Assembly (NCBI GenBank): GCA_051747985.1
Contig: JBNJGU010000001.1
Coordinates: forward strand, 1-51,456
Reading direction: 5' to 3'
From: Pseudomonadota bacterium
GTDB taxonomy: Bacteria > Pseudomonadota > Gammaproteobacteria > Pseudomonadales > Pseudohongiellaceae
Length of the DNA stretch: 51,456 bases
The position numbers were made by a program, and so were the translations under genes. Below, piece after piece: positions 1 through 51,456 of the stretch. How positions within the stretch are numbered: position 1 is the stretch's first letter; every line of letters begins with the position of its first letter. The notes beneath the pieces were generated by a model that was not told where the DNA came from, searched no databases, and saw nothing but the letters and a program-made list of their open reading frames with translations.

Positions 1-1
1 G

Positions 2-1333
2 GCGCTGTTCAGTATCGACCTGAAGGGCGAATACGCCACGACGTTGATGGCCACCGGGGAGAACGGTGTCATCAGCAAGGTCAAGGAATTCCATGATCCA
101 GATTCACTGGAAGGCATGTACGCGGCCATCACCGACTACCTCGGATTCAACATGCTGGACGGAGCACCGAAGATCATGGGCCTGTCCACGTTCGGCGATC
201 CGGACAAGTATGATCTTTCAGACCTGATCGATTATTCCGGAAAAGGATTCCGCCTCAATACACAACTGGTCGGCACAGTGGGGCTGCGCCGCTACAAGCA
301 CAAGTCAAAGGGCCATTATTTCAGCCCCAAGTTGATCGAGATGCTGGGACCGAGGCGGGCCGGAGAGCTGTTCCAGGATCCCTATGTCCACTATGCGGCG
401 GCGGTGCAGAAGCTCTATGAAAAAGTGGCCACGTCACTGGTCACCCACTACCTGTCCGATACCATTAAGCAGAATGGAAAGCTGGTTGTTGCCGGGACGG
501 GTTCCTTTAACGTGAAACTCAACCAGCGGCTGAGGGAGCTGCCCTGGGTCGATGAAGTCTACGTTCACCCGGCTGCCGGCGATTCCGGCACGGCCATTGG
601 TGCGGCCGCCTGGGCGGCGGCCCGTCAACGTCAGACCATCAAGCCTGTGCGTGATTCGTTCTTCGGGCCGTCCTTCAGCACCACGCGTTGCTGGCAGGCC
701 TGTGACGAGCGTCGTGAGAAGTACAACCGGGAGAAACTGGATGATCCCGCCGAGGTCGCGGCCCGGCTGCTGTCGGAAGGTCATCTCGTGGCCTGGTTCC
801 AGGGACGGATGGAGTTCGGTCCCCGGGCGCTGGGACACCGGAGTATACTGGGTAACCCGGCGCAGTCGAAGATGATCGAGGCCATCAACAAGAAAATCAA
901 ATTCCGGGAGAGCTGGCGCTATTTTTCACCCAGCATGCTGGACTCGATCGCCAGAAAGGTGTTGAAAAACGACCATCCGGCCGACTATCTGACCATGACC
1001 TTCGATGTGGCCGAGGAATGGCGGGAGCGATTTCCCTCTCTGGCCTATCATGACGGGACCACGCGGGCGCATGTGGTCCACGAGGAAACCAATCCCCGGT
1101 TTCATGCGCTGCTGAAGGCCATGGAAGCCCGCACCGGCTATGGCATCGTTCTCAATACATCGCTCAATCGACCCGGCGAGGCGATGATCTGTTCCCCGGA
1201 GGATGCCCTGGAAATGTTCTTCGGCTCCGACCTGGAGTACCTGATCATGGAGAACGTACTGGTCACCAAGGTCGAGCGCGATGATGATCATGACCAGGAT
1301 CTGGAAGCGTACTTCAAAGACGACGATAGATGA
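2..1333 (+). CDS. Carbamoyltransferase, NodU/CmcH family (5' end lies outside the window)
   Basis: The frame is open from base 2; track ORF 44..1333 starts at an internal TTG. The translation carries family-typical blocks (VVAGTGSFNVKLNQRL, HPAAGDSGTAIGAA, FGPRALGHRSILGNP, NTSLNRPGEAMICSP). Its 3' end overlaps the convergent next gene by 20 nt. Confidence 0.85.
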   Translation, partial: ALFSIDLKGEYATTLMATGENGVISKVKEFHDPDSLEGMYAAITDYLGFNMLDGAPKIMGLSTFGDPDKYDLSDLIDYSGKGFRLNTQLVGTVGLRRYKHKSKGHYFSPKLIEMLGPRRAGELFQDPYVHYAAAVQKLYEKVATSLVTHYLSDTIKQNGKLVVAGTGSFNVKLNQRLRELPWVDEVYVHPAAGDSGTAIGAAAWAAARQRQTIKPVRDSFFGPSFSTTRCWQACDERREKYNREKLDDPAEVAARLLSEGHLVAWFQGRMEFGPRALGHRSILGNPAQSKMIEAINKKIKFRESWRYFSPSMLDSIARKVLKNDHPADYLTMTFDVAEEWRERFPSLAYHDGTTRAHVVHEETNPRFHALLKAMEARTGYGIVLNTSLNRPGEAMICSPEDALEMFFGSDLEYLIMENVLVTKVERDDDHDQDLEAYFKDDDR

Positions 1334-2816
1334 TGATGCGCGGCCCGCGGCGATCCTCGAAGCGGGCCAGTTCCCGGATCCGGCCCTGCTGCTCGGCTTC
1401 CCGCATGGCGGCGGACAATGTCGGCTGCCTTTCCACCACCAGCACCGTGCCGGCCGTGGAGTCCAGCAGCGCCTGGGCCGGCAGGTCGCGCCGGACCTGA
1501 TCATAGGCCTCGATGCGTCCGCTGCGCCAGGCGATATAACGCTCGTTGGTGCGTAGCGGAGTGTCGGCGTCGGTTTCCTGTTCCAGCCACTCGATCGTCG
1601 CCGGCAGCCACGTCTTCGGTTCGCCGAAGGTGATATGTGCATCGATGGCGCTGTAGGCCAGCAACAGACCGAACACCCAGGCGAAACGGCGCTGACGGCC
1701 GGTCTGCTCCGCGGCCGTCCAGATACGATCCATGATCAGGGGTACGAGCACCAGCAGCAGCATGGAGAAAAGCAGCGTATACCGTGTGGTCATGAAACGG
1801 GTGACCAGCGTGAAAAGCACCAGGATGGCCAGGCTGGTTACCAGCCAGGTGACCCAGGGACGGAAACAGACCCGCGGCAATGTCGGGGGGTGTCGCCACA
1901 TCCCGTAGCCGATGATGCCGACCGCGACGATGCCGAGACTTTCCAGCAGACGGGCAATCAACATGGCGGTCAGCCCGATGGTCAGGATCAGGCCCGTGTA
2001 CTCGGCCGAATGCCTTGCCGCGTGGTCCGTGAACATCGCCTCGGTCAGGGCGGCCTGGCCGCTACCCGATCCGTTCAGGACACTATCCAGAAACGGGCGG
2101 TATGTCCCGACCACGGTCCGCAGTCGTTCCCACAGATCCACGTCGGCCAGCAGGAATATCGCCAACACGGACATCAGCAACAGGGCCGTCATTCCCCAGA
2201 CCGGCAGCAGGCGCCGGAACCGTTGACGAAGAGGCTGCTCCGGGTGCGCCAGCAATGAAAGTGGCGTCAGCAGCAGAAGTGCGAGGGCTTCGGCCCGGAA
2301 CAGTGCGGCCGCTGCCAGCAGCGCGCAGCAGGCTGCCGCCCGGAGAACTCCGCCATGGCGGTAATAACGCAGCAGAAACCAGGCGGCCCACAGGGCCAGT
2401 CCAAGAAAGGCGATGTCGCGGATGATATAGAACCGGAACTCGTTCAGCAGGGGCCAGGCCAGTACAGTAACGGCCGCCAGCACGGTGACACGTGATGATG
2501 GACTGAATTCCCGTACCAGGTTGACGAAAGCGACCGTCACCACGGCATACCACAGCGCATTGAGCCATTGCGCCGCGGCGGGGAAATCCACGCCGGGAAG
2601 TTGTTGCACAAGACCGATCAGTACCGAATGCGTGGCCCACGGGTAATGCCTGAAGGCGGCCACCAGGCCATCTTCCACAAAAATCTCGGCCGTGCGCAGA
2701 TAGATGAAGCCATCTTCATTGGGCCCCTGACCCAGCATCACCGCCACCGCGGACAGCAGCAGGCTGCTCAGTGCGGCATGGAAGCGGACGTCACGGAGCA
2801 GCCACCAGAGGTTCAT
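1314..2816 (-). CDS. Polytopic inner-membrane protein, candidate GT-C-fold (ArnT/PMT-like) glycosyltransferase
   Basis: 500 aa with many hydrophobic helices. An acidic NEDG motif follows the first TM, and there is a soluble C-terminal tail of roughly 90 aa. Its ATG overlaps the lpxL stop (ATGA at 2813-2816), which implies translational coupling. Confidence 0.5.
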   Translation of the reverse strand: MNLWWLLRDVRFHAALSSLLLSAVAVMLGQGPNEDGFIYLRTAEIFVEDGLVAAFRHYPWATHSVLIGLVQQLPGVDFPAAAQWLNALWYAVVTVAFVNLVREFSPSSRVTVLAAVTVLAWPLLNEFRFYIIRDIAFLGLALWAAWFLLRYYRHGGVLRAAACCALLAAAALFRAEALALLLLTPLSLLAHPEQPLRQRFRRLLPVWGMTALLLMSVLAIFLLADVDLWERLRTVVGTYRPFLDSVLNGSGSGQAALTEAMFTDHAARHSAEYTGLILTIGLTAMLIARLLESLGIVAVGIIGYGMWRHPPTLPRVCFRPWVTWLVTSLAILVLFTLVTRFMTTRYTLLFSMLLLVLVPLIMDRIWTAAEQTGRQRRFAWVFGLLLAYSAIDAHITFGEPKTWLPATIEWLEQETDADTPLRTNERYIAWRSGRIEAYDQVRRDLPAQALLDSTAGTVLVVERQPTLSAAMREAEQQGRIRELARFEDRRGPRIIIYRRL

Positions 2817-3757
2817 GCGAGGCCCTTCCGGTGTTCTCTGTAGGGGTCGGGTGTGCCTTCCGGCCGTGTCTTGAAACGACGATGCAACCAGATGTATTGC
2901 TCGGGATGTCTGCGGATGGCGGCTTCGATCAGGCCGTTGATCCGGGTCGCGTCCTCGACATCATCCCCGGTGGGGTAGTTTTCCAGCGGCTCACTGAAAT
3001 ACAGTTCATAGCCCTGGTGGTCCGGCGTGCGGTAGTGCGCAAAGAAGATCACCGGTGAGTCGTTGTAGCGCGCGAACCGTGATGTCGCCGTGATCGTGGC
3101 GGCGGGCCGGTTGAAGAACGGTGCGAATATGGAATGCTTCGGTCCGTAGTCCTGGTCCGCCGCATACCACAGTGCGTGACCCTCGCGGAGACGGCGTAGC
3201 GCCAGGCGCACCTGCCTGCGTTCGACCACTGCGCCGAAATGCTGTTCCCTGCCACGTTTCATCAGCGCATCGAACAGCGGGTTCTTGTGGGCGCGGTAGG
3301 TGATGTCCACCGGGAACAACTGGGCGGTCAGCCCGCCGATCAGTTCCAGCGTGCAGAAGTGGGCGCTGACCAGCAGTACGCCGCGGCCCTGCGCGCGCGC
3401 CGCTTCGACATGCTCCACGCCATGTGCCGTGACCCGGTCCATAAATTCTTCCGGCCGACGATACCAGGACAGCCCGATTTCCATGATGCCCATGCCATTG
3501 GACAGGAAGGTGTCCTTCACCAGGCGTCGCTGCTGATCTTCCGACAGTTCGGGAAAGCACAGCGCGATGTTGGTCTCGCAGATCTGCCGACGACGGCGGG
3601 CGAAGTGATAGCTGAGCCGACCGATGTCGCGTCCGATCGCCATCTGCCAGCGGAATGGCAGTCTGGCGGCCAGCCAGATCGCGCCATGTGCCAGCCAGGT
3701 GGGCCAGAAACGGGGAGCCAGGTAATGACGGAATGATTGCGTGTCTGCCCGGGACAT
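2813..3757 (-). CDS. lpxL: Lipid A biosynthesis lauroyl (Kdo2-lipid IVA) acyltransferase
   Basis: Strong resemblance to E. coli LpxL/HtrB along its length (RFWPTWL..., ICETNIALCFPE, YRAHKNPLFD, WYAADQDYGPK, PEQYIWLHRRFKTRPEG). I start it at the internal ATG 3757 (MSRADTQSF...) rather than track start 3856, because the extra 33 aa are non-homologous. Confidence 0.9.
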   Translation of the reverse strand: MSRADTQSFRHYLAPRFWPTWLAHGAIWLAARLPFRWQMAIGRDIGRLSYHFARRRRQICETNIALCFPELSEDQQRRLVKDTFLSNGMGIMEIGLSWYRRPEEFMDRVTAHGVEHVEAARAQGRGVLLVSAHFCTLELIGGLTAQLFPVDITYRAHKNPLFDALMKRGREQHFGAVVERRQVRLALRRLREGHALWYAADQDYGPKHSIFAPFFNRPAATITATSRFARYNDSPVIFFAHYRTPDHQGYELYFSEPLENYPTGDDVEDATRINGLIEAAIRRHPEQYIWLHRRFKTRPEGTPDPYREHRKGLA

Positions 3758-3808
3758 CGTGATGGAATACTCATGCTGCGGGGGTCGGCGGCATTGTAGC
3801 AGACTGCA

Positions 3809-3817
3809 TGCTATGAT
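3809..3817 (+). promoter_or_regulatory. Possible extended -10 promoter element (TGcTATGAT) for hldE
   Basis: TGCTATGAT lies about 33 nt upstream of the hldE ATG, in the 92-nt divergent lpxL/hldE intergenic region. I found no convincing -35 element. Confidence 0.25.
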
Positions 3818-3849
3818 GCGCTTTTGCGACAGGCAAGGAACAAAGCGGA

Positions 3850-5295
3850 ATGACACTGGAGCTGCCCCCTTTTCAGCAGGCCCGCGTGCTGGTCGTGGGC
3901 GATGTCATGCTGGACCGGTACTGGCATGGCAGCACGTCGCGCATTTCCCCCGAGGCACCCGTCCCCATCGTTCGTGTCGGAGGTAGCGAGGACCGTCCCG
4001 GGGGCGCGGCCAATGTGGCGCTGAACATTGCGGCGCTTGGCGGAGCCGCCACGCTGGGTGGCATCACCGGAGCGGATGAGGCGGCCGATACCCTGGACGG
4101 GCGTCTGCGGGCCGCCGGAGTGCAATGCGAGTTCCGCCGTTCCGGTTCCGCTCCGACCATCACCAAGTTGCGTGTCATCAGCCGCCAGCAACAGCTGCTG
4201 CGTGCCGACTTCGAGGAACCGTTCGCGCCAGAGGATGTCGAGTCGGTGACCCGGCGGGCTCTGCGGTTGATGCCGGACGCCGGCGCACTGATCCTGTCCG
4301 ATTATGGCAAGGGCGCACTGGGTCATCCGGACCGGTTGATCGAGGCTGCCGTGCGGCAGGGCATTCCCGTGATCGTCGATCCCAAGGGGCATGATTTCGG
4401 CCGCTACCGTGGGGCCACCGTGCTGACCCCGAATCTGTCCGAGTTCGAGGCCGTGGCCGGTGTCAGCCACAGCGAGGCCGCGCTGGTGCACAAAGGCCAG
4501 GCCATGCTGGAGGCATTGTCGCTGCAGGCGCTGCTGATCACCCGTGGCGAACAGGGCATGACCCTGCTGCGGGCCGGACAGCCCGAGTTCCACCTGCCGG
4601 CGCGGGCCCGGGAAGTGTTCGATGTCACCGGCGCGGGCGACACGGTGGTCTCGGTGCTGGCCGCCGCGCTGGCCGCCGGCGGCACACTGGAACAGGGCAC
4701 GGCCCTGGCCAACATCGCTGCCGGACTGGCCGTGGGCCGTCTCGGCACGGCCGCCATCAGTGCTCCCGAGCTGCGCCGGGCCGTGCAGCTGGAGCAGGGC
4801 AGCGCCCGCGGCGTGATGAGTGCGGAACAGCTGGCGGTTGCAGTGGAGGATGCCCGCGCCCATGGTGAGCGGATCGTGTTCACCAATGGCTGTTTCGACA
4901 TCATCCATGCCGGTCATGTCGGGTACCTGGCGGAAGCACGCAGGCTGGGCGACCGCCTGGTCGTGGCCGTCAATGATGATGCCTCGGTGCGTCGCCTGAA
5001 GGGCCGTGGCCGTCCGGTCAATCCGCTGGAGCGCCGCATGGCGGTGCTGTCCGGGCTGGAGGCCGTGGACTGGGTGGTGGGTTTCGCCGAGGACACGCCG
5101 GAACCGTTACTGGCCCGGCTACAGCCAGAGGTGCTGGTCAAGGGGGGCGACTACAGTGAAGAGGAGGTGGTCGGGGCTGGCTATGTCCGTGAATACGGTG
5201 GTGAGGTGAGGGTGCTGGCGTTTCTGGACGACTGTTCCACCTCGGCCATCGTACATCGGTTATCGACCGGCGCGGACGGATCAGAGCAGTCGTGA
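3850..5295 (+). CDS. hldE: Bifunctional D-beta-D-heptose 7-phosphate kinase / D-beta-D-heptose 1-phosphate adenylyltransferase
   Basis: 481 aa. The N-terminal ribokinase-like domain ([34 protein letters not shown]) and the C-terminal cytidylyltransferase domain ([17 protein letters not shown]) match E. coli HldE/RfaE. Confidence 0.95.
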
Positions 5296-5646
5296 GCCCA
5301 ACGGGACGTCGGCGTCCGGGACGCAAAGTACCACTTCGCCGTTTTCATTGTGAAAGCCGGTCACCAGACATTCGGAGCGCATCGGTCCGATCTGTCTGGG
5401 CGGGAAATTGACCACCGCCACCACCTGGCGACCCAGCAGATCCTCCGGCTGATAGAGGTCGGTGATCCGTGCACTGGATTTGCGCACACCGATCTCCTCA
5501 CCGAAATCCACCATCAGGATCCAGGCCGGTTTGCGCGCTTCCGGGAAAGACTGCACGTCCCGGATGCGTCCGATCCGCAACTCCACGCGCATGAAATCAT
5601 CCCAGCTGATGGTTTCCCCGATGCCCATCTCATCCTCTCCTGTCAT
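5281..5646 (-). CDS. tRNA-binding domain protein (CsaA/YgjH-like)
   Basis: The C-terminal roughly 110 aa match the OB-fold tRNA-binding domain ([12 protein letters not shown]...[11 protein letters not shown]...[17 protein letters not shown]). I start it at internal ATG 5646; ATG 5628 is also possible. The longer track ORF would overlap the divergent receptor gene. Confidence 0.8.
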
Positions 5647-5730
5647 TGTGGCGTATCCCGTCAGTGAAGCGTGCCCGTCTGTGTAACAGTAGCGCATTTC
5701 GGTACTCTTTACAGCCGTCCCCTTACTACC

Positions 5731-8250
5731 ATGAATCGCAGAGTAATCGAGCTTATGGAGCAGTACAGACAACGGAAACGAGCACTGATCACACTGATTG
5801 CCGTGCCTGCCGCCATGGTGATCGGCGGCGCCCCTGTGCCGACGCTGGCCCAGGAAAATGTCGATATGGGAACCCTTGTGGTGGTCGGCAACCGCACCGC
5901 GCCGCGCACGGCGCTGGACTCCACCGCGCCGGTGGACGTGTTCGGCAGCGAGTCATTGGGTACCCCGGGTGCCATGGGCAATGAACTGGGCGAGGCGCTG
6001 TCTTCGCTGGCGCCGTCCTTCAGTTTTCCCCGGCAGTCCAATTCTGTGACATCCGACCACATCCGCGCGGCCCGGCTCCGTAATCTGTCGCCCGACCAGG
6101 TGCTGGTACTGGTCAATGGCAAGCGCCGCCATCCTTCGGCCGTGGTCAATGACAACACCACCTTCGGCAAGGGCAGCAATGCCTTCGATTTCAATACCGT
6201 GCCGCTGTCCGCGGTCGAACGGGTCGAGATCCTGCGCGACGGCGCCAGTGCACAGTATGGTTCCGATGCCGTGGCGGGTGTCATCAACATCATCCTCAAG
6301 GATCAACCCGAGGGTGGCTCGGTCACGGTGGGCGGTGGCCAGCACATCAGCGACTTTCCGGTCACCGGTGATACCGTTACCGACGGGCAGACGGCCTTCG
6401 CCACGGCCCAGCAGGGCTGGCAGCTGGGGCAAAATGGTTTCCTGCGCGCCGGTGCCGAGTTGCGCAGCCGCCGCACCACCAATCGTGCCGGACTCAACCG
6501 GGTGCCTGCCTTCGTGGCGCCACAGACCCGGGACAATCTGGCCTTCCAGGGGCAGCAGACCAGCCGCTCCGGCGATCCCGATTCACAGGAGCTGCGTCTG
6601 TGGGGTAACGGTGGCTGGCAATGGGGCGAGGCTGATGGCTATGCCACCGTGACCTGGCTGGAACAGGATACCGAGGGTGCCGTGCTGTTCCGTCACCCCG
6701 ATTCCAATCAGAACGTCAAGGCCCTGTATCCGGAAGGTACCCTGCCCGTCTCGACCGGCGAGAACCGCGATGTGGCAGGCACCGTGGGTCTGCGATTCGA
6801 TGTCGGCGGGTGGGCGCTGGACGGCAGTCTCGGCTATGGCCGCAACCGCTTCGATTTCGGTGTCAGGGATTCCCTGAACGCCTCGTTGGGGCCCGACAGT
6901 CCCACCGCCTTCGACTCCGGTCGGTTCCGCCTGCAACAGCTCAATCTGCAGCTGGATGCCCGTCGTCAGGTCCGCGTCGGGGCCCTGCCGGTCTCGATCG
7001 CGGCCGGCGCCGCCGTGCGCCGGGAGGATTTCGACAGCCGTGCCGGTGAGCCGGCGTCCTGGCGGGCAGGGGATTTCCGCTACAGCGGAGATGTGGTGCT
7101 GGCCGATGGCAGTCGCGTCGAACGCGCCTCCCTGCTGGGAGCGCCCGACATCGGGGCCCAGGGCGCCAAGGGCCTGACGCCCGAGGATGCCACCTCACTG
7201 GACCGCGTTGTCGGCAGCCTCTACGTCGAGGCGTCCTCCCAGCTCACCGACCGGTTCTACGGCAGCGTCGCCACCCGCTACGAGGACTATGATGATTTCG
7301 GGGACGCCGTCACCGGCAAGCTGAGCGGTATCTGGTCGTTGACCGGGAGCTGGTCGCTGCGCGGGTCGGTGTCCAACAGCTTCCGGGCGCCGACCCTGAG
7401 CCAGCTGGCCTGGTCTCGCAGTGACAATACCTTCGACGCGGATACCTTCGAGCGCATCGCCTCCCGCCTGATCCGGGCTGATTCGGCCATTGGTCGCGCG
7501 CTCTCCCTGCCGACACTGGACAAGGAAGACGCAGTGAACCTCTCTCTGGGCGTTACGGCCCGACCGACGGATGCGCTCAACCTGAGCCTGGACCTGTTCC
7601 GCATCGATATTGATGACCGGATCACCGTGTCCGAAAGTCTTCAGGGGCAGGCGCTGATCGATCGGGTACAGGCATTGCCCGGTGGAGAAGGCGTACAGTC
7701 GGTCAATTTCTTCACCAATGCCATCGATACCCGCTCGGATGGCGCGGAGCTGGTGGTCGACTGGCGATCTCCGCTGGCGGGGGGCGAGCTGGGGCTGAAC
7801 CTGGCCTGGAGTTATGTCGATACCGACATTCAAGCGCTGCGACAGCCACCGGACTCGCTGCGGGCCATCGATCCGGAGATCAGTCTGTTCCAGGCCGAGG
7901 CCACCAACGTGCTGACGACCGCCAGTCCCGAGCATCAGGCGGTGCTGACCGGAACCTGGCGTCACGGCCCGTTTCAGACGCTGCTGCGGGCGCGGCACCA
8001 TGGTAGCGTGTATCGTGACCGGGGCTTTGCCGCGCAGACTTTCCGCGCCGACACGCTGGTGGACCTGTCGCTGCAGTATCAGCTGTCGGAACAGTGGTCG
8101 GTGAGCGTGGGCGCCGACAACCTGTTCGACCGACTGTCCGAACCCAGTGGGCCGTCTCTGGATTTCGGCGGCAACTTCGCCTTTGAAGTGTTGCCGCCGG
8201 CCGGTGCCAATGGCCGATTCGTCCATATGCATGTGGATTATCGATACTAG
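5731..8250 (+). CDS. TonB-dependent outer-membrane receptor
   Basis: Signal peptide, then a plug domain (DVFGSE..., [27 protein letters not shown]-type block), a long beta-barrel region and an aromatic C-terminus. The start is set at ATG 5731 (MNRRVIEL...). Confidence 0.9.
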
Positions 8251-8297
8251 CGACGGTATGCTGACGCCATCGCTCAACCACCACGGGGAGACAGAGG

Positions 8298-8876
8298 ATG
8301 GCGGTACTGATCATCGGATTGCTGGTGTTTCTGGGAGTGCATTCGACACGCCTTTTTGCGCCACAGTGGCGCGCCGCGCAGATCGAGAAGCGCGGCGAGA
8401 AGGCCTGGAAGGGGATCTACGGACTCATCGCCATTCTGGGCCTGGTGTTGATCGTCATCGGCTATGGCGAGGCGCGCATGGATCCGGTCTTCCTCTGGAA
8501 CCCGCCACTCTGGACCCGCCACCTGTCCATGGTGCTGACCCTGCCGGTGTTCGTGCTGGTCGCCGCTGCCTATGTGCCGGCCAACAGCCTGCGCGTGAAG
8601 CTGGGCCATCCGATGCTGGTCGGCGTCAAGGTATGGGCGCTGGCCCACCTGCTTGCCAATGGCACCCTGGCCGATCTGCTGCTGTTCGGCGGTTTTCTGG
8701 CCTGGTCGGTCGCCTGTTTCGCGGTGTTCCGACGCCGTGATCGGGCCGCCGGAGTGAGCCACGCCGCCGGCACCCTGTCCGGCAATGCCATCACCGTGGT
8801 CTCCGGTCTGGTGGCCTGGGTCCTGTTCGTGTTGTTCCTGCACGAGTGGTTGATCGGTGTCAGTCCGATCTCCTGA
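8298..8876 (+). CDS. NnrU family membrane protein
   Basis: 192 aa, 5-6 TM helices, and an N-terminus typical of NnrU proteins (LIIGLLVFLGVHSTRLFAPQWR). Confidence 0.75.
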   Translation: MAVLIIGLLVFLGVHSTRLFAPQWRAAQIEKRGEKAWKGIYGLIAILGLVLIVIGYGEARMDPVFLWNPPLWTRHLSMVLTLPVFVLVAAAYVPANSLRVKLGHPMLVGVKVWALAHLLANGTLADLLLFGGFLAWSVACFAVFRRRDRAAGVSHAAGTLSGNAITVVSGLVAWVLFVLFLHEWLIGVSPIS

Positions 8877-8885
8877 GGAGTTGTA

Positions 8886-9836
8886 ATGAGTAAACTGGAT
8901 GCCCTGAAGACAATGACCACCGTGGTGGCCGATACCGGCGATGTCGAGGCGATCCGCCAGTATGCCCCGCGCGATGCCACCACCAATCCCTCCCTGTTGC
9001 TGAAGGCGGCGCAGCAGCCGCAGTATGAGCAGCTCATCTCCGACGCGCTGCGGTATGGACAGGCGCAGGGCGGGGATGCCGAACAGCAGCTGGATGCGGC
9101 CATGGACAAACTGGCCGTGAATTTCGGCGCGCGGATCAGCGAGATCGTACCGGGGCATGTGTCCACGGAGGTCGATGCCCGGCTGTCCTTCGACACCGAG
9201 GCCACGGTGGAGAAGGCGCGTCGTCTGATCGCGCTGTACCGGGAAGCCGGTGTTGACACCTCCCGTATCCTGATCAAGATCGCCTCTACCTGGGAAGGCA
9301 TCCGGGCCGCCGAGCGGCTGGAGCGGGAAGGCATACACTGCAACCTGACCCTGCTGTTCAGTTTCCATCAGGCGGTGGCCTGCGCGGAAGCGGGGGCGTA
9401 CCTGGTATCGCCCTTCGTCGGGCGCATCCTGGACTGGTACCGTGGCAGCACGGGACAGGAATACTCTCCCGAAACCGACCCGGGTGTGTTGTCCGTGCAG
9501 CGGATCTACCGCTACTACAAGAAGCACGGCTATCAGACCATCGTCATGGGCGCCAGTTTCCGCAATAGTGGGGAAATCGAACAGCTGGCCGGTTGTGACC
9601 GCCTCACCATCAGTCCGGCGCTGCTGGACGAGCTGGCCCACGACAATGGCCCGCTGTATCCGGCACTGGACCCGTCCCAGGCCAGTGACGACCCGAAGCT
9701 GGAGCTGGATGAAGCCACGTTCCGCTGGCAGTTGAACGAGGACGCCATGGCCACCGAAAAGCTGGCCGATGGCATCCGGCGTTTCCATGCCGACTACCTG
9801 GCGCTGCGCGATGTACTGAAAATGCAGATGGTGTGA
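8886..9836 (+). CDS. tal: Transaldolase B
   Basis: 316 aa with clear TalB-type sequence ([54 protein letters not shown]). Confidence 0.95.
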
Positions 9837-9980
9837 GCCGTCTTATCGGTTTTGTTGTTCTTTCCGGGCCACTATTTCCGCCCATCTCCCTGTCCTTCCG
9901 ACATATCGTGGCACTGTATCAGATGTCAGGGGAAACCGGCTTCCGCCGGACCCTCGGCGAAACGGACAGAGGAGTAATCT

Positions 9981-10580
9981 ATGGTAAAGGTACTGGTTCT
10001 ATATCATTCCATGTATGGACACATTGAAACCATGGCGCAGGCCGTGGCGGAAGGGGCTCGCTCGGTGGAAGGGGCACAGGTCACGATCAAGCGCGTGCCG
10101 GAGACCATGGACGCGGAGGCGTTCAAGGCAGCCGGTGGCAAGACCGATCAGGCCGCTGATGTGGCCTCGCCACAGGAGTTGGCCGACTATGATGCCATCA
10201 TCCTGGGCGTGCCCACGCGCTTTGGCAATATGTCCGGGCAGATGCGCAACTTTTTCGATCAGACCGGTGGTCTCTGGGCCAAGGGTGCCCTTGGCGGCAA
10301 GGTGGCCAGTGTGTTCACTTCCACGGGCACCGGCGGGGGCGAGGAAATGACCATCACTTCCACCTGGACCACGCTGGCCCACCACGGCATGACCATCGTG
10401 CCGATCGGCTACATGACCGGGGAATTGTTCGACATTTCGCAGGTCAGCGGCGGCACGCCCTATGGCGCATCAACACTGGCCGGTGGCGACGGCTCGCGTC
10501 AGCCGGATGAGCGTGAACTGGCCATCGCCCGATTCCAGGGCCGTCATGTGACCGGGGTGGCCAGCCGACAGGTCGCCTGA
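9981..10580 (+). CDS. wrbA: NAD(P)H:quinone oxidoreductase, WrbA type (flavodoxin-like)
   Basis: 199 aa. [19 protein letters not shown]..., PTRFGNM and GGQE-like blocks closely follow E. coli WrbA. Confidence 0.95.
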
Positions 10581-10590
10581 ACCCCGAATC

Positions 10591-10628
10591 GTGGTAGCCT
10601 TACGGGCTGTGACCACATGATTTTGGGG
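10591..10628 (+). terminator. Possible weak intrinsic terminator after wrbA
   Basis: Imperfect hairpin GTGGTAGCC-TTAC-GGGCTGTGACCAC followed by ATGATTTTG. It sits between the wrbA stop and the sppA ribosome-binding site. The stem has a bulge and the T-tract is short. Confidence 0.3.
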
Positions 10629-10635
10629 GAATTCC

Positions 10636-12507
10636 ATGGCAGAACGATCCGTGTTCCGACGCCTGTCCGGGGGACTGGGGCGGGGTATCGATGTAGTGCG
10701 CACATGGTTGGGCCGGCTGTTTTTCCTGCTGGCCCTGGTCGTGGTGCTGTTCGTGCTGTTTTCCAGCCCCGGCCCGGTGCAGGTACCGTCCACGGCGGCG
10801 CTGATACTGGCGCCCACTGGCAACATCGTCGAGGAACGTGACAGCGCGGCGCTGGGCATGAGCTTCCTGACCGGCCCGGTGGCGCGGGACACCGAACTTC
10901 GGGAGCTGCTCGATGCCATTGACACCGCGGCGGACGATGAACGGATCGCCTCGCTGGTGCTCAGTCTGGATGACATGACCGGCATCAGTCCGGCACAGCT
11001 GGAGACGCTGGGCGCCGCGCTGGAGCGTTTCCGCGAGAGTGACAAGCCGATCCATGCCTACGGCGATTTCTTCAGCCAGGGACAGTACGCCCTGGCGGCC
11101 CACGCCGACAGTATCACGCTGCATCCGCTGGGCAACATCCTGCTACAGGGGTACGGCGGCAATCAACTGTTCTTCAGCGGGCTGCTGGAGCGGCTCAACG
11201 TCAATGTCCATGTGTTCCGCGTCGGCGAGTTCAAGTCCGCCGCCGAACCCTACACCCGCATGAATCTCTCCGACGAGGCCCGTGCCGACAACCAGGCGCT
11301 GGTGGATGCACTGTGGCAACGTTATATCGAACAGACCGCCAGCGCGCGCGATCTGGACCCGGACACAATCACCGATTACGCCATGAACCTGCCCGAACGC
11401 GTTGGCGCGGTGCAGGGAGACATGGCCCGCGCCGCTCTGGATCAGGGGCTGGTCGATGAACTGGCCGGCATTGATGAGTTCCGTCAGCGCATGGCGTCCC
11501 GGGTGGGCCCACGGGAAGAAGGCAGCTTCCGGCAGATCCATTTCCGGGATTATCTGGCAGCGACCGCCACACCGGTGCCGTCACCGCAGCCGAAGGTCGC
11601 GGTGCTGGTGGCCGAGGGCACGATCATGAGCGGACCCGACGCGCCCGGTGTGATTTCCGACGAGGACATGGTGCAACGCATCCGGCGGGCCCGCAACGAT
11701 GATGACATCCGCGCGTTGGTGCTGCGTGTCAACTCACCCGGTGGGGGCATGCTGGCTTCCGAGGCGATCCGTTCGGAGTTGGCCCTTATGCAGGCCGAGG
11801 GCAAGCCGGTGGTGGCCTCCATGGGGGGCACCGCCGCGTCAGGTGGATACTGGATTTCCGCCACTGCCGATCAAATATGGGCGTCCCCGGCCACGGTCAC
11901 CGGTTCCATCGGGGTGATCAGCGTGGTGCCGACCTTCGAGGATGCCCTGTCCGAGGTGGGTGTGGGCACGGATGGTGTCGGGACCACTCCGTTGACGCTG
12001 GGTAGCGATCCTCTGGGTGGCCTGTCCGAATCGATGCGACAGCTGCTTCAGCAGTCCATCAATCATGCCTATGAGCGTTTCATCACGCTGGTGGCCGAGG
12101 GTCGGGATCTGCCCCGGGACGAGGTGGAAGCCCTGGCCGGTGGTCAGGTCATGACCGGTGCCGAAGCGCTGGAGGCGGGTCTGGTGGATGCAAACGGGGA
12201 TCTGGAGCAGGCCATTGAGGCGACCGCCGAACTGGCCGGACTGGACAACTGGCAGGCCGTTTCGCTCGATCGACCGCGGAGCCTGCTGGAGCAGTTCCTG
12301 GAACAGGCCATGCAGACCGGTAGTGGGTCTCCGGCCATGCAGGGACTGGCGGATGCCGTGGCCGGTCCTCTCGGCCTGGTGTATCCCGAACTGGTGCGGG
12401 GCTGGCAGCCCCTGATGACGGCACTGCGGCGATCCGGTTCCGGCTCCTCCATGCCGCAATCGTGGCTGTTGTGTGAGCTGTGCGTCAGTCTGTCGCCTTC
12501 GCGCTGA
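10636..12507 (+). CDS. sppA: Signal peptide peptidase SppA, 67K type
   Basis: 623 aa. N-terminal TM anchor, then duplicated ClpP/crotonase-like S49 domains (LRVNSPGGGMLASE, ASMGGTAASGGYWISATAD). Confidence 0.9.
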   Translation: MAERSVFRRLSGGLGRGIDVVRTWLGRLFFLLALVVVLFVLFSSPGPVQVPSTAALILAPTGNIVEERDSAALGMSFLTGPVARDTELRELLDAIDTAADDERIASLVLSLDDMTGISPAQLETLGAALERFRESDKPIHAYGDFFSQGQYALAAHADSITLHPLGNILLQGYGGNQLFFSGLLERLNVNVHVFRVGEFKSAAEPYTRMNLSDEARADNQALVDALWQRYIEQTASARDLDPDTITDYAMNLPERVGAVQGDMARAALDQGLVDELAGIDEFRQRMASRVGPREEGSFRQIHFRDYLAATATPVPSPQPKVAVLVAEGTIMSGPDAPGVISDEDMVQRIRRARNDDDIRALVLRVNSPGGGMLASEAIRSELALMQAEGKPVVASMGGTAASGGYWISATADQIWASPATVTGSIGVISVVPTFEDALSEVGVGTDGVGTTPLTLGSDPLGGLSESMRQLLQQSINHAYERFITLVAEGRDLPRDEVEALAGGQVMTGAEALEAGLVDANGDLEQAIEATAELAGLDNWQAVSLDRPRSLLEQFLEQAMQTGSGSPAMQGLADAVAGPLGLVYPELVRGWQPLMTALRRSGSGSSMPQSWLLCELCVSLSPSR

Positions 12508-13279
12508 GCGCCCGCAGGCAGGCCTCGGCATCAGCGCGCAGATGATCCGGGTTCAATGTGCCGATGATGGCCGCGCTGACCCCGGGTTCGCCGAACACGA
12601 AGTCCATGTTGTCCTGGAGTGTGTTGGCGCGGTGCCCGCTGTTGAGTGCTTTCTTGATCAGCACACCGCGTTGCAGGCGTTGTGCTTCCCGGATGACCGG
12701 CCGCTCACTGTAGGCCTCCGGATTGAAGGTTACCATCACGCAGTCGGCGCCGCGCGCCAGCGCCAGCAGGCCGCCTTCGACGGTTTTTCCGGACAGGCCG
12801 ATGGCACGGACCAGGCCTTCCTTCCGCAGGCGCTCCAGGGTCTCGAACGCATCCGTCTGCTCCAGGATGGCCAGGTCATTGCCGTCGGAGTGCAACAGCA
12901 GGATGTCCAGGTGATCGGTGCGAAGCCGCCGCAGGCTGCGTTCGAGGCTGCGGCGGATGGCCGTGCCGCGAAAGTCGAAGCGGGATTGCCCGTCGTGGAA
13001 TGTCTCCCCCGCCTTGCCGCACAGTACCCAGTCGTGACGATCTGACAACAGGCGCCCCAGTCGCTCTTCGCTGCTGCCATAGGCCGGCGCCGTGTCCAAT
13101 AGATTGATACCCAGTTCCCGTGCCGTATCCAGCAGGTGCAGCACCGAGCGGTCATCCGGCAGATCGAACGCCGAGGGATACCTGACGCCGGTGTTGCGAC
13201 CGATTTTCACGGTGCCCAGGCCCAGGCGGGATATCCGCAGACCGGTACGGCCCAGTGGCGTAAGTGGCAGTCGGCTCAT
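12485..13279 (-). CDS. Aldo/keto reductase family oxidoreductase
   Basis: The AKR N-terminus (LGRTGLRISRLGLGT) and downstream blocks are present. I start it at ATG 13279 (MSRLPL...), which overlaps the stop of the upstream FAD gene (ATGA). The 59 extra residues in the track ORF look non-coding. Confidence 0.85.
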   Translation of the reverse strand: MSRLPLTPLGRTGLRISRLGLGTVKIGRNTGVRYPSAFDLPDDRSVLHLLDTARELGINLLDTAPAYGSSEERLGRLLSDRHDWVLCGKAGETFHDGQSRFDFRGTAIRRSLERSLRRLRTDHLDILLLHSDGNDLAILEQTDAFETLERLRKEGLVRAIGLSGKTVEGGLLALARGADCVMVTFNPEAYSERPVIREAQRLQRGVLIKKALNSGHRANTLQDNMDFVFGEPGVSAAIIGTLNPDHLRADAEACLRALSAKATD

Positions 13280-14532
13280 GCCGGGTTCTCCCACGGATGG
13301 CGCCCGATCCCGGGTGCGTCGAAGTAGTGTGACAGCGCAGCCCCGGCATGGTCCTGTTCGGCGGCACGTTCGGCGGCGGAGCGTGGCACGCCCGGTGTAA
13401 TCCGGCTCAGCACCGCGTCGCCCAGGTTGGGGGTCAGGGTCAGTTTGGTGGGCCACACCGTCACCACATTGCCATTCACCTGGACAAAGGCATCATCGGG
13501 GCGTTCCCGTCCGGGGTGGGCCGGTTCCGCCCGGTCGACCCGGAAACTGAGCCAGCTGTCCTCGTCAAAGCGGACCGCGGTGAACAGTTCGTCCAGCAGA
13601 TGCCGGGCGGCCCTGATCTGTTCGGCCCCGGAGCGTTCGACGCCGTTTTCGGCCAGTCCGCCGCCCAGGTACCAGGTCCATTGCCCGTCCGGCGTCGGGT
13701 GGGAAGTGACCGTCAGGCGCGGTGTCATGCCGAAATCACTGCCGATCACGTGCAACCAGGCCGGCCGGTCGCAGCGCACGGTGACCATGTGCAGGGGCCG
13801 CCGTTGCATGGCGGGCCGGGCGGTGCCGATCTGTCGCAGCAGCGCCTCGTTGCCGGCACCGGCGGCCAGGATGTAGTACCTGGCGCGAAGGGAGACCGGC
13901 CGGCCGTCACTGCCTGTGGTCTCGATCCTCTCAATGTGGTGGGGCCGGTCGTCTGCCAGTCGGATGTCGCCGGCATGGCCGATATGCCCCGACGCGGCTT
14001 CTGTCAGTGTCGTCAGCAGTGAAGGGGTGTCGATGACGAAATCCGACAGGCGGTAGACACTGCCACCGGCCGCCGTATCACGCAGCACATCGGGATGGTC
14101 GGCGGGTTTCAGGTGATCGATGCGGCCACGCAGGGCCCGGCTGCCGAGGAAGGTCTTGAAGCGTGACCGGATGCTGCCCCCGGACCACATCCAGTAATGT
14201 GGTGACAACACACGGCAGCGGCGCAGGTCCAGCTCGCCCCGTCCTTCCAGGCAGGCCGCCCAGCGGGCCGGCATGGCGGCAATGGTGCTGCTGGCGGGCG
14301 TCAACGCTCCGTTCAGTGCATACTTCAGGCCGCCATGGATGATGCCTTGCGAGGCCAGGGTCTGGCCACCGCCCAATGTATCCCGTTCCAGCAGTACCGC
14401 GTCGTGACCGGCATCACGAAGGCGGTTCAGCAGCCACAGGCCGGCAATGCCGCCGCCAATGATCACGATGTCACGATGCAGTGCGCTCAAGCCGGGTTCC
14501 TGTTCTGATTCGTGGGCACCGCATGGTAGCAT
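13276..14532 (-). CDS. FAD-dependent oxidoreductase (glycerol-3-phosphate oxidase/DAO superfamily)
   Basis: Dinucleotide-binding fold at the N-terminus (DIVIIGGGIAGLWLLNRL...LLERDTLGGGQTLASQGIIHGG). It is translationally coupled to the aldo/keto reductase and divergent from waaA, as in Pseudomonas. Confidence 0.8.
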   Translation of the reverse strand: MLPCGAHESEQEPGLSALHRDIVIIGGGIAGLWLLNRLRDAGHDAVLLERDTLGGGQTLASQGIIHGGLKYALNGALTPASSTIAAMPARWAACLEGRGELDLRRCRVLSPHYWMWSGGSIRSRFKTFLGSRALRGRIDHLKPADHPDVLRDTAAGGSVYRLSDFVIDTPSLLTTLTEAASGHIGHAGDIRLADDRPHHIERIETTGSDGRPVSLRARYYILAAGAGNEALLRQIGTARPAMQRRPLHMVTVRCDRPAWLHVIGSDFGMTPRLTVTSHPTPDGQWTWYLGGGLAENGVERSGAEQIRAARHLLDELFTAVRFDEDSWLSFRVDRAEPAHPGRERPDDAFVQVNGNVVTVWPTKLTLTPNLGDAVLSRITPGVPRSAAERAAEQDHAGAALSHYFDAPGIGRHPWENPA

Positions 14533-14596
14533 GTCGACCCGGCAGTCAGGAGACCCGCCCCGCCGTGGCCGTCCGCGCCACCAGGGATGATTCGCA

Positions 14597-15877
14597 GTGA
14601 ACCGACGCTTCTACAATATCGCCTTCTATCTGATCATGCCGCTGATCCTGCTGCGGCTGCTGTGGATGTCCGTACAGCAGCCGGCCTACGCGCGACGCTG
14701 GACCGAACGCTTCGGTTTTGTCAGTCGCACACTGGCCGCGCGCAGCGAACAGCAATGGATCTGGGTGCATGCCGTCTCGGTGGGCGAGACCATGGCCGCC
14801 GAACCGCTGATCCGCCGTCTGCGGGCCCGTCATCCCGAATACGGTATTCTGGTCACCACCATGACGCCCACCGGGTCCGAGCGGGTGCGTGAACTGTTCG
14901 GCGAGGAAGTCTGTCACGTCTACGCCCCCTATGACTACAGTGGCGCCGTCAGGCGCTTCCTGAACCGGGTCAGGCCGCGACTGGTGATCCTGATGGAAAC
15001 CGAACTGTGGCCCAACCTGGTCTACTACACCAAGCGCAGCGGTGCTGAGATCATCGTGGCCAATGCACGTCTGTCAGAGCGCTCGGCCCGTGGCTACGAC
15101 AAGTTCGCCAGGCTGGGAAAGCCCATGCTGCAGCAGATCGACTGCATCATCGCACAGGCGGACAGCGATGCCGCGCGTTTCCGTCGCCTGGGCGTGGACC
15201 CCTCGCGCCTGCATGTCACCGGTAGCCTCAAGGTGGAAGTCAGCCTGCCGGCGGAAGAGGACCTGCGACGTCGTGCCGCCCGGTTCCAGAGGATGGTGGA
15301 GGGCAGGCGTCCCACCTGGATTGCGGCCAGTACCCGTGATGGCGAGGAGGAGAAGGTGCTGGATGCCCTGCGCCTGGTGCAGCGGGAGATCCCCGATGTG
15401 CTGCTGGTACTGGTGCCCCGCCATCCTGAACGCTTCGACAGTGTGGCCCGGCTCTGTCAGAAGAGCCGTTTCCGGACGGTGCGGCGCAGCAGCAATCAGC
15501 TGATCGATGCCGTCACTTCGGTGTTTCTCGGTGACAGCATGGGCGAGATGATCGCCTACTATGGCATGGCGGACATCGCCTTCGTCGGCGGCAGTCTGGT
15601 GGATACCGGGTGTCAGAATGTGCTGGAGCCAGCAGCTCTGGGCCTGCCCATTATCACCGGTCCGTCCCAGTACAACTTCCAGACCATCTGCGACCAGCTT
15701 CAGGATGGTGGCGCCCTGCAGCAGGTGCCCCATGAAAAGGCCCTGGCGGACGCGGTGATGGCACTGTTCCGGGATCAGCGGCGTCGCCATGTGATGGGCG
15801 AGGCCGGTATGCGGGTGATCCGACAGAACCGCGGGGCGCTGGATCGTGTGCATGAGGTGGTCAAAGCGTATCTGTAA
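14597..15877 (+). CDS. waaA: 3-deoxy-D-manno-octulosonic acid (Kdo) transferase
   Basis: 426 aa. Typical WaaA/KdtA N-terminus (YNIAFYLIMPLILLRLLW, WVHAVSVGE, ETELWPN) and a GT-B C-terminal half. Confidence 0.95.
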   Translation: MNRRFYNIAFYLIMPLILLRLLWMSVQQPAYARRWTERFGFVSRTLAARSEQQWIWVHAVSVGETMAAEPLIRRLRARHPEYGILVTTMTPTGSERVRELFGEEVCHVYAPYDYSGAVRRFLNRVRPRLVILMETELWPNLVYYTKRSGAEIIVANARLSERSARGYDKFARLGKPMLQQIDCIIAQADSDAARFRRLGVDPSRLHVTGSLKVEVSLPAEEDLRRRAARFQRMVEGRRPTWIAASTRDGEEEKVLDALRLVQREIPDVLLVLVPRHPERFDSVARLCQKSRFRTVRRSSNQLIDAVTSVFLGDSMGEMIAYYGMADIAFVGGSLVDTGCQNVLEPAALGLPIITGPSQYNFQTICDQLQDGGALQQVPHEKALADAVMALFRDQRRRHVMGEAGMRVIRQNRGALDRVHEVVKAYL

Positions 15878-16062
15878 AAAACGGCCATTTACAGACCATC
15901 CTGAAAGACTACGGCACATCTCCCGGTTATCCAAAATACGGGAGGTGCCCTGAAGGCAGGGAGTTGCATTTTTTATTCTTGCATATCAAGATGCTATAGG
16001 GGGGGCAAAGGAAAATCAGGGTGCCGGTATCCCGGTAAGTGCAGTTGCTGCTGCATGGTCAT

Positions 16063-16092
16063 CTGTTACAGCGGATTTCATTACTGTCACAG
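16063..16092 (+). promoter_or_regulatory. Two CTGTnACAG palindromes 21 nt apart in the receptor leader; potential SD-occluding hairpin or operator pair
   Basis: CTGTTACAG (16063-16071) and CTGTCACAG (16084-16092). As RNA they can pair 8 of 9 bp, and the second copy overlaps the AGGAGA Shine-Dalgarno at 16091-16096. Confidence 0.25.
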
Positions 16093-16104
16093 GAGATCAG
16101 AACA

Positions 16105-18984
16105 ATGAGACCCACAGACATCTTCCGACATAACAGAAAATTCTACCTTACACTATCCGTCATGGCGGCGTCCGCGCTGAATGCCGCTCCTGTCACCGCA
16201 CAGGACGAACCGGAAGTCGAGGAAGTCGTCGTCACCGGTTCCTTCATCCGCAACAGCGCATTCGCACAGAACAACCCCGTGGACTCGGTGACCGCCGAGG
16301 ATATCGAGACCTCCGGCGCACCGAACATCTCGAACTATATTCGCGATCTGCCCTACACGCAGAACACCAATACGGTGGCCAACGTCAACGCCAGCAACAG
16401 CGGCCCACAGAGCAGTTTCGGCGCGACCTTCAACCTCCGTGGTCTGGGCGAGAACAGTACCCTGACTCTGATGGATGGCGTGCGCTCGGTGGACAATGGC
16501 ACCAGCACACTGCTGCCCGACATCGCCATAGACCGCCTGGAAGTGGTGCTGGATGGTGGCTCGGCCCTGTATGGCTCCGACGCCGTGGCCGGGGTCGTCA
16601 ACATGCTTCCGATCAAGGAGTTTGATGGCCTGCGTACCAGACTGTACCACCAGGGCGACGAGCGTGGTGACTTCGAGACCAACAAGGTGGGCCTGCTCTG
16701 GGGTCGCCAGTTCGACAATGATCTCAACTGGGTCATGGCCGGCGACTACTCGCGCACCACGCCGCTGATGACCTTCGAGCGCCCGCGCACGCTGCGCTCC
16801 GACTACGGCTGGGCCAACTCCGGCAACCCGGGTGTCTGGCGTGAAGTCGATGGCGCTACGCCGAATCCCGGCGAGGTCCACGGCGGTGAACAGGTCGGCG
16901 ACAACCTGCGGGATCCGAGCTGCGGCGCCTTCAATGATGTCACCGACCTCGGCCAGAAGTTCAACAACGTCAGCGGTGTTCCGCAGCCGGGCGGCAACTG
17001 CTTCTTCCCCTATTCCCAGCAGTGGCCCCTGCAGGAAGGCCAGCAGGAGTACAATTTCTACACCAACCTGCAATATGACGTCAGTCAGGAGCTGCAGCTT
17101 GAGGCCCAGCTCACCCACGCCAATCGCGAGCAGGAGAACCACAACACACTGAGTTACCAGCTCGCGGCCAATAACCGGCGGGTGATGGTCATGCCCGAGG
17201 ACCACCCGGCCAACCCCTGGGACCATGACGTGGGGCCGCACCTGTGGCGTCCGTTTGCCGCAGCCGGCACGCTGCCGTCCTATGCGGACCCGGCCACCGG
17301 CGCCCGCAAGCAGAGCTACGATGACACCATCACACGCTACAAGCTGGGTGCGAGGATGGATCTGACCGACACCTGGACGTCCAATACCTACTACTCGTAT
17401 CAACGCACGTTCCGGGACTATCAGGCACACATGGTCAATGTGGAGCGCATGTCCGCCGCCATGGCCGGTATGGGTGGACCGAACGGCGACCAGTGGTACA
17501 ACCCGCTGGGCTCGGCCGATCCGCGCTCGCCGTTCTACGAGGAAGGCGTGACCTCCAACAGCCAGGAACTGATCGACTGGATGTCTCCCTCGCCACGCTT
17601 CATCACTTCGGAGCGCGAACTGTCCATGTTCGAGGCCAATGCCACCGGTGACCTGTACCAGCTTCCGGCGGGTGCCGCGCGCATGGCGTTGGGTTACCAG
17701 ATGCGTGATATCAACGAGTGGGACTATGCCAACCCGCTGTCCAAGACCGGACTGGACTATAACACCAGCATCACCGACACGCCGCCCACCGACAAGAACT
17801 ACGGCAGCAAGGTGCATGCGGCCTACATGGAGTTCGAGGTGCCGATCCTGGCCACGCTGGATGCCCAGCTCGCCGTGCGGCACGAGAACTTCACCACCTT
17901 CGGACTGGATACCACCACGCCAAAAGTCGCGTTGCGCTGGGAGGCCACGCCGGAGCTTGCGATCCGTGGTTCGATCGGTGAAAGCTTCCTGGCGCCGACG
18001 CCGGCCGATGCCCGCCCGTTCGACCCCAACGAGAACTGCGGCGAAATCTTCTTTGGCGGCGACATGATCACCGGCGGCATCCTGAACGGGGGCACGACCT
18101 GTTCCTCGGGTAACCCGGACCTGAAGCCGGAGACTTCCGACATCTGGAACATCGGCTTCACCTGGGAGCCGAACGATGATCTGAGCCTGAGTCTGGACTA
18201 TCAGTCCATCGAGTACACGGACCGGATCCGCACAATGAATCACCTGGACATGCATGCGATCGAGTTCGAGTCCATGCTGGAGGCCATCGGTGCCACACCC
18301 GAGTCCTACGACCCGACGCCAGGCTCGGAGACGCGCGAGGCGGCCGAGGAATGGCTGCGTCAGGGGGGCGACCCGCGCGTGACCCGCGATCCGGAGGACA
18401 ACTTCCGTGTCGAGCGGATCGTGCGTCAGGCCCAGAACATCAGTTCGGTCTGGGTCGACCTGCTGGACGCTCGTGCTACCCATACTCTTCTGACCGAGGA
18501 TCTGGGCACGTTCACAACCACGCTCAGCGCCACGTACTACACCAAGTACGACTACCAGGGCAACGATGACAATATCATCGAGGCCCTGGGCAACCAGAAT
18601 GCCCGCACCGGTATCGTGCCTCCGATTCCGGAGCTGAAGGGTCAAGTGCGACTGGGCTGGTTCCTGGATCGCCACAGCGCATCGGCCACGGTCAACTACC
18701 AGCACCACGTCAATTTTGACGACAGCGTGCGCAATACGTTGACCAACGTGCCGGCGCCGGCCAGTGGCAAGGTCCGTTCGCAGGCCATCGTCAACGGCAC
18801 CTATTCCTACCAGATGGACCAGTTCCTGGACAGTGACATCACGGTCAGCGTGGGCGTGAACAATCTCTTTGACGAGTTGCCACAGCGCCTGCCGGTGCTG
18901 GGTGGCTTCGAGAGCCGCCTGCACAGCCCGTGGGGTCGCCAGTTCTGGGCTTCATTGGAGTGGCGTCCCGGTTTCGGCCTGTGA
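16105..18984 (+). CDS. TonB-dependent outer-membrane receptor (large, about 960 aa)
   Basis: Start set at ATG 16105 (MRPTDIF...), preceded by AGGAGA. Signal peptide ending ...VTAQDE, plug domain ([38 protein letters not shown]), then a long barrel. Confidence 0.9.
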   Translation: MRPTDIFRHNRKFYLTLSVMAASALNAAPVTAQDEPEVEEVVVTGSFIRNSAFAQNNPVDSVTAEDIETSGAPNISNYIRDLPYTQNTNTVANVNASNSGPQSSFGATFNLRGLGENSTLTLMDGVRSVDNGTSTLLPDIAIDRLEVVLDGGSALYGSDAVAGVVNMLPIKEFDGLRTRLYHQGDERGDFETNKVGLLWGRQFDNDLNWVMAGDYSRTTPLMTFERPRTLRSDYGWANSGNPGVWREVDGATPNPGEVHGGEQVGDNLRDPSCGAFNDVTDLGQKFNNVSGVPQPGGNCFFPYSQQWPLQEGQQEYNFYTNLQYDVSQELQLEAQLTHANREQENHNTLSYQLAANNRRVMVMPEDHPANPWDHDVGPHLWRPFAAAGTLPSYADPATGARKQSYDDTITRYKLGARMDLTDTWTSNTYYSYQRTFRDYQAHMVNVERMSAAMAGMGGPNGDQWYNPLGSADPRSPFYEEGVTSNSQELIDWMSPSPRFITSERELSMFEANATGDLYQLPAGAARMALGYQMRDINEWDYANPLSKTGLDYNTSITDTPPTDKNYGSKVHAAYMEFEVPILATLDAQLAVRHENFTTFGLDTTTPKVALRWEATPELAIRGSIGESFLAPTPADARPFDPNENCGEIFFGGDMITGGILNGGTTCSSGNPDLKPETSDIWNIGFTWEPNDDLSLSLDYQSIEYTDRIRTMNHLDMHAIEFESMLEAIGATPESYDPTPGSETREAAEEWLRQGGDPRVTRDPEDNFRVERIVRQAQNISSVWVDLLDARATHTLLTEDLGTFTTTLSATYYTKYDYQGNDDNIIEALGNQNARTGIVPPIPELKGQVRLGWFLDRHSASATVNYQHHVNFDDSVRNTLTNVPAPASGKVRSQAIVNGTYSYQMDQFLDSDITVSVGVNNLFDELPQRLPVLGGFESRLHSPWGRQFWASLEWRPGFGL

Positions 18985-19628
18985 GGCAGCGCACTACACG
19001 GCGCGGCTTGTTGCCGTTGCTGCTTTCGCTGGCCGCCTCCGGCTGCCTTGGTCCGGTGGCCGGGCTGTATCCGGCGGATGAAGCGCTGCGTCCCGTCACC
19101 ATCCATGTGACCGGTCACGGATGGCATGTGGGACTGGTTGTCGAGAGGGAGCAGGTCGCCCCTTACCTGCCCCCGCTCGAGGAAATGCCGCGCACCCGTT
19201 ACCTGGAGTTCGGCTGGGGCGATGCGGGGTATTACCCCCATCCCGATCCGGGTCTGGGGGAAGCGCTGGCGGCAGCATTACTGCCGACCCCGGCGATCAT
19301 GCATATAGCCGGTTTCGACAGACCGGTCGAACAGCGTTTTCCCCGGAGCCGGGTCGTGCGGTTGCAGATTTCCGAGGCCGGAATGGAAGCCCTGGGCGAG
19401 TACCTGGCCGACACCATCAGACCGGATGAGGACGGGTGGGCGGTATATCTGGGCGAAGGCCTCTACGGCGCCAGTGTGTTCGTCGACGCCCATGGCCCCT
19501 ATATCGTCCCGTTCACCTCCAATCTGTGGGTGGCCCGTGGGCTGCGGGCCACCGGGTTGGCGATAACGCCGGTCTATGCCCTGACCCAGGGCAACGTGAT
19601 CCATCAGGCAGCCCGGATCGGGGAGTGA
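18981..19628 (+). CDS. DUF2459 / TIGR02117-family lipoprotein of unknown function
   Basis: GTG 18981 overlaps the receptor stop (GTGA). A lipobox-like LSLAASGC follows a basic N-terminus. The HVTGHGWHVGLVV and EFGWGD blocks resemble the DUF2459 family as I recall it. Confidence 0.55.
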   Translation: MRQRTTRRGLLPLLLSLAASGCLGPVAGLYPADEALRPVTIHVTGHGWHVGLVVEREQVAPYLPPLEEMPRTRYLEFGWGDAGYYPHPDPGLGEALAAALLPTPAIMHIAGFDRPVEQRFPRSRVVRLQISEAGMEALGEYLADTIRPDEDGWAVYLGEGLYGASVFVDAHGPYIVPFTSNLWVARGLRATGLAITPVYALTQGNVIHQAARIGE

Positions 19629-19647
19629 CGGATCATTCGGCGGCAAA

Positions 19648-19724
<77 letters not shown>

Positions 19725-19808
19725 CTGCGGGAGACGTGATTGTACTGCCCAAACCGTCGGAGTTGAAGAGTGGTCCGCCAGAAAATATGCGACCGGCGTC
19801 CATGCTGG

Positions 19809-20543
19809 TCATGTCAGGCGATGCCTCAGATAGTAGGGGAGAATGGACATCGCCAGCAACAATGCAATGGCCGCGGAGATGGTCAGTGCCGGGTGCACCT
19901 CCAGGGTGTGGCCGAGTCCGGCGAAAACCACGGTCATGGGCAGCATGCCCAGGAAGCTGGCCAGCGCGAACTGCCAGGACCGGATGGTGGTCACTCCGGC
20001 GGCATAGCTCACCAGGGCAAAGGAAAATACCGGTATCAGGCGGGTGGCAAATACCGCCCAGAACAGAACCGATTGTGATTGCGGCGTGGTAAAAATCGGG
20101 TTGCCGGGCACGTAGCGACAGATCACGTCGCGGCCCAGCAGGCGTGCGGTATGGAAAGCGATCATCGCGCCCACCAGGGCACCGGTGGCGGCCACCAGTG
20201 TGCCCGCGAACATGCCGAATGCCAGGCCTGACGCAGCACTGATCGGCAGGGTGGGGATCGGGCCCACCACCACCGCAATGACCATCATCGCCGCCAGTAG
20301 CAGCGGGCCGCGATAGCCGAGGCCGTTCAGCCAGTCGGCGACCGCGGAAGCGGACAGCGTCGCCGGCATGCCCTCTTCCTGCAGCAGCCACCAGAGCAAC
20401 AGGATCAAGGCCACCACCGCCACGAACCCCGGGACCTTGATCTTCCAGCTTACCGGTGCCACTGCCTCGGGTCCGGGCATCGTGTCCTGCTCCTCGCGCA
20501 TACTCATTCCTGGTGCCGGAAACCTCCGGACTGTCATGGACAC
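19809..20543 (-). CDS. TVP38/TMEM64 (DedA-related, SNARE-associated) family membrane protein
   Basis: Multi-TM protein with family-typical blocks (GPLLLAAMMVIAVVVGPIPTLPISAASG, ATRLIPVFSFALVSYAAGVT). The real start may be the internal ATG at 20507. Confidence 0.75.
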   Translation of the reverse strand: MSMTVRRFPAPGMSMREEQDTMPGPEAVAPVSWKIKVPGFVAVVALILLLWWLLQEEGMPATLSASAVADWLNGLGYRGPLLLAAMMVIAVVVGPIPTLPISAASGLAFGMFAGTLVAATGALVGAMIAFHTARLLGRDVICRYVPGNPIFTTPQSQSVLFWAVFATRLIPVFSFALVSYAAGVTTIRSWQFALASFLGMLPMTVVFAGLGHTLEVHPALTISAAIALLLAMSILPYYLRHRLT

Positions 20544-20690
20544 GTGATACTACACCGTCATGGAGGCACTACGGAACGGGCCATCGCCCGCTGCTTTGAC
20601 GTATGAGTCTGAATCGGGGTAAAAAGGGTCGGGGAGCCTCCCGCGGTACCGGTGGTTCCTGCCCCGACACGGACCGAACGGGAGTCTGCC

Positions 20691-22049
20691 ATGCGATCAC
20701 TGATCATCCTGCACGGCTGGAGCGACGAGGACGTCTCGTTCCTGCCCCTGGCCAATGCCATCGAGCGCAGCACCGGCCGCGCGGCCGAGCACCTGTGGCT
20801 CGGTAACTATGTGTCCCTGGACGATGATGTGCAGATGAGCGACCTGGTGCACGGCATGACCCGGGCCTGGAAGGATGCCGGCCTGCCGGACAGGCCCGGT
20901 GCCACCGACGTCATCGTCCACTCCACCGGCGGACTGGTGATCCGTGACTGGATGGCCACCGAGTTCACCGAACAGGGCAGGAAGCCACCGGTACGCAACC
21001 TGGTCATGCTGGCCCCCGCCAACCAGGGCTCGCCGCTGGCGCACAAGGGCCGCGCCTTCTACGGCCGGGTCCTGAAAGGTTTCACTTCCCGCAAACGCTT
21101 CCAGACCGGGGCGCGGATCCTCAGGGCACTGGAGATGGCCAGTCCCTACAGTCATGAACTGGCGCGGCGTGATCGTTTCGGCACCAGCCCGTTCCGCCCA
21201 GGCGGCGTTCGCGCCACCGTGATCGTGGGCAACACCGGGTACACCGGCATCAGTTCCCTGGCCAACGAGGACGGCTCGGACGGTACCGTCTATGTCTGTA
21301 CTGCCCACCTGGACTGCGCCTGGTTGAGCGTGGACTTCCCGTCCCTGCCGGAGAAACCGCGTGCCAGTGCCGTCCATTCGGCAAAGGGTGAGACCGCTTT
21401 TCTGGTGGCTGATGGCCACAACCACTCCACCGTCGCCCTGAAAGATTCCGGACACTCGGGCAACGATGCCCTGCTCCAGCAGATCAACCGCGCCCTCGAA
21501 ATCCCCAACGCGAAGGAGTACCGGCGCTGGGTGGAGGACTGCCGCCGTGCAACCGCAAAGGTGATGCAGAAACACAACAAGGACCGTGACACCTACAGGC
21601 ACGGTTACCAGAATACCGTGATTCGCGTGCGCGACCACGCGGGTTTCGATGTGACGGACTATGTCGTGGAGTTCTATCGCGATGCCGCCTCGGGTGACCG
21701 CGACCGTTTCGCCACCGAGTTCAACCGCCGTGTGCTGACCAAGGTCCACGCCTACAAGGATAACAATGCCATCCGCAGTTTTCTGATCAACTGCACCGAA
21801 CTCCATCGTCTGCTGACCGAGGAGGGCCATGCACTGCGCATCAGCCTCTCGGCCCTGCCGGACTTCAATGACGAGAAGAACATGGTGGGCTACCGAAGCT
21901 TCGAGGATGAGGACATCGACTGCCTGCGCCTGGGCCCGAAGGAGCTCAAGGCGATGTTCGTGCCGAACCGCACGTTGTTCATTGATCTCACGCTGACGCG
22001 GGAGAGGAAGAGCGAGGTGTTTGCATTGAAGCGGGTGGATGGATATTGA
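20691..22049 (+). CDS. Alpha/beta-hydrolase (lipase/esterase class, PGAP1/DUF676-like) fused to a C-terminal domain of about 200 aa and unknown function
   Basis: Start at ATG 20691 after GGGAG. LIILHGW, the nucleophile elbow VHSTGG, EDGSDGTVY (Asp) and DGHNHST (His) give a complete Ser-Asp-His triad. I do not recognise the C-terminal half (from about ...EYRRWVEDCRR to the end). Confidence 0.6.
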   Translation: MRSLIILHGWSDEDVSFLPLANAIERSTGRAAEHLWLGNYVSLDDDVQMSDLVHGMTRAWKDAGLPDRPGATDVIVHSTGGLVIRDWMATEFTEQGRKPPVRNLVMLAPANQGSPLAHKGRAFYGRVLKGFTSRKRFQTGARILRALEMASPYSHELARRDRFGTSPFRPGGVRATVIVGNTGYTGISSLANEDGSDGTVYVCTAHLDCAWLSVDFPSLPEKPRASAVHSAKGETAFLVADGHNHSTVALKDSGHSGNDALLQQINRALEIPNAKEYRRWVEDCRRATAKVMQKHNKDRDTYRHGYQNTVIRVRDHAGFDVTDYVVEFYRDAASGDRDRFATEFNRRVLTKVHAYKDNNAIRSFLINCTELHRLLTEEGHALRISLSALPDFNDEKNMVGYRSFEDEDIDCLRLGPKELKAMFVPNRTLFIDLTLTRERKSEVFALKRVDGY

Positions 22050-22227
22050 AGTGGGGCAACTGGCAAGCGGAGTGCCAGGCAGGCTGAAAAATGGCTCTCT
22101 GGACAGTCTGCCGCACCTGGTGGCACACAATATCGATCTTACCCCGCGAATAGACACTGTAATACCCGGGGACTACGTGGAATCAAAGTGAGATCAGTAT
22201 GTTTGCGTTTTACCTGAATCGCTCCAT

Positions 22228-23088
22228 TTGGACGGTGGAGTAGTGGCTAACAATTGGAGCAGGCTGGAGGTCGAGGCGACTGTCGAAGATTACTTCGACA
22301 TGCTCCGCCTGGAGCTGACAAGGCGTCCTTGCAATAAAACCAAACACCGCCGCGCATTACGAGCCAGGTTGAACCAGCGATCGGATGGATCGGTTGAGTT
22401 GAAACACCAGAATATCAGCGCTGTGCTGATCAAGCTCGGCATACCTTACGTTCAAGGGTACAAGCCGCGGTTCAACTACCAACACCTGCTGTTGGAAGTG
22501 GTGGCCGATTATATTGCGGCCCACCCGGAGCTTCGTGATCTGTTCCGCGCAGATGCTGATTCAGTGCCTCCCGTGCCAACCGTTGAGGACTTCCTGGCAG
22601 CAATGGTGGAGCCGCCGCGAACCGAACCCCAAGCGCCACTCTCCATTGCAGAGCCCGCTGCCGTCTACGTACCAGGTGGCAAGGATTACCTGGAAATCGA
22701 GGCGCGAAATCAGTGGTTAGGTGATGCGGGAGAATGCTTCATCATCAATTTCGAGCGCGCCAGATTGATCCATGCAGGACAGGATGCTCTGGCTGACCGC
22801 ATCGAACAGGTTTCCGTGACAGAGGGACCTGCGGCCGGGTTTGATATCCGGTCCTTCGAGGAGGATGGCTCTGATCGTTTCATTGAAGCCAAGACAACCA
22901 AGTACGGAAAGCATACACCATTTTTCGTCACGCCGAATGAGCTGCGATTTTCAGAGCGTCACGCTAGACGGTACTATCTGTATAGGCTCTTCAGCTTTCG
23001 TGCTGATCCGCGGTTGTTTGCGTTACAGGGCGAGCTGCAAACGAATTTCCAGCTGACACCGTCGGAGTACGTGGCCAAGTTTCAGTGA
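22228..23088 (+). CDS. DUF3883-type (PD-(D/E)xK-like nuclease fold) domain protein with a conserved N-terminal helical head
   Basis: The C-terminus GDAGECFIINFERARL...GFDIRSFEEDGSDRFIEAKTT...FFVTPNELRFS...YYLYRLF matches the DUF3883 pattern (E/D...D...E-x-K). The N-terminus (WSRLEVEATVEDYFDML...RSDGSVELKHQNISAVL...GYKPRFNYQ) is a recurrent head domain in such proteins. The start is uncertain: TTG 22228 or GTG 22243, with no ATG available. Composition is visibly more AT-rich than the neighbouring genes. Confidence 0.6.
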   Translation: MDGGVVANNWSRLEVEATVEDYFDMLRLELTRRPCNKTKHRRALRARLNQRSDGSVELKHQNISAVLIKLGIPYVQGYKPRFNYQHLLLEVVADYIAAHPELRDLFRADADSVPPVPTVEDFLAAMVEPPRTEPQAPLSIAEPAAVYVPGGKDYLEIEARNQWLGDAGECFIINFERARLIHAGQDALADRIEQVSVTEGPAAGFDIRSFEEDGSDRFIEAKTTKYGKHTPFFVTPNELRFSERHARRYYLYRLFSFRADPRLFALQGELQTNFQLTPSEYVAKFQ

Positions 23089-23110
23089 CTGGCGGTACCG
23101 ATGGCGGAAC

Positions 23111-23401
23111 TCATCCTGACACGGCATCCATGCGCAGCTTTTCCGCCTGATTGATCCAGACCAGCTCGACGCTGTCATCGTTTTTATGGACCACCATCGC
23201 CGTCAGTTGCTGGTTGGAAAACGTGTCGTGTGCGATGAATTCCACCGACGCGGTGACCACGCCGTGGACAGGAAGCCTGTCGATCGGGCCGGTGATCACC
23301 ATGCCTTCCACGTCAATGGTGGTGGCCCGGTACCAGCCCAGAGGGTGTGTTCCCTGCCACAGTGAGACAGGCAGTCCAGGTATAGCGCGTTCGTTGTTCA
23401 T
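23111..23401 (-). CDS. Small PilZ-like domain protein (degenerate c-di-GMP motifs)
   Basis: 96 aa from ATG 23401, preceded by GGAGGAGG. The TIDVEGMVITG block resembles the PilZ DxSxxG region, but the RxxxR motif is absent. This is a weak call. Confidence 0.35.
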   Translation of the reverse strand: MNNERAIPGLPVSLWQGTHPLGWYRATTIDVEGMVITGPIDRLPVHGVVTASVEFIAHDTFSNQQLTAMVVHKNDDSVELVWINQAEKLRMDAVSG

Positions 23402-23669
23402 TGTGCGCGCCTCCTCCACACTGTGCGCAAGTACCAACCTGCTGCACAGTTGGGAAATTGATCGTCAGGACAGGAGATCATAAGGCGATACCCGGAAGAT
23501 GTATGTGCGATACCGAGCAAACCAACATTCCGTCTTGACGCAGGCCATGGAGGCAGCCGGGGCCGAGCGCTACCGCCTCCGGAATATTGGACTTCCTTTC
23601 CGGTGCACTTTAGTCTAATGAATCTGATAGTGTTCCATACCAACCTGAAGTTCCAGAGAGGTGCGTGTC

Positions 23670-26315
23670 ATGATCCGTCTGCTGTCCTGTCTTGTCCTGT
23701 TACTGACATGGAGCCTTTCATCCAACACACTGGCCCAGAACCCCGGCGACGCCCGGGCCACCATGGATTACTATCTGCCGGCCGATGTCGACTACGACCC
23801 GTCGATCCCCACGCCGGAAGAGATTCTGGGCCGTGTGCCGGGCGACTGGCATGTGCGCCACGACCAGCTGGTGCATTACATGCGGACCATGGCCGAAGCG
23901 TCGGATCGCATCAGTATCGAGACCTTCGGTTACACGCATGAGCAGCGCCCACTGCTGCGACTCACCATCACCTCGCCGGACAACCACCGGAACCTGGAGA
24001 CGCTGCGCCAGCAGCATGTGGCCCTGAGCGATCCGGCCCGTTCCGGCGACCTGAACCCGGCGGACATGCCGGTGGTGCTCTACCAGGGCTACAGCATCCA
24101 CGGCAATGAACCCAGCGGCGCCAATGCCTCGCTGCTCTATGTCTACCACCTGGCCGCGGCCCGGGGTACGGAGATTGAGGCGGCACTGGACAACGCCATC
24201 ATCCATGTGGATCCCAGTTTCAATCCGGACGGCCTGAATCGCTTCGCGCACTGGGTGACCACGCGTCGCGCCGAGCATCTTTCCAGTGATCCGGCCAACA
24301 TGGAGCAGAACGAGGCCTGGCCCGGTGGTCGCACCAACCACTACTGGTTCGACCTGAACCGTGACTGGTTGCCGGCGCAGCATCCGGAAAGTCAGGCTCG
24401 GCTGGACAACTTCCATCTATGGAAACCCAATGTGCTGACCGACCACCATGAGATGGGTTCGGATGCCACGTTCTTTTTCCAGCCCGGTATCCCCGAGCGC
24501 ACACATCCGCTGACTCCACGGAGCAACCAAGCGCTGACCGACGACCTGGCGCAGTTCCATGCCCGCCTGCTGGACGAGGACCAGCGCCTGTATTACAGCC
24601 GGGAGAGCTTCGACGACTTCTACTACGGCAAGGGGTCGACCTATCCCGACATCAACGGCAGTATCGGCATCCTGTTCGAGCAGGCCAGCTCGCGTGGCCA
24701 TGCCCGGGAGACCATGCACGGAGAACTGCGCTTCCCGTTCACCATCAAGAATCAGTTCCTGGCCTCGCTGTCGACGCTGGAGGGTGCATTGGCGCACCGC
24801 GTCGAGCTGCTGGAACACCAGCGTGATTTCTATCGTGAAGCCCGGGATATGGCCCGCGAATCAGCAATCCGCGGCTGGGTGTTCGGATCGGATGCCGACC
24901 GTGGCAGTGCTTTCCGCCTGGCCGAGATATTGAGACGACACCGCATCGAGGTGCACGAACTGGCCAGAAATCTCGAGGCCGATGGCCATGCCTTCGAGGC
25001 GGGGCGCGCCTATGTGGTGCCCGCGGACCAGGACCAGTTCCGGCTGATCGAGGCGGTGTTCGAACGCCGCACCGAATTCCCCGATACGCTGTTCTATGAC
25101 ATCTCCACCTGGACCCTGCCATTGGCTTTTGATACGCCGTTCGCGGAACTGGGCAGCCGGCGGTTCAGTGACGATCTGCTGGGCCCGCCGGTGGGCCTCG
25201 ATGATTTCCCGGCCGGTTCCGTGGTGGGCGGCGACAGCGGCTACGCCTATCTGTTCGAGTGGGACGAGTTCCATGCACCTCGCGCCCTGTACAGGCTGCT
25301 CGATGCCGGGGTACGCGCCACGGTTGCCACCGAGCCGTTCACGGCCATGACCGGGGACGGGCCCCGTGAGTTCGACTACGGCACGGTGCTGGTGGCCATG
25401 GGGCCGCAGGACACCGACGCGCAGACCATCCACCAGCTGATCCGGCAGGCGGCGGAGGAGGACGCGCTGACCGTCTACTCCGTGGAAACCGGTCTGACAC
25501 CGGAGGGTATCGACCTCGGCAGCCGGCAATTTGCCGAATTGCGCACACCCCGTGTGGCGGTGGTGACCGGGAGTGGCACCAGCGCCTATGAAACCGGGGA
25601 AATCTGGCATACCTTCGATCAGAAATTCGCCATGCCGGTGACGCTGATCGAGCGTGACCGTCTCAACGGGGTGGATCTGGACGAATACAATGTGCTGGTC
25701 ATGGCCAGCGGTGACTATGGGCCGGTGGACGCGGACCGTATCCGCACCTGGGTCGAGCAGGGAGGCACGCTGATCGCCTACAAATCAGCACTGGACTGGG
25801 TGGAGGCCGAGGAAATCGCCAACATCGAGCTGATCACCGAAGACGGAGATGGCGAGGGTGATGAAGAGAGTGGCGAAGAGCGCGAGGAACAGAAGGAGGA
25901 AGCCGGCGACGACCCGAAAACCTATGCGGACTTGACCCGCGACCGGGGAGAACAGCTGATTGGCGGCAGCATCTTCCTCGCCAACCTCGACCTCAGCCAT
26001 CCCCTTGGCTACGGCTACAATAGACCGGTGCTGCCGGTGTTCCGTGACAGCACGCGTTTCATGGCGCGGGCAGAGAACCAGTATGCCACGCCGCTGAACT
26101 ACACCGACGCTCCACTGGCCAGCGGTTATGTCTCCGACGAGAACCTGGAGAAACTCGCCGGTACCGCCGCCATCGTGGTCGGCGGTCAGGGCGACGGACG
26201 GGTGATCGCCATGACCGACAACCCGAATTTCCGGGCATTCTGGTATGGCACCACACGGCTGTTCATGAATGCCGTGTTCTTTGGCCACACCATCGACGAC
26301 GGGGCCGTCAACTGA
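23670..26315 (+). CDS. Secreted M14-family zinc carboxypeptidase with a large C-terminal extension
   Basis: Signal peptide (MIRLLSCLVLLLTWSLSSNTLAQ). M14 zinc motif YSIHGNEPSG (HxxE) and downstream TDHHEMG. The C-terminal half includes an acidic low-complexity insert. Confidence 0.85.
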   Translation: MIRLLSCLVLLLTWSLSSNTLAQNPGDARATMDYYLPADVDYDPSIPTPEEILGRVPGDWHVRHDQLVHYMRTMAEASDRISIETFGYTHEQRPLLRLTITSPDNHRNLETLRQQHVALSDPARSGDLNPADMPVVLYQGYSIHGNEPSGANASLLYVYHLAAARGTEIEAALDNAIIHVDPSFNPDGLNRFAHWVTTRRAEHLSSDPANMEQNEAWPGGRTNHYWFDLNRDWLPAQHPESQARLDNFHLWKPNVLTDHHEMGSDATFFFQPGIPERTHPLTPRSNQALTDDLAQFHARLLDEDQRLYYSRESFDDFYYGKGSTYPDINGSIGILFEQASSRGHARETMHGELRFPFTIKNQFLASLSTLEGALAHRVELLEHQRDFYREARDMARESAIRGWVFGSDADRGSAFRLAEILRRHRIEVHELARNLEADGHAFEAGRAYVVPADQDQFRLIEAVFERRTEFPDTLFYDISTWTLPLAFDTPFAELGSRRFSDDLLGPPVGLDDFPAGSVVGGDSGYAYLFEWDEFHAPRALYRLLDAGVRATVATEPFTAMTGDGPREFDYGTVLVAMGPQDTDAQTIHQLIRQAAEEDALTVYSVETGLTPEGIDLGSRQFAELRTPRVAVVTGSGTSAYETGEIWHTFDQKFAMPVTLIERDRLNGVDLDEYNVLVMASGDYGPVDADRIRTWVEQGGTLIAYKSALDWVEAEEIANIELITEDGDGEGDEESGEEREEQKEEAGDDPKTYADLTRDRGEQLIGGSIFLANLDLSHPLGYGYNRPVLPVFRDSTRFMARAENQYATPLNYTDAPLASGYVSDENLEKLAGTAAIVVGGQGDGRVIAMTDNPNFRAFWYGTTRLFMNAVFFGHTIDDGAVN

Positions 26316-26333
26316 GGCGGTCCGAAGACCGTT

Positions 26334-27167
26334 TCAGTCGGCGGGGTACGACTTCGCCACGATGTTGAAAAAATCGACGATGCGGCGCATGTTCTCTGGT
26401 GTCTGTGAGACCACCAGGGAATGGTCCCCGCCGGCCACTTCGATGTACAGATGTGCCATCCCCAGCGCCTGCATCTCCTCAACCCAGCGCCGCGTCCGTT
26501 CCACCGGGACCACCTCGTCCTCATCCCCGTGAATCACCAGGATGGGCACCTGGCGGATCGCTTCCAGCATGCCCGGATCGAGATCGGCCCGCGGGGCCGG
26601 CGCGGCCACCGCCAGTCCGGCAAACAGATCGGGATTGCGGGTGGCGATATGATAGGTGCCGGCACCGCCCATGGAATGACCCCACAGGTAGATCCGTCCG
26701 GGGTCGACATTGTATTCATCGCGGACCCGGCTCAGCACGTTCATCACGTCCTCTTCGCTGCGTTCGCCGTCGGCGGGAGCCTCCGTTGTGCGCGAGCCGT
26801 ACCAGCCGCGACGGATGTAGCCCAGCGGTGTCACGACGATATGACCGCCAGCCTCCGCCTGATCGAGAAAGCCTTCATAACCCATCAGCCAGTCGTAGGT
26901 CCGGCCCAGGCCATGCAGGGAGACGATCAGCGGCGCCGGCGCTTCGGGGTCGTAGCTCTCCGGGACAAACAGGGCGTAGGGAATCCGTTCCCCCGTGGCA
27001 GGGAACGTGTAGCTGCGGTGCTGCACCCGGGGATCGTCGATCAGGCTTTCGTCATCACTGGGCTGGCGGTCTGCCAGCGCAGCGCCTGTGCAGCTCATCA
27101 GTAGCAGAAGCCAGAGTGCCCGGAATTGGCGGCCAGTGTGCGCGGTATGCGGGAGGTTCATGGTCAT
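26334..27167 (-). CDS. Secreted alpha/beta-hydrolase (esterase / S9-like peptidase family)
   Basis: Signal peptide, nucleophile elbow WGHSMGG, and a late IHGDEDEVVP...GGDHS block (Asp/His). Confidence 0.8.
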   Translation of the reverse strand: MTMNLPHTAHTGRQFRALWLLLLMSCTGAALADRQPSDDESLIDDPRVQHRSYTFPATGERIPYALFVPESYDPEAPAPLIVSLHGLGRTYDWLMGYEGFLDQAEAGGHIVVTPLGYIRRGWYGSRTTEAPADGERSEEDVMNVLSRVRDEYNVDPGRIYLWGHSMGGAGTYHIATRNPDLFAGLAVAAPAPRADLDPGMLEAIRQVPILVIHGDEDEVVPVERTRRWVEEMQALGMAHLYIEVAGGDHSLVVSQTPENMRRIVDFFNIVAKSYPAD

Positions 27168-27280
27168 TCACCTTTCGATGGACAGGATGATACGGCTGTA
27201 TCAGTGATGACGGCCCATGGAGCTGTGGCATACTGGTACAGCCTGTCCAGATTGTACCGCAAGCCACCGGGGGAATACTC

Positions 27281-28711
27281 ATGAGTGATGAAGAATGTTC
27301 AGTTCGACAGCCGGCCCGGCTACAGGCCGCCTTGCGCCTGCTGTCCCTTATGGGCATCGCCCTGCTCGTATCCTGTTCGGAACCGCCGCCCGCCACCGGT
27401 ACCGCCATCGAGAACGTCACGGTCATCGATGCCGTGAACAGGATTCGCGAAAACCGGACCGTGGTTTTTGACGGGGATGAAATTCTCGCCGTGCAGCCGG
27501 CGGGTGAGGAAGTCAGCGCCGCTGAGACCATTGACGGTACCGGCAGATACCTGATTCCCGGTCTCTGGGATTTTCATGTCCACCTGAGTTACGACGACCG
27601 TCTCACCGCGGCCATGCCGGAGTTGTTCCTGTCCTGGGGCATCACCAGTGTACGTGATACTGGAGGACTATTGGACCGGGTGCTGCCCGTGGTGGAAGAG
27701 ATGGAAGCCCCCGGATCGGTGGCGCCGCGCGTCTTTTTTGCCGGACCCCTGCTCGACGGGGAGTTTGTCGTTTACGACGGAGAGGGGCGTCCGGAAATCG
27801 GGGTGTCGGTGCCCACGCCGGAAGCCGCCGAGCGCACGGTGAACGAGCTGCATGCCGCCGGCGCGGACTTCATCAAGATCTACGAAATGGTCAGCCCGGA
27901 GGTCTTCGAGGCGCTGGTGGCCGCCGCGGAACAGCGTGGACTGCCGATCGACTCTCACGTACCGCTGGCGCTGCGCGCACGCAATGCCGGACCGCTGGTG
28001 GATTCCATCGAGCATCTGCGCAATATTGAACTCGACTGCGCTGCCGATGCCGCGGCGTTACATCAGACACGCCTGCGCCGTCTGCAGAATCCGGAGAGCC
28101 TATCCGGCGCCGAACTGCGGGCTTCACTTCACTCGCTGCAACGCATTCCCGCCATCGAGAATTATGATCAGGCCGAATGCGACCGGGTCATCGCGGCCAT
28201 GGAGTCCACGGTCATGGTCCCCACCCTGCGACTGAATTCGTTCGCCCTGGCTCCGCCGTATGGGCGTGCAGACTGGGAGGAGGCGTTGTCTCGGCTGCCG
28301 GCCGACGTCGCGGCGGACTGGCGAGAGCAGAGTGCCAGCCGTGCATCGCAGTCGGGCGGTGATACCCGGTTTGCGGAGTGGAGTGTGTTTCTTACCGACC
28401 GCATGCATCAGGCGGGTGTTGCAGTAGGCGCGGGGACGGACACGCCGATTTCGCTGTCCATTCCCGGCTACAGCCTGCACTCGGAGCTGCAGATGCTGGT
28501 CCGCGCCGGACTGTCGCCGCTGGAAGCCATCGAGGCGGCCACCCTGGAGCCGGCGCGCTATTTCTCGCTGGAAAATGAAATGGGTTCGATCGGGGTCGGC
28601 ATGAAGGCGGACATGGTCCTGCTCGACGCGGATCCTCTGGCGGATATCAGTAACACAAAGCGTATTACACGCGTAATCAGCCAGGGGCGTCAGATCGTGC
28701 CCGGGGAGTAG
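27281..28711 (+). CDS. Secreted amidohydrolase-superfamily metallohydrolase (all metal ligands present)
   Basis: N-terminal hydrophobic signal/lipoprotein-like region (LLSLMGIALLVSC). HxH in GLWDFHVHL, FIKIYE (Lys), IDSHVP and SIEHLRN (His), GAGTDTP (Asp). Confidence 0.85.
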   Translation: MSDEECSVRQPARLQAALRLLSLMGIALLVSCSEPPPATGTAIENVTVIDAVNRIRENRTVVFDGDEILAVQPAGEEVSAAETIDGTGRYLIPGLWDFHVHLSYDDRLTAAMPELFLSWGITSVRDTGGLLDRVLPVVEEMEAPGSVAPRVFFAGPLLDGEFVVYDGEGRPEIGVSVPTPEAAERTVNELHAAGADFIKIYEMVSPEVFEALVAAAEQRGLPIDSHVPLALRARNAGPLVDSIEHLRNIELDCAADAAALHQTRLRRLQNPESLSGAELRASLHSLQRIPAIENYDQAECDRVIAAMESTVMVPTLRLNSFALAPPYGRADWEEALSRLPADVAADWREQSASRASQSGGDTRFAEWSVFLTDRMHQAGVAVGAGTDTPISLSIPGYSLHSELQMLVRAGLSPLEAIEAATLEPARYFSLENEMGSIGVGMKADMVLLDADPLADISNTKRITRVISQGRQIVPGE

Positions 28712-28769
28712 CCACCCGGGCTGATCCGCATGGCCCCACCACAACCAGTGGTCACCCCCGGGCGTCGTC

Positions 28770-29216
28770 TCAGCTCTCCCGGGAATCAGTGGCCGGGTCA
28801 AGGCGCAGGAACCGGCGGGGCGGAAAGCCGGTGCGGAAGCGGAACCCGAGGCTCACGTCATACTCCTCGCGCAGCATTTCTTCTTCCTCGCCTTCCAGCG
28901 GTACGGCAACATAGGGCTCGAATTCATCCCCCATGTTCACCTCCACCCGCGGATTCTCCAGCGCCTCACGATACCAGGCGCGGGGCCAGTGGTTGGCGGC
29001 CACATAAGCGTTGCCGTCGATTTCCTCCAGTCGCACGACCCGTTCATGGCGACTGCCCTCGTCATCGAAGGTGGCAATGACGATGGTGGACTGGTTTTCC
29101 GGCTGGTTCATGCCAAGTCGTATCTCGAAAAGCGCGACCCGGCCCACATACAGAACCAGTAACACGGCGACAATGATGCCGCCCCATTTGCCGATCTTCT
29201 TCCTGTTCATTTCCAT
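28770..29216 (-). CDS. Membrane-anchored DUF385 / deazaflavin-dependent-nitroreductase-fold-like protein
   Basis: N-terminal TM (WGGIIVAVLLVLYVG), then a pattern resembling the PF04075 family (DDEGSRHERVV...DGNAYVAANHWPRAWYREALENPRVEV...VAVPLEGEE). Recognised by pattern only. Confidence 0.4.
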   Translation of the reverse strand: MEMNRKKIGKWGGIIVAVLLVLYVGRVALFEIRLGMNQPENQSTIVIATFDDEGSRHERVVRLEEIDGNAYVAANHWPRAWYREALENPRVEVNMGDEFEPYVAVPLEGEEEEMLREEYDVSLGFRFRTGFPPRRFLRLDPATDSRES

Positions 29217-29275
29217 GGTTGCAGTACTCCTGTTTGGAGAATCGGTTCAAGAATACCAGCATCCGGGCGCCGTGG

Positions 29276-30508
29276 TCAGCGCACGGTCTCGCTGACCACC
29301 TCGCCTTCGATGACCACGCCGACCACGTGGCTTGTGTACTCGAAAGGATCGCCGTCGAACAGGGCGACGTCGCCGTCCTTGCCGACTTCCAGAGAGCCGA
29401 CGCGTTCATCGATGCCGAGGATGCGCGCCGGACCCATGGTGACGAGCTCCAGCGCCTGCTCCGGTGACAGGCCATAGCCGAGGCCGAGCGCCGCTTCGAA
29501 CAACACCACCCGGGTCTTCGGTACATAGCCCTCATAGCCGGATTGCAGCGAGGTTGGCACACCGGCTTCAAGCAGCTCCACCGGCGTCGTGAAGGATACA
29601 TTCTGACGTTCCCCGTGGACGCTGCCACGGACCATGAACGGGTGGATGATCACCGGCACGTCTGCCGCGACGATCTCGTCAAGCACAAGCGTCGCGTCCG
29701 CGGCGCCCGAGAGCAGCAGCCGGAAGCCGAACTCCTCTGCCAGGCGCAGGGCCGTGATGATGTCCTGATGCCGGTTGGCCTCGACCATCAGCGGCACTTC
29801 GCCACGGAGTACGGCGGCGAGGGATTCCAGTGCCAGGTTGCGAGCCGGCGGCTCTTCGGCGTCCTGTTTGGCGAGGTACTCCTGTGCCTCGATCAGTTTT
29901 GCCCGCAGCATGGCCACCGCCTTGGCACGCGTTCCGGGGGAATTGCGGGGTTCGCCGTCGACAAGCGCGCCATCACCCAGCGTTGCCGCCACGGCGGCGA
30001 AGGGAACGAAGACGGCGTTGTCGACCGTCTCGCCACGGGTCTTGGCGATCAGCGTCTGTCCGGAGATCACCTCACCCGGTCCGTGACCGGTGTGCACGGT
30101 GGTGACGCCATGCTGGCGCAGCCATTCGACGAGCGTCTCGCGCGGGTTATAGGCGTCGATGGCGCGCAGCTCCGGCTGAATGGCCGCGGAGCGCTCCAGC
30201 TGGTCCTGGTCGTTGGTCTGATTGAGGGCGCCGGCGAGGCCGACAACACTGCGGCCGTCGACCAGGCCCGGGGTTGCCACGGCGGCGTGGCGCACGGGGA
30301 TGCCGTCCGGTATGCGTACGCTTCCGGCGGGACCGACGGCGCTGATGCGGCCGTCCTCGATCACGACGACGCCGTCGACCAGAGTTTCGCCGGTGCCGGT
30401 CATCAGCTGGTCGGCACGTATGACCAGGTCGCCAGCGGCGAGGGCGAACGCGGGTGCGGCCATGAGGAACGCCAGCAGGGCGCGTGTGAGCATTCGAAGC
30501 CGATTCAT
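29276..30508 (-). CDS. Amidohydrolase-fold protein with degenerate active site (probable non-catalytic paralog)
   Basis: Signal peptide. Clearly homologous to the upstream gene over its full length, but HxH is replaced (VDGRSVVG versus VDTHSHIG), LHH by LSG, and FHTDD by LQSGY. Its ATG overlaps the stop of the upstream paralog (ATGA at 30505-30508). Confidence 0.8.
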   Translation of the reverse strand: MNRLRMLTRALLAFLMAAPAFALAAGDLVIRADQLMTGTGETLVDGVVVIEDGRISAVGPAGSVRIPDGIPVRHAAVATPGLVDGRSVVGLAGALNQTNDQDQLERSAAIQPELRAIDAYNPRETLVEWLRQHGVTTVHTGHGPGEVISGQTLIAKTRGETVDNAVFVPFAAVAATLGDGALVDGEPRNSPGTRAKAVAMLRAKLIEAQEYLAKQDAEEPPARNLALESLAAVLRGEVPLMVEANRHQDIITALRLAEEFGFRLLLSGAADATLVLDEIVAADVPVIIHPFMVRGSVHGERQNVSFTTPVELLEAGVPTSLQSGYEGYVPKTRVVLFEAALGLGYGLSPEQALELVTMGPARILGIDERVGSLEVGKDGDVALFDGDPFEYTSHVVGVVIEGEVVSETVR

Positions 30509-31827
30509 TGGCCACCTCCCGTCGAGCCATCTATGCCATGAATGTGCCCGGCGCCGTCATCGGCGGTCAGGGCCCCGGGCCCGCCCTCCGCGACAAGTCG
30601 GTCCTCCGGGTCGTCGAGGTCGAAGCGCCGTGTGCCCTCTACCCAGGTCTCGAGTACGCGGGTGCGGGAAGACAGCGGGTCACCGGAAAGGATCACGAAA
30701 TCAGCGTCCTTGCCGGACTCGAGTGAGCCGACGCGGTCGTCCAGGTCGAGCATGCGTGCGCCTTCGATGGTCATGGCGCGCAAAGCCGCCTCGCGGCTCA
30801 TGCCGCCGCGCACGCTCATGGCGGCCATGCGCAGGAAGTAGCGTGAGTCCGTGATCCAGTCGTCGGTATGGAAGGCGACGGTGGCACCGGCCTCCTCGAG
30901 GACGCCGCCGGAATCCAGGGACACATCAATGGCCTCAAGCTTGCCGCCGGGGCTGTCCAGGGCAATGAGGGAGACCGGCACATCCGCGGCGGCAATCTCG
31001 TCGGCGACTTTCCAGGCCTCGCTGACGTGGTGCAGCACGAGGCGGTAGCCGAACTCCTCCTGCAGACGCAGTGCCGTGATCACGTCATCGTGGCGGTGCG
31101 TGTGCTGGTGAGCGATGCGTCGGCCTTCCAGCACCTCGACGAGCGCGTCCTTGCCGAGATCACGTGGGGGGCGTTCCTCCAATTCGTCGCGGCCTCGCCT
31201 GTCCCGGTAGTCCTGCGCGTCGAGGTAGGCCTGGCGCAGCAGGGCGGCGGATTTGGCACGGGTGCCGGGGAAGGGGGCATCGCCCATGGGGTTGGTGCCG
31301 TTCGCCATCTTCAGGCCACCGGCGATCGCGCCGTCCTCGAAGCGGTAGGCGAGCTCCTCGATGCGGTTGCCGTCGCGCAGTTTGAGGTAGAGCGTCTGGC
31401 CGCTGATCAGATGGCCCGAGCCGGACATCACGTGGACGCTGGTGATGCCGCCGGCGAGCGCACGCGTCAGACCGGAGGAGCGCAGGTTCACGGAATCGAG
31501 CGCGCGGTTTTCGGGCTGGATCGGTCCCGAGCGGTCGGCTCCGGACACTTCGCCGATGTGGCTGTGGGTGTCGACGATGCCGGGCATGATGACGCTGTCC
31601 GCGTCGAGCTCGACGAGTTCGGCTCCCTGTGGAATGCGCACGTCACCGCGCGAACCCACCGCGGCAATGCGGCTGTCCTCGATCACGAGCACGCCATCTT
31701 CGATCGGATCGGTGGCGATGGGAAGAATACGGGCGCCGACGAAGGCGCGGGTCTCGGCAAGCGTCGAGGACGCAAGCGCGAGACCCAGCAGCGCTGTCAC
31801 GACGAACCGGAGGGGCATGAGTCGCAT
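30505..31827 (-). CDS. Secreted amidohydrolase-superfamily metallohydrolase (intact ligands)
   Basis: Start at ATG 31827 (MRLMPLRFVVTALLGLALASSTLA). VDTHSHIG (HxH), HQHTHRHDD, LVLHHVSE and VAFHTDDW motifs are present. Confidence 0.85.
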   Translation of the reverse strand: MRLMPLRFVVTALLGLALASSTLAETRAFVGARILPIATDPIEDGVLVIEDSRIAAVGSRGDVRIPQGAELVELDADSVIMPGIVDTHSHIGEVSGADRSGPIQPENRALDSVNLRSSGLTRALAGGITSVHVMSGSGHLISGQTLYLKLRDGNRIEELAYRFEDGAIAGGLKMANGTNPMGDAPFPGTRAKSAALLRQAYLDAQDYRDRRGRDELEERPPRDLGKDALVEVLEGRRIAHQHTHRHDDVITALRLQEEFGYRLVLHHVSEAWKVADEIAAADVPVSLIALDSPGGKLEAIDVSLDSGGVLEEAGATVAFHTDDWITDSRYFLRMAAMSVRGGMSREAALRAMTIEGARMLDLDDRVGSLESGKDADFVILSGDPLSSRTRVLETWVEGTRRFDLDDPEDRLVAEGGPGALTADDGAGHIHGIDGSTGGGQ

Positions 31828-31977
31828 GAGGCATCTCCTGGGTTTGTGAACACTCCAGAAGGTATCTCCCATGTCGGGAATTGTCCAGTTTCTGGAAGCG
31901 ACACGGCAAGCGGGAGTGAGCTTGTCGGTGCCGGCGGGCGCGAGCCGTTCGCTGCGCTCAGTGATTTCCGGTGCGGG

Positions 31978-33324
31978 CTACGAAGGCGGCTCCAGCAGCC
32001 GTCGCTGCTCCAGTTCCCGGTCCAGCAGTGAGCGACCGGCAAAGGAACGCGAAATCTGTGTGGTGGTCACCACGCTGATCATGGACAGCACCGCCCATTC
32101 GTAGCTGCCGGTGAGCTCGAAGACAATCACCACGGAAGCCAGCGGTGCGCCGATGACGGCCGCGATGCAGCTGGCTGCGCCCAATACCGCATAGGAGGTG
32201 ATCTCCCCGGTGTCCGGGATCATCAGGATATCGAACAGGCCACCGGTCAGCGCGCCGATGAAAAGGGCCGGCGCGAAGACCCCGCCAAAAAAGCCGAAAC
32301 CCAGGCAGAGACTGGTCACCAGGATCTTTCCGATCAGCAGTGCCATGATCAGCCCGATGCTGAACGTGCCAGCCATGGCCAGGTCCACGGTGTTGATGCC
32401 CGAGCCGAGCAGGTGTGGCAGAAAAGGAGACAGGCCGAACAGTATGGCGGCCGGTACCAGGGGGCGTAGCGCCAGCGGCAGGACATTGGCCGCATTGCGC
32501 AGCGGGGCGGCAGTGACACTGATGATGTACAGGGCCACGACCAGGCCACTGGCGATGCCGACGCCGATGGCCGCCACCAGTGTCTGGACATTCAGCACGG
32601 TATTGCCGCCAATGCTGAACAGTTGATGCGGTCCCATCAGCTGCTCCGACACCCAGTAGGCGCCAAAAGCGCTGGTGAGGACCGGCCCGCTGCCCGACAC
32701 CCCGAATTTTCTGAGAATGGCCTCATGGGCGAACAGGGCCGCGCCGATCGGTGCCTCGAATACGGCCGCCAGTGCCGCCGAGGCACCCGCTCCCATGGCG
32801 ATGTCATCCGGAAGCGTGGCTCTGACGCGCTGCAGCAATGCGCCCATGCAGCCGCCAAAGTGTACGAAAGGTCCGAAAATCCCGGCGGACGCGCCCCCGG
32901 CGGTGTTGAGCAGACCCTGCAGGGACGAGAGGATGCCATCACGCAGGCGCGGACTGCGTCCGGTCTGCACCGCATGGACCAGGTCGGCCGGCCCCCGGGG
33001 CATGGCCCGGTGCAGAACCCGCAACACCTGACCTGACAGCAGGGCCGCGCCCAACAGGATGAGGCCGACACTGAGCCGGTAATCCGCTGCCAGGGAAATG
33101 CCGTCGGTGGGCAGGGTTTGCCGCCATATGGCCGCGATGCGGCTGTGGGTGGAGAATACCGCGACGGCCGCCGCGCCGATCAGCATGCCCATCCCCAGGG
33201 CGATGAGCAGATTCAGTACGCGATGCCAGAGGATGCGCGGTCCGGTCTGGTTCTCCGATTCCGGCGTCTCCCTGTTGTTTTTGTGTAGTGTGTTCAACGG
33301 ATCTTCCCGCGGTCGCCCGGGCAT
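31978..33324 (-). CDS. ClC-family voltage-gated chloride channel / H+-Cl- antiporter, no CBS tail
   Basis: 448 aa, polytopic, with ClC selectivity blocks (GSGINT-like, GIFGPF, GGVFAPALFIGA). Confidence 0.9.
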   Translation of the reverse strand: MPGRPREDPLNTLHKNNRETPESENQTGPRILWHRVLNLLIALGMGMLIGAAAVAVFSTHSRIAAIWRQTLPTDGISLAADYRLSVGLILLGAALLSGQVLRVLHRAMPRGPADLVHAVQTGRSPRLRDGILSSLQGLLNTAGGASAGIFGPFVHFGGCMGALLQRVRATLPDDIAMGAGASAALAAVFEAPIGAALFAHEAILRKFGVSGSGPVLTSAFGAYWVSEQLMGPHQLFSIGGNTVLNVQTLVAAIGVGIASGLVVALYIISVTAAPLRNAANVLPLALRPLVPAAILFGLSPFLPHLLGSGINTVDLAMAGTFSIGLIMALLIGKILVTSLCLGFGFFGGVFAPALFIGALTGGLFDILMIPDTGEITSYAVLGAASCIAAVIGAPLASVVIVFELTGSYEWAVLSMISVVTTTQISRSFAGRSLLDRELEQRRLLEPPS

Positions 33325-33638
33325 CAGTGTGCGTTTGTGTGGGGCCTCTCATGGTTGATGTGCTTTGATACTACAGGGGCACCCGGAAGTCCGGCAACTG
33401 GAATGCCAGTGGGCCATGCGGCAATTGTGTACGAGGCGATCCAGTTTACCTGTCATTGGCTTCGGGCTATGATGCAGTCAGTGGGTTCGTGGTAAATAAA
33501 GACCCGGCCCTGTGGAGAAACGCCTGGCTGGAGCCGTCGGTAGTCGGTGTGCCGGAACATCGCAGTTCATTTTCTGTTCATCCTGCATGTAATAGGGTGA
33601 TTGAGGACTCCGAAAAGTAACAACAAGAGGGAACGACC

Positions 33639-34463
33639 ATGAATCATTATCGAATTTCGGCATTGACACTGGCAATGGCCATGGCAACTGGCGCAGGCAT
33701 GGCGTCAGCGCAAGGGGGGCGCGCGGCACCTACTTCCAGCGGTGAAGTACTATCCACCTATTCCTGCCCCACACATGGGTATACGCTCCGGGTAATACGG
33801 CCGGGAAACTATAACGAAAACTCCAACGCGCGACAGATTCAAGTGGATTACAACCACAAATCGTTCCACGCCACATGGAATGAAGTCAGCAATCTCATAG
33901 AGAATTACCCGCCGGACGAACTGGAATACTATGACTTACCGAGCAATCCGGGCTCGGACGGCAGGCGATTCTGTGCCCGCACGGGCCACCTGATCCCGAC
34001 GCATGAGACAGTCTACTCGGTCAGGCTGGCACATTATGACGACTACAACGGCAACAGCTCGGTATTTTTCGACAGCAATGCTGAAGTGGCGACGTTGACC
34101 TGGCTGGCGGGTCAGTACAACAGTACCCGGGACCAGGGAGACGCATTACCGCTGACCTGTCCCATACCCTGTTTCAGTGGCAGCAGCGGTATCAGTGGTG
34201 ATGGCAGCGGCGGCAGCTGGACCACCGGGGGCGGCGGTACGTACACGACCGCGGACGGTGAAGTGCATGATCTGAGTGACCTGAATCCTCCGGGCACTGA
34301 TAATTCCGGTGGCACTCCGGTCCGACCTTCGGTGGAACGCGTTGAAAGAGCCATTTCGCGCCCCGCCCCGGCCCCCCGTCCCGTGGATGGTGGTGCGGTG
34401 AGTGGTGAGGCGGAGCGCGTGCGCGACTCGATCAACGTTGAGAGGCGCCGGGTGGCACCATAA
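33639..34463 (+). CDS. Secreted protein of unknown function with a Gly/Ser/Thr-rich central linker
   Basis: Signal peptide (ALTLAMAMATGAGMASAQG), RBS-like AGAGGGA upstream, and a GSSGISGDGSGGSWTTGGGGTYTT linker. I recognise no family. The 5' half is AT-richer than the genome background, and a 314-nt non-coding stretch precedes it. Confidence 0.5.
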   Translation: MNHYRISALTLAMAMATGAGMASAQGGRAAPTSSGEVLSTYSCPTHGYTLRVIRPGNYNENSNARQIQVDYNHKSFHATWNEVSNLIENYPPDELEYYDLPSNPGSDGRRFCARTGHLIPTHETVYSVRLAHYDDYNGNSSVFFDSNAEVATLTWLAGQYNSTRDQGDALPLTCPIPCFSGSSGISGDGSGGSWTTGGGGTYTTADGEVHDLSDLNPPGTDNSGGTPVRPSVERVERAISRPAPAPRPVDGGAVSGEAERVRDSINVERRRVAP

Positions 34464-34487
34464 TGATTGCCAGGAGTTCCGCCGTGA

Positions 34488-35531
34488 TCAGCGGCGGGAC
34501 TCCTGCACCCGCGCTCCCAGCAGGATGCTCGGCAACGAGCGGTTACCCTCATGACAGGCGAATTCGAAGATCCGGTCTTCCGGGCTGTTGCGTATCAGCA
34601 TGCGTTCGCCCACCACGGGAGCCGTGAAGGCCACGGGATCCGTGGCGGTGAATACGTAATGGATGGCATTGTCATCGACGAGCGTGAAACGCTCCACCAC
34701 CTCGAACTGTTCCGAAATACCGACACCCCGGGTAAAGGTCTGTTCCGGGCGGAAATCGCGAGTATGCACGACCAGGGTGTCACCTTCCCAGTAGCCGACG
34801 GAGTCCCCCATCCATTCGGGGATGCCGTTGTTGCGGTGCTCATCATCAAGACGGATTATGCGCGCGTCATGCGCCATCTCGGTCATGATCATGACATGAT
34901 CGTGATTCTGGACGATCTGCATGTTGGCGTTCATCATGATCGGTGTCATTGACGGTATCGCGGAACCAAATGCCAGGCAGCGACCACTCAGTGGCTGACC
35001 TTCCGGGCCGTCGGTAGTGCCGAGGCCGGCGGCCCGTTGCCGGGCATTGTGGTCCTGGAAATTCGCCCGCACCGGTACCCGTCCATCCGGCGGGTCGATG
35101 ATGATCGACGTCCTGTATTCACCGCCCACTTTCGGCAGTTTCGCGTCCTGCCAGTGCGCCAGAAACTCGTCGTCGGCTTCCATTCCGATGCGTGCTCCCC
35201 GCTCTGGTGGACCCCGGTCTGGATCACGGGGGGCATCCAGCATCCGGTTGCGCTCCAGCATCCGGTTCTCGACGGCCGCCACCTCGTCCGTTGTATAGGT
35301 TTTCTTCAGTCCCAGGTTGGCCGGTCGCTGCAGTGGCGTGCGTGAACCGAAAAACCAGGTGCCCTGCAGGTCGGGCTGACCGTATCCGGTTCTGGGCATG
35401 ACCCAGTCCGCCGACGGTATCTGTGCGACGGGCGTTGATGGCCCGCTTTCCAGTTGTGCGTGGCTCATCAAGGGAACCAGGGTGCTCAACAAGGACAGCC
35501 ACAACGTGTTCTTCGGCATCGATCTTTTCAT
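34488..35531 (-). CDS. Secreted conserved hypothetical protein
   Basis: Start at ATG 35531 (MKRSMPKNTLWLSLLSTLVPLMSHAQ). Codon usage is coding-like throughout. The PDLQGTW... N-terminal block recalls uncharacterised periplasmic proteins of proteobacteria. Function unknown. Confidence 0.55.
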   Translation of the reverse strand: MKRSMPKNTLWLSLLSTLVPLMSHAQLESGPSTPVAQIPSADWVMPRTGYGQPDLQGTWFFGSRTPLQRPANLGLKKTYTTDEVAAVENRMLERNRMLDAPRDPDRGPPERGARIGMEADDEFLAHWQDAKLPKVGGEYRTSIIIDPPDGRVPVRANFQDHNARQRAAGLGTTDGPEGQPLSGRCLAFGSAIPSMTPIMMNANMQIVQNHDHVMIMTEMAHDARIIRLDDEHRNNGIPEWMGDSVGYWEGDTLVVHTRDFRPEQTFTRGVGISEQFEVVERFTLVDDNAIHYVFTATDPVAFTAPVVGERMLIRNSPEDRIFEFACHEGNRSLPSILLGARVQESRR

Positions 35532-35642
35532 GGTCTGCAAGCCTGTCTCTGAAAGGATGATATTGACAGTATAGATGGCCCGGCTGAATTACGGATGGGG
35601 CGGATTGTCGCAGCAGTGTGTCGGTGCGGGTCGGAGGTCGGG

Positions 35643-36674
35643 TCAGCCGCGGGCATGTTTCTCGATGGCTGACACCACGAAACCGGATAGGTCCCGCTTG
35701 TCCGAAAGATACTGGTCCAGTCGCTTTCGGTGCGCCTCGCGTCCCATGTACAGCTCGAAGCCGTAGATGACAGCGTCGACGGCACCCGGTTGACTGGCAT
35801 CGACCCAGTGCAGCAGACCCGCGTTCTGCAACTCTGTCACATAGCCCAGTCGGTCCAGGCCAGCACAGACACCCGGCACGCCCAGTATGGCCGACTCGGC
35901 GGCCATGGTCGGGCTGTCTCCGATGACGAGGTCGCAATGCGCCATCAGGTGGTGCATGTCCGCGAGCCGCCCCTGATACTGCATGGGGCGAAGGTCCTCC
36001 GGCAACTCACGCTCACTGCTGATGATGACATGTCCCCTCCGGGACAGGCGATTTACAAGCCGGTGGAGTTGTTCATCCGACAGGCCGGATTTGCCCACAT
36101 CATGATTGGCATTCCACGATACCACCCGGACAAGAAAGTTCTCGTGCGCAGGATCCAGTCCGGCAGCAAGCGCCGTTTCACGTGATGGCTTGAACGTATC
36201 CGGATGCAGGTAGGACAGGTGTTTTGTTCCGGGAAACCGCATTGTCTTGCCGGCCGGTACAGGGGCGTTGTAACTCTCCGGGACGTAGAGGTGATTGATG
36301 AATGGCCAGGTCAGCCGGATCTGCAGTGTGGCTGTTTCATGATCGTAGAAGCTGACGCTGGGGACACCCAGCAGGCGACCGACATGTGAGATGGCCACGC
36401 CCCCGTACCCCACCATCACATCCGGTCGAAAGCGACGACACTCGTGGAATACCCGCATGTCGCGCAGCAACAGTTCCGTGGCCAGTGGCCCCAGACCGGC
36501 CCCGGCACGGGAGACCGGGCGGTGGGGCAGCCCGAACTCATTGAGCAGTTCACAGACGATGTCCTTGTGGCGCGACAGGATCAGCACCTCTGCTCCCCGC
36601 TGCTGCAGTATGCGGATGGGGTTCAGAAAGAACTGGGCATGGGCCGGGTGTACGATATCGAAGAGTACGCGCAT
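35643..36674 (-). CDS. DUF354 family protein (GT-B / UDP-GlcNAc-2-epimerase-like fold)
   Basis: N-terminus MRVLFDIVHPAHAQFFLNPIRILQQRGAEVLILSRHKDIVCELLNEFG matches the characteristic DUF354 opening. Its ATG overlaps the stop of the upstream GT-C gene by 1 nt (TGATG). Confidence 0.7.
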   Translation of the reverse strand: MRVLFDIVHPAHAQFFLNPIRILQQRGAEVLILSRHKDIVCELLNEFGLPHRPVSRAGAGLGPLATELLLRDMRVFHECRRFRPDVMVGYGGVAISHVGRLLGVPSVSFYDHETATLQIRLTWPFINHLYVPESYNAPVPAGKTMRFPGTKHLSYLHPDTFKPSRETALAAGLDPAHENFLVRVVSWNANHDVGKSGLSDEQLHRLVNRLSRRGHVIISSERELPEDLRPMQYQGRLADMHHLMAHCDLVIGDSPTMAAESAILGVPGVCAGLDRLGYVTELQNAGLLHWVDASQPGAVDAVIYGFELYMGREAHRKRLDQYLSDKRDLSGFVVSAIEKHARG

Positions 36675-38323
36675 CAGAATCCGTGATAGAGGGGTTGTTC
36701 CGGGGGCGGGTGATCAGGCGCGACACCGGCCGCGTTCCATATCAAGCGGGTTGTCGTCCCCGGCTCTCCAACAAACCGGTTCCCGCCCCGCTGCAACATG
36801 ATCGTCTCGCCACTTTCATGGAGAATGCCGTTGATCTGCACCGGGTTATCTGTCTCAATCCGGTAATCTCCCGCGATCCGCACCGGATGGCGTTGCCCGT
36901 CGGACGGTGAGGATGGTGGGAAAGTGATCTGGAAACCGGCGATGTGAATGGCTCCCCAGTATGGAACATAGGCCTGGCGCAGCACCTCGACGTCCTCGTC
37001 CAGTAACCATTGTTGTTGGTTATCTGTGAATACCGCCTGGAGGGCCGGCCCGTTGGCCAGCAGCAGTGGTGGTCTCTGTGATGCCAACAGGTCATCCATT
37101 ACCGGTTCGCCCCGATCCAGGTATTGACTCAGTCCCCAGCCGGTCATGAAAAAACCCTGCTTGGGAAAGGAGCTGACCATACTGTTGCGGTCAATATAAG
37201 CAACCGGTTCGTTGAAAATGTCATGCACGGCAGCCAGGGTCTGCCGCTGTGTGACCTGGCCCTTGGGAAGTCCGCGGGTGGTCTGCATCACGGCGCTGGT
37301 CAGCATCAGCACGCAGATCACAAGGAAAACCGGTCGTGACCAGCGGTACAGGGTATGGGCCCCGATGGCCAGAGTGATCATCGCTGGTGCGGTGATGAAC
37401 GGATAGAAATAGGCAAAGGAATTGCGATAAAAAAGTACCGAGAGCAGGGGAGCGGCGAAAAGCAGTGCAACGGTTCCCCTCGTACTGCCCACAATCAGCA
37501 ACACCACAGCGCTGAAGCTCAGCACCAGCCAGATCAGGAACGTGATCGCCTGCGGCAGCAGGCCGGCCTCGAGTAACATGGAGCGTCCCGCGCGCCCGGC
37601 GAAAGCGGTATTACCGGATGCCGCGTCGGCAGGATCAATTCCCAGAGAAAATCCATGCAGCAGATACAGCGCTACGAAACAGACCGCAGCGGAGAGTGTG
37701 CCGCTCAGCACGTGTACCACCAGTCGGGGCTGCCCGTGCTGGCGCGTGTGCCACAGAAGCACCCCGAGAAAGGCTGGAAGATACAACACGGCCTTGATCG
37801 TGACCAATCCGGCCAGACCCACCAGACCGCCAGCGATCGCCGCCCGTTTTGTTGTCATCGAAGGAGTCAGGGTCAGTGCGATCGCCCCCATCAGTAATGA
37901 GGTGGCGAGTGGGTCAGTGCGGAAACTGAATCCCTGTGTGAGTGTAAAACCGGTCGCCAACCATGCCAGCGCCGCGAACAACGCGACGGGCGTGGGGACA
38001 AAGCGACGGGAAGCCACCACCAGGCTCACCAGGGTCAGCAACTGGGCCACAAACATGCCCCAGCGTCCGGCGATCACCTGTTGTATTTCATTACCGGGAA
38101 TCCGGGTCACCCAACCAAACAGGTGAACATGAATTGTCCTCAGCGGGCTGTCCAGTGTCCCCCTCTGCGCGTCATGGATCAGGGACAGGAAATAGAATTC
38201 ATCCCAGTTGATGTTGTGGTGCAGAATAAAGACGATTTGCAACCCCAGCAGCAAAATGAATCCGACGGACAGGGCTGCCAGGTCCGGCCGTCGCAGGCCG
38301 TCAACTCGCCATGCCCCGTTCAT
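36674..38323 (-). CDS. Polytopic GT-C-fold glycosyltransferase candidate (ArnT/PMT/GT39-83-like) with a periplasmic C-terminal domain
   Basis: 549 aa. About 11 hydrophobic helices, a WDEFYF acidic motif right after TM1, and a soluble C-terminal region of about 170 aa. Its ATG overlaps the GT2 stop (4-nt overlap). Confidence 0.55.
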   Translation of the reverse strand: MNGAWRVDGLRRPDLAALSVGFILLLGLQIVFILHHNINWDEFYFLSLIHDAQRGTLDSPLRTIHVHLFGWVTRIPGNEIQQVIAGRWGMFVAQLLTLVSLVVASRRFVPTPVALFAALAWLATGFTLTQGFSFRTDPLATSLLMGAIALTLTPSMTTKRAAIAGGLVGLAGLVTIKAVLYLPAFLGVLLWHTRQHGQPRLVVHVLSGTLSAAVCFVALYLLHGFSLGIDPADAASGNTAFAGRAGRSMLLEAGLLPQAITFLIWLVLSFSAVVLLIVGSTRGTVALLFAAPLLSVLFYRNSFAYFYPFITAPAMITLAIGAHTLYRWSRPVFLVICVLMLTSAVMQTTRGLPKGQVTQRQTLAAVHDIFNEPVAYIDRNSMVSSFPKQGFFMTGWGLSQYLDRGEPVMDDLLASQRPPLLLANGPALQAVFTDNQQQWLLDEDVEVLRQAYVPYWGAIHIAGFQITFPPSSPSDGQRHPVRIAGDYRIETDNPVQINGILHESGETIMLQRGGNRFVGEPGTTTRLIWNAAGVAPDHPPPEQPLYHGF

Positions 38324-39282
38324 GCGCTATGCTTCCGGTCCCGGCTGATGCGCTGCTGTCGCAATTGCCGTGCGCGGATGTCCTGCAGTATGTCGCGATT
38401 GGCGGAGACCAGGTCGGCCAGCAGGCCGGAAGCGAACAGAATCACCGCGATGGCCAGCAGGGCGCCGGACAGGACCAGTGACTGCACATGGCCGCTTCCC
38501 TCACCCTGAGAGTAGAACCACAGGAAACGGGCGATGCCCAATACGCCAGGGGTTCCGATCACCAAGGACACCCAACTGAAAAACGCCAGCGGGCGATAGA
38601 TCACGAACATGCGCAGTATGGTGCCGGCTGAACGGAATACATACTGGCGCATGGAGCGGAACAGCCGGGACGGACGTGTCACCGGGTTCACCCGGACGGG
38701 CACCGAGGCCATGGGGATATTGCGCCGCCCGGCCTGGATGATGGTTTCCAGTGTGTAGCTGTAGGAGTTGATGACATAGAGCCGCGCCGCCGCGTCGCGG
38801 TGATAGGCACGGAAGCCACTGGGAGCATCCGGTATCCGGGTGCCGGATGCCTTTCGTACCACCCAGCTACCCAGGCGTTGCAGTAGCTTCTTGGTGAAAG
38901 AGAAGCTTTCGATCTCCGAGATTGGCCTTTCGCCCACCACGATCATGGCGTCTCCGGCAAGAATCGGTGCCACCAGTGCCGGGATGTCGGCGCCATTGTA
39001 CTGATTGTCGGCGTCCGTATTCACCACGACGTCGGCGCCCAGGGCAAGGGCCTTTTCCAACCCGGCCATGAATGCACGTGCCAGCCCCATGTTGCAACCC
39101 AGTACCAGCACATGGTCCGCTCCGGCCGCTTTGGCCGTGCGTACCGTGTCGTCACTGGAGCCATCATCGATCACCAGCACTTCCACGGTATCAAAGCCGG
39201 GCACCTGGCGCGGGATGGCGGCCAGCGTCTCCGGCAGCGTCTCGGCTTCGTTGAGGCAGGGAATCTGGATGATCAGCTTCAT
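38320..39282 (-). CDS. GT2 polyprenol-phosphate glycosyltransferase (GtrB/ArnC/Dpm1-like)
   Basis: IQIPCLNEAETL, VLVIDDGSSDDT and NTDADNQY (DxD) form the GT2 catalytic domain. Two C-terminal TM helices follow, as is typical of GtrB/ArnC-type enzymes. Confidence 0.85.
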   Translation of the reverse strand: MKLIIQIPCLNEAETLPETLAAIPRQVPGFDTVEVLVIDDGSSDDTVRTAKAAGADHVLVLGCNMGLARAFMAGLEKALALGADVVVNTDADNQYNGADIPALVAPILAGDAMIVVGERPISEIESFSFTKKLLQRLGSWVVRKASGTRIPDAPSGFRAYHRDAAARLYVINSYSYTLETIIQAGRRNIPMASVPVRVNPVTRPSRLFRSMRQYVFRSAGTILRMFVIYRPLAFFSWVSLVIGTPGVLGIARFLWFYSQGEGSGHVQSLVLSGALLAIAVILFASGLLADLVSANRDILQDIRARQLRQQRISRDRKHSA

Positions 39283-39456
39283 GGATGACTCGGATGCGTT
39301 TCCGGGCGCCGTGGGCCATACGCGGCGTGCCAGCCGCCAAAGATACCAGATTTACGCAATTATGAAAGTCGGCCGGCGACACAGGCCTGCATACCTTATC
39401 CCGCTTTTCAGTCTTCGAGACTGGCGAAACAGGGAATTCGGTTCTATAACCTGAGT

Positions 39457-39473
39457 ACAGGACAGTGTCCTGT
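39457..39473 (+). promoter_or_regulatory. Perfect 7-3-7 inverted repeat (ACAGGAC-AGT-GTCCTGT), candidate operator upstream of the small peptide gene
   Basis: Lies 37 nt upstream of ATG 39510 and just downstream of a TATAAC -10-like hexamer (39444-39449), in the divergent GT2/peptide intergenic region. Confidence 0.3.
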
Positions 39474-39509
39474 GATTGATGAAAACCACCAGGGACAGGA
39501 GGAAATACG

Positions 39510-39686
39510 ATGAGAGAGCTTACGGCTCGAGAGATGGATATGGTGAGCGGTGCCGGGTATCTGCCGCAGGCCGGTGCGATTGCGGTGACGTACAAGACGG
39601 CCTACGAGACCGCCACCTGGTTTGGCGCGGACCAGCTGGGTAGCGCCATCGGCAATGCATTGTACGATTTCACGCACGGTAGCTGA
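39510..39686 (+). CDS. 58-aa double-glycine-leader peptide, class II microcin/bacteriocin-like precursor (absent from the ORF track, which appears to list only ORFs of 60 aa or longer)
   Basis: ATG 39510 to TGA 39684-39686, with AGGAGGA (39497-39503) 6 nt upstream. Product: MRELTAREMDMVSGAGYLPQAGAIAVTYKTAYETATWFGADQLGSAIGNALYDFTHGS. Residues 1-16 fit the MRELxxxE(L/M)xxVSG(G/A) double-glycine leader. The core is Gly/Ala-rich and Cys-free. Confidence 0.6.
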   Translation: MRELTAREMDMVSGAGYLPQAGAIAVTYKTAYETATWFGADQLGSAIGNALYDFTHGS

Positions 39687-39692
39687 TGTACC

Positions 39693-39725
39693 GGGCAGGG
39701 CACCGGTGCGCCGGTAGCTCTGCCC
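39693..39725 (+). promoter_or_regulatory. Stem-loop between the peptide gene and the downstream membrane-protein gene (possible attenuator or processing site)
   Basis: GGGCAG...ACCGG-TGCG-CCGGT...CTGCCC is a nested GC-rich hairpin starting 7 nt after the peptide stop. No T-tract follows, so it is not a canonical terminator. Confidence 0.3.
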
Positions 39726-39747
39726 ACCATTTCCGGGGGACAGGATC

Positions 39748-40035
39748 ATGAATCACACAACTGGAAAGCGTATGTCCTCGGTGTTGGCCATTCTTTCCCT
39801 GCTATGCCTGGTGGCGGTAGTGGCAATGGTACGGCATGTTCTGGAGGCGAACTGGCTGGATGCGCTGTTCGCGGCCGGTGGGCTGGTTCTGTTGCTGCCC
39901 ACGCGGGCCACGGTCAGCTGGATGGCTGCCGACGCTGTCGGTAGCTCGCTTAGGCCTCAGCCATGGCAGCAATGGGTGGGTGTGTCCTGCATAGCAGTGG
40001 CGCTGACCGCGGGGATGGTATTGGAGTTGTTATGA
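39748..40035 (+). CDS. Small 3-TM membrane protein, candidate immunity protein for the upstream peptide
   Basis: 95 aa with three hydrophobic segments (VLAILSLLCLVAVVAMV, LFAAGGLVLLLP, WVGVSCIAVALTAGMVL). It lies 62 nt downstream of the peptide gene on the same strand. An alternative start is at 39772. Confidence 0.5.
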   Translation: MNHTTGKRMSSVLAILSLLCLVAVVAMVRHVLEANWLDALFAAGGLVLLLPTRATVSWMAADAVGSSLRPQPWQQWVGVSCIAVALTAGMVLELL

Positions 40036-40244
40036 AGCCAGCGCTTGTGGTTGGTCCATGGTGACGGCCTGATTCGCGTATACGAGATATCGTACGAGGC
40101 TGGAGCGTCCCACAGGTATCTCGTCGGAATCATTGATCCTCGTCATGGTTCTGCCTTTTTCCCATTGCCAACACGAGGTAAAGGAACATACTGTTCAGTA
40201 CAGTAATGGCGCATCATCGTATTGGGTGAGGGAGGAGCTGACAC

Positions 40245-40748
40245 ATGAAGCCGATCAAGGGGAAAGTGCTCGCGCTGACAGCGGCCGTGACGCTGACCGC
40301 ATGTTCCGGAGAACCCGAATCCGCCGGGGAGGCGGTCCGATTGCCGATCAGCATCAACGAGGTCATGGTGGCCCTGGTGAATCATGCGGCGGACCCGATC
40401 TGGCGTGCGGACTGGGATCAGCCGGAAACCGATGCCGAATGGCGGGAGGTCGAACGTCTGGCCTATCAGGTCCAGGTGGGCGGTACGCTGATCCAGTTTC
40501 CAGGCACCGGTCCCATGGATGACGAATGGGTGGCCGATCCGGCCTGGAACCGTTACGCGCAGCAGTTGAGCGAAGCCGGCCGGCATGCTGTCAATTCAGC
40601 GCGCTCACAGGACCAGACGCTGATCCGCCGGGCCGGAGACGAGCTGGTGGAGGCCTGCGAGGCCTGCGACATCGCCTTCAAGCCGGATCTGCCGACCATG
40701 GACATGTTCGGGGAGTTGTCTCCGCTTCCCCCTGTTTCTGTGCAGTAG
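40245..40748 (+). CDS. Lipoprotein of unknown function, possibly a cytochrome c'-like four-helix protein lacking the heme His
   Basis: Lipobox LTAC after a basic N-terminus and a GGAGGAG RBS. The C-terminal-proximal CEACD sits where class II cytochromes c carry CxxCH. The fold assignment is speculative. Confidence 0.5.
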   Translation: MKPIKGKVLALTAAVTLTACSGEPESAGEAVRLPISINEVMVALVNHAADPIWRADWDQPETDAEWREVERLAYQVQVGGTLIQFPGTGPMDDEWVADPAWNRYAQQLSEAGRHAVNSARSQDQTLIRRAGDELVEACEACDIAFKPDLPTMDMFGELSPLPPVSVQ

Positions 40749-40804
40749 GCTGGCGGGCGAAGTGTGACTCTCGCTTGCCGTGCGGAAGCGGGCACGCTAC
40801 GGTA

Positions 40805-40818
40805 AACGGATATCCGTT
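40805..40818 (+). promoter_or_regulatory. 14-bp perfect palindrome AACGGATATCCGTT just upstream of the serine-hydrolase RBS
   Basis: Perfect dyad 18 nt upstream of ATG 40836. It could be an operator or a short RNA hairpin (5-bp stem, AUAU loop). Confidence 0.2.
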
Positions 40819-40835
40819 ACCAGAGGGTGGCCTTT

Positions 40836-42323
40836 ATGAGCCTGTCGCTTCGTCAACTCTTCCTTTTGTTCGTCTCTGCCGGTCTGTTTGCCTGTTCTGA
40901 TCCCGCCCCGGACACAGAATCTGCGGCCGACGGACTGGCTGAATCCGCTACTTCGGCGCAGGGTCAGGAGTCCGCCGACGGTGCGCCGCGAACCGACACT
41001 GACGACCTGAATGCCGAAATCACGCTGGGTAGCGCGGTGAAACGGCTGTGTTCTTCCGTGCTGGTCAGCGGTCGCCATATCGATCATGTCATGGCGGAAG
41101 AGCTGGCCAACCCGGCGCTGGAAAGTGTCGATTTCCGGATTGAAGACAATCTGGTTACCGGCGAGGGCATGGGCCAGACGGTTCGTGCGCTGTACCGTGA
41201 CCACCTGGGCTGCACGTTGGTGAAGGGTACTACCGTCGATGCATTGCAGGCGCAGTACGATCCGGGCGCGTTTCCGGCTTTTCCCGATCCCTCCGACGCC
41301 GAGTGGCCGCTGGGTGACCGTGTGACCCTGCCCTCTGAAGTGTCGGGCGTCGACCTGGAAGCGATCAACCGTGCCGTGGACGGCGCTTTCGACGATATCG
41401 AGCCGGATCAGGACATCGATACGCGGGCCGTGCTGGTGATTCACGAGGGACGGATCATCGCCGAGCAGTATGCCGAACCCTTCCATGCCGATATGCCACA
41501 ACTGGGCTGGTCGATGACCAAGACGGTTACCGCCGCGTTGACCGGCATGCTGGTCGGCGAGGGTCGGCTGCAGGTGGATGCGCCGGCGCCGGTACCGGAA
41601 TGGCAGAGCCCGGACGATGAGCGCGGCGGTATCACGCTGGAGAATCTGTTGCAGATGTCCAGCGGCCTGGAATATTCAGAAGAGTACACGGCCGGTTCGA
41701 TGTCCGATGTCATCCTGATGCTCTACACCACCGACGACACGGCCGGCTTCACGGCGGAAAAGCCGTTGGCACACCCGCCGGGCAGCACTTTCTATTACTC
41801 CAGTGGCACGACCAATGTCATTTCCCGGATCCTGCATGACGAGCTGGGGGACCGGCAGCGCTATTTCCACTTCCCGCGGGAGCGGCTGTTCGGGCCGTTG
41901 GGCATGAATTCGGCGGTGCTGGAGCCCGATGCCACTGGCACCTTTGTGGGCTCGTCCTACATGTACGCCACCCCGCGTGACTGGGCGAAGATCGGCCTGT
42001 TGTACCTTCGGGATGGCGTGTGGAATGGTGAACGCATCCTGCCGGAAGGCTGGGTCGAGACCAGCGTGACACCGGCGGACTCGGCCGAAAACGGCCAGTA
42101 TGGCTACCAGATCTGGCTCAATGCGGGCGCGCCGGACGATCCGATGGACCGGTCGTTTCCCGGACTGCCAGCCAATGCGTACTACCTGTCCGGTTTCGAA
42201 GGGCAGAACATCGTGGTACTGCCGGATCAGGATCTGATCGTACTTCGCATGGGCCTGACCACCCGCGGGCCCCGGCCGGTTTGGACGTTGACCGAGGCGG
42301 TGCTGGAGGCCGTCGAGCAGTAA
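40836..42323 (+). CDS. Serine hydrolase, beta-lactamase/transpeptidase-like (class C / 6-aminohexanoate-dimer-hydrolase-like) lipoprotein
   Basis: Start at ATG 40836 (MSLSLRQLFLLFVSAGLFAC, a lipobox). SxxK motif in WSMTKTV. YSSG-type and downstream blocks are typical of the family. Confidence 0.85.
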   Translation: MSLSLRQLFLLFVSAGLFACSDPAPDTESAADGLAESATSAQGQESADGAPRTDTDDLNAEITLGSAVKRLCSSVLVSGRHIDHVMAEELANPALESVDFRIEDNLVTGEGMGQTVRALYRDHLGCTLVKGTTVDALQAQYDPGAFPAFPDPSDAEWPLGDRVTLPSEVSGVDLEAINRAVDGAFDDIEPDQDIDTRAVLVIHEGRIIAEQYAEPFHADMPQLGWSMTKTVTAALTGMLVGEGRLQVDAPAPVPEWQSPDDERGGITLENLLQMSSGLEYSEEYTAGSMSDVILMLYTTDDTAGFTAEKPLAHPPGSTFYYSSGTTNVISRILHDELGDRQRYFHFPRERLFGPLGMNSAVLEPDATGTFVGSSYMYATPRDWAKIGLLYLRDGVWNGERILPEGWVETSVTPADSAENGQYGYQIWLNAGAPDDPMDRSFPGLPANAYYLSGFEGQNIVVLPDQDLIVLRMGLTTRGPRPVWTLTEAVLEAVEQ

Positions 42324-42410
42324 CCGCGAAACGCACAGCATCGACCAAGGCCATCGCTGTATCCTGGTCCAGCCTGCGGTACACTGCGTATCCAGTTTTC
42401 CAGACACGCG

Positions 42411-44036
42411 ATGACGGATACCAACTTGCGCTACCGACCCGATATCCGGCTACTCCTGACCCTGGCGGCCTTTGTCGGCCTGTTTCTGGCGCTGACCCTG
42501 CCCAATCGCCTTGCCTGGATCACGCCGCCAGCCTTCATTTTCTTTCCACTGGAACTCATGGTCATCGGGCTTCTGCTATTGGCGCCCGGGCGTATTGGTG
42601 ACGCTCTCCGTATCTTTCTGGCCCTGTTGCTCGGGCTTGGACTGCTACTGCGTGGCGCAGACCTGGTGACGCATGAGATTTTCGCACGACCCTTCAACGT
42701 GATCTTCGACAGCCATCTGCTGGCTGATGGCAGTCGTCTGTTGACCGGCGTGCTGGGCGGTCTCGCCGCTTTCGGTGTTGCACTTTTGCTGGCGGTGGCC
42801 GCGGGTCTGCTGGGCTGGCTGGCCTTCGCCATGTTGGGTCGTATTCAGGTGGTCCTGCGGGCGACGTCGCGTCTGTCAGCCATGGCCATGGTGGTGTTGC
42901 TGTTGGCCTGGGTGGGACTGAAGACCGCTGGCTGGTCGAGGGCCGATACCTACGCCTGGGACCAGCTCGTACTGCACGGCCAGGATACACTCCACAGTAT
43001 CCGCGATATCAGGAGCTTTGCCGAGACGGTCAATGAGGATGTATGGGCCGGCCGCTCTGGTGAAGGGCTTTTCGACCGGTTGCGGGGTAAGGATGTATTC
43101 GTCATCTTCGCCGAATCCTACGGACGGGTTCTCCTGGAGCGTGAGCCGTTTGCCGAGTCGGTGACGGCGACACTGACACGGGCGCAGCAGCAGCTCGAGG
43201 CGGATGGCGTGCACATGCGCAGTGCCTTCCTCACCGCGCCGACGGTCGGTGGGCTGAGCTGGCTGGCTCATGCCTCGGCCCTGTCCGGTGCCTGGATTGA
43301 CAGCGAGACCCGCTACGAGAGCCTGATCATCAGCGAGCGTGTCACGCTGAACCGCCTGTTCCGTGATGCCGGGTGGCGCACCGTGGCCGCCATGCCGGCG
43401 ATCAGCATGGCCTGGCCCGAGGGGCAGTACTATGGCTATGATCACATCTATGATGCCCACAATTTCGGCTACGAGGGCCTGCCTTTCAACTGGGTGACCA
43501 TGCCGGATCAGTATGTGTTGTCCGCCCTGGAGGAGCGGGAGCGCAGCCGCACCGACCGCCCGCCGCTGATGGCCGAGATCGCCCTGATTTCCTCCCATGC
43601 CCCCTGGACCCCGATCGCCGAGCTGGTGCCCTGGGAGCAGGTGGGTGACGGACGTATTTTCAACGAACAGGCACGGTCCGGTCCGGCTCCCGAAGAGGTC
43701 TGGCAGGAGGTGGAGTCGATCCGCTCCCACTATCGCCAGTCCATCGAGTATATGCTCCGTACCATGGTGTCCTACGTGCAGGAATACGGTGACGAGGACA
43801 CGGTCATTCTGCTGCTGGGCGATCATCCGCCGGCGCCGTTGGTGTCGGGTGACACGGATGGCAGGGACGTGCCGGTACACCTGATCGCGCGCGATCCCGC
43901 TGTCATGGATGCCGTGGCCGACTGGGGCTGGCAGCCGGGGCTGTTGCCCGACGCCGATGCCCCGGTGTGGCGCATGGACCGCCTGCGTGACCGTTTTGTG
44001 GAAGCATTTTCCGGGGAGCAGAGGGGGAGCGAATGA
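42411..44036 (+). CDS. Membrane-anchored alkaline-phosphatase-superfamily transferase (LtaS/sulfatase-like, phosphoglycerol/phosphoethanolamine-transferase type)
   Basis: Five N-terminal TM helices followed by a periplasmic sulfatase-like domain (VFVIFAESYGR, APTVGGLSW, ALISSHAPW, LLLGDHPP). Confidence 0.7.
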   Translation: MTDTNLRYRPDIRLLLTLAAFVGLFLALTLPNRLAWITPPAFIFFPLELMVIGLLLLAPGRIGDALRIFLALLLGLGLLLRGADLVTHEIFARPFNVIFDSHLLADGSRLLTGVLGGLAAFGVALLLAVAAGLLGWLAFAMLGRIQVVLRATSRLSAMAMVVLLLAWVGLKTAGWSRADTYAWDQLVLHGQDTLHSIRDIRSFAETVNEDVWAGRSGEGLFDRLRGKDVFVIFAESYGRVLLEREPFAESVTATLTRAQQQLEADGVHMRSAFLTAPTVGGLSWLAHASALSGAWIDSETRYESLIISERVTLNRLFRDAGWRTVAAMPAISMAWPEGQYYGYDHIYDAHNFGYEGLPFNWVTMPDQYVLSALEERERSRTDRPPLMAEIALISSHAPWTPIAELVPWEQVGDGRIFNEQARSGPAPEEVWQEVESIRSHYRQSIEYMLRTMVSYVQEYGDEDTVILLLGDHPPAPLVSGDTDGRDVPVHLIARDPAVMDAVADWGWQPGLLPDADAPVWRMDRLRDRFVEAFSGEQRGSE

Positions 44037-44782
44037 TGCCGCGCACTGGCTGGAGGGAGCGATGGGGGCTATGGCGGTCGTTATTGATGTATTACGGCAT
44101 CCCCGGCCGTCAGGCCCGGATGCGCCGCTTCTACGGGCAGTTCATCCGGCCCGGCGACCTGTGTTTCGACATCGGCGCGCATGTCGGCAACCGGCTGTCG
44201 GTCTGGCGGGCGCTGGGAGCCCGCTCGGTGGCCGTGGAACCGCAGCCACTGCTGATGGAGACACTGAGGCGACGCTATGGCAACGATCCGGGCATCACGC
44301 TGGTGGAGGAGGCCATCGGTGCCGGGCCTGGCGAGGCCACGTTACATATCAGCACCCGCACGCCCACCGTCACCACGATGTCGCGCGAGTGGATTTCCCG
44401 TGTACAGCAGGATCCTTCCTTCCGGGGCGTGCAGTGGGACCGGGAGGTGACGGTTCCGGTGACCACGCTGGATGAGTTGATCGAGCGTTGTGGCGAGCCG
44501 CGTTTCTGCAAGATCGATGTCGAAGGGTTCGAACTGGACGTGCTGCGGGGACTGTCGCGTCCACTGGCGGCGCTGTCCTTCGAGTACATTCCAGCGACCA
44601 TGGGGTTCGCGGTGGACTGTATCCGGCGGCTGGAAGAGCTGGGCGGTTATGAATACAACCTGGCACCTGGAGAGACGCATCGTCTGCAGTCGTCGCGCTG
44701 GCGATCGCCGGAGCAGATGATGGAAGCGCTGCAACGGATCACGCAGGGCAGTGGTGATGTCTATGCCCGGCGTGTGAGCTGA
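44033..44782 (+). CDS. FkbM-family SAM-dependent methyltransferase
   Basis: CFDIGAHVGN, SVAVEPQP and KIDVEGFELDVLRG are canonical FkbM blocks. Its ATG overlaps the stop of the upstream transferase (ATGA). Confidence 0.85.
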   Translation: MMPRTGWRERWGLWRSLLMYYGIPGRQARMRRFYGQFIRPGDLCFDIGAHVGNRLSVWRALGARSVAVEPQPLLMETLRRRYGNDPGITLVEEAIGAGPGEATLHISTRTPTVTTMSREWISRVQQDPSFRGVQWDREVTVPVTTLDELIERCGEPRFCKIDVEGFELDVLRGLSRPLAALSFEYIPATMGFAVDCIRRLEELGGYEYNLAPGETHRLQSSRWRSPEQMMEALQRITQGSGDVYARRVS

Positions 44783-44807
44783 CCCCTTCAGCCATGGCCA
44801 GGAACGC

Positions 44808-45137
44808 ATGATACATATCGCCCTTCACTTCATCGTTCCGATGCTGACCGCCCTGGCGTTCTATCGTGGGCGCTGGCATCAGGCCGCCGGTGTCATGGTG
44901 GCCACCATGGTGGTGGACGTGGATCATCTGTTGGCGGATCCGGTCTATGACCCCGAGCGGTGCTCCATCGGTTTTCATCCGCTGCACACGGCGCCGGCCA
45001 TGGCTCTTTACGTGGGGTTGCTCGTGGTTCCCCTGCTGGTCGGGAGCGATCGAACCGGGTGGCGGGTATTGCACTGGATCGGTGTCGGGCTGGTGATCCA
45101 CATGGCACTGGATGGCGCGGATTGCCTGCCTTTCTGA
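44808..45137 (+). CDS. Small His-rich 3-TM membrane protein (DUF6122-like)
   Basis: 109 aa (MIHIALHFIVPML..., VDVDHLLADPVYDP, GFHPLHT). It lies 25 nt after the FkbM gene. The family assignment is from memory only. Confidence 0.45.
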   Translation: MIHIALHFIVPMLTALAFYRGRWHQAAGVMVATMVVDVDHLLADPVYDPERCSIGFHPLHTAPAMALYVGLLVVPLLVGSDRTGWRVLHWIGVGLVIHMALDGADCLPF

Positions 45138-45150
45138 CCAGGATGCCGGG

Positions 45151-45978
45151 TCAGTGAGCTTTTGTGTCTGGTTCCGGCAGCGCGAGAATATCCGTGTGTC
45201 CCACAATGCAGGTACCGGTTGCCGCATTCGATTGACGGAATCGGACCCAGTCCTTCAGAGAGCTCGCATCGAGACGTGAATCCGGCTCCACGGCACCGGC
45301 GATTCCCTCTATCAGTGCATCCACCATGGCCTGATCGGTTCCGTCCAGATTCCAGGGACTGCTGGCGGTACGAACCGTGAATCCGGCGTGGGTGAAGATC
45401 TGCTCCATGCGGGCTCCGGCATCCGGGCCCAGTGCCGGGCCGAATCCCTTGTCCCGGCGTTGGTCCTTGTTGAAGGCGTCGAGAACCAGGTCATCCAGTG
45501 GATGGGCGGGGCTCCATCGGGTCATGCCGTCGTAGTTGAGCGCGGCGTACACGCCGGTGGATGATCGGGAGTCACCGGCTTTCAGTGTGCTGGCCAGGGT
45601 TTCGAGGAAGTTGGCGGACACCAGGTCAAACAGCGCCGAGGCGGTCACCAGTCGGGCGCCCGCCAGTGGCAGGTCGGTGACCCGTGCCAGATCCGTCGGA
45701 CAGGCCTCGATCCGATGCCGCTGGCCGTGACGGCGTTGTGCCTCGGCCAGCAGTTCCCGGTCGTGATCCACCAGGCGCCAGCTCAAAGGTGTCGCGTGGC
45801 TATGGTCCGCGGTCAATGCGCGCAATGTGGAGCCGGTGCCGGCGCCCAGATCGACCACAATGGCTCCGGTACCCGGACCGGCCAGCCATTGCCGTGCCTG
45901 TTCCAGCAGGGCACCGTCCCGGGCACGTCGGTCAGCGTCCTCGCGCAGGTCCAGCCAGTCGATACTGAATCCACTCAT
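45151..45978 (-). CDS. Class I SAM-dependent methyltransferase
   Basis: SAM motif I VVDLGAGTGS, then an acidic residue (LVDHD) at motif II. Its ATG overlaps the stop of the upstream GT4 gene by 4 nt. Confidence 0.75.
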   Translation of the reverse strand: MSGFSIDWLDLREDADRRARDGALLEQARQWLAGPGTGAIVVDLGAGTGSTLRALTADHSHATPLSWRLVDHDRELLAEAQRRHGQRHRIEACPTDLARVTDLPLAGARLVTASALFDLVSANFLETLASTLKAGDSRSSTGVYAALNYDGMTRWSPAHPLDDLVLDAFNKDQRRDKGFGPALGPDAGARMEQIFTHAGFTVRTASSPWNLDGTDQAMVDALIEGIAGAVEPDSRLDASSLKDWVRFRQSNAATGTCIVGHTDILALPEPDTKAH

Positions 45979-47072
45979 GTCTGTCGTACCTCGTCAATAA
46001 GCTGCGCAACCCGACGGGCGCTGTCGCTCCAGGTGGGCAGAGTGGCTGCCGCGCGGCGGGCCCCGGCCTGCAACTCCCGGCGCAGTGATTCCCTCGTCAG
46101 AAGACTGCGGATAGCCTCGCCCAATGCCTTCGGATCATCCGGCGGCACCAGCAGACCGGCGGTGTCCGGCACCACGTCCGGCACGGCACCGGCGCGGGCC
46201 GCGATCACCGGCAGCCCGGCAGCCAGGGCTTCGGCGAACACCATGCCATAGCCCTCGAATCGTGATGGGAGCACAAACAGGTCGGCCTGTCGGTATTCGG
46301 TCTGCAGGTCATCCACGGCTCCGACCAAGCGTATACGGTCCTGCAACCGGGCACGGTTCACCCGGTCCTGTAATGCAGCGGCCCAGGCCGGGTCGAAACC
46401 GGTTCCGCCCACGAATCGTGCCTGCCAGGGCAGGTGGGGCACCAGGGCAAGTGCATCAATCAGTACATCGTGGGCCTTGCGCCGGGTCAGGGAAGCCACA
46501 GTCAGCAGTTGTGGCGGGGCACCGTCACAGGGAGAGAAGGGAACCCGTTCAGTGCCGGGTCTGGCCACCACGATACAGTCCATGGGCACACCGTATTCCG
46601 CGGTCAGGATCCGCGCGGTGTGGTCGCTGGTGACCACCACGGCCCGGGTAAATTGCAGTGCGCGTTGCTCCGAGGCCCGAAACGCCCGCTGTTGCGAAGC
46701 GTCCAGTCCCGATTCCAGTGCCAGCGGATGGTGGCACAGAGCGATCAGCCGAAGGCGTCGTGCCTCGGCTTCTGCCACGTCATCCAGCACACCGAGCGCG
46801 AGGCCGTCGATCATCACGATGGCGTCGTCCGGCAGCGTCGCCAGGGTTTTCCGGGCGCCCCGCCGGGCGGATTCATCGGGAAAAGGAAAGCCTTCGGGTA
46901 GCGCAGTGGGCTGCACGTCCAGACCCACTTCACGCATTCCATCGATCAGGCGGCGATCGTAGTGATAGCCGCCGGTTGGCGTGTCGAGGCGGCCGGGATA
47001 GGCGAAATACAGGGTTGTAGCGTTCACAGGTGATCTGATCCGTTCCGGAGAGGCTGCCGTATTCAATGGCAT
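45975..47072 (-). CDS. Glycosyltransferase family 4 (GT-B, retaining, RfaG-like)
   Basis: The C-terminal EX7E region (FVLPSRFEGYGMVFAEALAAGLPVIA) is typical of GT4 enzymes. Confidence 0.85.
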   Translation of the reverse strand: MPLNTAASPERIRSPVNATTLYFAYPGRLDTPTGGYHYDRRLIDGMREVGLDVQPTALPEGFPFPDESARRGARKTLATLPDDAIVMIDGLALGVLDDVAEAEARRLRLIALCHHPLALESGLDASQQRAFRASEQRALQFTRAVVVTSDHTARILTAEYGVPMDCIVVARPGTERVPFSPCDGAPPQLLTVASLTRRKAHDVLIDALALVPHLPWQARFVGGTGFDPAWAAALQDRVNRARLQDRIRLVGAVDDLQTEYRQADLFVLPSRFEGYGMVFAEALAAGLPVIAARAGAVPDVVPDTAGLLVPPDDPKALGEAIRSLLTRESLRRELQAGARRAAATLPTWSDSARRVAQLIDEVRQT

Positions 47073-47124
47073 CGTAAACCATCGCGGAGTGTCGTGCTTG
47101 CTTCAGTGACAGGCCCGGCATACC

Positions 47125-47775
47125 ATGAATCCGTTATACCAGCATGTCGAGCGTGTGATGTCCAAACTTTCAGTGACCAGAAAGGCCTGTGCCCGAATAC
47201 CCACCGCCTGCGGCGACTTTCAGCTGTGTTACTACACCAATACGCTGGACAGCAAGGAGCACCTGGCCCTGTATATGGGTGATCCGGCCAGCGCTGATTC
47301 GGCGTTGGTGCGGGTCCATTCCGAATGCTTCACCGGAGACGTGCTGGGCTCGCGCCGCTGCGACTGCGGGGAGCAGCTGGACCAGTCCATGGCCATGGTG
47401 GCCAGGGCCGGGACCGGCGTCATCCTGTACATGCGCCAGGAAGGTCGCGGCATCGGGCTGCTGGAGAAACTGCGGGCGTACAATCTGCAGGACCAGGGGT
47501 TCGACACGGTGGATGCCAACCTGATGCTGGGGCACGAGGCGGACGGGCGGGACTATTCGCTGGCAGCCCTGATGCTGCGCGACCTGGGGGTCGACTCGGT
47601 CCGCCTCATCACCAACAACCCCGCCAAGATCAGCGCTCTGGTCGCGGCCGGTATCGATGTCTCGGAGCGGGTGTCACTGGAAGTGGCGGCCAATACGGAC
47701 AATGCCGATTACCTGATGACCAAGGCACAGCGTATGGATCATCTGTTGCAATGCAAACCCGCCAGCACCCAGTGA
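47125..47775 (+). CDS. ribA: GTP cyclohydrolase II
   Basis: [33 protein letters not shown] (three zinc Cys), [19 protein letters not shown] and [14 protein letters not shown] are all present. An alternative start is ATG 47158 (MSKLSV...). It may be a pathway-specific paralog rather than the housekeeping ribA. Confidence 0.9.
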
Positions 47776-47779
47776 TGCC

Positions 47780-48511
47780 ATGAATCTCAATCAACGCATC
47801 GAGCAATGGCTGGTCGGCGCGCAACGGGATTTTCATGAGCAGGCTGCTGGCACGAACGGCGATCGTCGCCCTCATGTAACGCTCTGCTACGCGCAGAGCT
47901 GGGATGGCAGTATCACCACGGACCCCGGCGTGACACTGGCGCTCAGCAGCGATGCGGGCATGCGGATGACGCATCAGCTGCGCAGCCTGCATGATGGCAT
48001 CCTGGTCGGCATCGGGACGGTGCTGGCCGATGACCCCCGTCTGACCGTGCGCGAATGGACCGGTAATGATCCGCAGCCGATCGTTGTGGACAGTCAGTTG
48101 CGCATGCCTCCGTCCTGTTACCTCTGCCGGAATGGCGAGCGGCGCTGCTGGGTGCTGACCACACCCGAAGCGGCCACCGAACGTGATGACTGTGAGCTGA
48201 TTACGGTACCCGGCAACGCCGCCGGCCATGTGGACCTGCAATCGGCGCTGGAGATCCTGTATGAACGCGGTATCCGCAGCCTGATGGTGGAAGGCGGCGC
48301 CGCCGTGATCACGGCGTTCCTGCGGGCCCGTCTGGCCGATGCCACCGTGCTCACCGTGGCACCGGTATTGATCGGGGGCTACAATGCCATCGGCAGACTG
48401 GGCGATCAGGACAGGGCCTCCTTTCCGCATATTGCGCCACTGCACAGTCAGCAACTGGAGAATGAACTGATCGTATGGGGAACACTCCACTACAGAGGCG
48501 AGAGCGGGTGA
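47780..48511 (+). CDS. RibD C-terminal-domain reductase (diaminohydroxyphosphoribosylaminopyrimidine reductase-like), no deaminase domain
   Basis: 243 aa. RPHVTLCYAQSWDGSIT, LRSLHDGILVGIGTVLADDPRLTVR and SLMVEGGAAV match the DHFR-like RibD-C/Rib7/ArfC fold. No CDA-type zinc motif is present. Confidence 0.8.
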   Translation: MNLNQRIEQWLVGAQRDFHEQAAGTNGDRRPHVTLCYAQSWDGSITTDPGVTLALSSDAGMRMTHQLRSLHDGILVGIGTVLADDPRLTVREWTGNDPQPIVVDSQLRMPPSCYLCRNGERRCWVLTTPEAATERDDCELITVPGNAAGHVDLQSALEILYERGIRSLMVEGGAAVITAFLRARLADATVLTVAPVLIGGYNAIGRLGDQDRASFPHIAPLHSQQLENELIVWGTLHYRGESG

Positions 48512-49530
48512 GCGACGATACCGGAAGCACCAGCGCCTCACAGCTGTGGTTCACCGAGCCGCTGCATGTCGAGGTGCGGGAGGCAACGCTGCCCGCACCG
48601 GCGCCGGATCAGGTCCTGGTCAGGACGCGATATTCGGCGGTGAGCGCCGGCACCGAATTGCTGGCATACCGGGGACAACTGCCCCCATCCATGGCACTGG
48701 ACAGCGCGCTGGATTCACTGGGAGAGTCTTCCGACTATCCCCTGCAATACGGCTATGCCTGTGTCGGTGAAGTGCGGCAGAGTGGCAGCGCAGTCGACCC
48801 GGCCTGGAAAGGGCGTCAGGTGTTTTCCTTTCAGCCCCATGCCAGTCATTTTCTGGCCCGTCCCGAAGAGCTGAAACCCGTGCCCGACGACCTGCCTGCT
48901 CGGGTCGCCGTGTTCCTGCCCAATATGGAAACCGCGGTAAACCTGGTGCACGACGGCCGCCCGCTGGCCGGTGAGCGGGTCGTGGTGCTGGGCCAGGGCA
49001 TCGTCGGGCTGTTGTTGACCGCGCTGCTGGCGCGCCACCCGCTCCATTCACTGGTGGCCATCGAGGGCCGGCCGGAGAGGCAGGAGCTGGCGCTCCGCCT
49101 GGGCGCCGACACCGTGCTCAGTCCGGAGGAGGCGGTCGGGCAGTCGGTTGCCGCCGACGCCGACCTGCTCTACGAAGTCAGTGGTCAGCCGGAGGCACTC
49201 AACCTGGCGATCGGACTGAGTGGCTACGCCAGTCGTATCGTCATCGGTAGCTGGTATGGCAGCAAGTCCGTGCCGATCGAACTGGGTGGATCGGCGCATC
49301 GCAATCGACTGCAGCTGATCACCAGTCAGGTCAGCAGCGTGGCGCCCGAGCTGGGAGGTCGCTGGGACAAGCAACGCCGTTTCGAACTGGTCTGGGACCT
49401 GCTTCGCCAGCTCGACCCGACACCACTGATCACGCACACTCTGCCGCTGCGGGAGGCCGGAAAGTTGTACCAGCAACTGCATGAAGCGCGGTCCGGCATC
49501 GTGCAGCCTTTATTCCATTACCCCGATTGA
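48508..49530 (+). CDS. Medium-chain (zinc-type) dehydrogenase/reductase family protein
   Basis: GTG 48508 overlaps the preceding stop (GTGA). GroES-like N-domain (VLVRTRYSAVSAGTEL) and Rossmann motif VVVLGQGIVGLL. Confidence 0.8.
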   Translation: MSDDTGSTSASQLWFTEPLHVEVREATLPAPAPDQVLVRTRYSAVSAGTELLAYRGQLPPSMALDSALDSLGESSDYPLQYGYACVGEVRQSGSAVDPAWKGRQVFSFQPHASHFLARPEELKPVPDDLPARVAVFLPNMETAVNLVHDGRPLAGERVVVLGQGIVGLLLTALLARHPLHSLVAIEGRPERQELALRLGADTVLSPEEAVGQSVAADADLLYEVSGQPEALNLAIGLSGYASRIVIGSWYGSKSVPIELGGSAHRNRLQLITSQVSSVAPELGGRWDKQRRFELVWDLLRQLDPTPLITHTLPLREAGKLYQQLHEARSGIVQPLFHYPD

Positions 49531-49540
49531 CAGGAAGCCT

Positions 49541-49927
49541 ATGTATACCGTTGCCGTCACCCGTGACTTCATTGCCAACCATTACCTGATCGGAGGGGAC
49601 TGGGGAGACGAGAACCACCCCCATGCCCATCATTACGTCGCCGAAGTGCGTATCGAGAGCGATACGCTGAACGAACACGGTTACCTGGTCGATATTGTGG
49701 AGATCGAGGCGGCGCTGAATGAGGTCACCGGATATTTCCGCGACAGCATGCTCAATGACAAGCCTGAATTCGCCGGACTCAATCCGAGCCTGGAGCATTT
49801 CAGCCGCATTCTGAGCGAGAAACTGCTGGCGGGCATCACGCCACCCGGCAGCGGCGCGCTGACCGTGAAACTGTGGGAGAACGACACCTGCTGGGCGGCG
49901 TTCCGGCAGCCGTTTGATCCGGAGTGA
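49541..49927 (+). CDS. 6-pyruvoyl-tetrahydropterin synthase / QueD-family (COG0720) protein, divergent active site
   Basis: Start at ATG 49541 (MYTVAV...). ANH...HPHAHHY aligns with the QueD AAH...CGRLHGHSF region, so the three zinc His are kept and Cys is replaced by Glu. GYLVDIVEIE and MLND blocks are conserved. Confidence 0.8.
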   Translation: MYTVAVTRDFIANHYLIGGDWGDENHPHAHHYVAEVRIESDTLNEHGYLVDIVEIEAALNEVTGYFRDSMLNDKPEFAGLNPSLEHFSRILSEKLLAGITPPGSGALTVKLWENDTCWAAFRQPFDPE

Positions 49928-49949
49928 GTTCAACGGAGTCCGCGGACCT

Positions 49950-50807
49950 TCAGTCCGGGTTCTCTGATTCCAGTCGGGCCGCAATACGTTCTGCCTCTTC
50001 CTCCTTCGCGGCCTCGATGACCGCCATCAGGTCCACAAGATCGGCACTGGCGGTGGGATGTTCGTAGCGCCCGGTCAGGGTGCTGTCCGGTTGCAGTTCG
50101 CCGCTCTCGTACAACGACCAGATTTCCCTGGCGTAATCGGTCTCCAGCAGTTTCGGGTCGAAGCGGGCAAACCAGCGACGCATGTTGTCGACATCCCGCT
50201 CCAGCATCCTTCCGGCGCTGTTGTTGCCGGCCGCATTGACCGCCTGCGGCAGGTCGATGATGACCGGTCCTTCAGGATCCACCAGTACATTGAACGGTGA
50301 CAGGTCGCCGTGGACCAGCCCCGCGCACAGCATGCGCACGATCTCGGTGATGATGCGTCCGTGATAGTCCCGGGCGCGCTCGGGGTCCAGCGCGATCTGT
50401 CCCAATTGCGGCGCCACATCACCCTGCTCATCAGTGATCAGTTCCATCAGCAGAACGCCGTCCACGAAAGACAGCGGCTCGGGCACCCGTACTCCGGCCG
50501 CGGCGAGCAGGCGCAGTGCCTCGACTTCAGCGTTGAGCCAGGCCTGCTCCTGTTCCTTCTGCCCATAGCGGGTCTTGCGGTTCATGGCCCGGTTGCGACG
50601 GGTGTTGCGACCGCCACGGCCTTCCTGGTATTGCACGGCCTGCTTGAAACTGCGCTGCGAGCTCTCCTTGAAGACCTTGGCGCAGCGCCGCTCATCGCCG
50701 CAGCGCACGATATAGACCTGGGCCTCCTTGCCGCTCATCAGGTGACCGATGACCTCGTCGATCAGACCATCATCAATGAGGGGTTGCAGGCGTTTGGGCA
50801 CTTTCAT
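49950..50807 (-). CDS. RIO-type (RIO1-like) atypical serine protein kinase
   Basis: Start at ATG 50807 (MKVPKRLQPL...). SGKEAQVY, CAKVFK (Lys), RLLAAAGVRVPEP, LVHGDLSPFNVLV (catalytic loop) and IIDLPQAV (metal-binding D) are hallmarks of RIO kinases. Confidence 0.8.
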   Translation of the reverse strand: MKVPKRLQPLIDDGLIDEVIGHLMSGKEAQVYIVRCGDERRCAKVFKESSQRSFKQAVQYQEGRGGRNTRRNRAMNRKTRYGQKEQEQAWLNAEVEALRLLAAAGVRVPEPLSFVDGVLLMELITDEQGDVAPQLGQIALDPERARDYHGRIITEIVRMLCAGLVHGDLSPFNVLVDPEGPVIIDLPQAVNAAGNNSAGRMLERDVDNMRRWFARFDPKLLETDYAREIWSLYESGELQPDSTLTGRYEHPTASADLVDLMAVIEAAKEEEAERIAARLESENPD

Positions 50808-50991
50808 GAACAGCGGGTCTCTGGTGGTTGGATGTCCCGCGATTCTCTCATTGTGACGCCTGTTTCGCCAGTTCTCACGGGTAGCGCTCCAGGGTTTTTT
50901 ATATGTCTGTATGTGCGATGGCGCACACGCGGAGAGCCCATCCGCGCGTAGACTGTCTGCATGCAGATGCGCAATTGAGGATTCCGGCACC

Positions 50992-51456
50992 ATGAAAACA
51001 ATACAGGCTTCCTGTCCCGATACGGTTCAGCAGCCGGAACAGAACCACCTGTTGGGCTCATTGGGTGCGGAGAGCATGGCCCGCCTGCGTGGTCATCTGA
51101 AGCTCATCCATCTGCCGTTGGGAAAAGTGATCTACGAGCCGGGCGTGAAAATGCAACATGTGTATTTCCCGACCGATTCCATCATTTCGTTGCTGTACGT
51201 CATGCACGACGGCGCGTCCGCCGAGATTTCCGTGGTCGGTAATGAGGGCGTGCTAGGAGTGTCCGTGTTCATGGGGGGCGAAAGCACGCCAAGCCGGGCC
51301 GTGGTGCAAAGCGCGGGAGAGGCGTACAGCCTGCCGCGCCAGATACTCAAGACCGAGTTCAACCGCCACGGTGAACTGATGGAATTGATGTTGCATTACA
51401 CCCAGGCGTTGATCACCCAGATGGCACAGACTGCTGTCTGCAACCGACATCACAGT
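50992..51456 (+). CDS. Crp/Fnr-family transcriptional regulator (3' end outside the window)
   Basis: Not in the track because no stop falls inside the window. ATG 50992 is in frame to the last base. Product MKTIQASCPDTVQQPEQNHLLGSLGAESMARLRGHLKLIHLPLGKVIYEPGVKMQHVYFPTDSIISLLYVMHDGASAEISVVGNEGVLGVSVFMGG... shows the cNMP-binding beta-roll pattern. Confidence 0.75.
   Translation, partial: MKTIQASCPDTVQQPEQNHLLGSLGAESMARLRGHLKLIHLPLGKVIYEPGVKMQHVYFPTDSIISLLYVMHDGASAEISVVGNEGVLGVSVFMGGESTPSRAVVQSAGEAYSLPRQILKTEFNRHGELMELMLHYTQALITQMAQTAVCNRHHS

Follow-up and report, generated by a model that had tools for sequence, protein, structure and literature searches.

A conserved double-glycine-leader peptide gene and its membrane-protein partner form a microcin-like locus in a Pseudohongiellaceae contig

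The window analyzed here, the entire 51,456-bp contig of a fragmented assembly, carries on its forward strand a gene for a 58-aa microcin-like peptide followed by a gene for a 95-aa membrane protein, its candidate immunity partner (Table 1). The sequence-only reading that had singled out this locus described an untracked 58-aa ORF behind a strong Shine-Dalgarno sequence. Both were recovered, the ORF with exactly the translation quoted there and absent from the gene calls recorded in the source annotation. A putative promoter and a palindrome precede the peptide gene, and the GC-rich hairpin that had been noticed between the two genes was located directly behind the first of them.

Table 1. Features of the peptide/partner locus, in window coordinates
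Feature	Coordinates	Strand	Remarks
Putative sigma-70 promoter	39422..39450	+	-35 TGGCGA 39422-39427, 17-nt spacer, -10 TATAAC 39445-39450
Palindrome, possible 5'-UTR stem-loop (UACAGGAC-AGU-GUCCUGUG)	39456..39474	+	Begins approximately at the expected transcription start
Shine-Dalgarno AGGAGGA	39497..39503	+	6 nt 5' of the peptide ATG; GGAGG invariant in 6 loci
Microcin-like peptide gene	39510..39686	+	ATG 39510 to TGA 39686, 58 aa
Double-glycine (GG/GA) leader, 15 codons (MRELTAREMDMVSGA)	39510..39554	+	Same register as the microcin V (MccV) leader
Predicted core peptide, 43 aa (GYLPQ...FTHGS), and stop codon	39555..39686	+	Predicted from the leader register
Intercistronic GC-rich stem-loop, no U-tract	39693..39725	+	Directly after the peptide stop
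Shine-Dalgarno GGGGGA	39735..39740	+	7 nt 5' of the partner ATG; read from the sequence
95-aa protein gene, candidate cognate immunity	39748..40035	+	61-nt spacer after the peptide gene

The peptide ORF is the sole match to the GG-leader expression among contig ORFs of 25-150 aa in the six frames, its GC3 (0.73) is at the level of the real genes of the contig, and it is conserved under purifying selection, all of which makes it more than a chance occurrence. Such selection, on which the sequence-only reading had staked the small gene, was found in six relatives sharing 73-95% identity with the peptide, with dN/dS of 0.03-0.14 and dS of about 1 or saturated; the core peptide taken alone had a dN of 0.01-0.22, again with dS near 1 or at saturation. 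A chance open frame that is not a gene would fit its lack of a call in the source annotation and the fact that all curated families remain below threshold for the peptide, but homologues in 39 protein clusters, purifying selection, gene-like GC3, the strong Shine-Dalgarno sequence and the conserved partner and context contradict this idea, which the conservation data already refute and whose probability we regard as negligible. The peptide ORF and the 95-aa ORF are a real, conserved pair under selection, which is stronger on the peptide than on its partner gene (dN/dS 0.1-0.27). Diversifying selection was not seen on the peptide, an unusual situation for an arms-race toxin that counts against a microcin reading.

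The N-terminus of the peptide is a double-glycine leader, as had been proposed. It matches the microcin V leader in register (L4, E8, M9, V12, G14-A15) and satisfies, GG/GA cleavage motif included, the published class II microcin signal expression R-x-[IL]-x9-G-[GAS] (PMC12219008). L4, E8 and G14 are kept in all relatives, together with A/G at 15, V/I/A at 12 and a hydrophobic residue at position 9, the variable leader positions being 6, 7, 10 and 11. Because the register is that of microcin V, cleavage should occur after Gly14-Ala15 and would release a 43-aa peptide, which displaces the cut after G16, with a core of about 42 aa, assumed in the sequence-only reading. The composition of the core is as described there: Cys-free and Gly/Ala-rich, with aromatic residues. 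The predicted core is anionic (net charge about -2) and has a mass of 4498.9 Da, hence 4.50 kDa for the mature peptide and 6.18 kDa for the precursor, to be compared with a class II range of 5-10 kDa that is approximate according to its authors. We counted against the class assignment that the mature peptide lies slightly below this nominal range. An AlphaFold2 model places a helix at leader residues 6-12; its low confidence (pLDDT 60) counts against the microcin reading and made the model too weak for a fold search. The peptide ends in ...YDFTHGS, and its neighboring genes encode lipopolysaccharide-type glycosyltransferases, a lipoprotein and a beta-lactamase-fold protein. A class IIb (siderophore) microcin was excluded, as the peptide has no Gly/Ser-rich siderophore-attachment tail and no modification genes lie beside it, the terminal ...HGS being invariant within the close clade only.

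The start of the 95-aa partner is backed by an N-terminal M-N-x-x-T-G-K-R conserved in relatives; the stored call of this gene (P0047) begins later, at 39772, and would yield 87 aa. In agreement with the earlier description of a downstream protein with three hydrophobic helices, Kyte-Doolittle analysis found three hydrophobic segments (at approximately residues 12-29, 38-52 and 76-95), and AlphaFold2 predicted helices at 3-32, 36-49, 53-61 and 72-94 (pLDDT 71). The protein carries the conserved motif NW..A..A.G....[LM]P[TS][RK]A and had no match above threshold in Pfam and NCBIfam, its Pfam DUF6524 and SxtJ matches being dismissed as below threshold; its predicted structure had no match with E < 1 in the PDB (Foldseek). 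The gene lies 3' of the peptide gene in close-clade loci L001, L003, L004, L005 and L007 and in the outgroup L018, and homologues likewise follow the peptide in the full clusters L010-L012/L017, L013, L014 and L015/L016, with E = 2e-6 (BLASTP) between the 95-aa protein and the 90-aa protein of L010. Its family is small, with nine clusters among 5.8 billion proteins, eight of which are on contigs that also carry the peptide; the contig of the ninth (P0050) was not traceable, and no locus among the traced clusters had the partner gene without the peptide. A small transmembrane protein immediately adjacent to the peptide and, at 95 aa, within the 51-216 aa of microcin immunity proteins points to a cognate immunity protein, the function that we predict for it.

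The putative promoter blocks are the best conserved upstream element in six loci that are unrelated to one another farther upstream, with T.GCG and GT.CTATAAC as invariant columns; a simple consensus scan missed them because the -35 is weak. The palindrome that follows was found in all six loci having upstream sequence (fold energy -5.7 to -10.2 kcal/mol), with substitutions that preserve pairing, mostly as G.U on the + strand, and may serve either as a hairpin at the RNA 5' end or as an operator. Its half-sites were compared with the order CTGT-N8-ACAG. They stand in the opposite order (ACAGG-N7-CCTGT) and the G.U pairs are kept, so that identity with a LexA or lux box was rejected. The spacer between the two genes folds at -30.5 kcal/mol (z = -2.2), and a stable hairpin right after the peptide stop was present in 10 of 11 family loci (z -2.0 to -6.1), including AT-rich distant loci of unrelated sequence, each spacer having been folded on its own because MAFFT and RNAalifold misaligned the stems. 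This hairpin is likely a leaky terminator or a transcript stabilizer. The 39.3-40.2 kb patch, depicted in the sequence-only reading as visibly AT-rich, does have a lower GC content (0.577 versus a contig mean of 0.627, at the 5th percentile of 900-bp windows), but the effect is modest and comes mostly from two long intergenic spacers (0.54 and 0.52), the two genes being at 0.60.

The core motif AVTYKTAYETATWFGAD.LG..IG..LYD is common to the peptide and 38 further protein clusters, almost all of 54-100 aa with a GG leader, and the peptide fits the wider form of this motif, a GG leader followed by AVTYKTAYETAT[WF][FY]GA[DG].[LF]G..[IL]G...Y. We delimited in this way an uncurated 'YKTAYETAT' family of GG-leader peptides. 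An exhaustive profile search returned 16 matches and a second search 39 clusters, with profile matches down to E = 2e-21. A metagenome scan added four loci, three of them new, and a scan of a genome collection found a close relative in one species genome only; tblastn searches of plasmids and phages with the peptide had no match. The core motif was not found in the literature searched, nor was a link between Pseudohongiella and a bacteriocin locus. Sample SRR31818010 holds two different alleles. In one homologue (P0015) a Sec-type signal peptide replaces the GG leader, which fits an extracytoplasmic site of action.

Distant members of this family, from Shewanella gaetbuli (P0024, named class IIb bacteriocin at NCBI) and metagenome contigs, sit in complete export clusters composed of a membrane-fusion protein (MFP), the peptide, a 90-aa protein, a CPBP protease and a C39-peptidase ABC transporter (PCAT). 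MFP and PCAT genes lie within 4 kb of the peptide in L009, L010-L012/L017, L013 and L015/L016, and the PCATs of these clusters still carry the Cys, His and Asp motifs of the C39 peptidase; in L014 the contig ends after the 90-aa protein and the CPBP protease. Several different GG peptides and CPBP-type proteins occur in the full clusters. In the Shewanella locus L009 an unrelated protein of 86 aa takes the position after the peptide, which counts against the immunity pairing, and the CPBP protein of the full clusters could be the true immunity factor or an additional one.

Curated models recognize the family faintly. For the search of class II bacteriocin models that the sequence-only reading had proposed, Pfam PF17508 (MccV) did match the window peptide over its residues 1-55 (profile positions 1-55 of 104), but at 20.1 bits (E = 9.4e-4) it remained under the gathering threshold of 27 bits. 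Including the window peptide, nine of the 21 family members gave such sub-threshold MccV matches, with a best E of 9e-4. The match of the window peptide reflects a stretch in common with MccV, ...G.A(L/I)YD(F/Y). NCBIfam TIGR03949, a model of Gram-positive two-peptide bacteriocins, weakly matched seven of the 21, all relatives (best E 1e-5), the window peptide having no match at E <= 0.1, and two relatives matched Pfam Bacteriocin_IIc. The expectation of a hit to the bacteriocin-type signal model TIGR01847 failed for the window peptide (no match at E <= 10), one of 21 relatives matching it at E = 0.014. A lantibiotic match (TIGR03893, E = 0.021) was dismissed as leader-driven. That Pfam and NCBIfam gave the peptide sub-threshold matches only counts against the microcin reading. 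The profile of the peptide family matched nothing at E <= 10 among solved structures.

No exporter is encoded along the contig, as had been stated for C39/PCAT and HlyD proteins: no real ORF of the window has an ABC signature or Walker A motif, the PCAT, MFP and CPBP protease of the family had no tblastn match in it, and Pfam scans of about 40 window ORFs found no C39, ABC or HlyD domain. A PCAT and an MFP in close proximity to the peptide were thus found in distant family members and nowhere across the 51 kb. The orphan toxin-immunity layout proposed earlier holds for the contig, for every close relative and for one outgroup: the close clade, of which one named member is a Pseudohongiellaceae metagenome-assembled genome (MAG), and L018 keep only the peptide/partner pair amid rearranged surroundings, and no PCAT, MFP or CPBP gene was found within 10 kb on either side in the MAG or within about 5 kb in L018. 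The isolate name of the MAG relative, LejiaF, suggests a saline-lake source. The absence of exporter genes near these loci counts against the microcin reading and leaves export a prediction in precisely the lineage of interest.

This absence, at all eight close-clade and outgroup loci, would suit a defensive role in which the exporter was lost, the pair persists mainly because the 95-aa protein guards against the same peptide made by neighbors with full clusters, and the peptide is a non-exported passenger. In E. coli, immunity genes without their toxin occur commonly and are under selection to be kept (PMC12546727), which would also suit this role. We consider a defensive role unlikely, since across dS of about 1 or more it is the peptide that has the lower dN/dS, all leader consensus residues, relevant only to recognition by the C39 peptidase, are kept, the strong Shine-Dalgarno sequence and the promoter are conserved, and among the traced clusters the partner gene was never found without the peptide. 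The surroundings of the cassette in relatives, variable regions with MazEF, Fic, HNH, DUF2726 and SHOCT genes nearby, would also be compatible with a toxin-antitoxin-like addiction system stabilizing an island, where, in cells lacking the 95-aa protein, the unprocessed peptide would damage the membrane from within, and no export would take place. Yet this scenario would leave the conservation of the GG-leader consensus unexplained, cytoplasmic pre-microcin V is non-toxic (PMC12219008), family members are located in PCAT clusters and no plasmid or phage matches were obtained, so that we hold it to be very improbable.

A further alternative accepts secretion and does away with killing: the GG peptide would be a signal or a self-assembling biofilm factor, and the 95-aa protein would receive it at the membrane, chaperone it or take part in its processing. 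A core that is so highly conserved and bears no sign of diversifying selection would suit a conserved partner; PCATs are also exporters of pheromones and other GG peptides (PMC7018657), and self-assembling, biofilm-promoting microcins are reported from Acinetobacter (PMC13188072). Nevertheless, neither a sensor kinase nor a regulator was found in the cassette or conserved beside it, the multiple GG peptides and CPBP-type proteins of the full clusters correspond to the usual layout of bacteriocin loci, and the small transmembrane protein beside the peptide conforms to the pattern of immunity proteins, which leaves a non-killing role rather unlikely. We give a similarly low credence to the possibility that the Pseudohongiellaceae pair is a free-standing, mobile cargo cassette using a PCAT encoded elsewhere, or that it has acquired an export-independent role, be it in addiction or as a membrane-active signal that is conserved. 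An export-independent role would account for the stronger conservation of the peptide relative to its partner. If the cargo-cassette version were true, one exporter would serve interchangeable toxin modules and the cassette would move between chromosomal hotspots.

Our preferred explanation, which we regard as probable, is a two-gene operon encoding a ribosomally made, unmodified, secreted class IIa microcin-type peptide and its cognate inner-membrane immunity protein. Transcription would start at the conserved promoter and proceed through the 5' stem-loop, the strong Shine-Dalgarno sequence would drive translation of the 58-aa precursor, and the hairpin after its stop would let only a fraction of the transcripts extend into the 95-aa gene. 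The C39 peptidase domain of a PCAT would then recognize the 15-residue GG/GA leader, and the transporter would cut after Gly14-Ala15 and export the 43-aa anionic peptide together with an MFP and an outer-membrane channel. Once secreted, the peptide would target the inner membrane of related bacteria, the three-helix protein shielding the producer. In this lineage the pair would have split from the exporter genes and would now sit, as a mobile unit, in a chromosomal region that undergoes rearrangement; this separation entails that export would have to rely on a PCAT encoded elsewhere.

For the assignment to class II (IIa) microcins we applied the definitions of PMC10233263 and PMC9746304. The closest parallel is microcin V (CvaC/Cvi/CvaAB), with which the window locus shares a leader of 15 residues and equal register that ends in G-A or G-G, an unmodified core in which Gly, Ala and aromatic residues abound, the ...G.A(L/I)YD(F/Y) stretch, the negative charge of the mature peptide, a small transmembrane protein encoded next to it in the size range of known immunity proteins and, in its homologues, linkage to an MFP and a catalytic PCAT. 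Unlike microcin V, the window peptide is below the Pfam threshold, lacks recognizable homology to the C-terminal half of MccV, is Cys-free and would have a mature mass of 4.5 kDa against 5-10 kDa. It also differs from the class IIa microcins of Enterobacteriaceae in that its locus is chromosomal, on a non-enteric gammaproteobacterial contig, and not linked to an exporter. With the lactobin A/cerein 7B model (TIGR03949) the likeness, a GG leader followed by a small Gly/Ala-rich core, lies mainly in leader and composition; the window peptide is unmatched by this model, and no second GG-leader ORF that could be a peptide partner was found on the contig. The locus further resembles the microcins mined by their signal (cinful; Parker et al. 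2025, PMC12219008) in its short, often-unannotated ORF, its Rx[IL]x9G[GAS] leader and its adjacent transmembrane immunity candidate, and a minority of those mined hits likewise have no PCAT in the assembly. The mining, however, was directed at Enterobacteriaceae and at metagenomes of the human gut. As in orphan bacteriocin/immunity loci (PMC12546727), the module is uncoupled from release or export genes and lies in variable DNA; in contrast to orphan immunity-only loci, the toxin and immunity candidates are here both intact and under selection, and no remnant.

The locus leaves the current picture of microcin biology unchanged, and its novelty had been overstated: the wide distribution of class II microcins is established, and a PCAT is present in the assembly for 81.9% of E. 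coli microcin hits, about 18% being without one (PMC9746304). It adds a well-supported but hitherto unannotated and uncurated peptide family to the Gram-negative double-glycine-leader bacteriocins, in a little-studied lineage, offers a toxin/immunity pair that can be tested directly, its cleavage site and mass being predicted, and exemplifies how genes of 58 codons escape gene callers. The same toxin-immunity unit is found both within complete export clusters and as an exporter-less cassette, a contrast that bears on how microcin cargo and export machinery evolve separately.

The open reading frame (ORF) of the 58-aa peptide with a double-glycine (GG) leader is a real gene. The sequence-only reading had described the ORF and its Shine-Dalgarno motif accurately and called it untracked; the peptide is indeed uncalled in the stored annotation of the contig, of which the window is the entirety (51,456 bp at NCBI). 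Among ORFs of 25–150 aa in all six frames of the contig, the GG-leader pattern fits this one only, and its GC3 (0.73) is similar to that of neighbouring genes. Searching 5.8 billion proteins retrieved six relatives, 73–95% identical, one of them from the Pseudohongiellaceae metagenome-assembled genome (MAG) GCA_040882255.1, and the purifying selection proposed as a check on the gene is present among relatives (pairwise Nei-Gojobori dN/dS 0.03–0.14, dS about 1 or saturated). That the ORF is spurious has a negligible probability. Among 185,579 species genomes, a close relative turned up in only one, and no plasmid or phage copies of the peptide were found.

Features of the peptide locus, of its contig and of related loci
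Feature	Position	Strand	Remarks
Lipopolysaccharide-core genes	2813-5295, 14597-15877, 44033-47072, 49950-50993		lipid A acyltransferase, HldE-like kinase/adenylyltransferase, Kdo transferase, GT4 glycosyltransferase, FkbM methyltransferase, RIO/Kdo-kinase-like protein
Two TonB-dependent receptors	5671-8250, 16039-18984
NOV_C/DUF3883 protein	22228-23088	+
Conserved gene, about 95 aa	23111-23437	-	no Pfam match; after NOV_C/DUF3883 gene
Three glycosyltransferase-type genes adjoining the cassette	35643-39282	-	DUF354 glycosyltransferase-like protein; 549-aa polytopic membrane protein without Pfam match; GT2 glycosyltransferase
Putative promoter	39422-39450		T.GCG..., 17-nt spacer, TATAAC
Palindrome	39456-39474		would begin at predicted +1
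Shine-Dalgarno motif	39497-39503	+	AGGAGGA, 6 nt before peptide ATG
Peptide ORF	ATG 39510 to TGA 39686	+	product MRELTAREMDMVSGAGYLPQAGAIAVTYKTAYETATWFGADQLGSAIGNALYDFTHGS
GC-rich stem-loop	39693-39725	+	in 61-nt spacer; spacer fold -30.5 kcal/mol, z = -2.2
Partner ORF, 95 aa	39748-40035	+	61-nt spacer after peptide gene
Predicted 167-aa lipoprotein	40245-40748	+	3' of cassette; signal ...LTACSG; no family match
39-codon ORFs	L010 8116-8235, 13571-13690, 14439-14558, 17445-17564		also in L011 and L012

Upstream of the gene, elements conserved across loci fit a sigma-70 promoter whose -35 is weak; a simple promoter scanner left it uncalled. Substitutions in the adjoining palindrome retain pairing as G.U on the + strand in relatives, a pattern that speaks for an RNA 5' stem-loop rather than a DNA operator. 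The GC-rich hairpin noticed earlier between the two genes was recovered, and a stable hairpin of unrelated sequence, mostly without U-tract, lies directly 3' of the peptide stop codon in 10 of 11 family loci. It likely either terminates part of the transcription or stabilises the transcript, and would so yield more peptide than partner transcript; other bacteriocin operons are known to be arranged in this way. The AT-rich patch reported around the genes does exist (GC 0.577 at 39300-40200, where the contig averages 0.627; among 900-bp windows this ranks at the 5th percentile), but it arises mostly from two long intergenic spacers.

The leader shows the hallmarks first attributed to it. Residues M1, R2, L4, T5, E8, S13, G14 and A15 are invariant across relatives, position 9 is hydrophobic throughout, position 12 holds V, I or A, and positions 6, 7, 10 and 11 vary freely, in the -12/-8/-7/-4/-2/-1 pattern of GG leaders. 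Its register is identical to that of the microcin V leader, which has 15 residues. The signal expression published for class II microcins, R-x-[IL]-x9-G-[GAS], fits it as well (PMC12219008). The predicted cut therefore follows Gly14-Ala15 and lies one residue before the split initially proposed, and position 16 (G, N or S) is compatible with a +1 residue. The predicted mature peptide has 43 aa, 4498.9 Da, a net charge of about -2 and no Cys.

The leader and bacteriocin models suggested for recognizing the peptide gave sub-threshold matches at best. No curated model passes threshold: Pfam MccV aligns with residues 1-55 at 20.1 bits (cut-off 27, E 9.4e-4), and the sole NCBIfam match is a weak, leader-driven lantibiotic one. 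An exhaustive HMMER search of 1.84 billion cluster representatives gave 16 matches to the peptide profile, and a second profile search matched 39 clusters. Nearly all members have 54–100 aa, a GG leader and the core AVTYKTAYETAT[WF][FY]GA[DG].[LF]G..[IL]G...Y, a motif not found in the published literature searched; in member P0015 (L019 2775-2981), a Sec-type signal peptide (...TLQAQA/SPLH) replaces the leader. The L019 locus lacks the three-helix partner gene and has a DDE transposase nearby. Weak matches among 21 members were to MccV (9), TIGR03949 (7, best E 1e-5), Bacteriocin_IIc (2) and TIGR01847 (1), and NCBI names the Shewanella gaetbuli member a “class IIb bacteriocin, lactobin A/cerein 7B family”. 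The window peptide belongs to an uncurated sequence family.

As anticipated, the downstream product contains three hydrophobic helices (Kyte-Doolittle segments at residues about 12-29, 38-52 and 76-95; AlphaFold2 helices 3-32, 36-49, 53-61 and 72-94, pLDDT 71). The stored annotation calls it from a later ATG (87 aa), and 95 aa is the better gene model because the longer N-terminus is conserved in relatives. Its pairwise Nei-Gojobori dN/dS is 0.1–0.27 (dS 0.7–2.6; 0.10 against the near-identical L003), and the greater conservation of the peptide is the feature least expected under a toxin model. A secreted GG peptide that does not kill and has a membrane partner seems unlikely. The protein is homologous to the L015 and L018 partners and, with the common motif NW..A..A.G....[LM]P[TS][RK]A, to the 90-aa protein of full export clusters (BLASTP E = 2e-6). 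Its family is limited to nine clusters database-wide, of which eight trace to peptide-carrying contigs and the ninth, P0050, has no traced contig; peptide and three-helix protein therefore form an ancestral unit inherited together. In one exception, the L009 peptide is followed by an unrelated 86-aa protein. The window pair fits the published working criteria for a microcin with its immunity protein, the latter encoded by an adjacent gene of 51–216 aa and having transmembrane helices (PMC10233263, PMC9746304). Orphan immunity genes are well documented (PMC12546727); for this locus, an immunity-centred remnant is quite unlikely.

Genomic context of distant members, which sit in complete export clusters, decides the predicted function class. 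L009 (S. gaetbuli) encodes a membrane-fusion protein (MFP), a C39-peptidase ABC transporter (PCAT), three GG peptides with one common leader, small membrane proteins and a CPBP/Rce1-like protein; L010-L012/L017 and L013 encode MFP, peptide(s), a 90-aa protein, CPBP and a PCAT of 720–725 aa; L015/L016 encode MFP, peptide, an 88-aa protein and PCAT; L014 has peptide, 90-aa protein and CPBP protein before the contig end. That these PCATs are processing transporters follows from their C39 motifs QxExxECGLA, HWDxNHFVV and (N/Y)DPAxG. Full clusters hold several different GG peptides (L009 9001-12034; L013 9525-14831); the L009 leader is MQNSKIEELTFDEIEQVNGG, with one small membrane protein in two copies, and L013 has two CPBP genes, which suggests multi-peptide arsenals. 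Around and within the L010 cluster lie four ORFs of 39 codons that are nearly identical (MLDIYAGANALKTIQE.GFKQELFTNFLGA.GGPKW...), possibly a repeat element or copies of a gene fragment.

In the window, by contrast with these clusters, no exporter was detectable, as first read: tblastn found no PCAT, MFP or CPBP homologues on the 51-kb contig, ABC motifs were absent, and Pfam scans of about 40 contig ORFs returned no exporter domains. All seven close-clade loci (window, L001/L002, L003-L007) and the outgroup L018 (72% identical) have no exporter in reach. The contig also carries amidohydrolase and riboflavin or pterin biosynthesis genes; its lipopolysaccharide-core genes and TonB-dependent receptors indicate a chromosomal Gram-negative contig. 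Every locus has different surroundings, neighbours including Fic, MazEF, HNH, DUF2726, SHOCT, Ada, DinB and a multihaem cytochrome. L003, the closest relative (95% identical), lacks the three glycosyltransferase-type genes, leaving a 3.85-kb indel beside the cassette, and the homologue of the 23111-23437 gene lies 0.3–1.3 kb from the cassette in L001 and L004 and 16 kb away in the window. In L003, a homologue of window 35320-35631 directly adjoins the peptide promoter, and about 290 bp of the lipoprotein gene are missing. Inter-locus homology starts at about 39420, the putative -35, and the moving unit therefore seems to comprise promoter, peptide, hairpin and partner gene. Its being an internal addiction module is very improbable.

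Computational support for the locus is good, and it probably encodes a secreted class IIa microcin-like peptide with its cognate immunity protein, the three-helix protein, uncoupled from the exporter. Because the leader consensus is retained and purifying selection on the peptide is strong, a PCAT would seem still to process it in cassette-carrying genomes; microcin matches without PCAT in the assembly have precedent (PMC9746304). Class II microcins are abundant and diverse, far beyond the classic ten (PMC12219008), and this locus adds to the known class an uncurated family in an under-studied lineage.

Follow-up and report, generated by a model that had tools for sequence, protein, structure and literature searches.

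A conserved gammaproteobacterial gene cassette that may build a GTP-derived lipid head group

The 51,456-nt stretch of DNA analysed here (the window; contig JBNJGU010000001.1, positions 1 to 51,456, assembly GCA_051747985.1) comes from a member of the Pseudohongiellaceae (Gammaproteobacteria) and carries genes of a conserved functional unit of nine to ten genes. In our leading interpretation, to which we give about an even chance, this cassette makes a glycosylated and methylated head group, based on a ribityl-diaminopyrimidine or pterin, from GTP and attaches it to a membrane phospholipid. We found no paper assigning a function to the cassette, which is an orphan whose product has not been described. 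An earlier note on this DNA had proposed that six of the genes form one unit, the product of which is a glycosylated, methylated GTP-derived glycoside. That interpretation is partly supported: the first two enzymatic steps hold, but a lipid-linked head group is likelier than a free soluble glycoside, because the cassette also includes a CDP-alcohol phosphatidyltransferase (CDP-OH transferase) and a flippase-like protein.

Gene layout and linkage across genomes

The coordinates and spacing of the six open reading frames (ORFs) in the earlier note were confirmed from the ORF list and by reading the junctions directly (Table 1). Four nucleotides lie between the GCH II stop codon (TGA, 47773-47775) and the RibD_C ATG at 47780, RibD_C and MDR share GTGA at 48508-48511, and the MDR stop (TGA, 49528-49530) is separated from the PTPS-like ATG at 49541 by 10 nt containing AGGAAG. 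The longest-ORF starts of the last two genes, 48475 (MDR) and 49481 (PTPS-like), are probably too early, since homologues start near 48508 and 49541. On the opposite strand the MT and GT4 ORFs overlap by 4 nt, and further along the window the FkbM ORF start overlaps the SULF stop codon. The region 47073-47124 is presumed to be a control region common to both strands; neither a consensus sigma-70 promoter nor an Rfam element was detected in it. Synteny with the nearest relative breaks at about 50878, at an insertion carrying a RIO kinase and a Crp-like regulator.

Table 1. Cassette features in the window, with families assigned by Pfam and NCBIfam profile searches
Feature	Position	Strand	Basis
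SULF, LtaS/EptA/MCR-1-like polytopic membrane protein	42411-44036	+	weak Pfam Sulfatase match, 1.7e-4
FkbM-family SAM methyltransferase (FkbM)	44033-44782	+	PF05050 3e-15; TIGR01444 6.4e-25
Class I SAM methyltransferase (MT), unnamed family	45151-45978	-	weak Methyltransf_25 match
GT4 retaining glycosyltransferase	45975-47072	-	PF13692 and PF00534, both ~1e-32
Divergent intergenic region GT4/GCH II, 52 nt	47073-47124	.	sequence read directly
GTP cyclohydrolase II (GCH II), Tyr type	47125-47775	+	PF00925 2.8e-67; TIGR00505 250 bits, above cutoff
RibD_C-only pyrimidine reductase	47780-48511	+	PF01872 4.2e-45
MDR-superfamily dehydrogenase, GTG start at 48508	48508-49530	+	weak MDR family matches
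PTPS/QueD-superfamily T-fold protein (PTPS-like), ATG at 49541	49541-49927	+	PF01242 6.8e-25

The earlier note had proposed a co-occurrence analysis, and linkage proved strong. Among 43 related loci flanked by 8 kb or more on both sides (full loci), which were gathered via MDR similarity and are phylogenetically related, so that locus counts do not equal independent events, RibD_C, MDR and the PTPS-like gene each occur in all 43, GT4 in 42, the CDP-OH transferase in 40, an MprF-flippase-like membrane protein (LPG_synthase_TM) and SULF in 39 each, GCH II in 38 and MT in 36, with all nine together in 29. GCH II is thus dispensable within the cluster. FkbM, present in 14 of the 43 and only in the closest relatives, is an accessory member. 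On a Pseudohongiella contig, ten genes lie within 8.65 kb with overlapping ends in independent gene calls. Order and orientation are shared by dozens of genomes from several gammaproteobacterial families, an arrangement conserved far above chance level. Linkage is also kept despite rearrangement, as in Methylomonas and in a Cellvibrio locus (L070), and SULF, the CDP-OH transferase and LPG_synthase_TM stay with the cluster in the rearranged loci too. The six genes therefore do belong to a conserved functional unit, but this unit is larger, nine to ten genes, and that they work jointly rests on their conservation. The suspicion that GT4 and MT might belong to a separate envelope-glycan region was not borne out; instead, SULF and FkbM belong to the cassette. 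The CDP-OH transferase and flippase-like genes are absent from the window; from its relatives, the source genome is expected to carry them past the window's end.

From GTP to a remodelled ribityl-pyrimidine

The predicted first two steps are backed by residue-level evidence. GCH II looks active, as the earlier note judged: its three zinc-binding Cys residues are in place and conserved, and so is the Tyr that corresponds to E. coli Y105. This Tyr-type enzyme is predicted to convert GTP to DARoPP. The reductase is, as the earlier note held, deaminase-less and of the fungal/archaeal type: its best PDB matches are Rib7 (4HA7) and archaeal reductases, and its specificity site, a Cys in the window protein, is Ser, Cys, Ala or Thr in 77 of 77 family members and never the Lys of bacterial RibD. 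In yeast, the wild-type reductase favours DAROPP, whereas a T35K mutant favours the deaminated substrate about 3-fold (PMC3631187). The RibD_C protein is accordingly a candidate for reducing the ribosyl group of DARoPP to ribityl before any deamination, which would yield 2,5-diamino-6-ribitylamino-4(3H)-pyrimidinone 5'-phosphate.

A stand-alone RibD_C with a small, non-Lys specificity residue acting on the GCH II product is also how the fungal and archaeal riboflavin routes begin (Rib7, ArfC-type), and these two steps could in principle serve a housekeeping or back-up supply of riboflavin (or F420/FO) precursor in the archaeal/fungal reaction order. In the same direction points a review which, citing unpublished work, has PTPS-IV taking part in archaeal F420 synthesis (PMC5041015). 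We nevertheless regard such a supply role as highly improbable. The cassette goes on instead with an MDR, a T-fold enzyme, GT4, methyltransferases and lipid enzymes, and its invariant partners, GT4 and the CDP-OH transferase among others, have no role in riboflavin synthesis. The earlier note had seen no lumazine synthase, DHBP synthase or riboflavin synthase in the cluster, and none was found nearby; these three, a CDA-type deaminase and FolE were absent from the window, from 80 loci and from the Streptomyces loci in a search whose positive control worked. No FMN riboswitch was found nearby, nor any CofG/H- or FbiC-type gene among the conserved families of the loci. In addition, 5 of the 43 full loci have no GCH II in the cluster, which means that a further copy must be present elsewhere.

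The next gene had been called a zinc-type dehydrogenase. Its MDR superfamily membership stands, but Ser, Tyr and Ala occupy the positions of the usual zinc ligands Cys, His and Glu, and by these residues it is not a zinc enzyme. It is BchC-like or polyol-dehydrogenase-like with an NAD-type Rossmann fold, and in 13 of 13 cases beta-2 ends in an acidic residue, as is typical of NAD enzymes. A Foldseek search with the AF2 model returned threonine, sorbitol, idonate and galactitol-1-P dehydrogenases (TM 0.72-0.76); the nearest structures are polyol and secondary-alcohol dehydrogenases.

The COG0720 placement of the last gene likewise holds at the level of the PF01242 superfamily, but the motif of its product is not that of PTPS-I, -II, -III or the SCO6650 type. 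Judged by that motif, E-x3-H-[S/A]-H, it is a distinct subfamily, differing from CxxxHGH (type I), CxxxxxHGH (II), ExxHGH (III) and FGPAQ (IV), although it shares the T-fold and PF01242 with PTPS-I (QueD), -II, -III and -IV. Like active PTPS enzymes it keeps the zinc His triad and the substrate-anchoring T-fold Glu, with a further Glu in place of the catalytic Cys. Conservation was checked in 77 loci and 98 diverse representatives, and in 82-96 of the latter the zinc triad, the pterin/pyrimidine-anchoring Glu and the Glu-for-Cys replacement are conserved. Neighbouring queC/queE, folE and folK genes are absent at the cassette; a 'PTPS-IV' node in PMC5445326 has a PF00925 and PF01872 neighbourhood, as here. 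The best PDB match is the uncharacterised SCO6650 (3D7J, 3e-8).

From here on, we infer roles from family membership and gene linkage. The NAD-type, zinc-less MDR and the zinc/Glu T-fold enzyme may remodel the ribityl intermediate. Our preferred guess is that the ribityl 2'-OH would be oxidised and condensed with the 5-amino group, giving a dihydroneopterin-phosphate-like pterin, perhaps together with side-chain chemistry.

A lipid-linked or a free product

The structures nearest to GT4 are sucrose-phosphate synthase, MshA, BshA, PimB' and PimA, and the substrates of its nearest relatives are polyol or sugar phosphates or phosphatidylinositol. GT4 would add a sugar, and the methyltransferases methyl, to the GTP-derived unit; for MT, no relative was found in the PDB. 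The CDP-OH transferase of the relatives' loci (PF01066, 1.8e-17) has the full DxxDGxxAR...G...D...D motif invariant and is structurally closest to PssA and PgsA. Some enzymes of the CDP-alcohol transferase family are able to make soluble phosphodiesters as well. No cytidylyltransferase was found in the cassette, either on the Pseudohongiella contig or in the Streptomyces locus, which makes CDP-diacylglycerol the likely donor. One may then suppose that the transferase links phosphatidate, taken from CDP-diacylglycerol, to a free hydroxyl group on the unit, and that the MprF-flippase-like protein brings the resulting lipid to the outer leaflet.

The presence of a CDP-OH transferase and a flippase-like gene in about 40 of the 43 full loci, across rearrangements and in Streptomyces, would be hard to explain if lipid chemistry were irrelevant, and the cassette has no conserved dedicated exporter family. 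Both points weigh against a free, soluble product, a ribityl-diaminopyrimidine or pteridine carrying sugar and methyl groups that would act as cofactor, pigment, signal or secondary metabolite and for which the membrane genes would form an export or separate module. This alternative is a real but minor possibility: no other part of the cassette is as tight a unit as the six genes, which have the divergent 52-nt region in common, a GT-B enzyme is known to make glycosylated pterins (BGluT is a weak GT4 match, 1e-6), the GT4 relatives MshA and BshA use soluble acceptors, and in two full loci (L043, L072) the soluble genes and GT4 occur with the membrane genes absent within 10 kb.

SULF combines an N-terminal helical membrane domain with an extracytoplasmic alkaline-phosphatase-superfamily domain. 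Its AF2 model (pLDDT 80, with the putative nucleophile loop at low confidence) matched LtaP (4.6e-9) and full-length MCR-1 (2.8e-8), then LtaS, EptC, GacH and PbgA, in a Foldseek search against the PDB, while the sequence likeness to LtaS is marginal (E ~0.05). E235, H396, D471 and H472 do not vary, and T278 occurs in 31 of 35 sequences, with Val in the other 4. SULF is a putative phospho-head-group transferase, having the two-domain fold and the invariant Glu, His and Asp-His metal/catalytic residues of LtaS, EptA/MCR-1, OpgB and GacH. The position of its gene beside a CDP-OH transferase and a flippase-like gene of its own suggests a dedicated donor lipid rather than PG or PE. In Gammaproteobacteria, this LtaS/EptA-like protein may transfer the phospho-head group onto an acceptor in the periplasm or outer membrane.

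In 17 of the 43 full loci opgG-opgH directly follows the CDP-OH transferase, and LPS and glycan genes lie elsewhere in the window. Both would fit two adjacent but unrelated modules, one (GCH II, RibD_C, MDR, PTPS-like) for a GTP-derived cofactor and the other (CDP-OH transferase, flippase-like protein, SULF, perhaps GT4, MT and FkbM) decorating periplasmic glucan or LPS with an ordinary head group. That OpgB, as one of the SULF-type enzymes, draws on ordinary phosphatidylglycerol also fits. We think such a split improbable, as the linkage holds without opgGH in Methylomonas and in the Streptomyces locus, which has no opg genes, a dedicated CDP-alcohol transferase would be unneeded for ordinary head-group donors, and in Streptomyces, too, GT4 and MT are grouped together with the soluble genes.

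Described pathways and the Streptomyces version

The earlier note recognised no known pathway in this gene set, and we found no matching one in the literature. For a GTP-derived lipid head group, the closest working logic, by analogy only, is that of PIP synthase, PimA and MshA, where a polyol phosphate from soluble enzymes meets a CDP-alcohol phosphatidyltransferase and a GT4 (relatives MshA, PimA, PimB'). In the phosphatidylinositol-phosphate, PIM and mycothiol pathways the polyol comes from glucose-6-phosphate via inositol-phosphate synthase, whereas that of the cassette would come from GTP. Toxoflavin (toxABCDE) and biopterin-glucoside (GCH I, PTPS-II, SR, BGluT) are also GTP-derived heterocycles tailored by a methyltransferase or glycosyltransferase. 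However, the cassette lacks the deaminase-containing ToxE and a ToxC/ToxD-type gene, and it has GCH II rather than GCH I and no sepiapterin reductase.

The Streptomyces SCO6650 locus contains CDP-OH_P_transf, MDR, PTPS, GT4, an MT homologue, LPG_synthase_TM and GCH II, with 24-50% identity to the window proteins (E 1.5e-11 to 2e-56; MT ORF 35%, 4e-21; GT4 39%, 6e-49; MDR 36%, 5e-35). By this similarity, the cassette is conserved from marine Gammaproteobacteria to Streptomyces. In S. coelicolor the same core set lies in the SCO6650-SCO6655 region, including the PTPS homologue SCO6650 (3D7J) and the GCH II paralogue SCO6655; the SCO6650 structure is still deposited as 'uncharacterized protein', and no publication on the genes around it was found. 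At the switch position, where the window GCH II has Tyr, the Streptomyces enzyme has Met (RAMALQ), and the Met form is reported to stop at the formylated intermediate FAPy (Spoonamore et al. 2006). The Streptomyces locus also has an extra creatininase-family gene; for one bacterial enzyme of this family, FAPy/AFRPP deformylase activity has been proven (PMC9478397). RibD_C and SULF were not found within 10 kb of the Streptomyces cassette, and SCO6650 (FGPAQ...HGA) is without the Glu and the third zinc His that the window subfamily retains. It is therefore possible that the two versions make different products.

Extent and conservation of the cassette

All six reading frames for which an earlier note proposed a common pathway to a ribityl-diaminopyrimidine or pteridine glycoside are present (Table), and their junctions could be read directly from the sequence. 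The stop codon of the GTP cyclohydrolase II (GCH II) gene (47773-47775) is followed by a 4-nt gap and the reductase ATG at 47780; the reductase stop overlaps the GTG start of the MDR gene in the GTGA at 48508-48511; and 10 nt containing AGGAAG lie between the MDR stop (49528-49530) and the PTPS-like start codon, an ATG at 49541. On the minus strand the class I methyltransferase (MT) and GT4 genes overlap by 4 nt, and 52 nt separate this pair from the start of the GCH II gene. Pfam and NCBIfam assigned the proteins to the families that had been named for them, namely GTP_cyclohydro2, RibD_C alone, MDR dehydrogenase, PTPS, GT4 and class I methyltransferase. The co-occurrence check, run by tblastn with the window proteins, found the six genes in identical order and orientation across gammaproteobacterial taxa.

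Close relatives of the MDR protein number in the thousands among marine and freshwater Gammaproteobacteria, and in a scan of one genome per species a relative was encoded in 456 genomes. We retrieved 80 loci, from Pseudohongiella, Saccharospirillum, Marinimicrobium, Halieaceae, Cellvibrio and Methylococcales. Clustering of all the reading frames in these loci revealed three further conserved partners: a CDP-alcohol phosphatidyltransferase (CDP-OH transferase), a 'flippase-like' membrane protein of the LPG_synthase_TM family, and SULF, a membrane protein whose gene lies immediately upstream within the window. All nine core families occur together in 29 of the 43 loci that have at least 8 kb on both sides, counts that do not represent independent events because a single protein served as the query in gathering the loci, which are also related by phylogeny. 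The layout varies: in Methylomonas the GT4 gene comes after the PTPS-like gene, both on one strand, with the three membrane genes a few kb off, and one Cellvibrio locus has its membrane genes in inverted orientation with their linkage kept. On a Pseudohongiella contig with independent gene calls, ten genes with overlapping ends occupy 8.65 kb.

Features of the window and of two Streptomyces loci (L081 and L082, SCO6650-type). Counts are for 43 related loci gathered by similarity to one protein, and are not independent events; identities are between window and Streptomyces proteins
Feature	Position	Strand	Match or description	Loci (of 43)	Identity (E)
Carbamoyltransferase	44-1333				
Lipid A acyltransferase	2813-3856		PF03279		
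TonB-dependent receptor	5671-8250				
Kdo transferase WaaA	14597-15877				
TonB-dependent receptor	16039-18984				
tRNA	19651-19724				
Amidohydrolase-family paralogue	27281-28711	+	PF01979/PF07969		
Amidohydrolase-family paralogue	29276-30508	-	PF01979/PF07969		
Amidohydrolase-family paralogue	30505-31872	-	PF01979/PF07969		
CLC chloride channel	31978-33324				
Small glycan-type group	35643-39282	-	DUF354 protein, 549-aa ORF without Pfam match, GT2 glycosyltransferase		
Beta-lactamase/serine hydrolase	40827-42323	+	PF00144		
SULF	42411-44036	+	541-aa membrane protein	39	
FkbM methyltransferase	44033-44782	+		14	
DUF6122 small membrane protein	44808-45137	+	PF19617, 7e-30		
MT	45151-45978	-	class I methyltransferase	36	35% (4e-21)
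GT4	45975-47072	-	glycosyltransferase	42	39% (6e-49)
GCH II	47125-47775	+	GTP_cyclohydro2	38	50% (2e-56)
RibD_C reductase	47780-48511	+	PF01872	43	
MDR	48508-49530	+	MDR dehydrogenase	43	36% (5e-35)
PTPS-like	49541-49927	+	COG0720	43	24% (1.5e-11)
RIO1-like protein kinase	49950-50993	-	PA4780 family, NF041645, 6e-134		
Crp-like regulator (start)	50994-51456	+			
CDP-OH transferase (relatives)			PF01066, 1.8e-17	40	
Flippase-like protein (relatives)			PF03706, 9e-34; TIGR00374	39	
L082 MT homologue	11616-12971	+	N-terminal extension		
L082 creatininase-family ORF	14044-14808	-	PF02633, 5.6e-67		
L081/L082 serine hydrolase	about 15570-16880	-	PF00144		

After the PTPS-like gene, the lineage of the window has an insertion that contains a RIO1-like kinase gene, a Crp-like regulator gene and signalling genes. 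The nearest relative, 94% identical at the nucleotide level, remains syntenic up to about 50878, and in a second relative the flippase-like gene resumes past the insertion. As a consequence of this insertion and synteny break, the window stops short of the flippase-like and CDP-OH transferase genes, which we infer to be present in this genome beyond it. A search of the final 400 nt for the end of the flippase-like gene did not find it there, this sequence being the start of the Crp-like regulator. The kinase gene follows the PTPS-like gene, ahead of the site at which relatives have the flippase-like gene, and in one related locus (L002) the insertion also contains a sensor protein of roughly 850 aa. 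The kinase and Crp-like insertion may regulate the cassette in this lineage specifically, or have nothing to do with it.

Three neighbours were rejected as cassette members. The RIO kinase and the DUF6122 protein, encoded between the FkbM and MT genes, are lineage-specific insertions, the latter having no counterpart at that position in any of the 80 related loci. The PF00144 serine hydrolase beside SULF occurs in none of the 80 gammaproteobacterial loci; a PF00144 gene also adjoins GCH II in the Streptomyces loci, which is probably a coincidence.

Predicted chemistry of the soluble enzymes

The GCH II looks active, as had been proposed: the motifs HSEC...RCDCG and RAYNLQD, which hold the three zinc cysteines and the deformylation tyrosine, are conserved in 63 loci, and the protein scores 250 bits against TIGR00505 (cutoff 205.85). 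Its product is predicted from sequence to be DARoPP. The reductase (243 aa) matches PF01872 only, in line with the earlier description of a RibD half without a deaminase, and tblastn with the deaminase domain of E. coli RibD gave no match in the window or any locus. Among proteins of solved structure its best sequence relatives are yeast Rib7 and archaeal reductases. At the specificity site of these enzymes, bacterial RibD has Lys, the fungal enzymes Thr and the archaeal ones Asn, and the yeast T35K substitution shifts preference toward the deaminated substrate (PMC3631187). The residue equivalent to K152 of E. coli RibD and K151 of B. subtilis RibG is Cys in the window reductase, and across 77 family members this site is Ser (62), Cys (11), Ala (3) or Thr (1), never Lys. 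The absence of lysine supports reduction without prior deamination, the order that the earlier note had suggested, and at the residue level the predicted sequence of reactions is GTP to DARoPP to 2,5-diamino-6-ribitylamino-pyrimidinone 5'-phosphate.

These are reactions related to riboflavin synthesis, and it is conceivable that the cassette supplies riboflavin or F420, a reading to which we assign only a very small probability. Downstream pathway genes are found in neither the window nor any locus: DHBP synthase, lumazine synthase and riboflavin synthase, already noted as missing, gave no match when the window, the 80 loci and L081-L083 were searched by tblastn (E<=1e-4), under conditions in which the RibA positive control matched 69 subjects. 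An FMN riboswitch is absent (no RF00050 match), GCH II is dispensable within the cluster, and the invariant partners play no part in flavin synthesis. Riboflavin housekeeping, for which the deaminase, RibB, RibH and RibC are all lacking in the window and the loci searched, was thus rejected.

The MDR protein had been called a zinc-type dehydrogenase, a label that does not hold, since Ser, Tyr and Ala align with the catalytic zinc ligands (Cys and the His-Glu of the GHE motif). Its predicted structure is nearest to threonine, sorbitol, idonate, butanediol and galactitol-1-phosphate dehydrogenases (TM 0.72-0.76), so that in overall fold it resembles polyol dehydrogenases, and its beta-2 ends in an acidic residue, as is typical of NAD-dependent enzymes.

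In the PTPS-like protein the zinc His triad is retained, as is the T-fold Glu by which 2-amino-4-oxo-pyrimidine rings are anchored, and Glu stands in place of the catalytic Cys of QueD. The resulting motif, E-x3-H-[S/A]-H, is kept in 77 loci and in 82-96 of 98 diverse representatives; an exhaustive search for the subfamily (E<=1e-10) gave 251 clusters at 50% identity. Whereas PTPS-I and QueD carry CxxxHGH, this protein has ENxPHAH, and it scores 42.9 bits against TIGR03367 (cutoff 89.25). It also differs from PTPS-II (CxxxxxHGH) and from PTPS-III, defined by ExxHGH (PMC5041015), its Glu being one residue farther from the His pair (ExxxH[S/A]H). PTPS-IV, the SCO6650 type, has an FGPAQ motif (PMC5445326) and has lost the zinc site and catalytic triad, a signature that the window protein does not share. 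The neighbourhood of PTPS-IV with PF00925 (GCH II) and PF01872 (RibD_C), noted in 2017 without a function (PMC5445326), is found in the cassette loci. A 2016 review tied PTPS-IV to F420 on unpublished evidence and left PTPS-V unclear (PMC5041015).

No que genes such as queC or queE are found among the conserved neighbours, and no fol genes near the cassette. Queuosine, folate and biopterin roles were rejected by motif and context, and a toxoflavin-type cluster because its partner genes are missing; the view that the genes fit none of these sets, nor that of riboflavin, is supported. That the six genes cooperate in a specialised, non-riboflavin pathway is, in our judgement, highly probable.

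Membrane enzymes and a Streptomyces counterpart

The nearest relatives of the GT4 protein are sucrose-phosphate synthase, MshA, BshA, PimB' and PimA, whose acceptors are sugar or polyol phosphates, or phosphatidylinositol. A match to PF20706 ('GT4-conflict') prompted us to consider anti-phage defence, which was rejected, there being no convincing PADLOC model among eight cassette proteins (best match, MT to mad2, 3.5e-4).

The CDP-OH transferases of the relatives have multiple hydrophobic segments, with PssA and PgsA as nearest structures. In 25 sequences the motif D-x2-D-G-x2-A-R-x8-G-x3-D-x3-D is invariant (D218, D221, G222, A225, R226, G235, D239, D243). No cytidylyltransferase is encoded in the cassette, and CDP-diacylglycerol is therefore the likely donor.

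SULF is annotated as 'hypothetical' almost everywhere and resembles LtaP only marginally by sequence. A profile search of PDB sequences brought no gain over a single-sequence search (E 0.056), and structure prediction was thus needed. The AF2 model (pLDDT 80), with helices across residues 10-208, matched LtaP, LtaS, full-length MCR-1, EptC and GacH in Foldseek (E 5e-9 to 1e-6). As modelled, SULF shares with LtaS/EptA transferases an N-terminal multi-helix membrane domain and an extracytoplasmic alkaline-phosphatase fold. E235, H396, D471 and H472, the putative metal-binding and catalytic residues, do not vary, and the candidate nucleophile Thr278, in a loop modelled at low confidence, is present in 31 of 35 sequences. 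In 17 of the 43 full loci (L003, L006 and L083 among them) the CDP-OH transferase gene is directly followed by opgG-opgH (MdoG/MdoH), for periplasmic glucan synthesis, an adjacency that makes periplasmic glucans a weak lead for the acceptor of SULF.

Among solved structures, the nearest to the PTPS-like protein is SCO6650 of Streptomyces (3D7J, E 3e-8), whose PDB name is still 'uncharacterized'. Similar to the cassette, its locus encodes a CDP-OH_P_transf protein, an MDR dehydrogenase, SCO6650, GT4, LPG_synthase_TM and GCH II, together with uncalled reading frames for an MT homologue and a creatininase-family protein. In L082 the MT homologue is extended at its N terminus by roughly 190 aa of low-complexity sequence with much Gly, Ser, Ala and Glu, an extension not found in the gammaproteobacterial proteins.

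At its switch position the Streptomyces GCH II has Met (RAMALQ) whereas the window enzyme has Tyr (RAYNLQ). In the 2006 work of Spoonamore et al., the Met form (SCO6655) is said to stop at the formylated intermediate. A bacterial creatininase-family enzyme deformylates this intermediate to DARoPP (PMC9478397). The creatininase-family frame of L082, which lies between LPG_synthase_TM and GCH II and is uncalled in the source annotation, is plausibly such a FAPy/AFRPP deformylase and the partner of the Met-type GCH II. The two versions of the cassette plausibly converge on DARoPP. Neither RibD_C nor SULF is found within 10 kb at the Streptomyces locus, and SCO6650 reads FGPAQ...HGA as opposed to WGDEN...HAH, with a complete His triad, in the window protein. 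Since the reductase, SULF and the T-fold active site differ, the two versions may make different products.

This counterpart bears on two other readings. The soluble and membrane genes might be two unrelated modules that are merely adjacent, yet their linkage holds without opg genes in both Methylomonas and Streptomyces, which makes mere adjacency quite improbable. The free soluble glycoside proposed in the earlier note leaves unexplained why the lipid enzymes accompany the soluble genes in more than one phylum, and we hold it to be unlikely, if somewhat less so than chance adjacency.

A possible lipid-linked head group

With a lipid-linked product in mind, to which as a whole we give even chances, one may outline a pathway. 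MDR would oxidise one of the secondary hydroxyls on the ribityl chain, and the product would then be acted on by the zinc/Glu T-fold enzyme. If the 2'-OH were oxidised, one may speculate that the 5-amino group would condense with the new ketone to give a 7,8-dihydropterin with a dihydroxypropyl-phosphate side chain; by this speculative reduce-then-oxidise route, the outcome would be that of the Amadori and ring-closure half of the GTP cyclohydrolase I reaction. Judging from families and linkage, GT4 and the methyltransferases would tailor the unit, the CDP-alcohol transferase would join it to phosphatidate, and the flippase-like protein would translocate the lipid. In Gammaproteobacteria, the LtaS/EptA-like enzyme may then pass the phospho-head group to an extracytoplasmic acceptor.

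In its most specific form the proposal is tentative, and we think it rather less probable than the general one: a new phospholipid class whose head group is a glycosylated, methylated pteridine or ribityl-diaminopyrimidine made from GTP, bypassing GTP cyclohydrolase I, with a dedicated LtaS/EptA-like enzyme moving the phospho-head group to an envelope polymer in Gammaproteobacteria. Osmoregulated periplasmic glucans are a candidate for this polymer. Such a system would share with phosphatidylinositol and mycothiol synthesis the logic of a polyol-phosphate head group, and with LtaS, EptA and OpgB that of head-group transfer, but with a purine-derived building block, and we know of no described member of a class with such a block. 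A literature search found no paper assigning this gene set a product or role or tying it to lipid enzymes; many subscription papers lay outside the search, and an earlier description is possible. Searches on the SCO gene numbers, on CDP-alcohol with GCH II, and on ribityl or pyrimidinone lipids gave no functional assignment.

If this proposal holds, GTP is diverted in hundreds of bacterial species to a heterocycle that is bound to the membrane and undescribed in lipidomic and envelope studies; among the carriers are marine Pseudohongiella and Saccharospirillum, Cellvibrio, methanotrophs and most Streptomyces. It would mean both a new envelope decoration and a purine-derived membrane lipid common to Actinobacteria and Proteobacteria, and would provide a biological context for SCO6650 and SCO6655, a pair of orphan Streptomyces proteins that have been studied in vitro, as well as a function for an uncharacterised COG0720 subfamily. 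The cassette may also reveal a route to the pterin ring independent of GTP cyclohydrolase I. A new donor lipid for envelope modification of the LtaS/EptA/OpgB type would, in addition, be relevant to antibiotic resistance and osmoadaptation.

Other envelope genes occur in the window. The small glycan-type group upstream of the cassette, which is not conserved with it, is probably the envelope-glycan region mentioned in the earlier note. Farther upstream lie the carbamoyltransferase, lipid A acyltransferase and WaaA genes, along with two TonB-dependent receptors and a tRNA, and the CLC chloride channel gene follows the three amidohydrolase-family paralogues.
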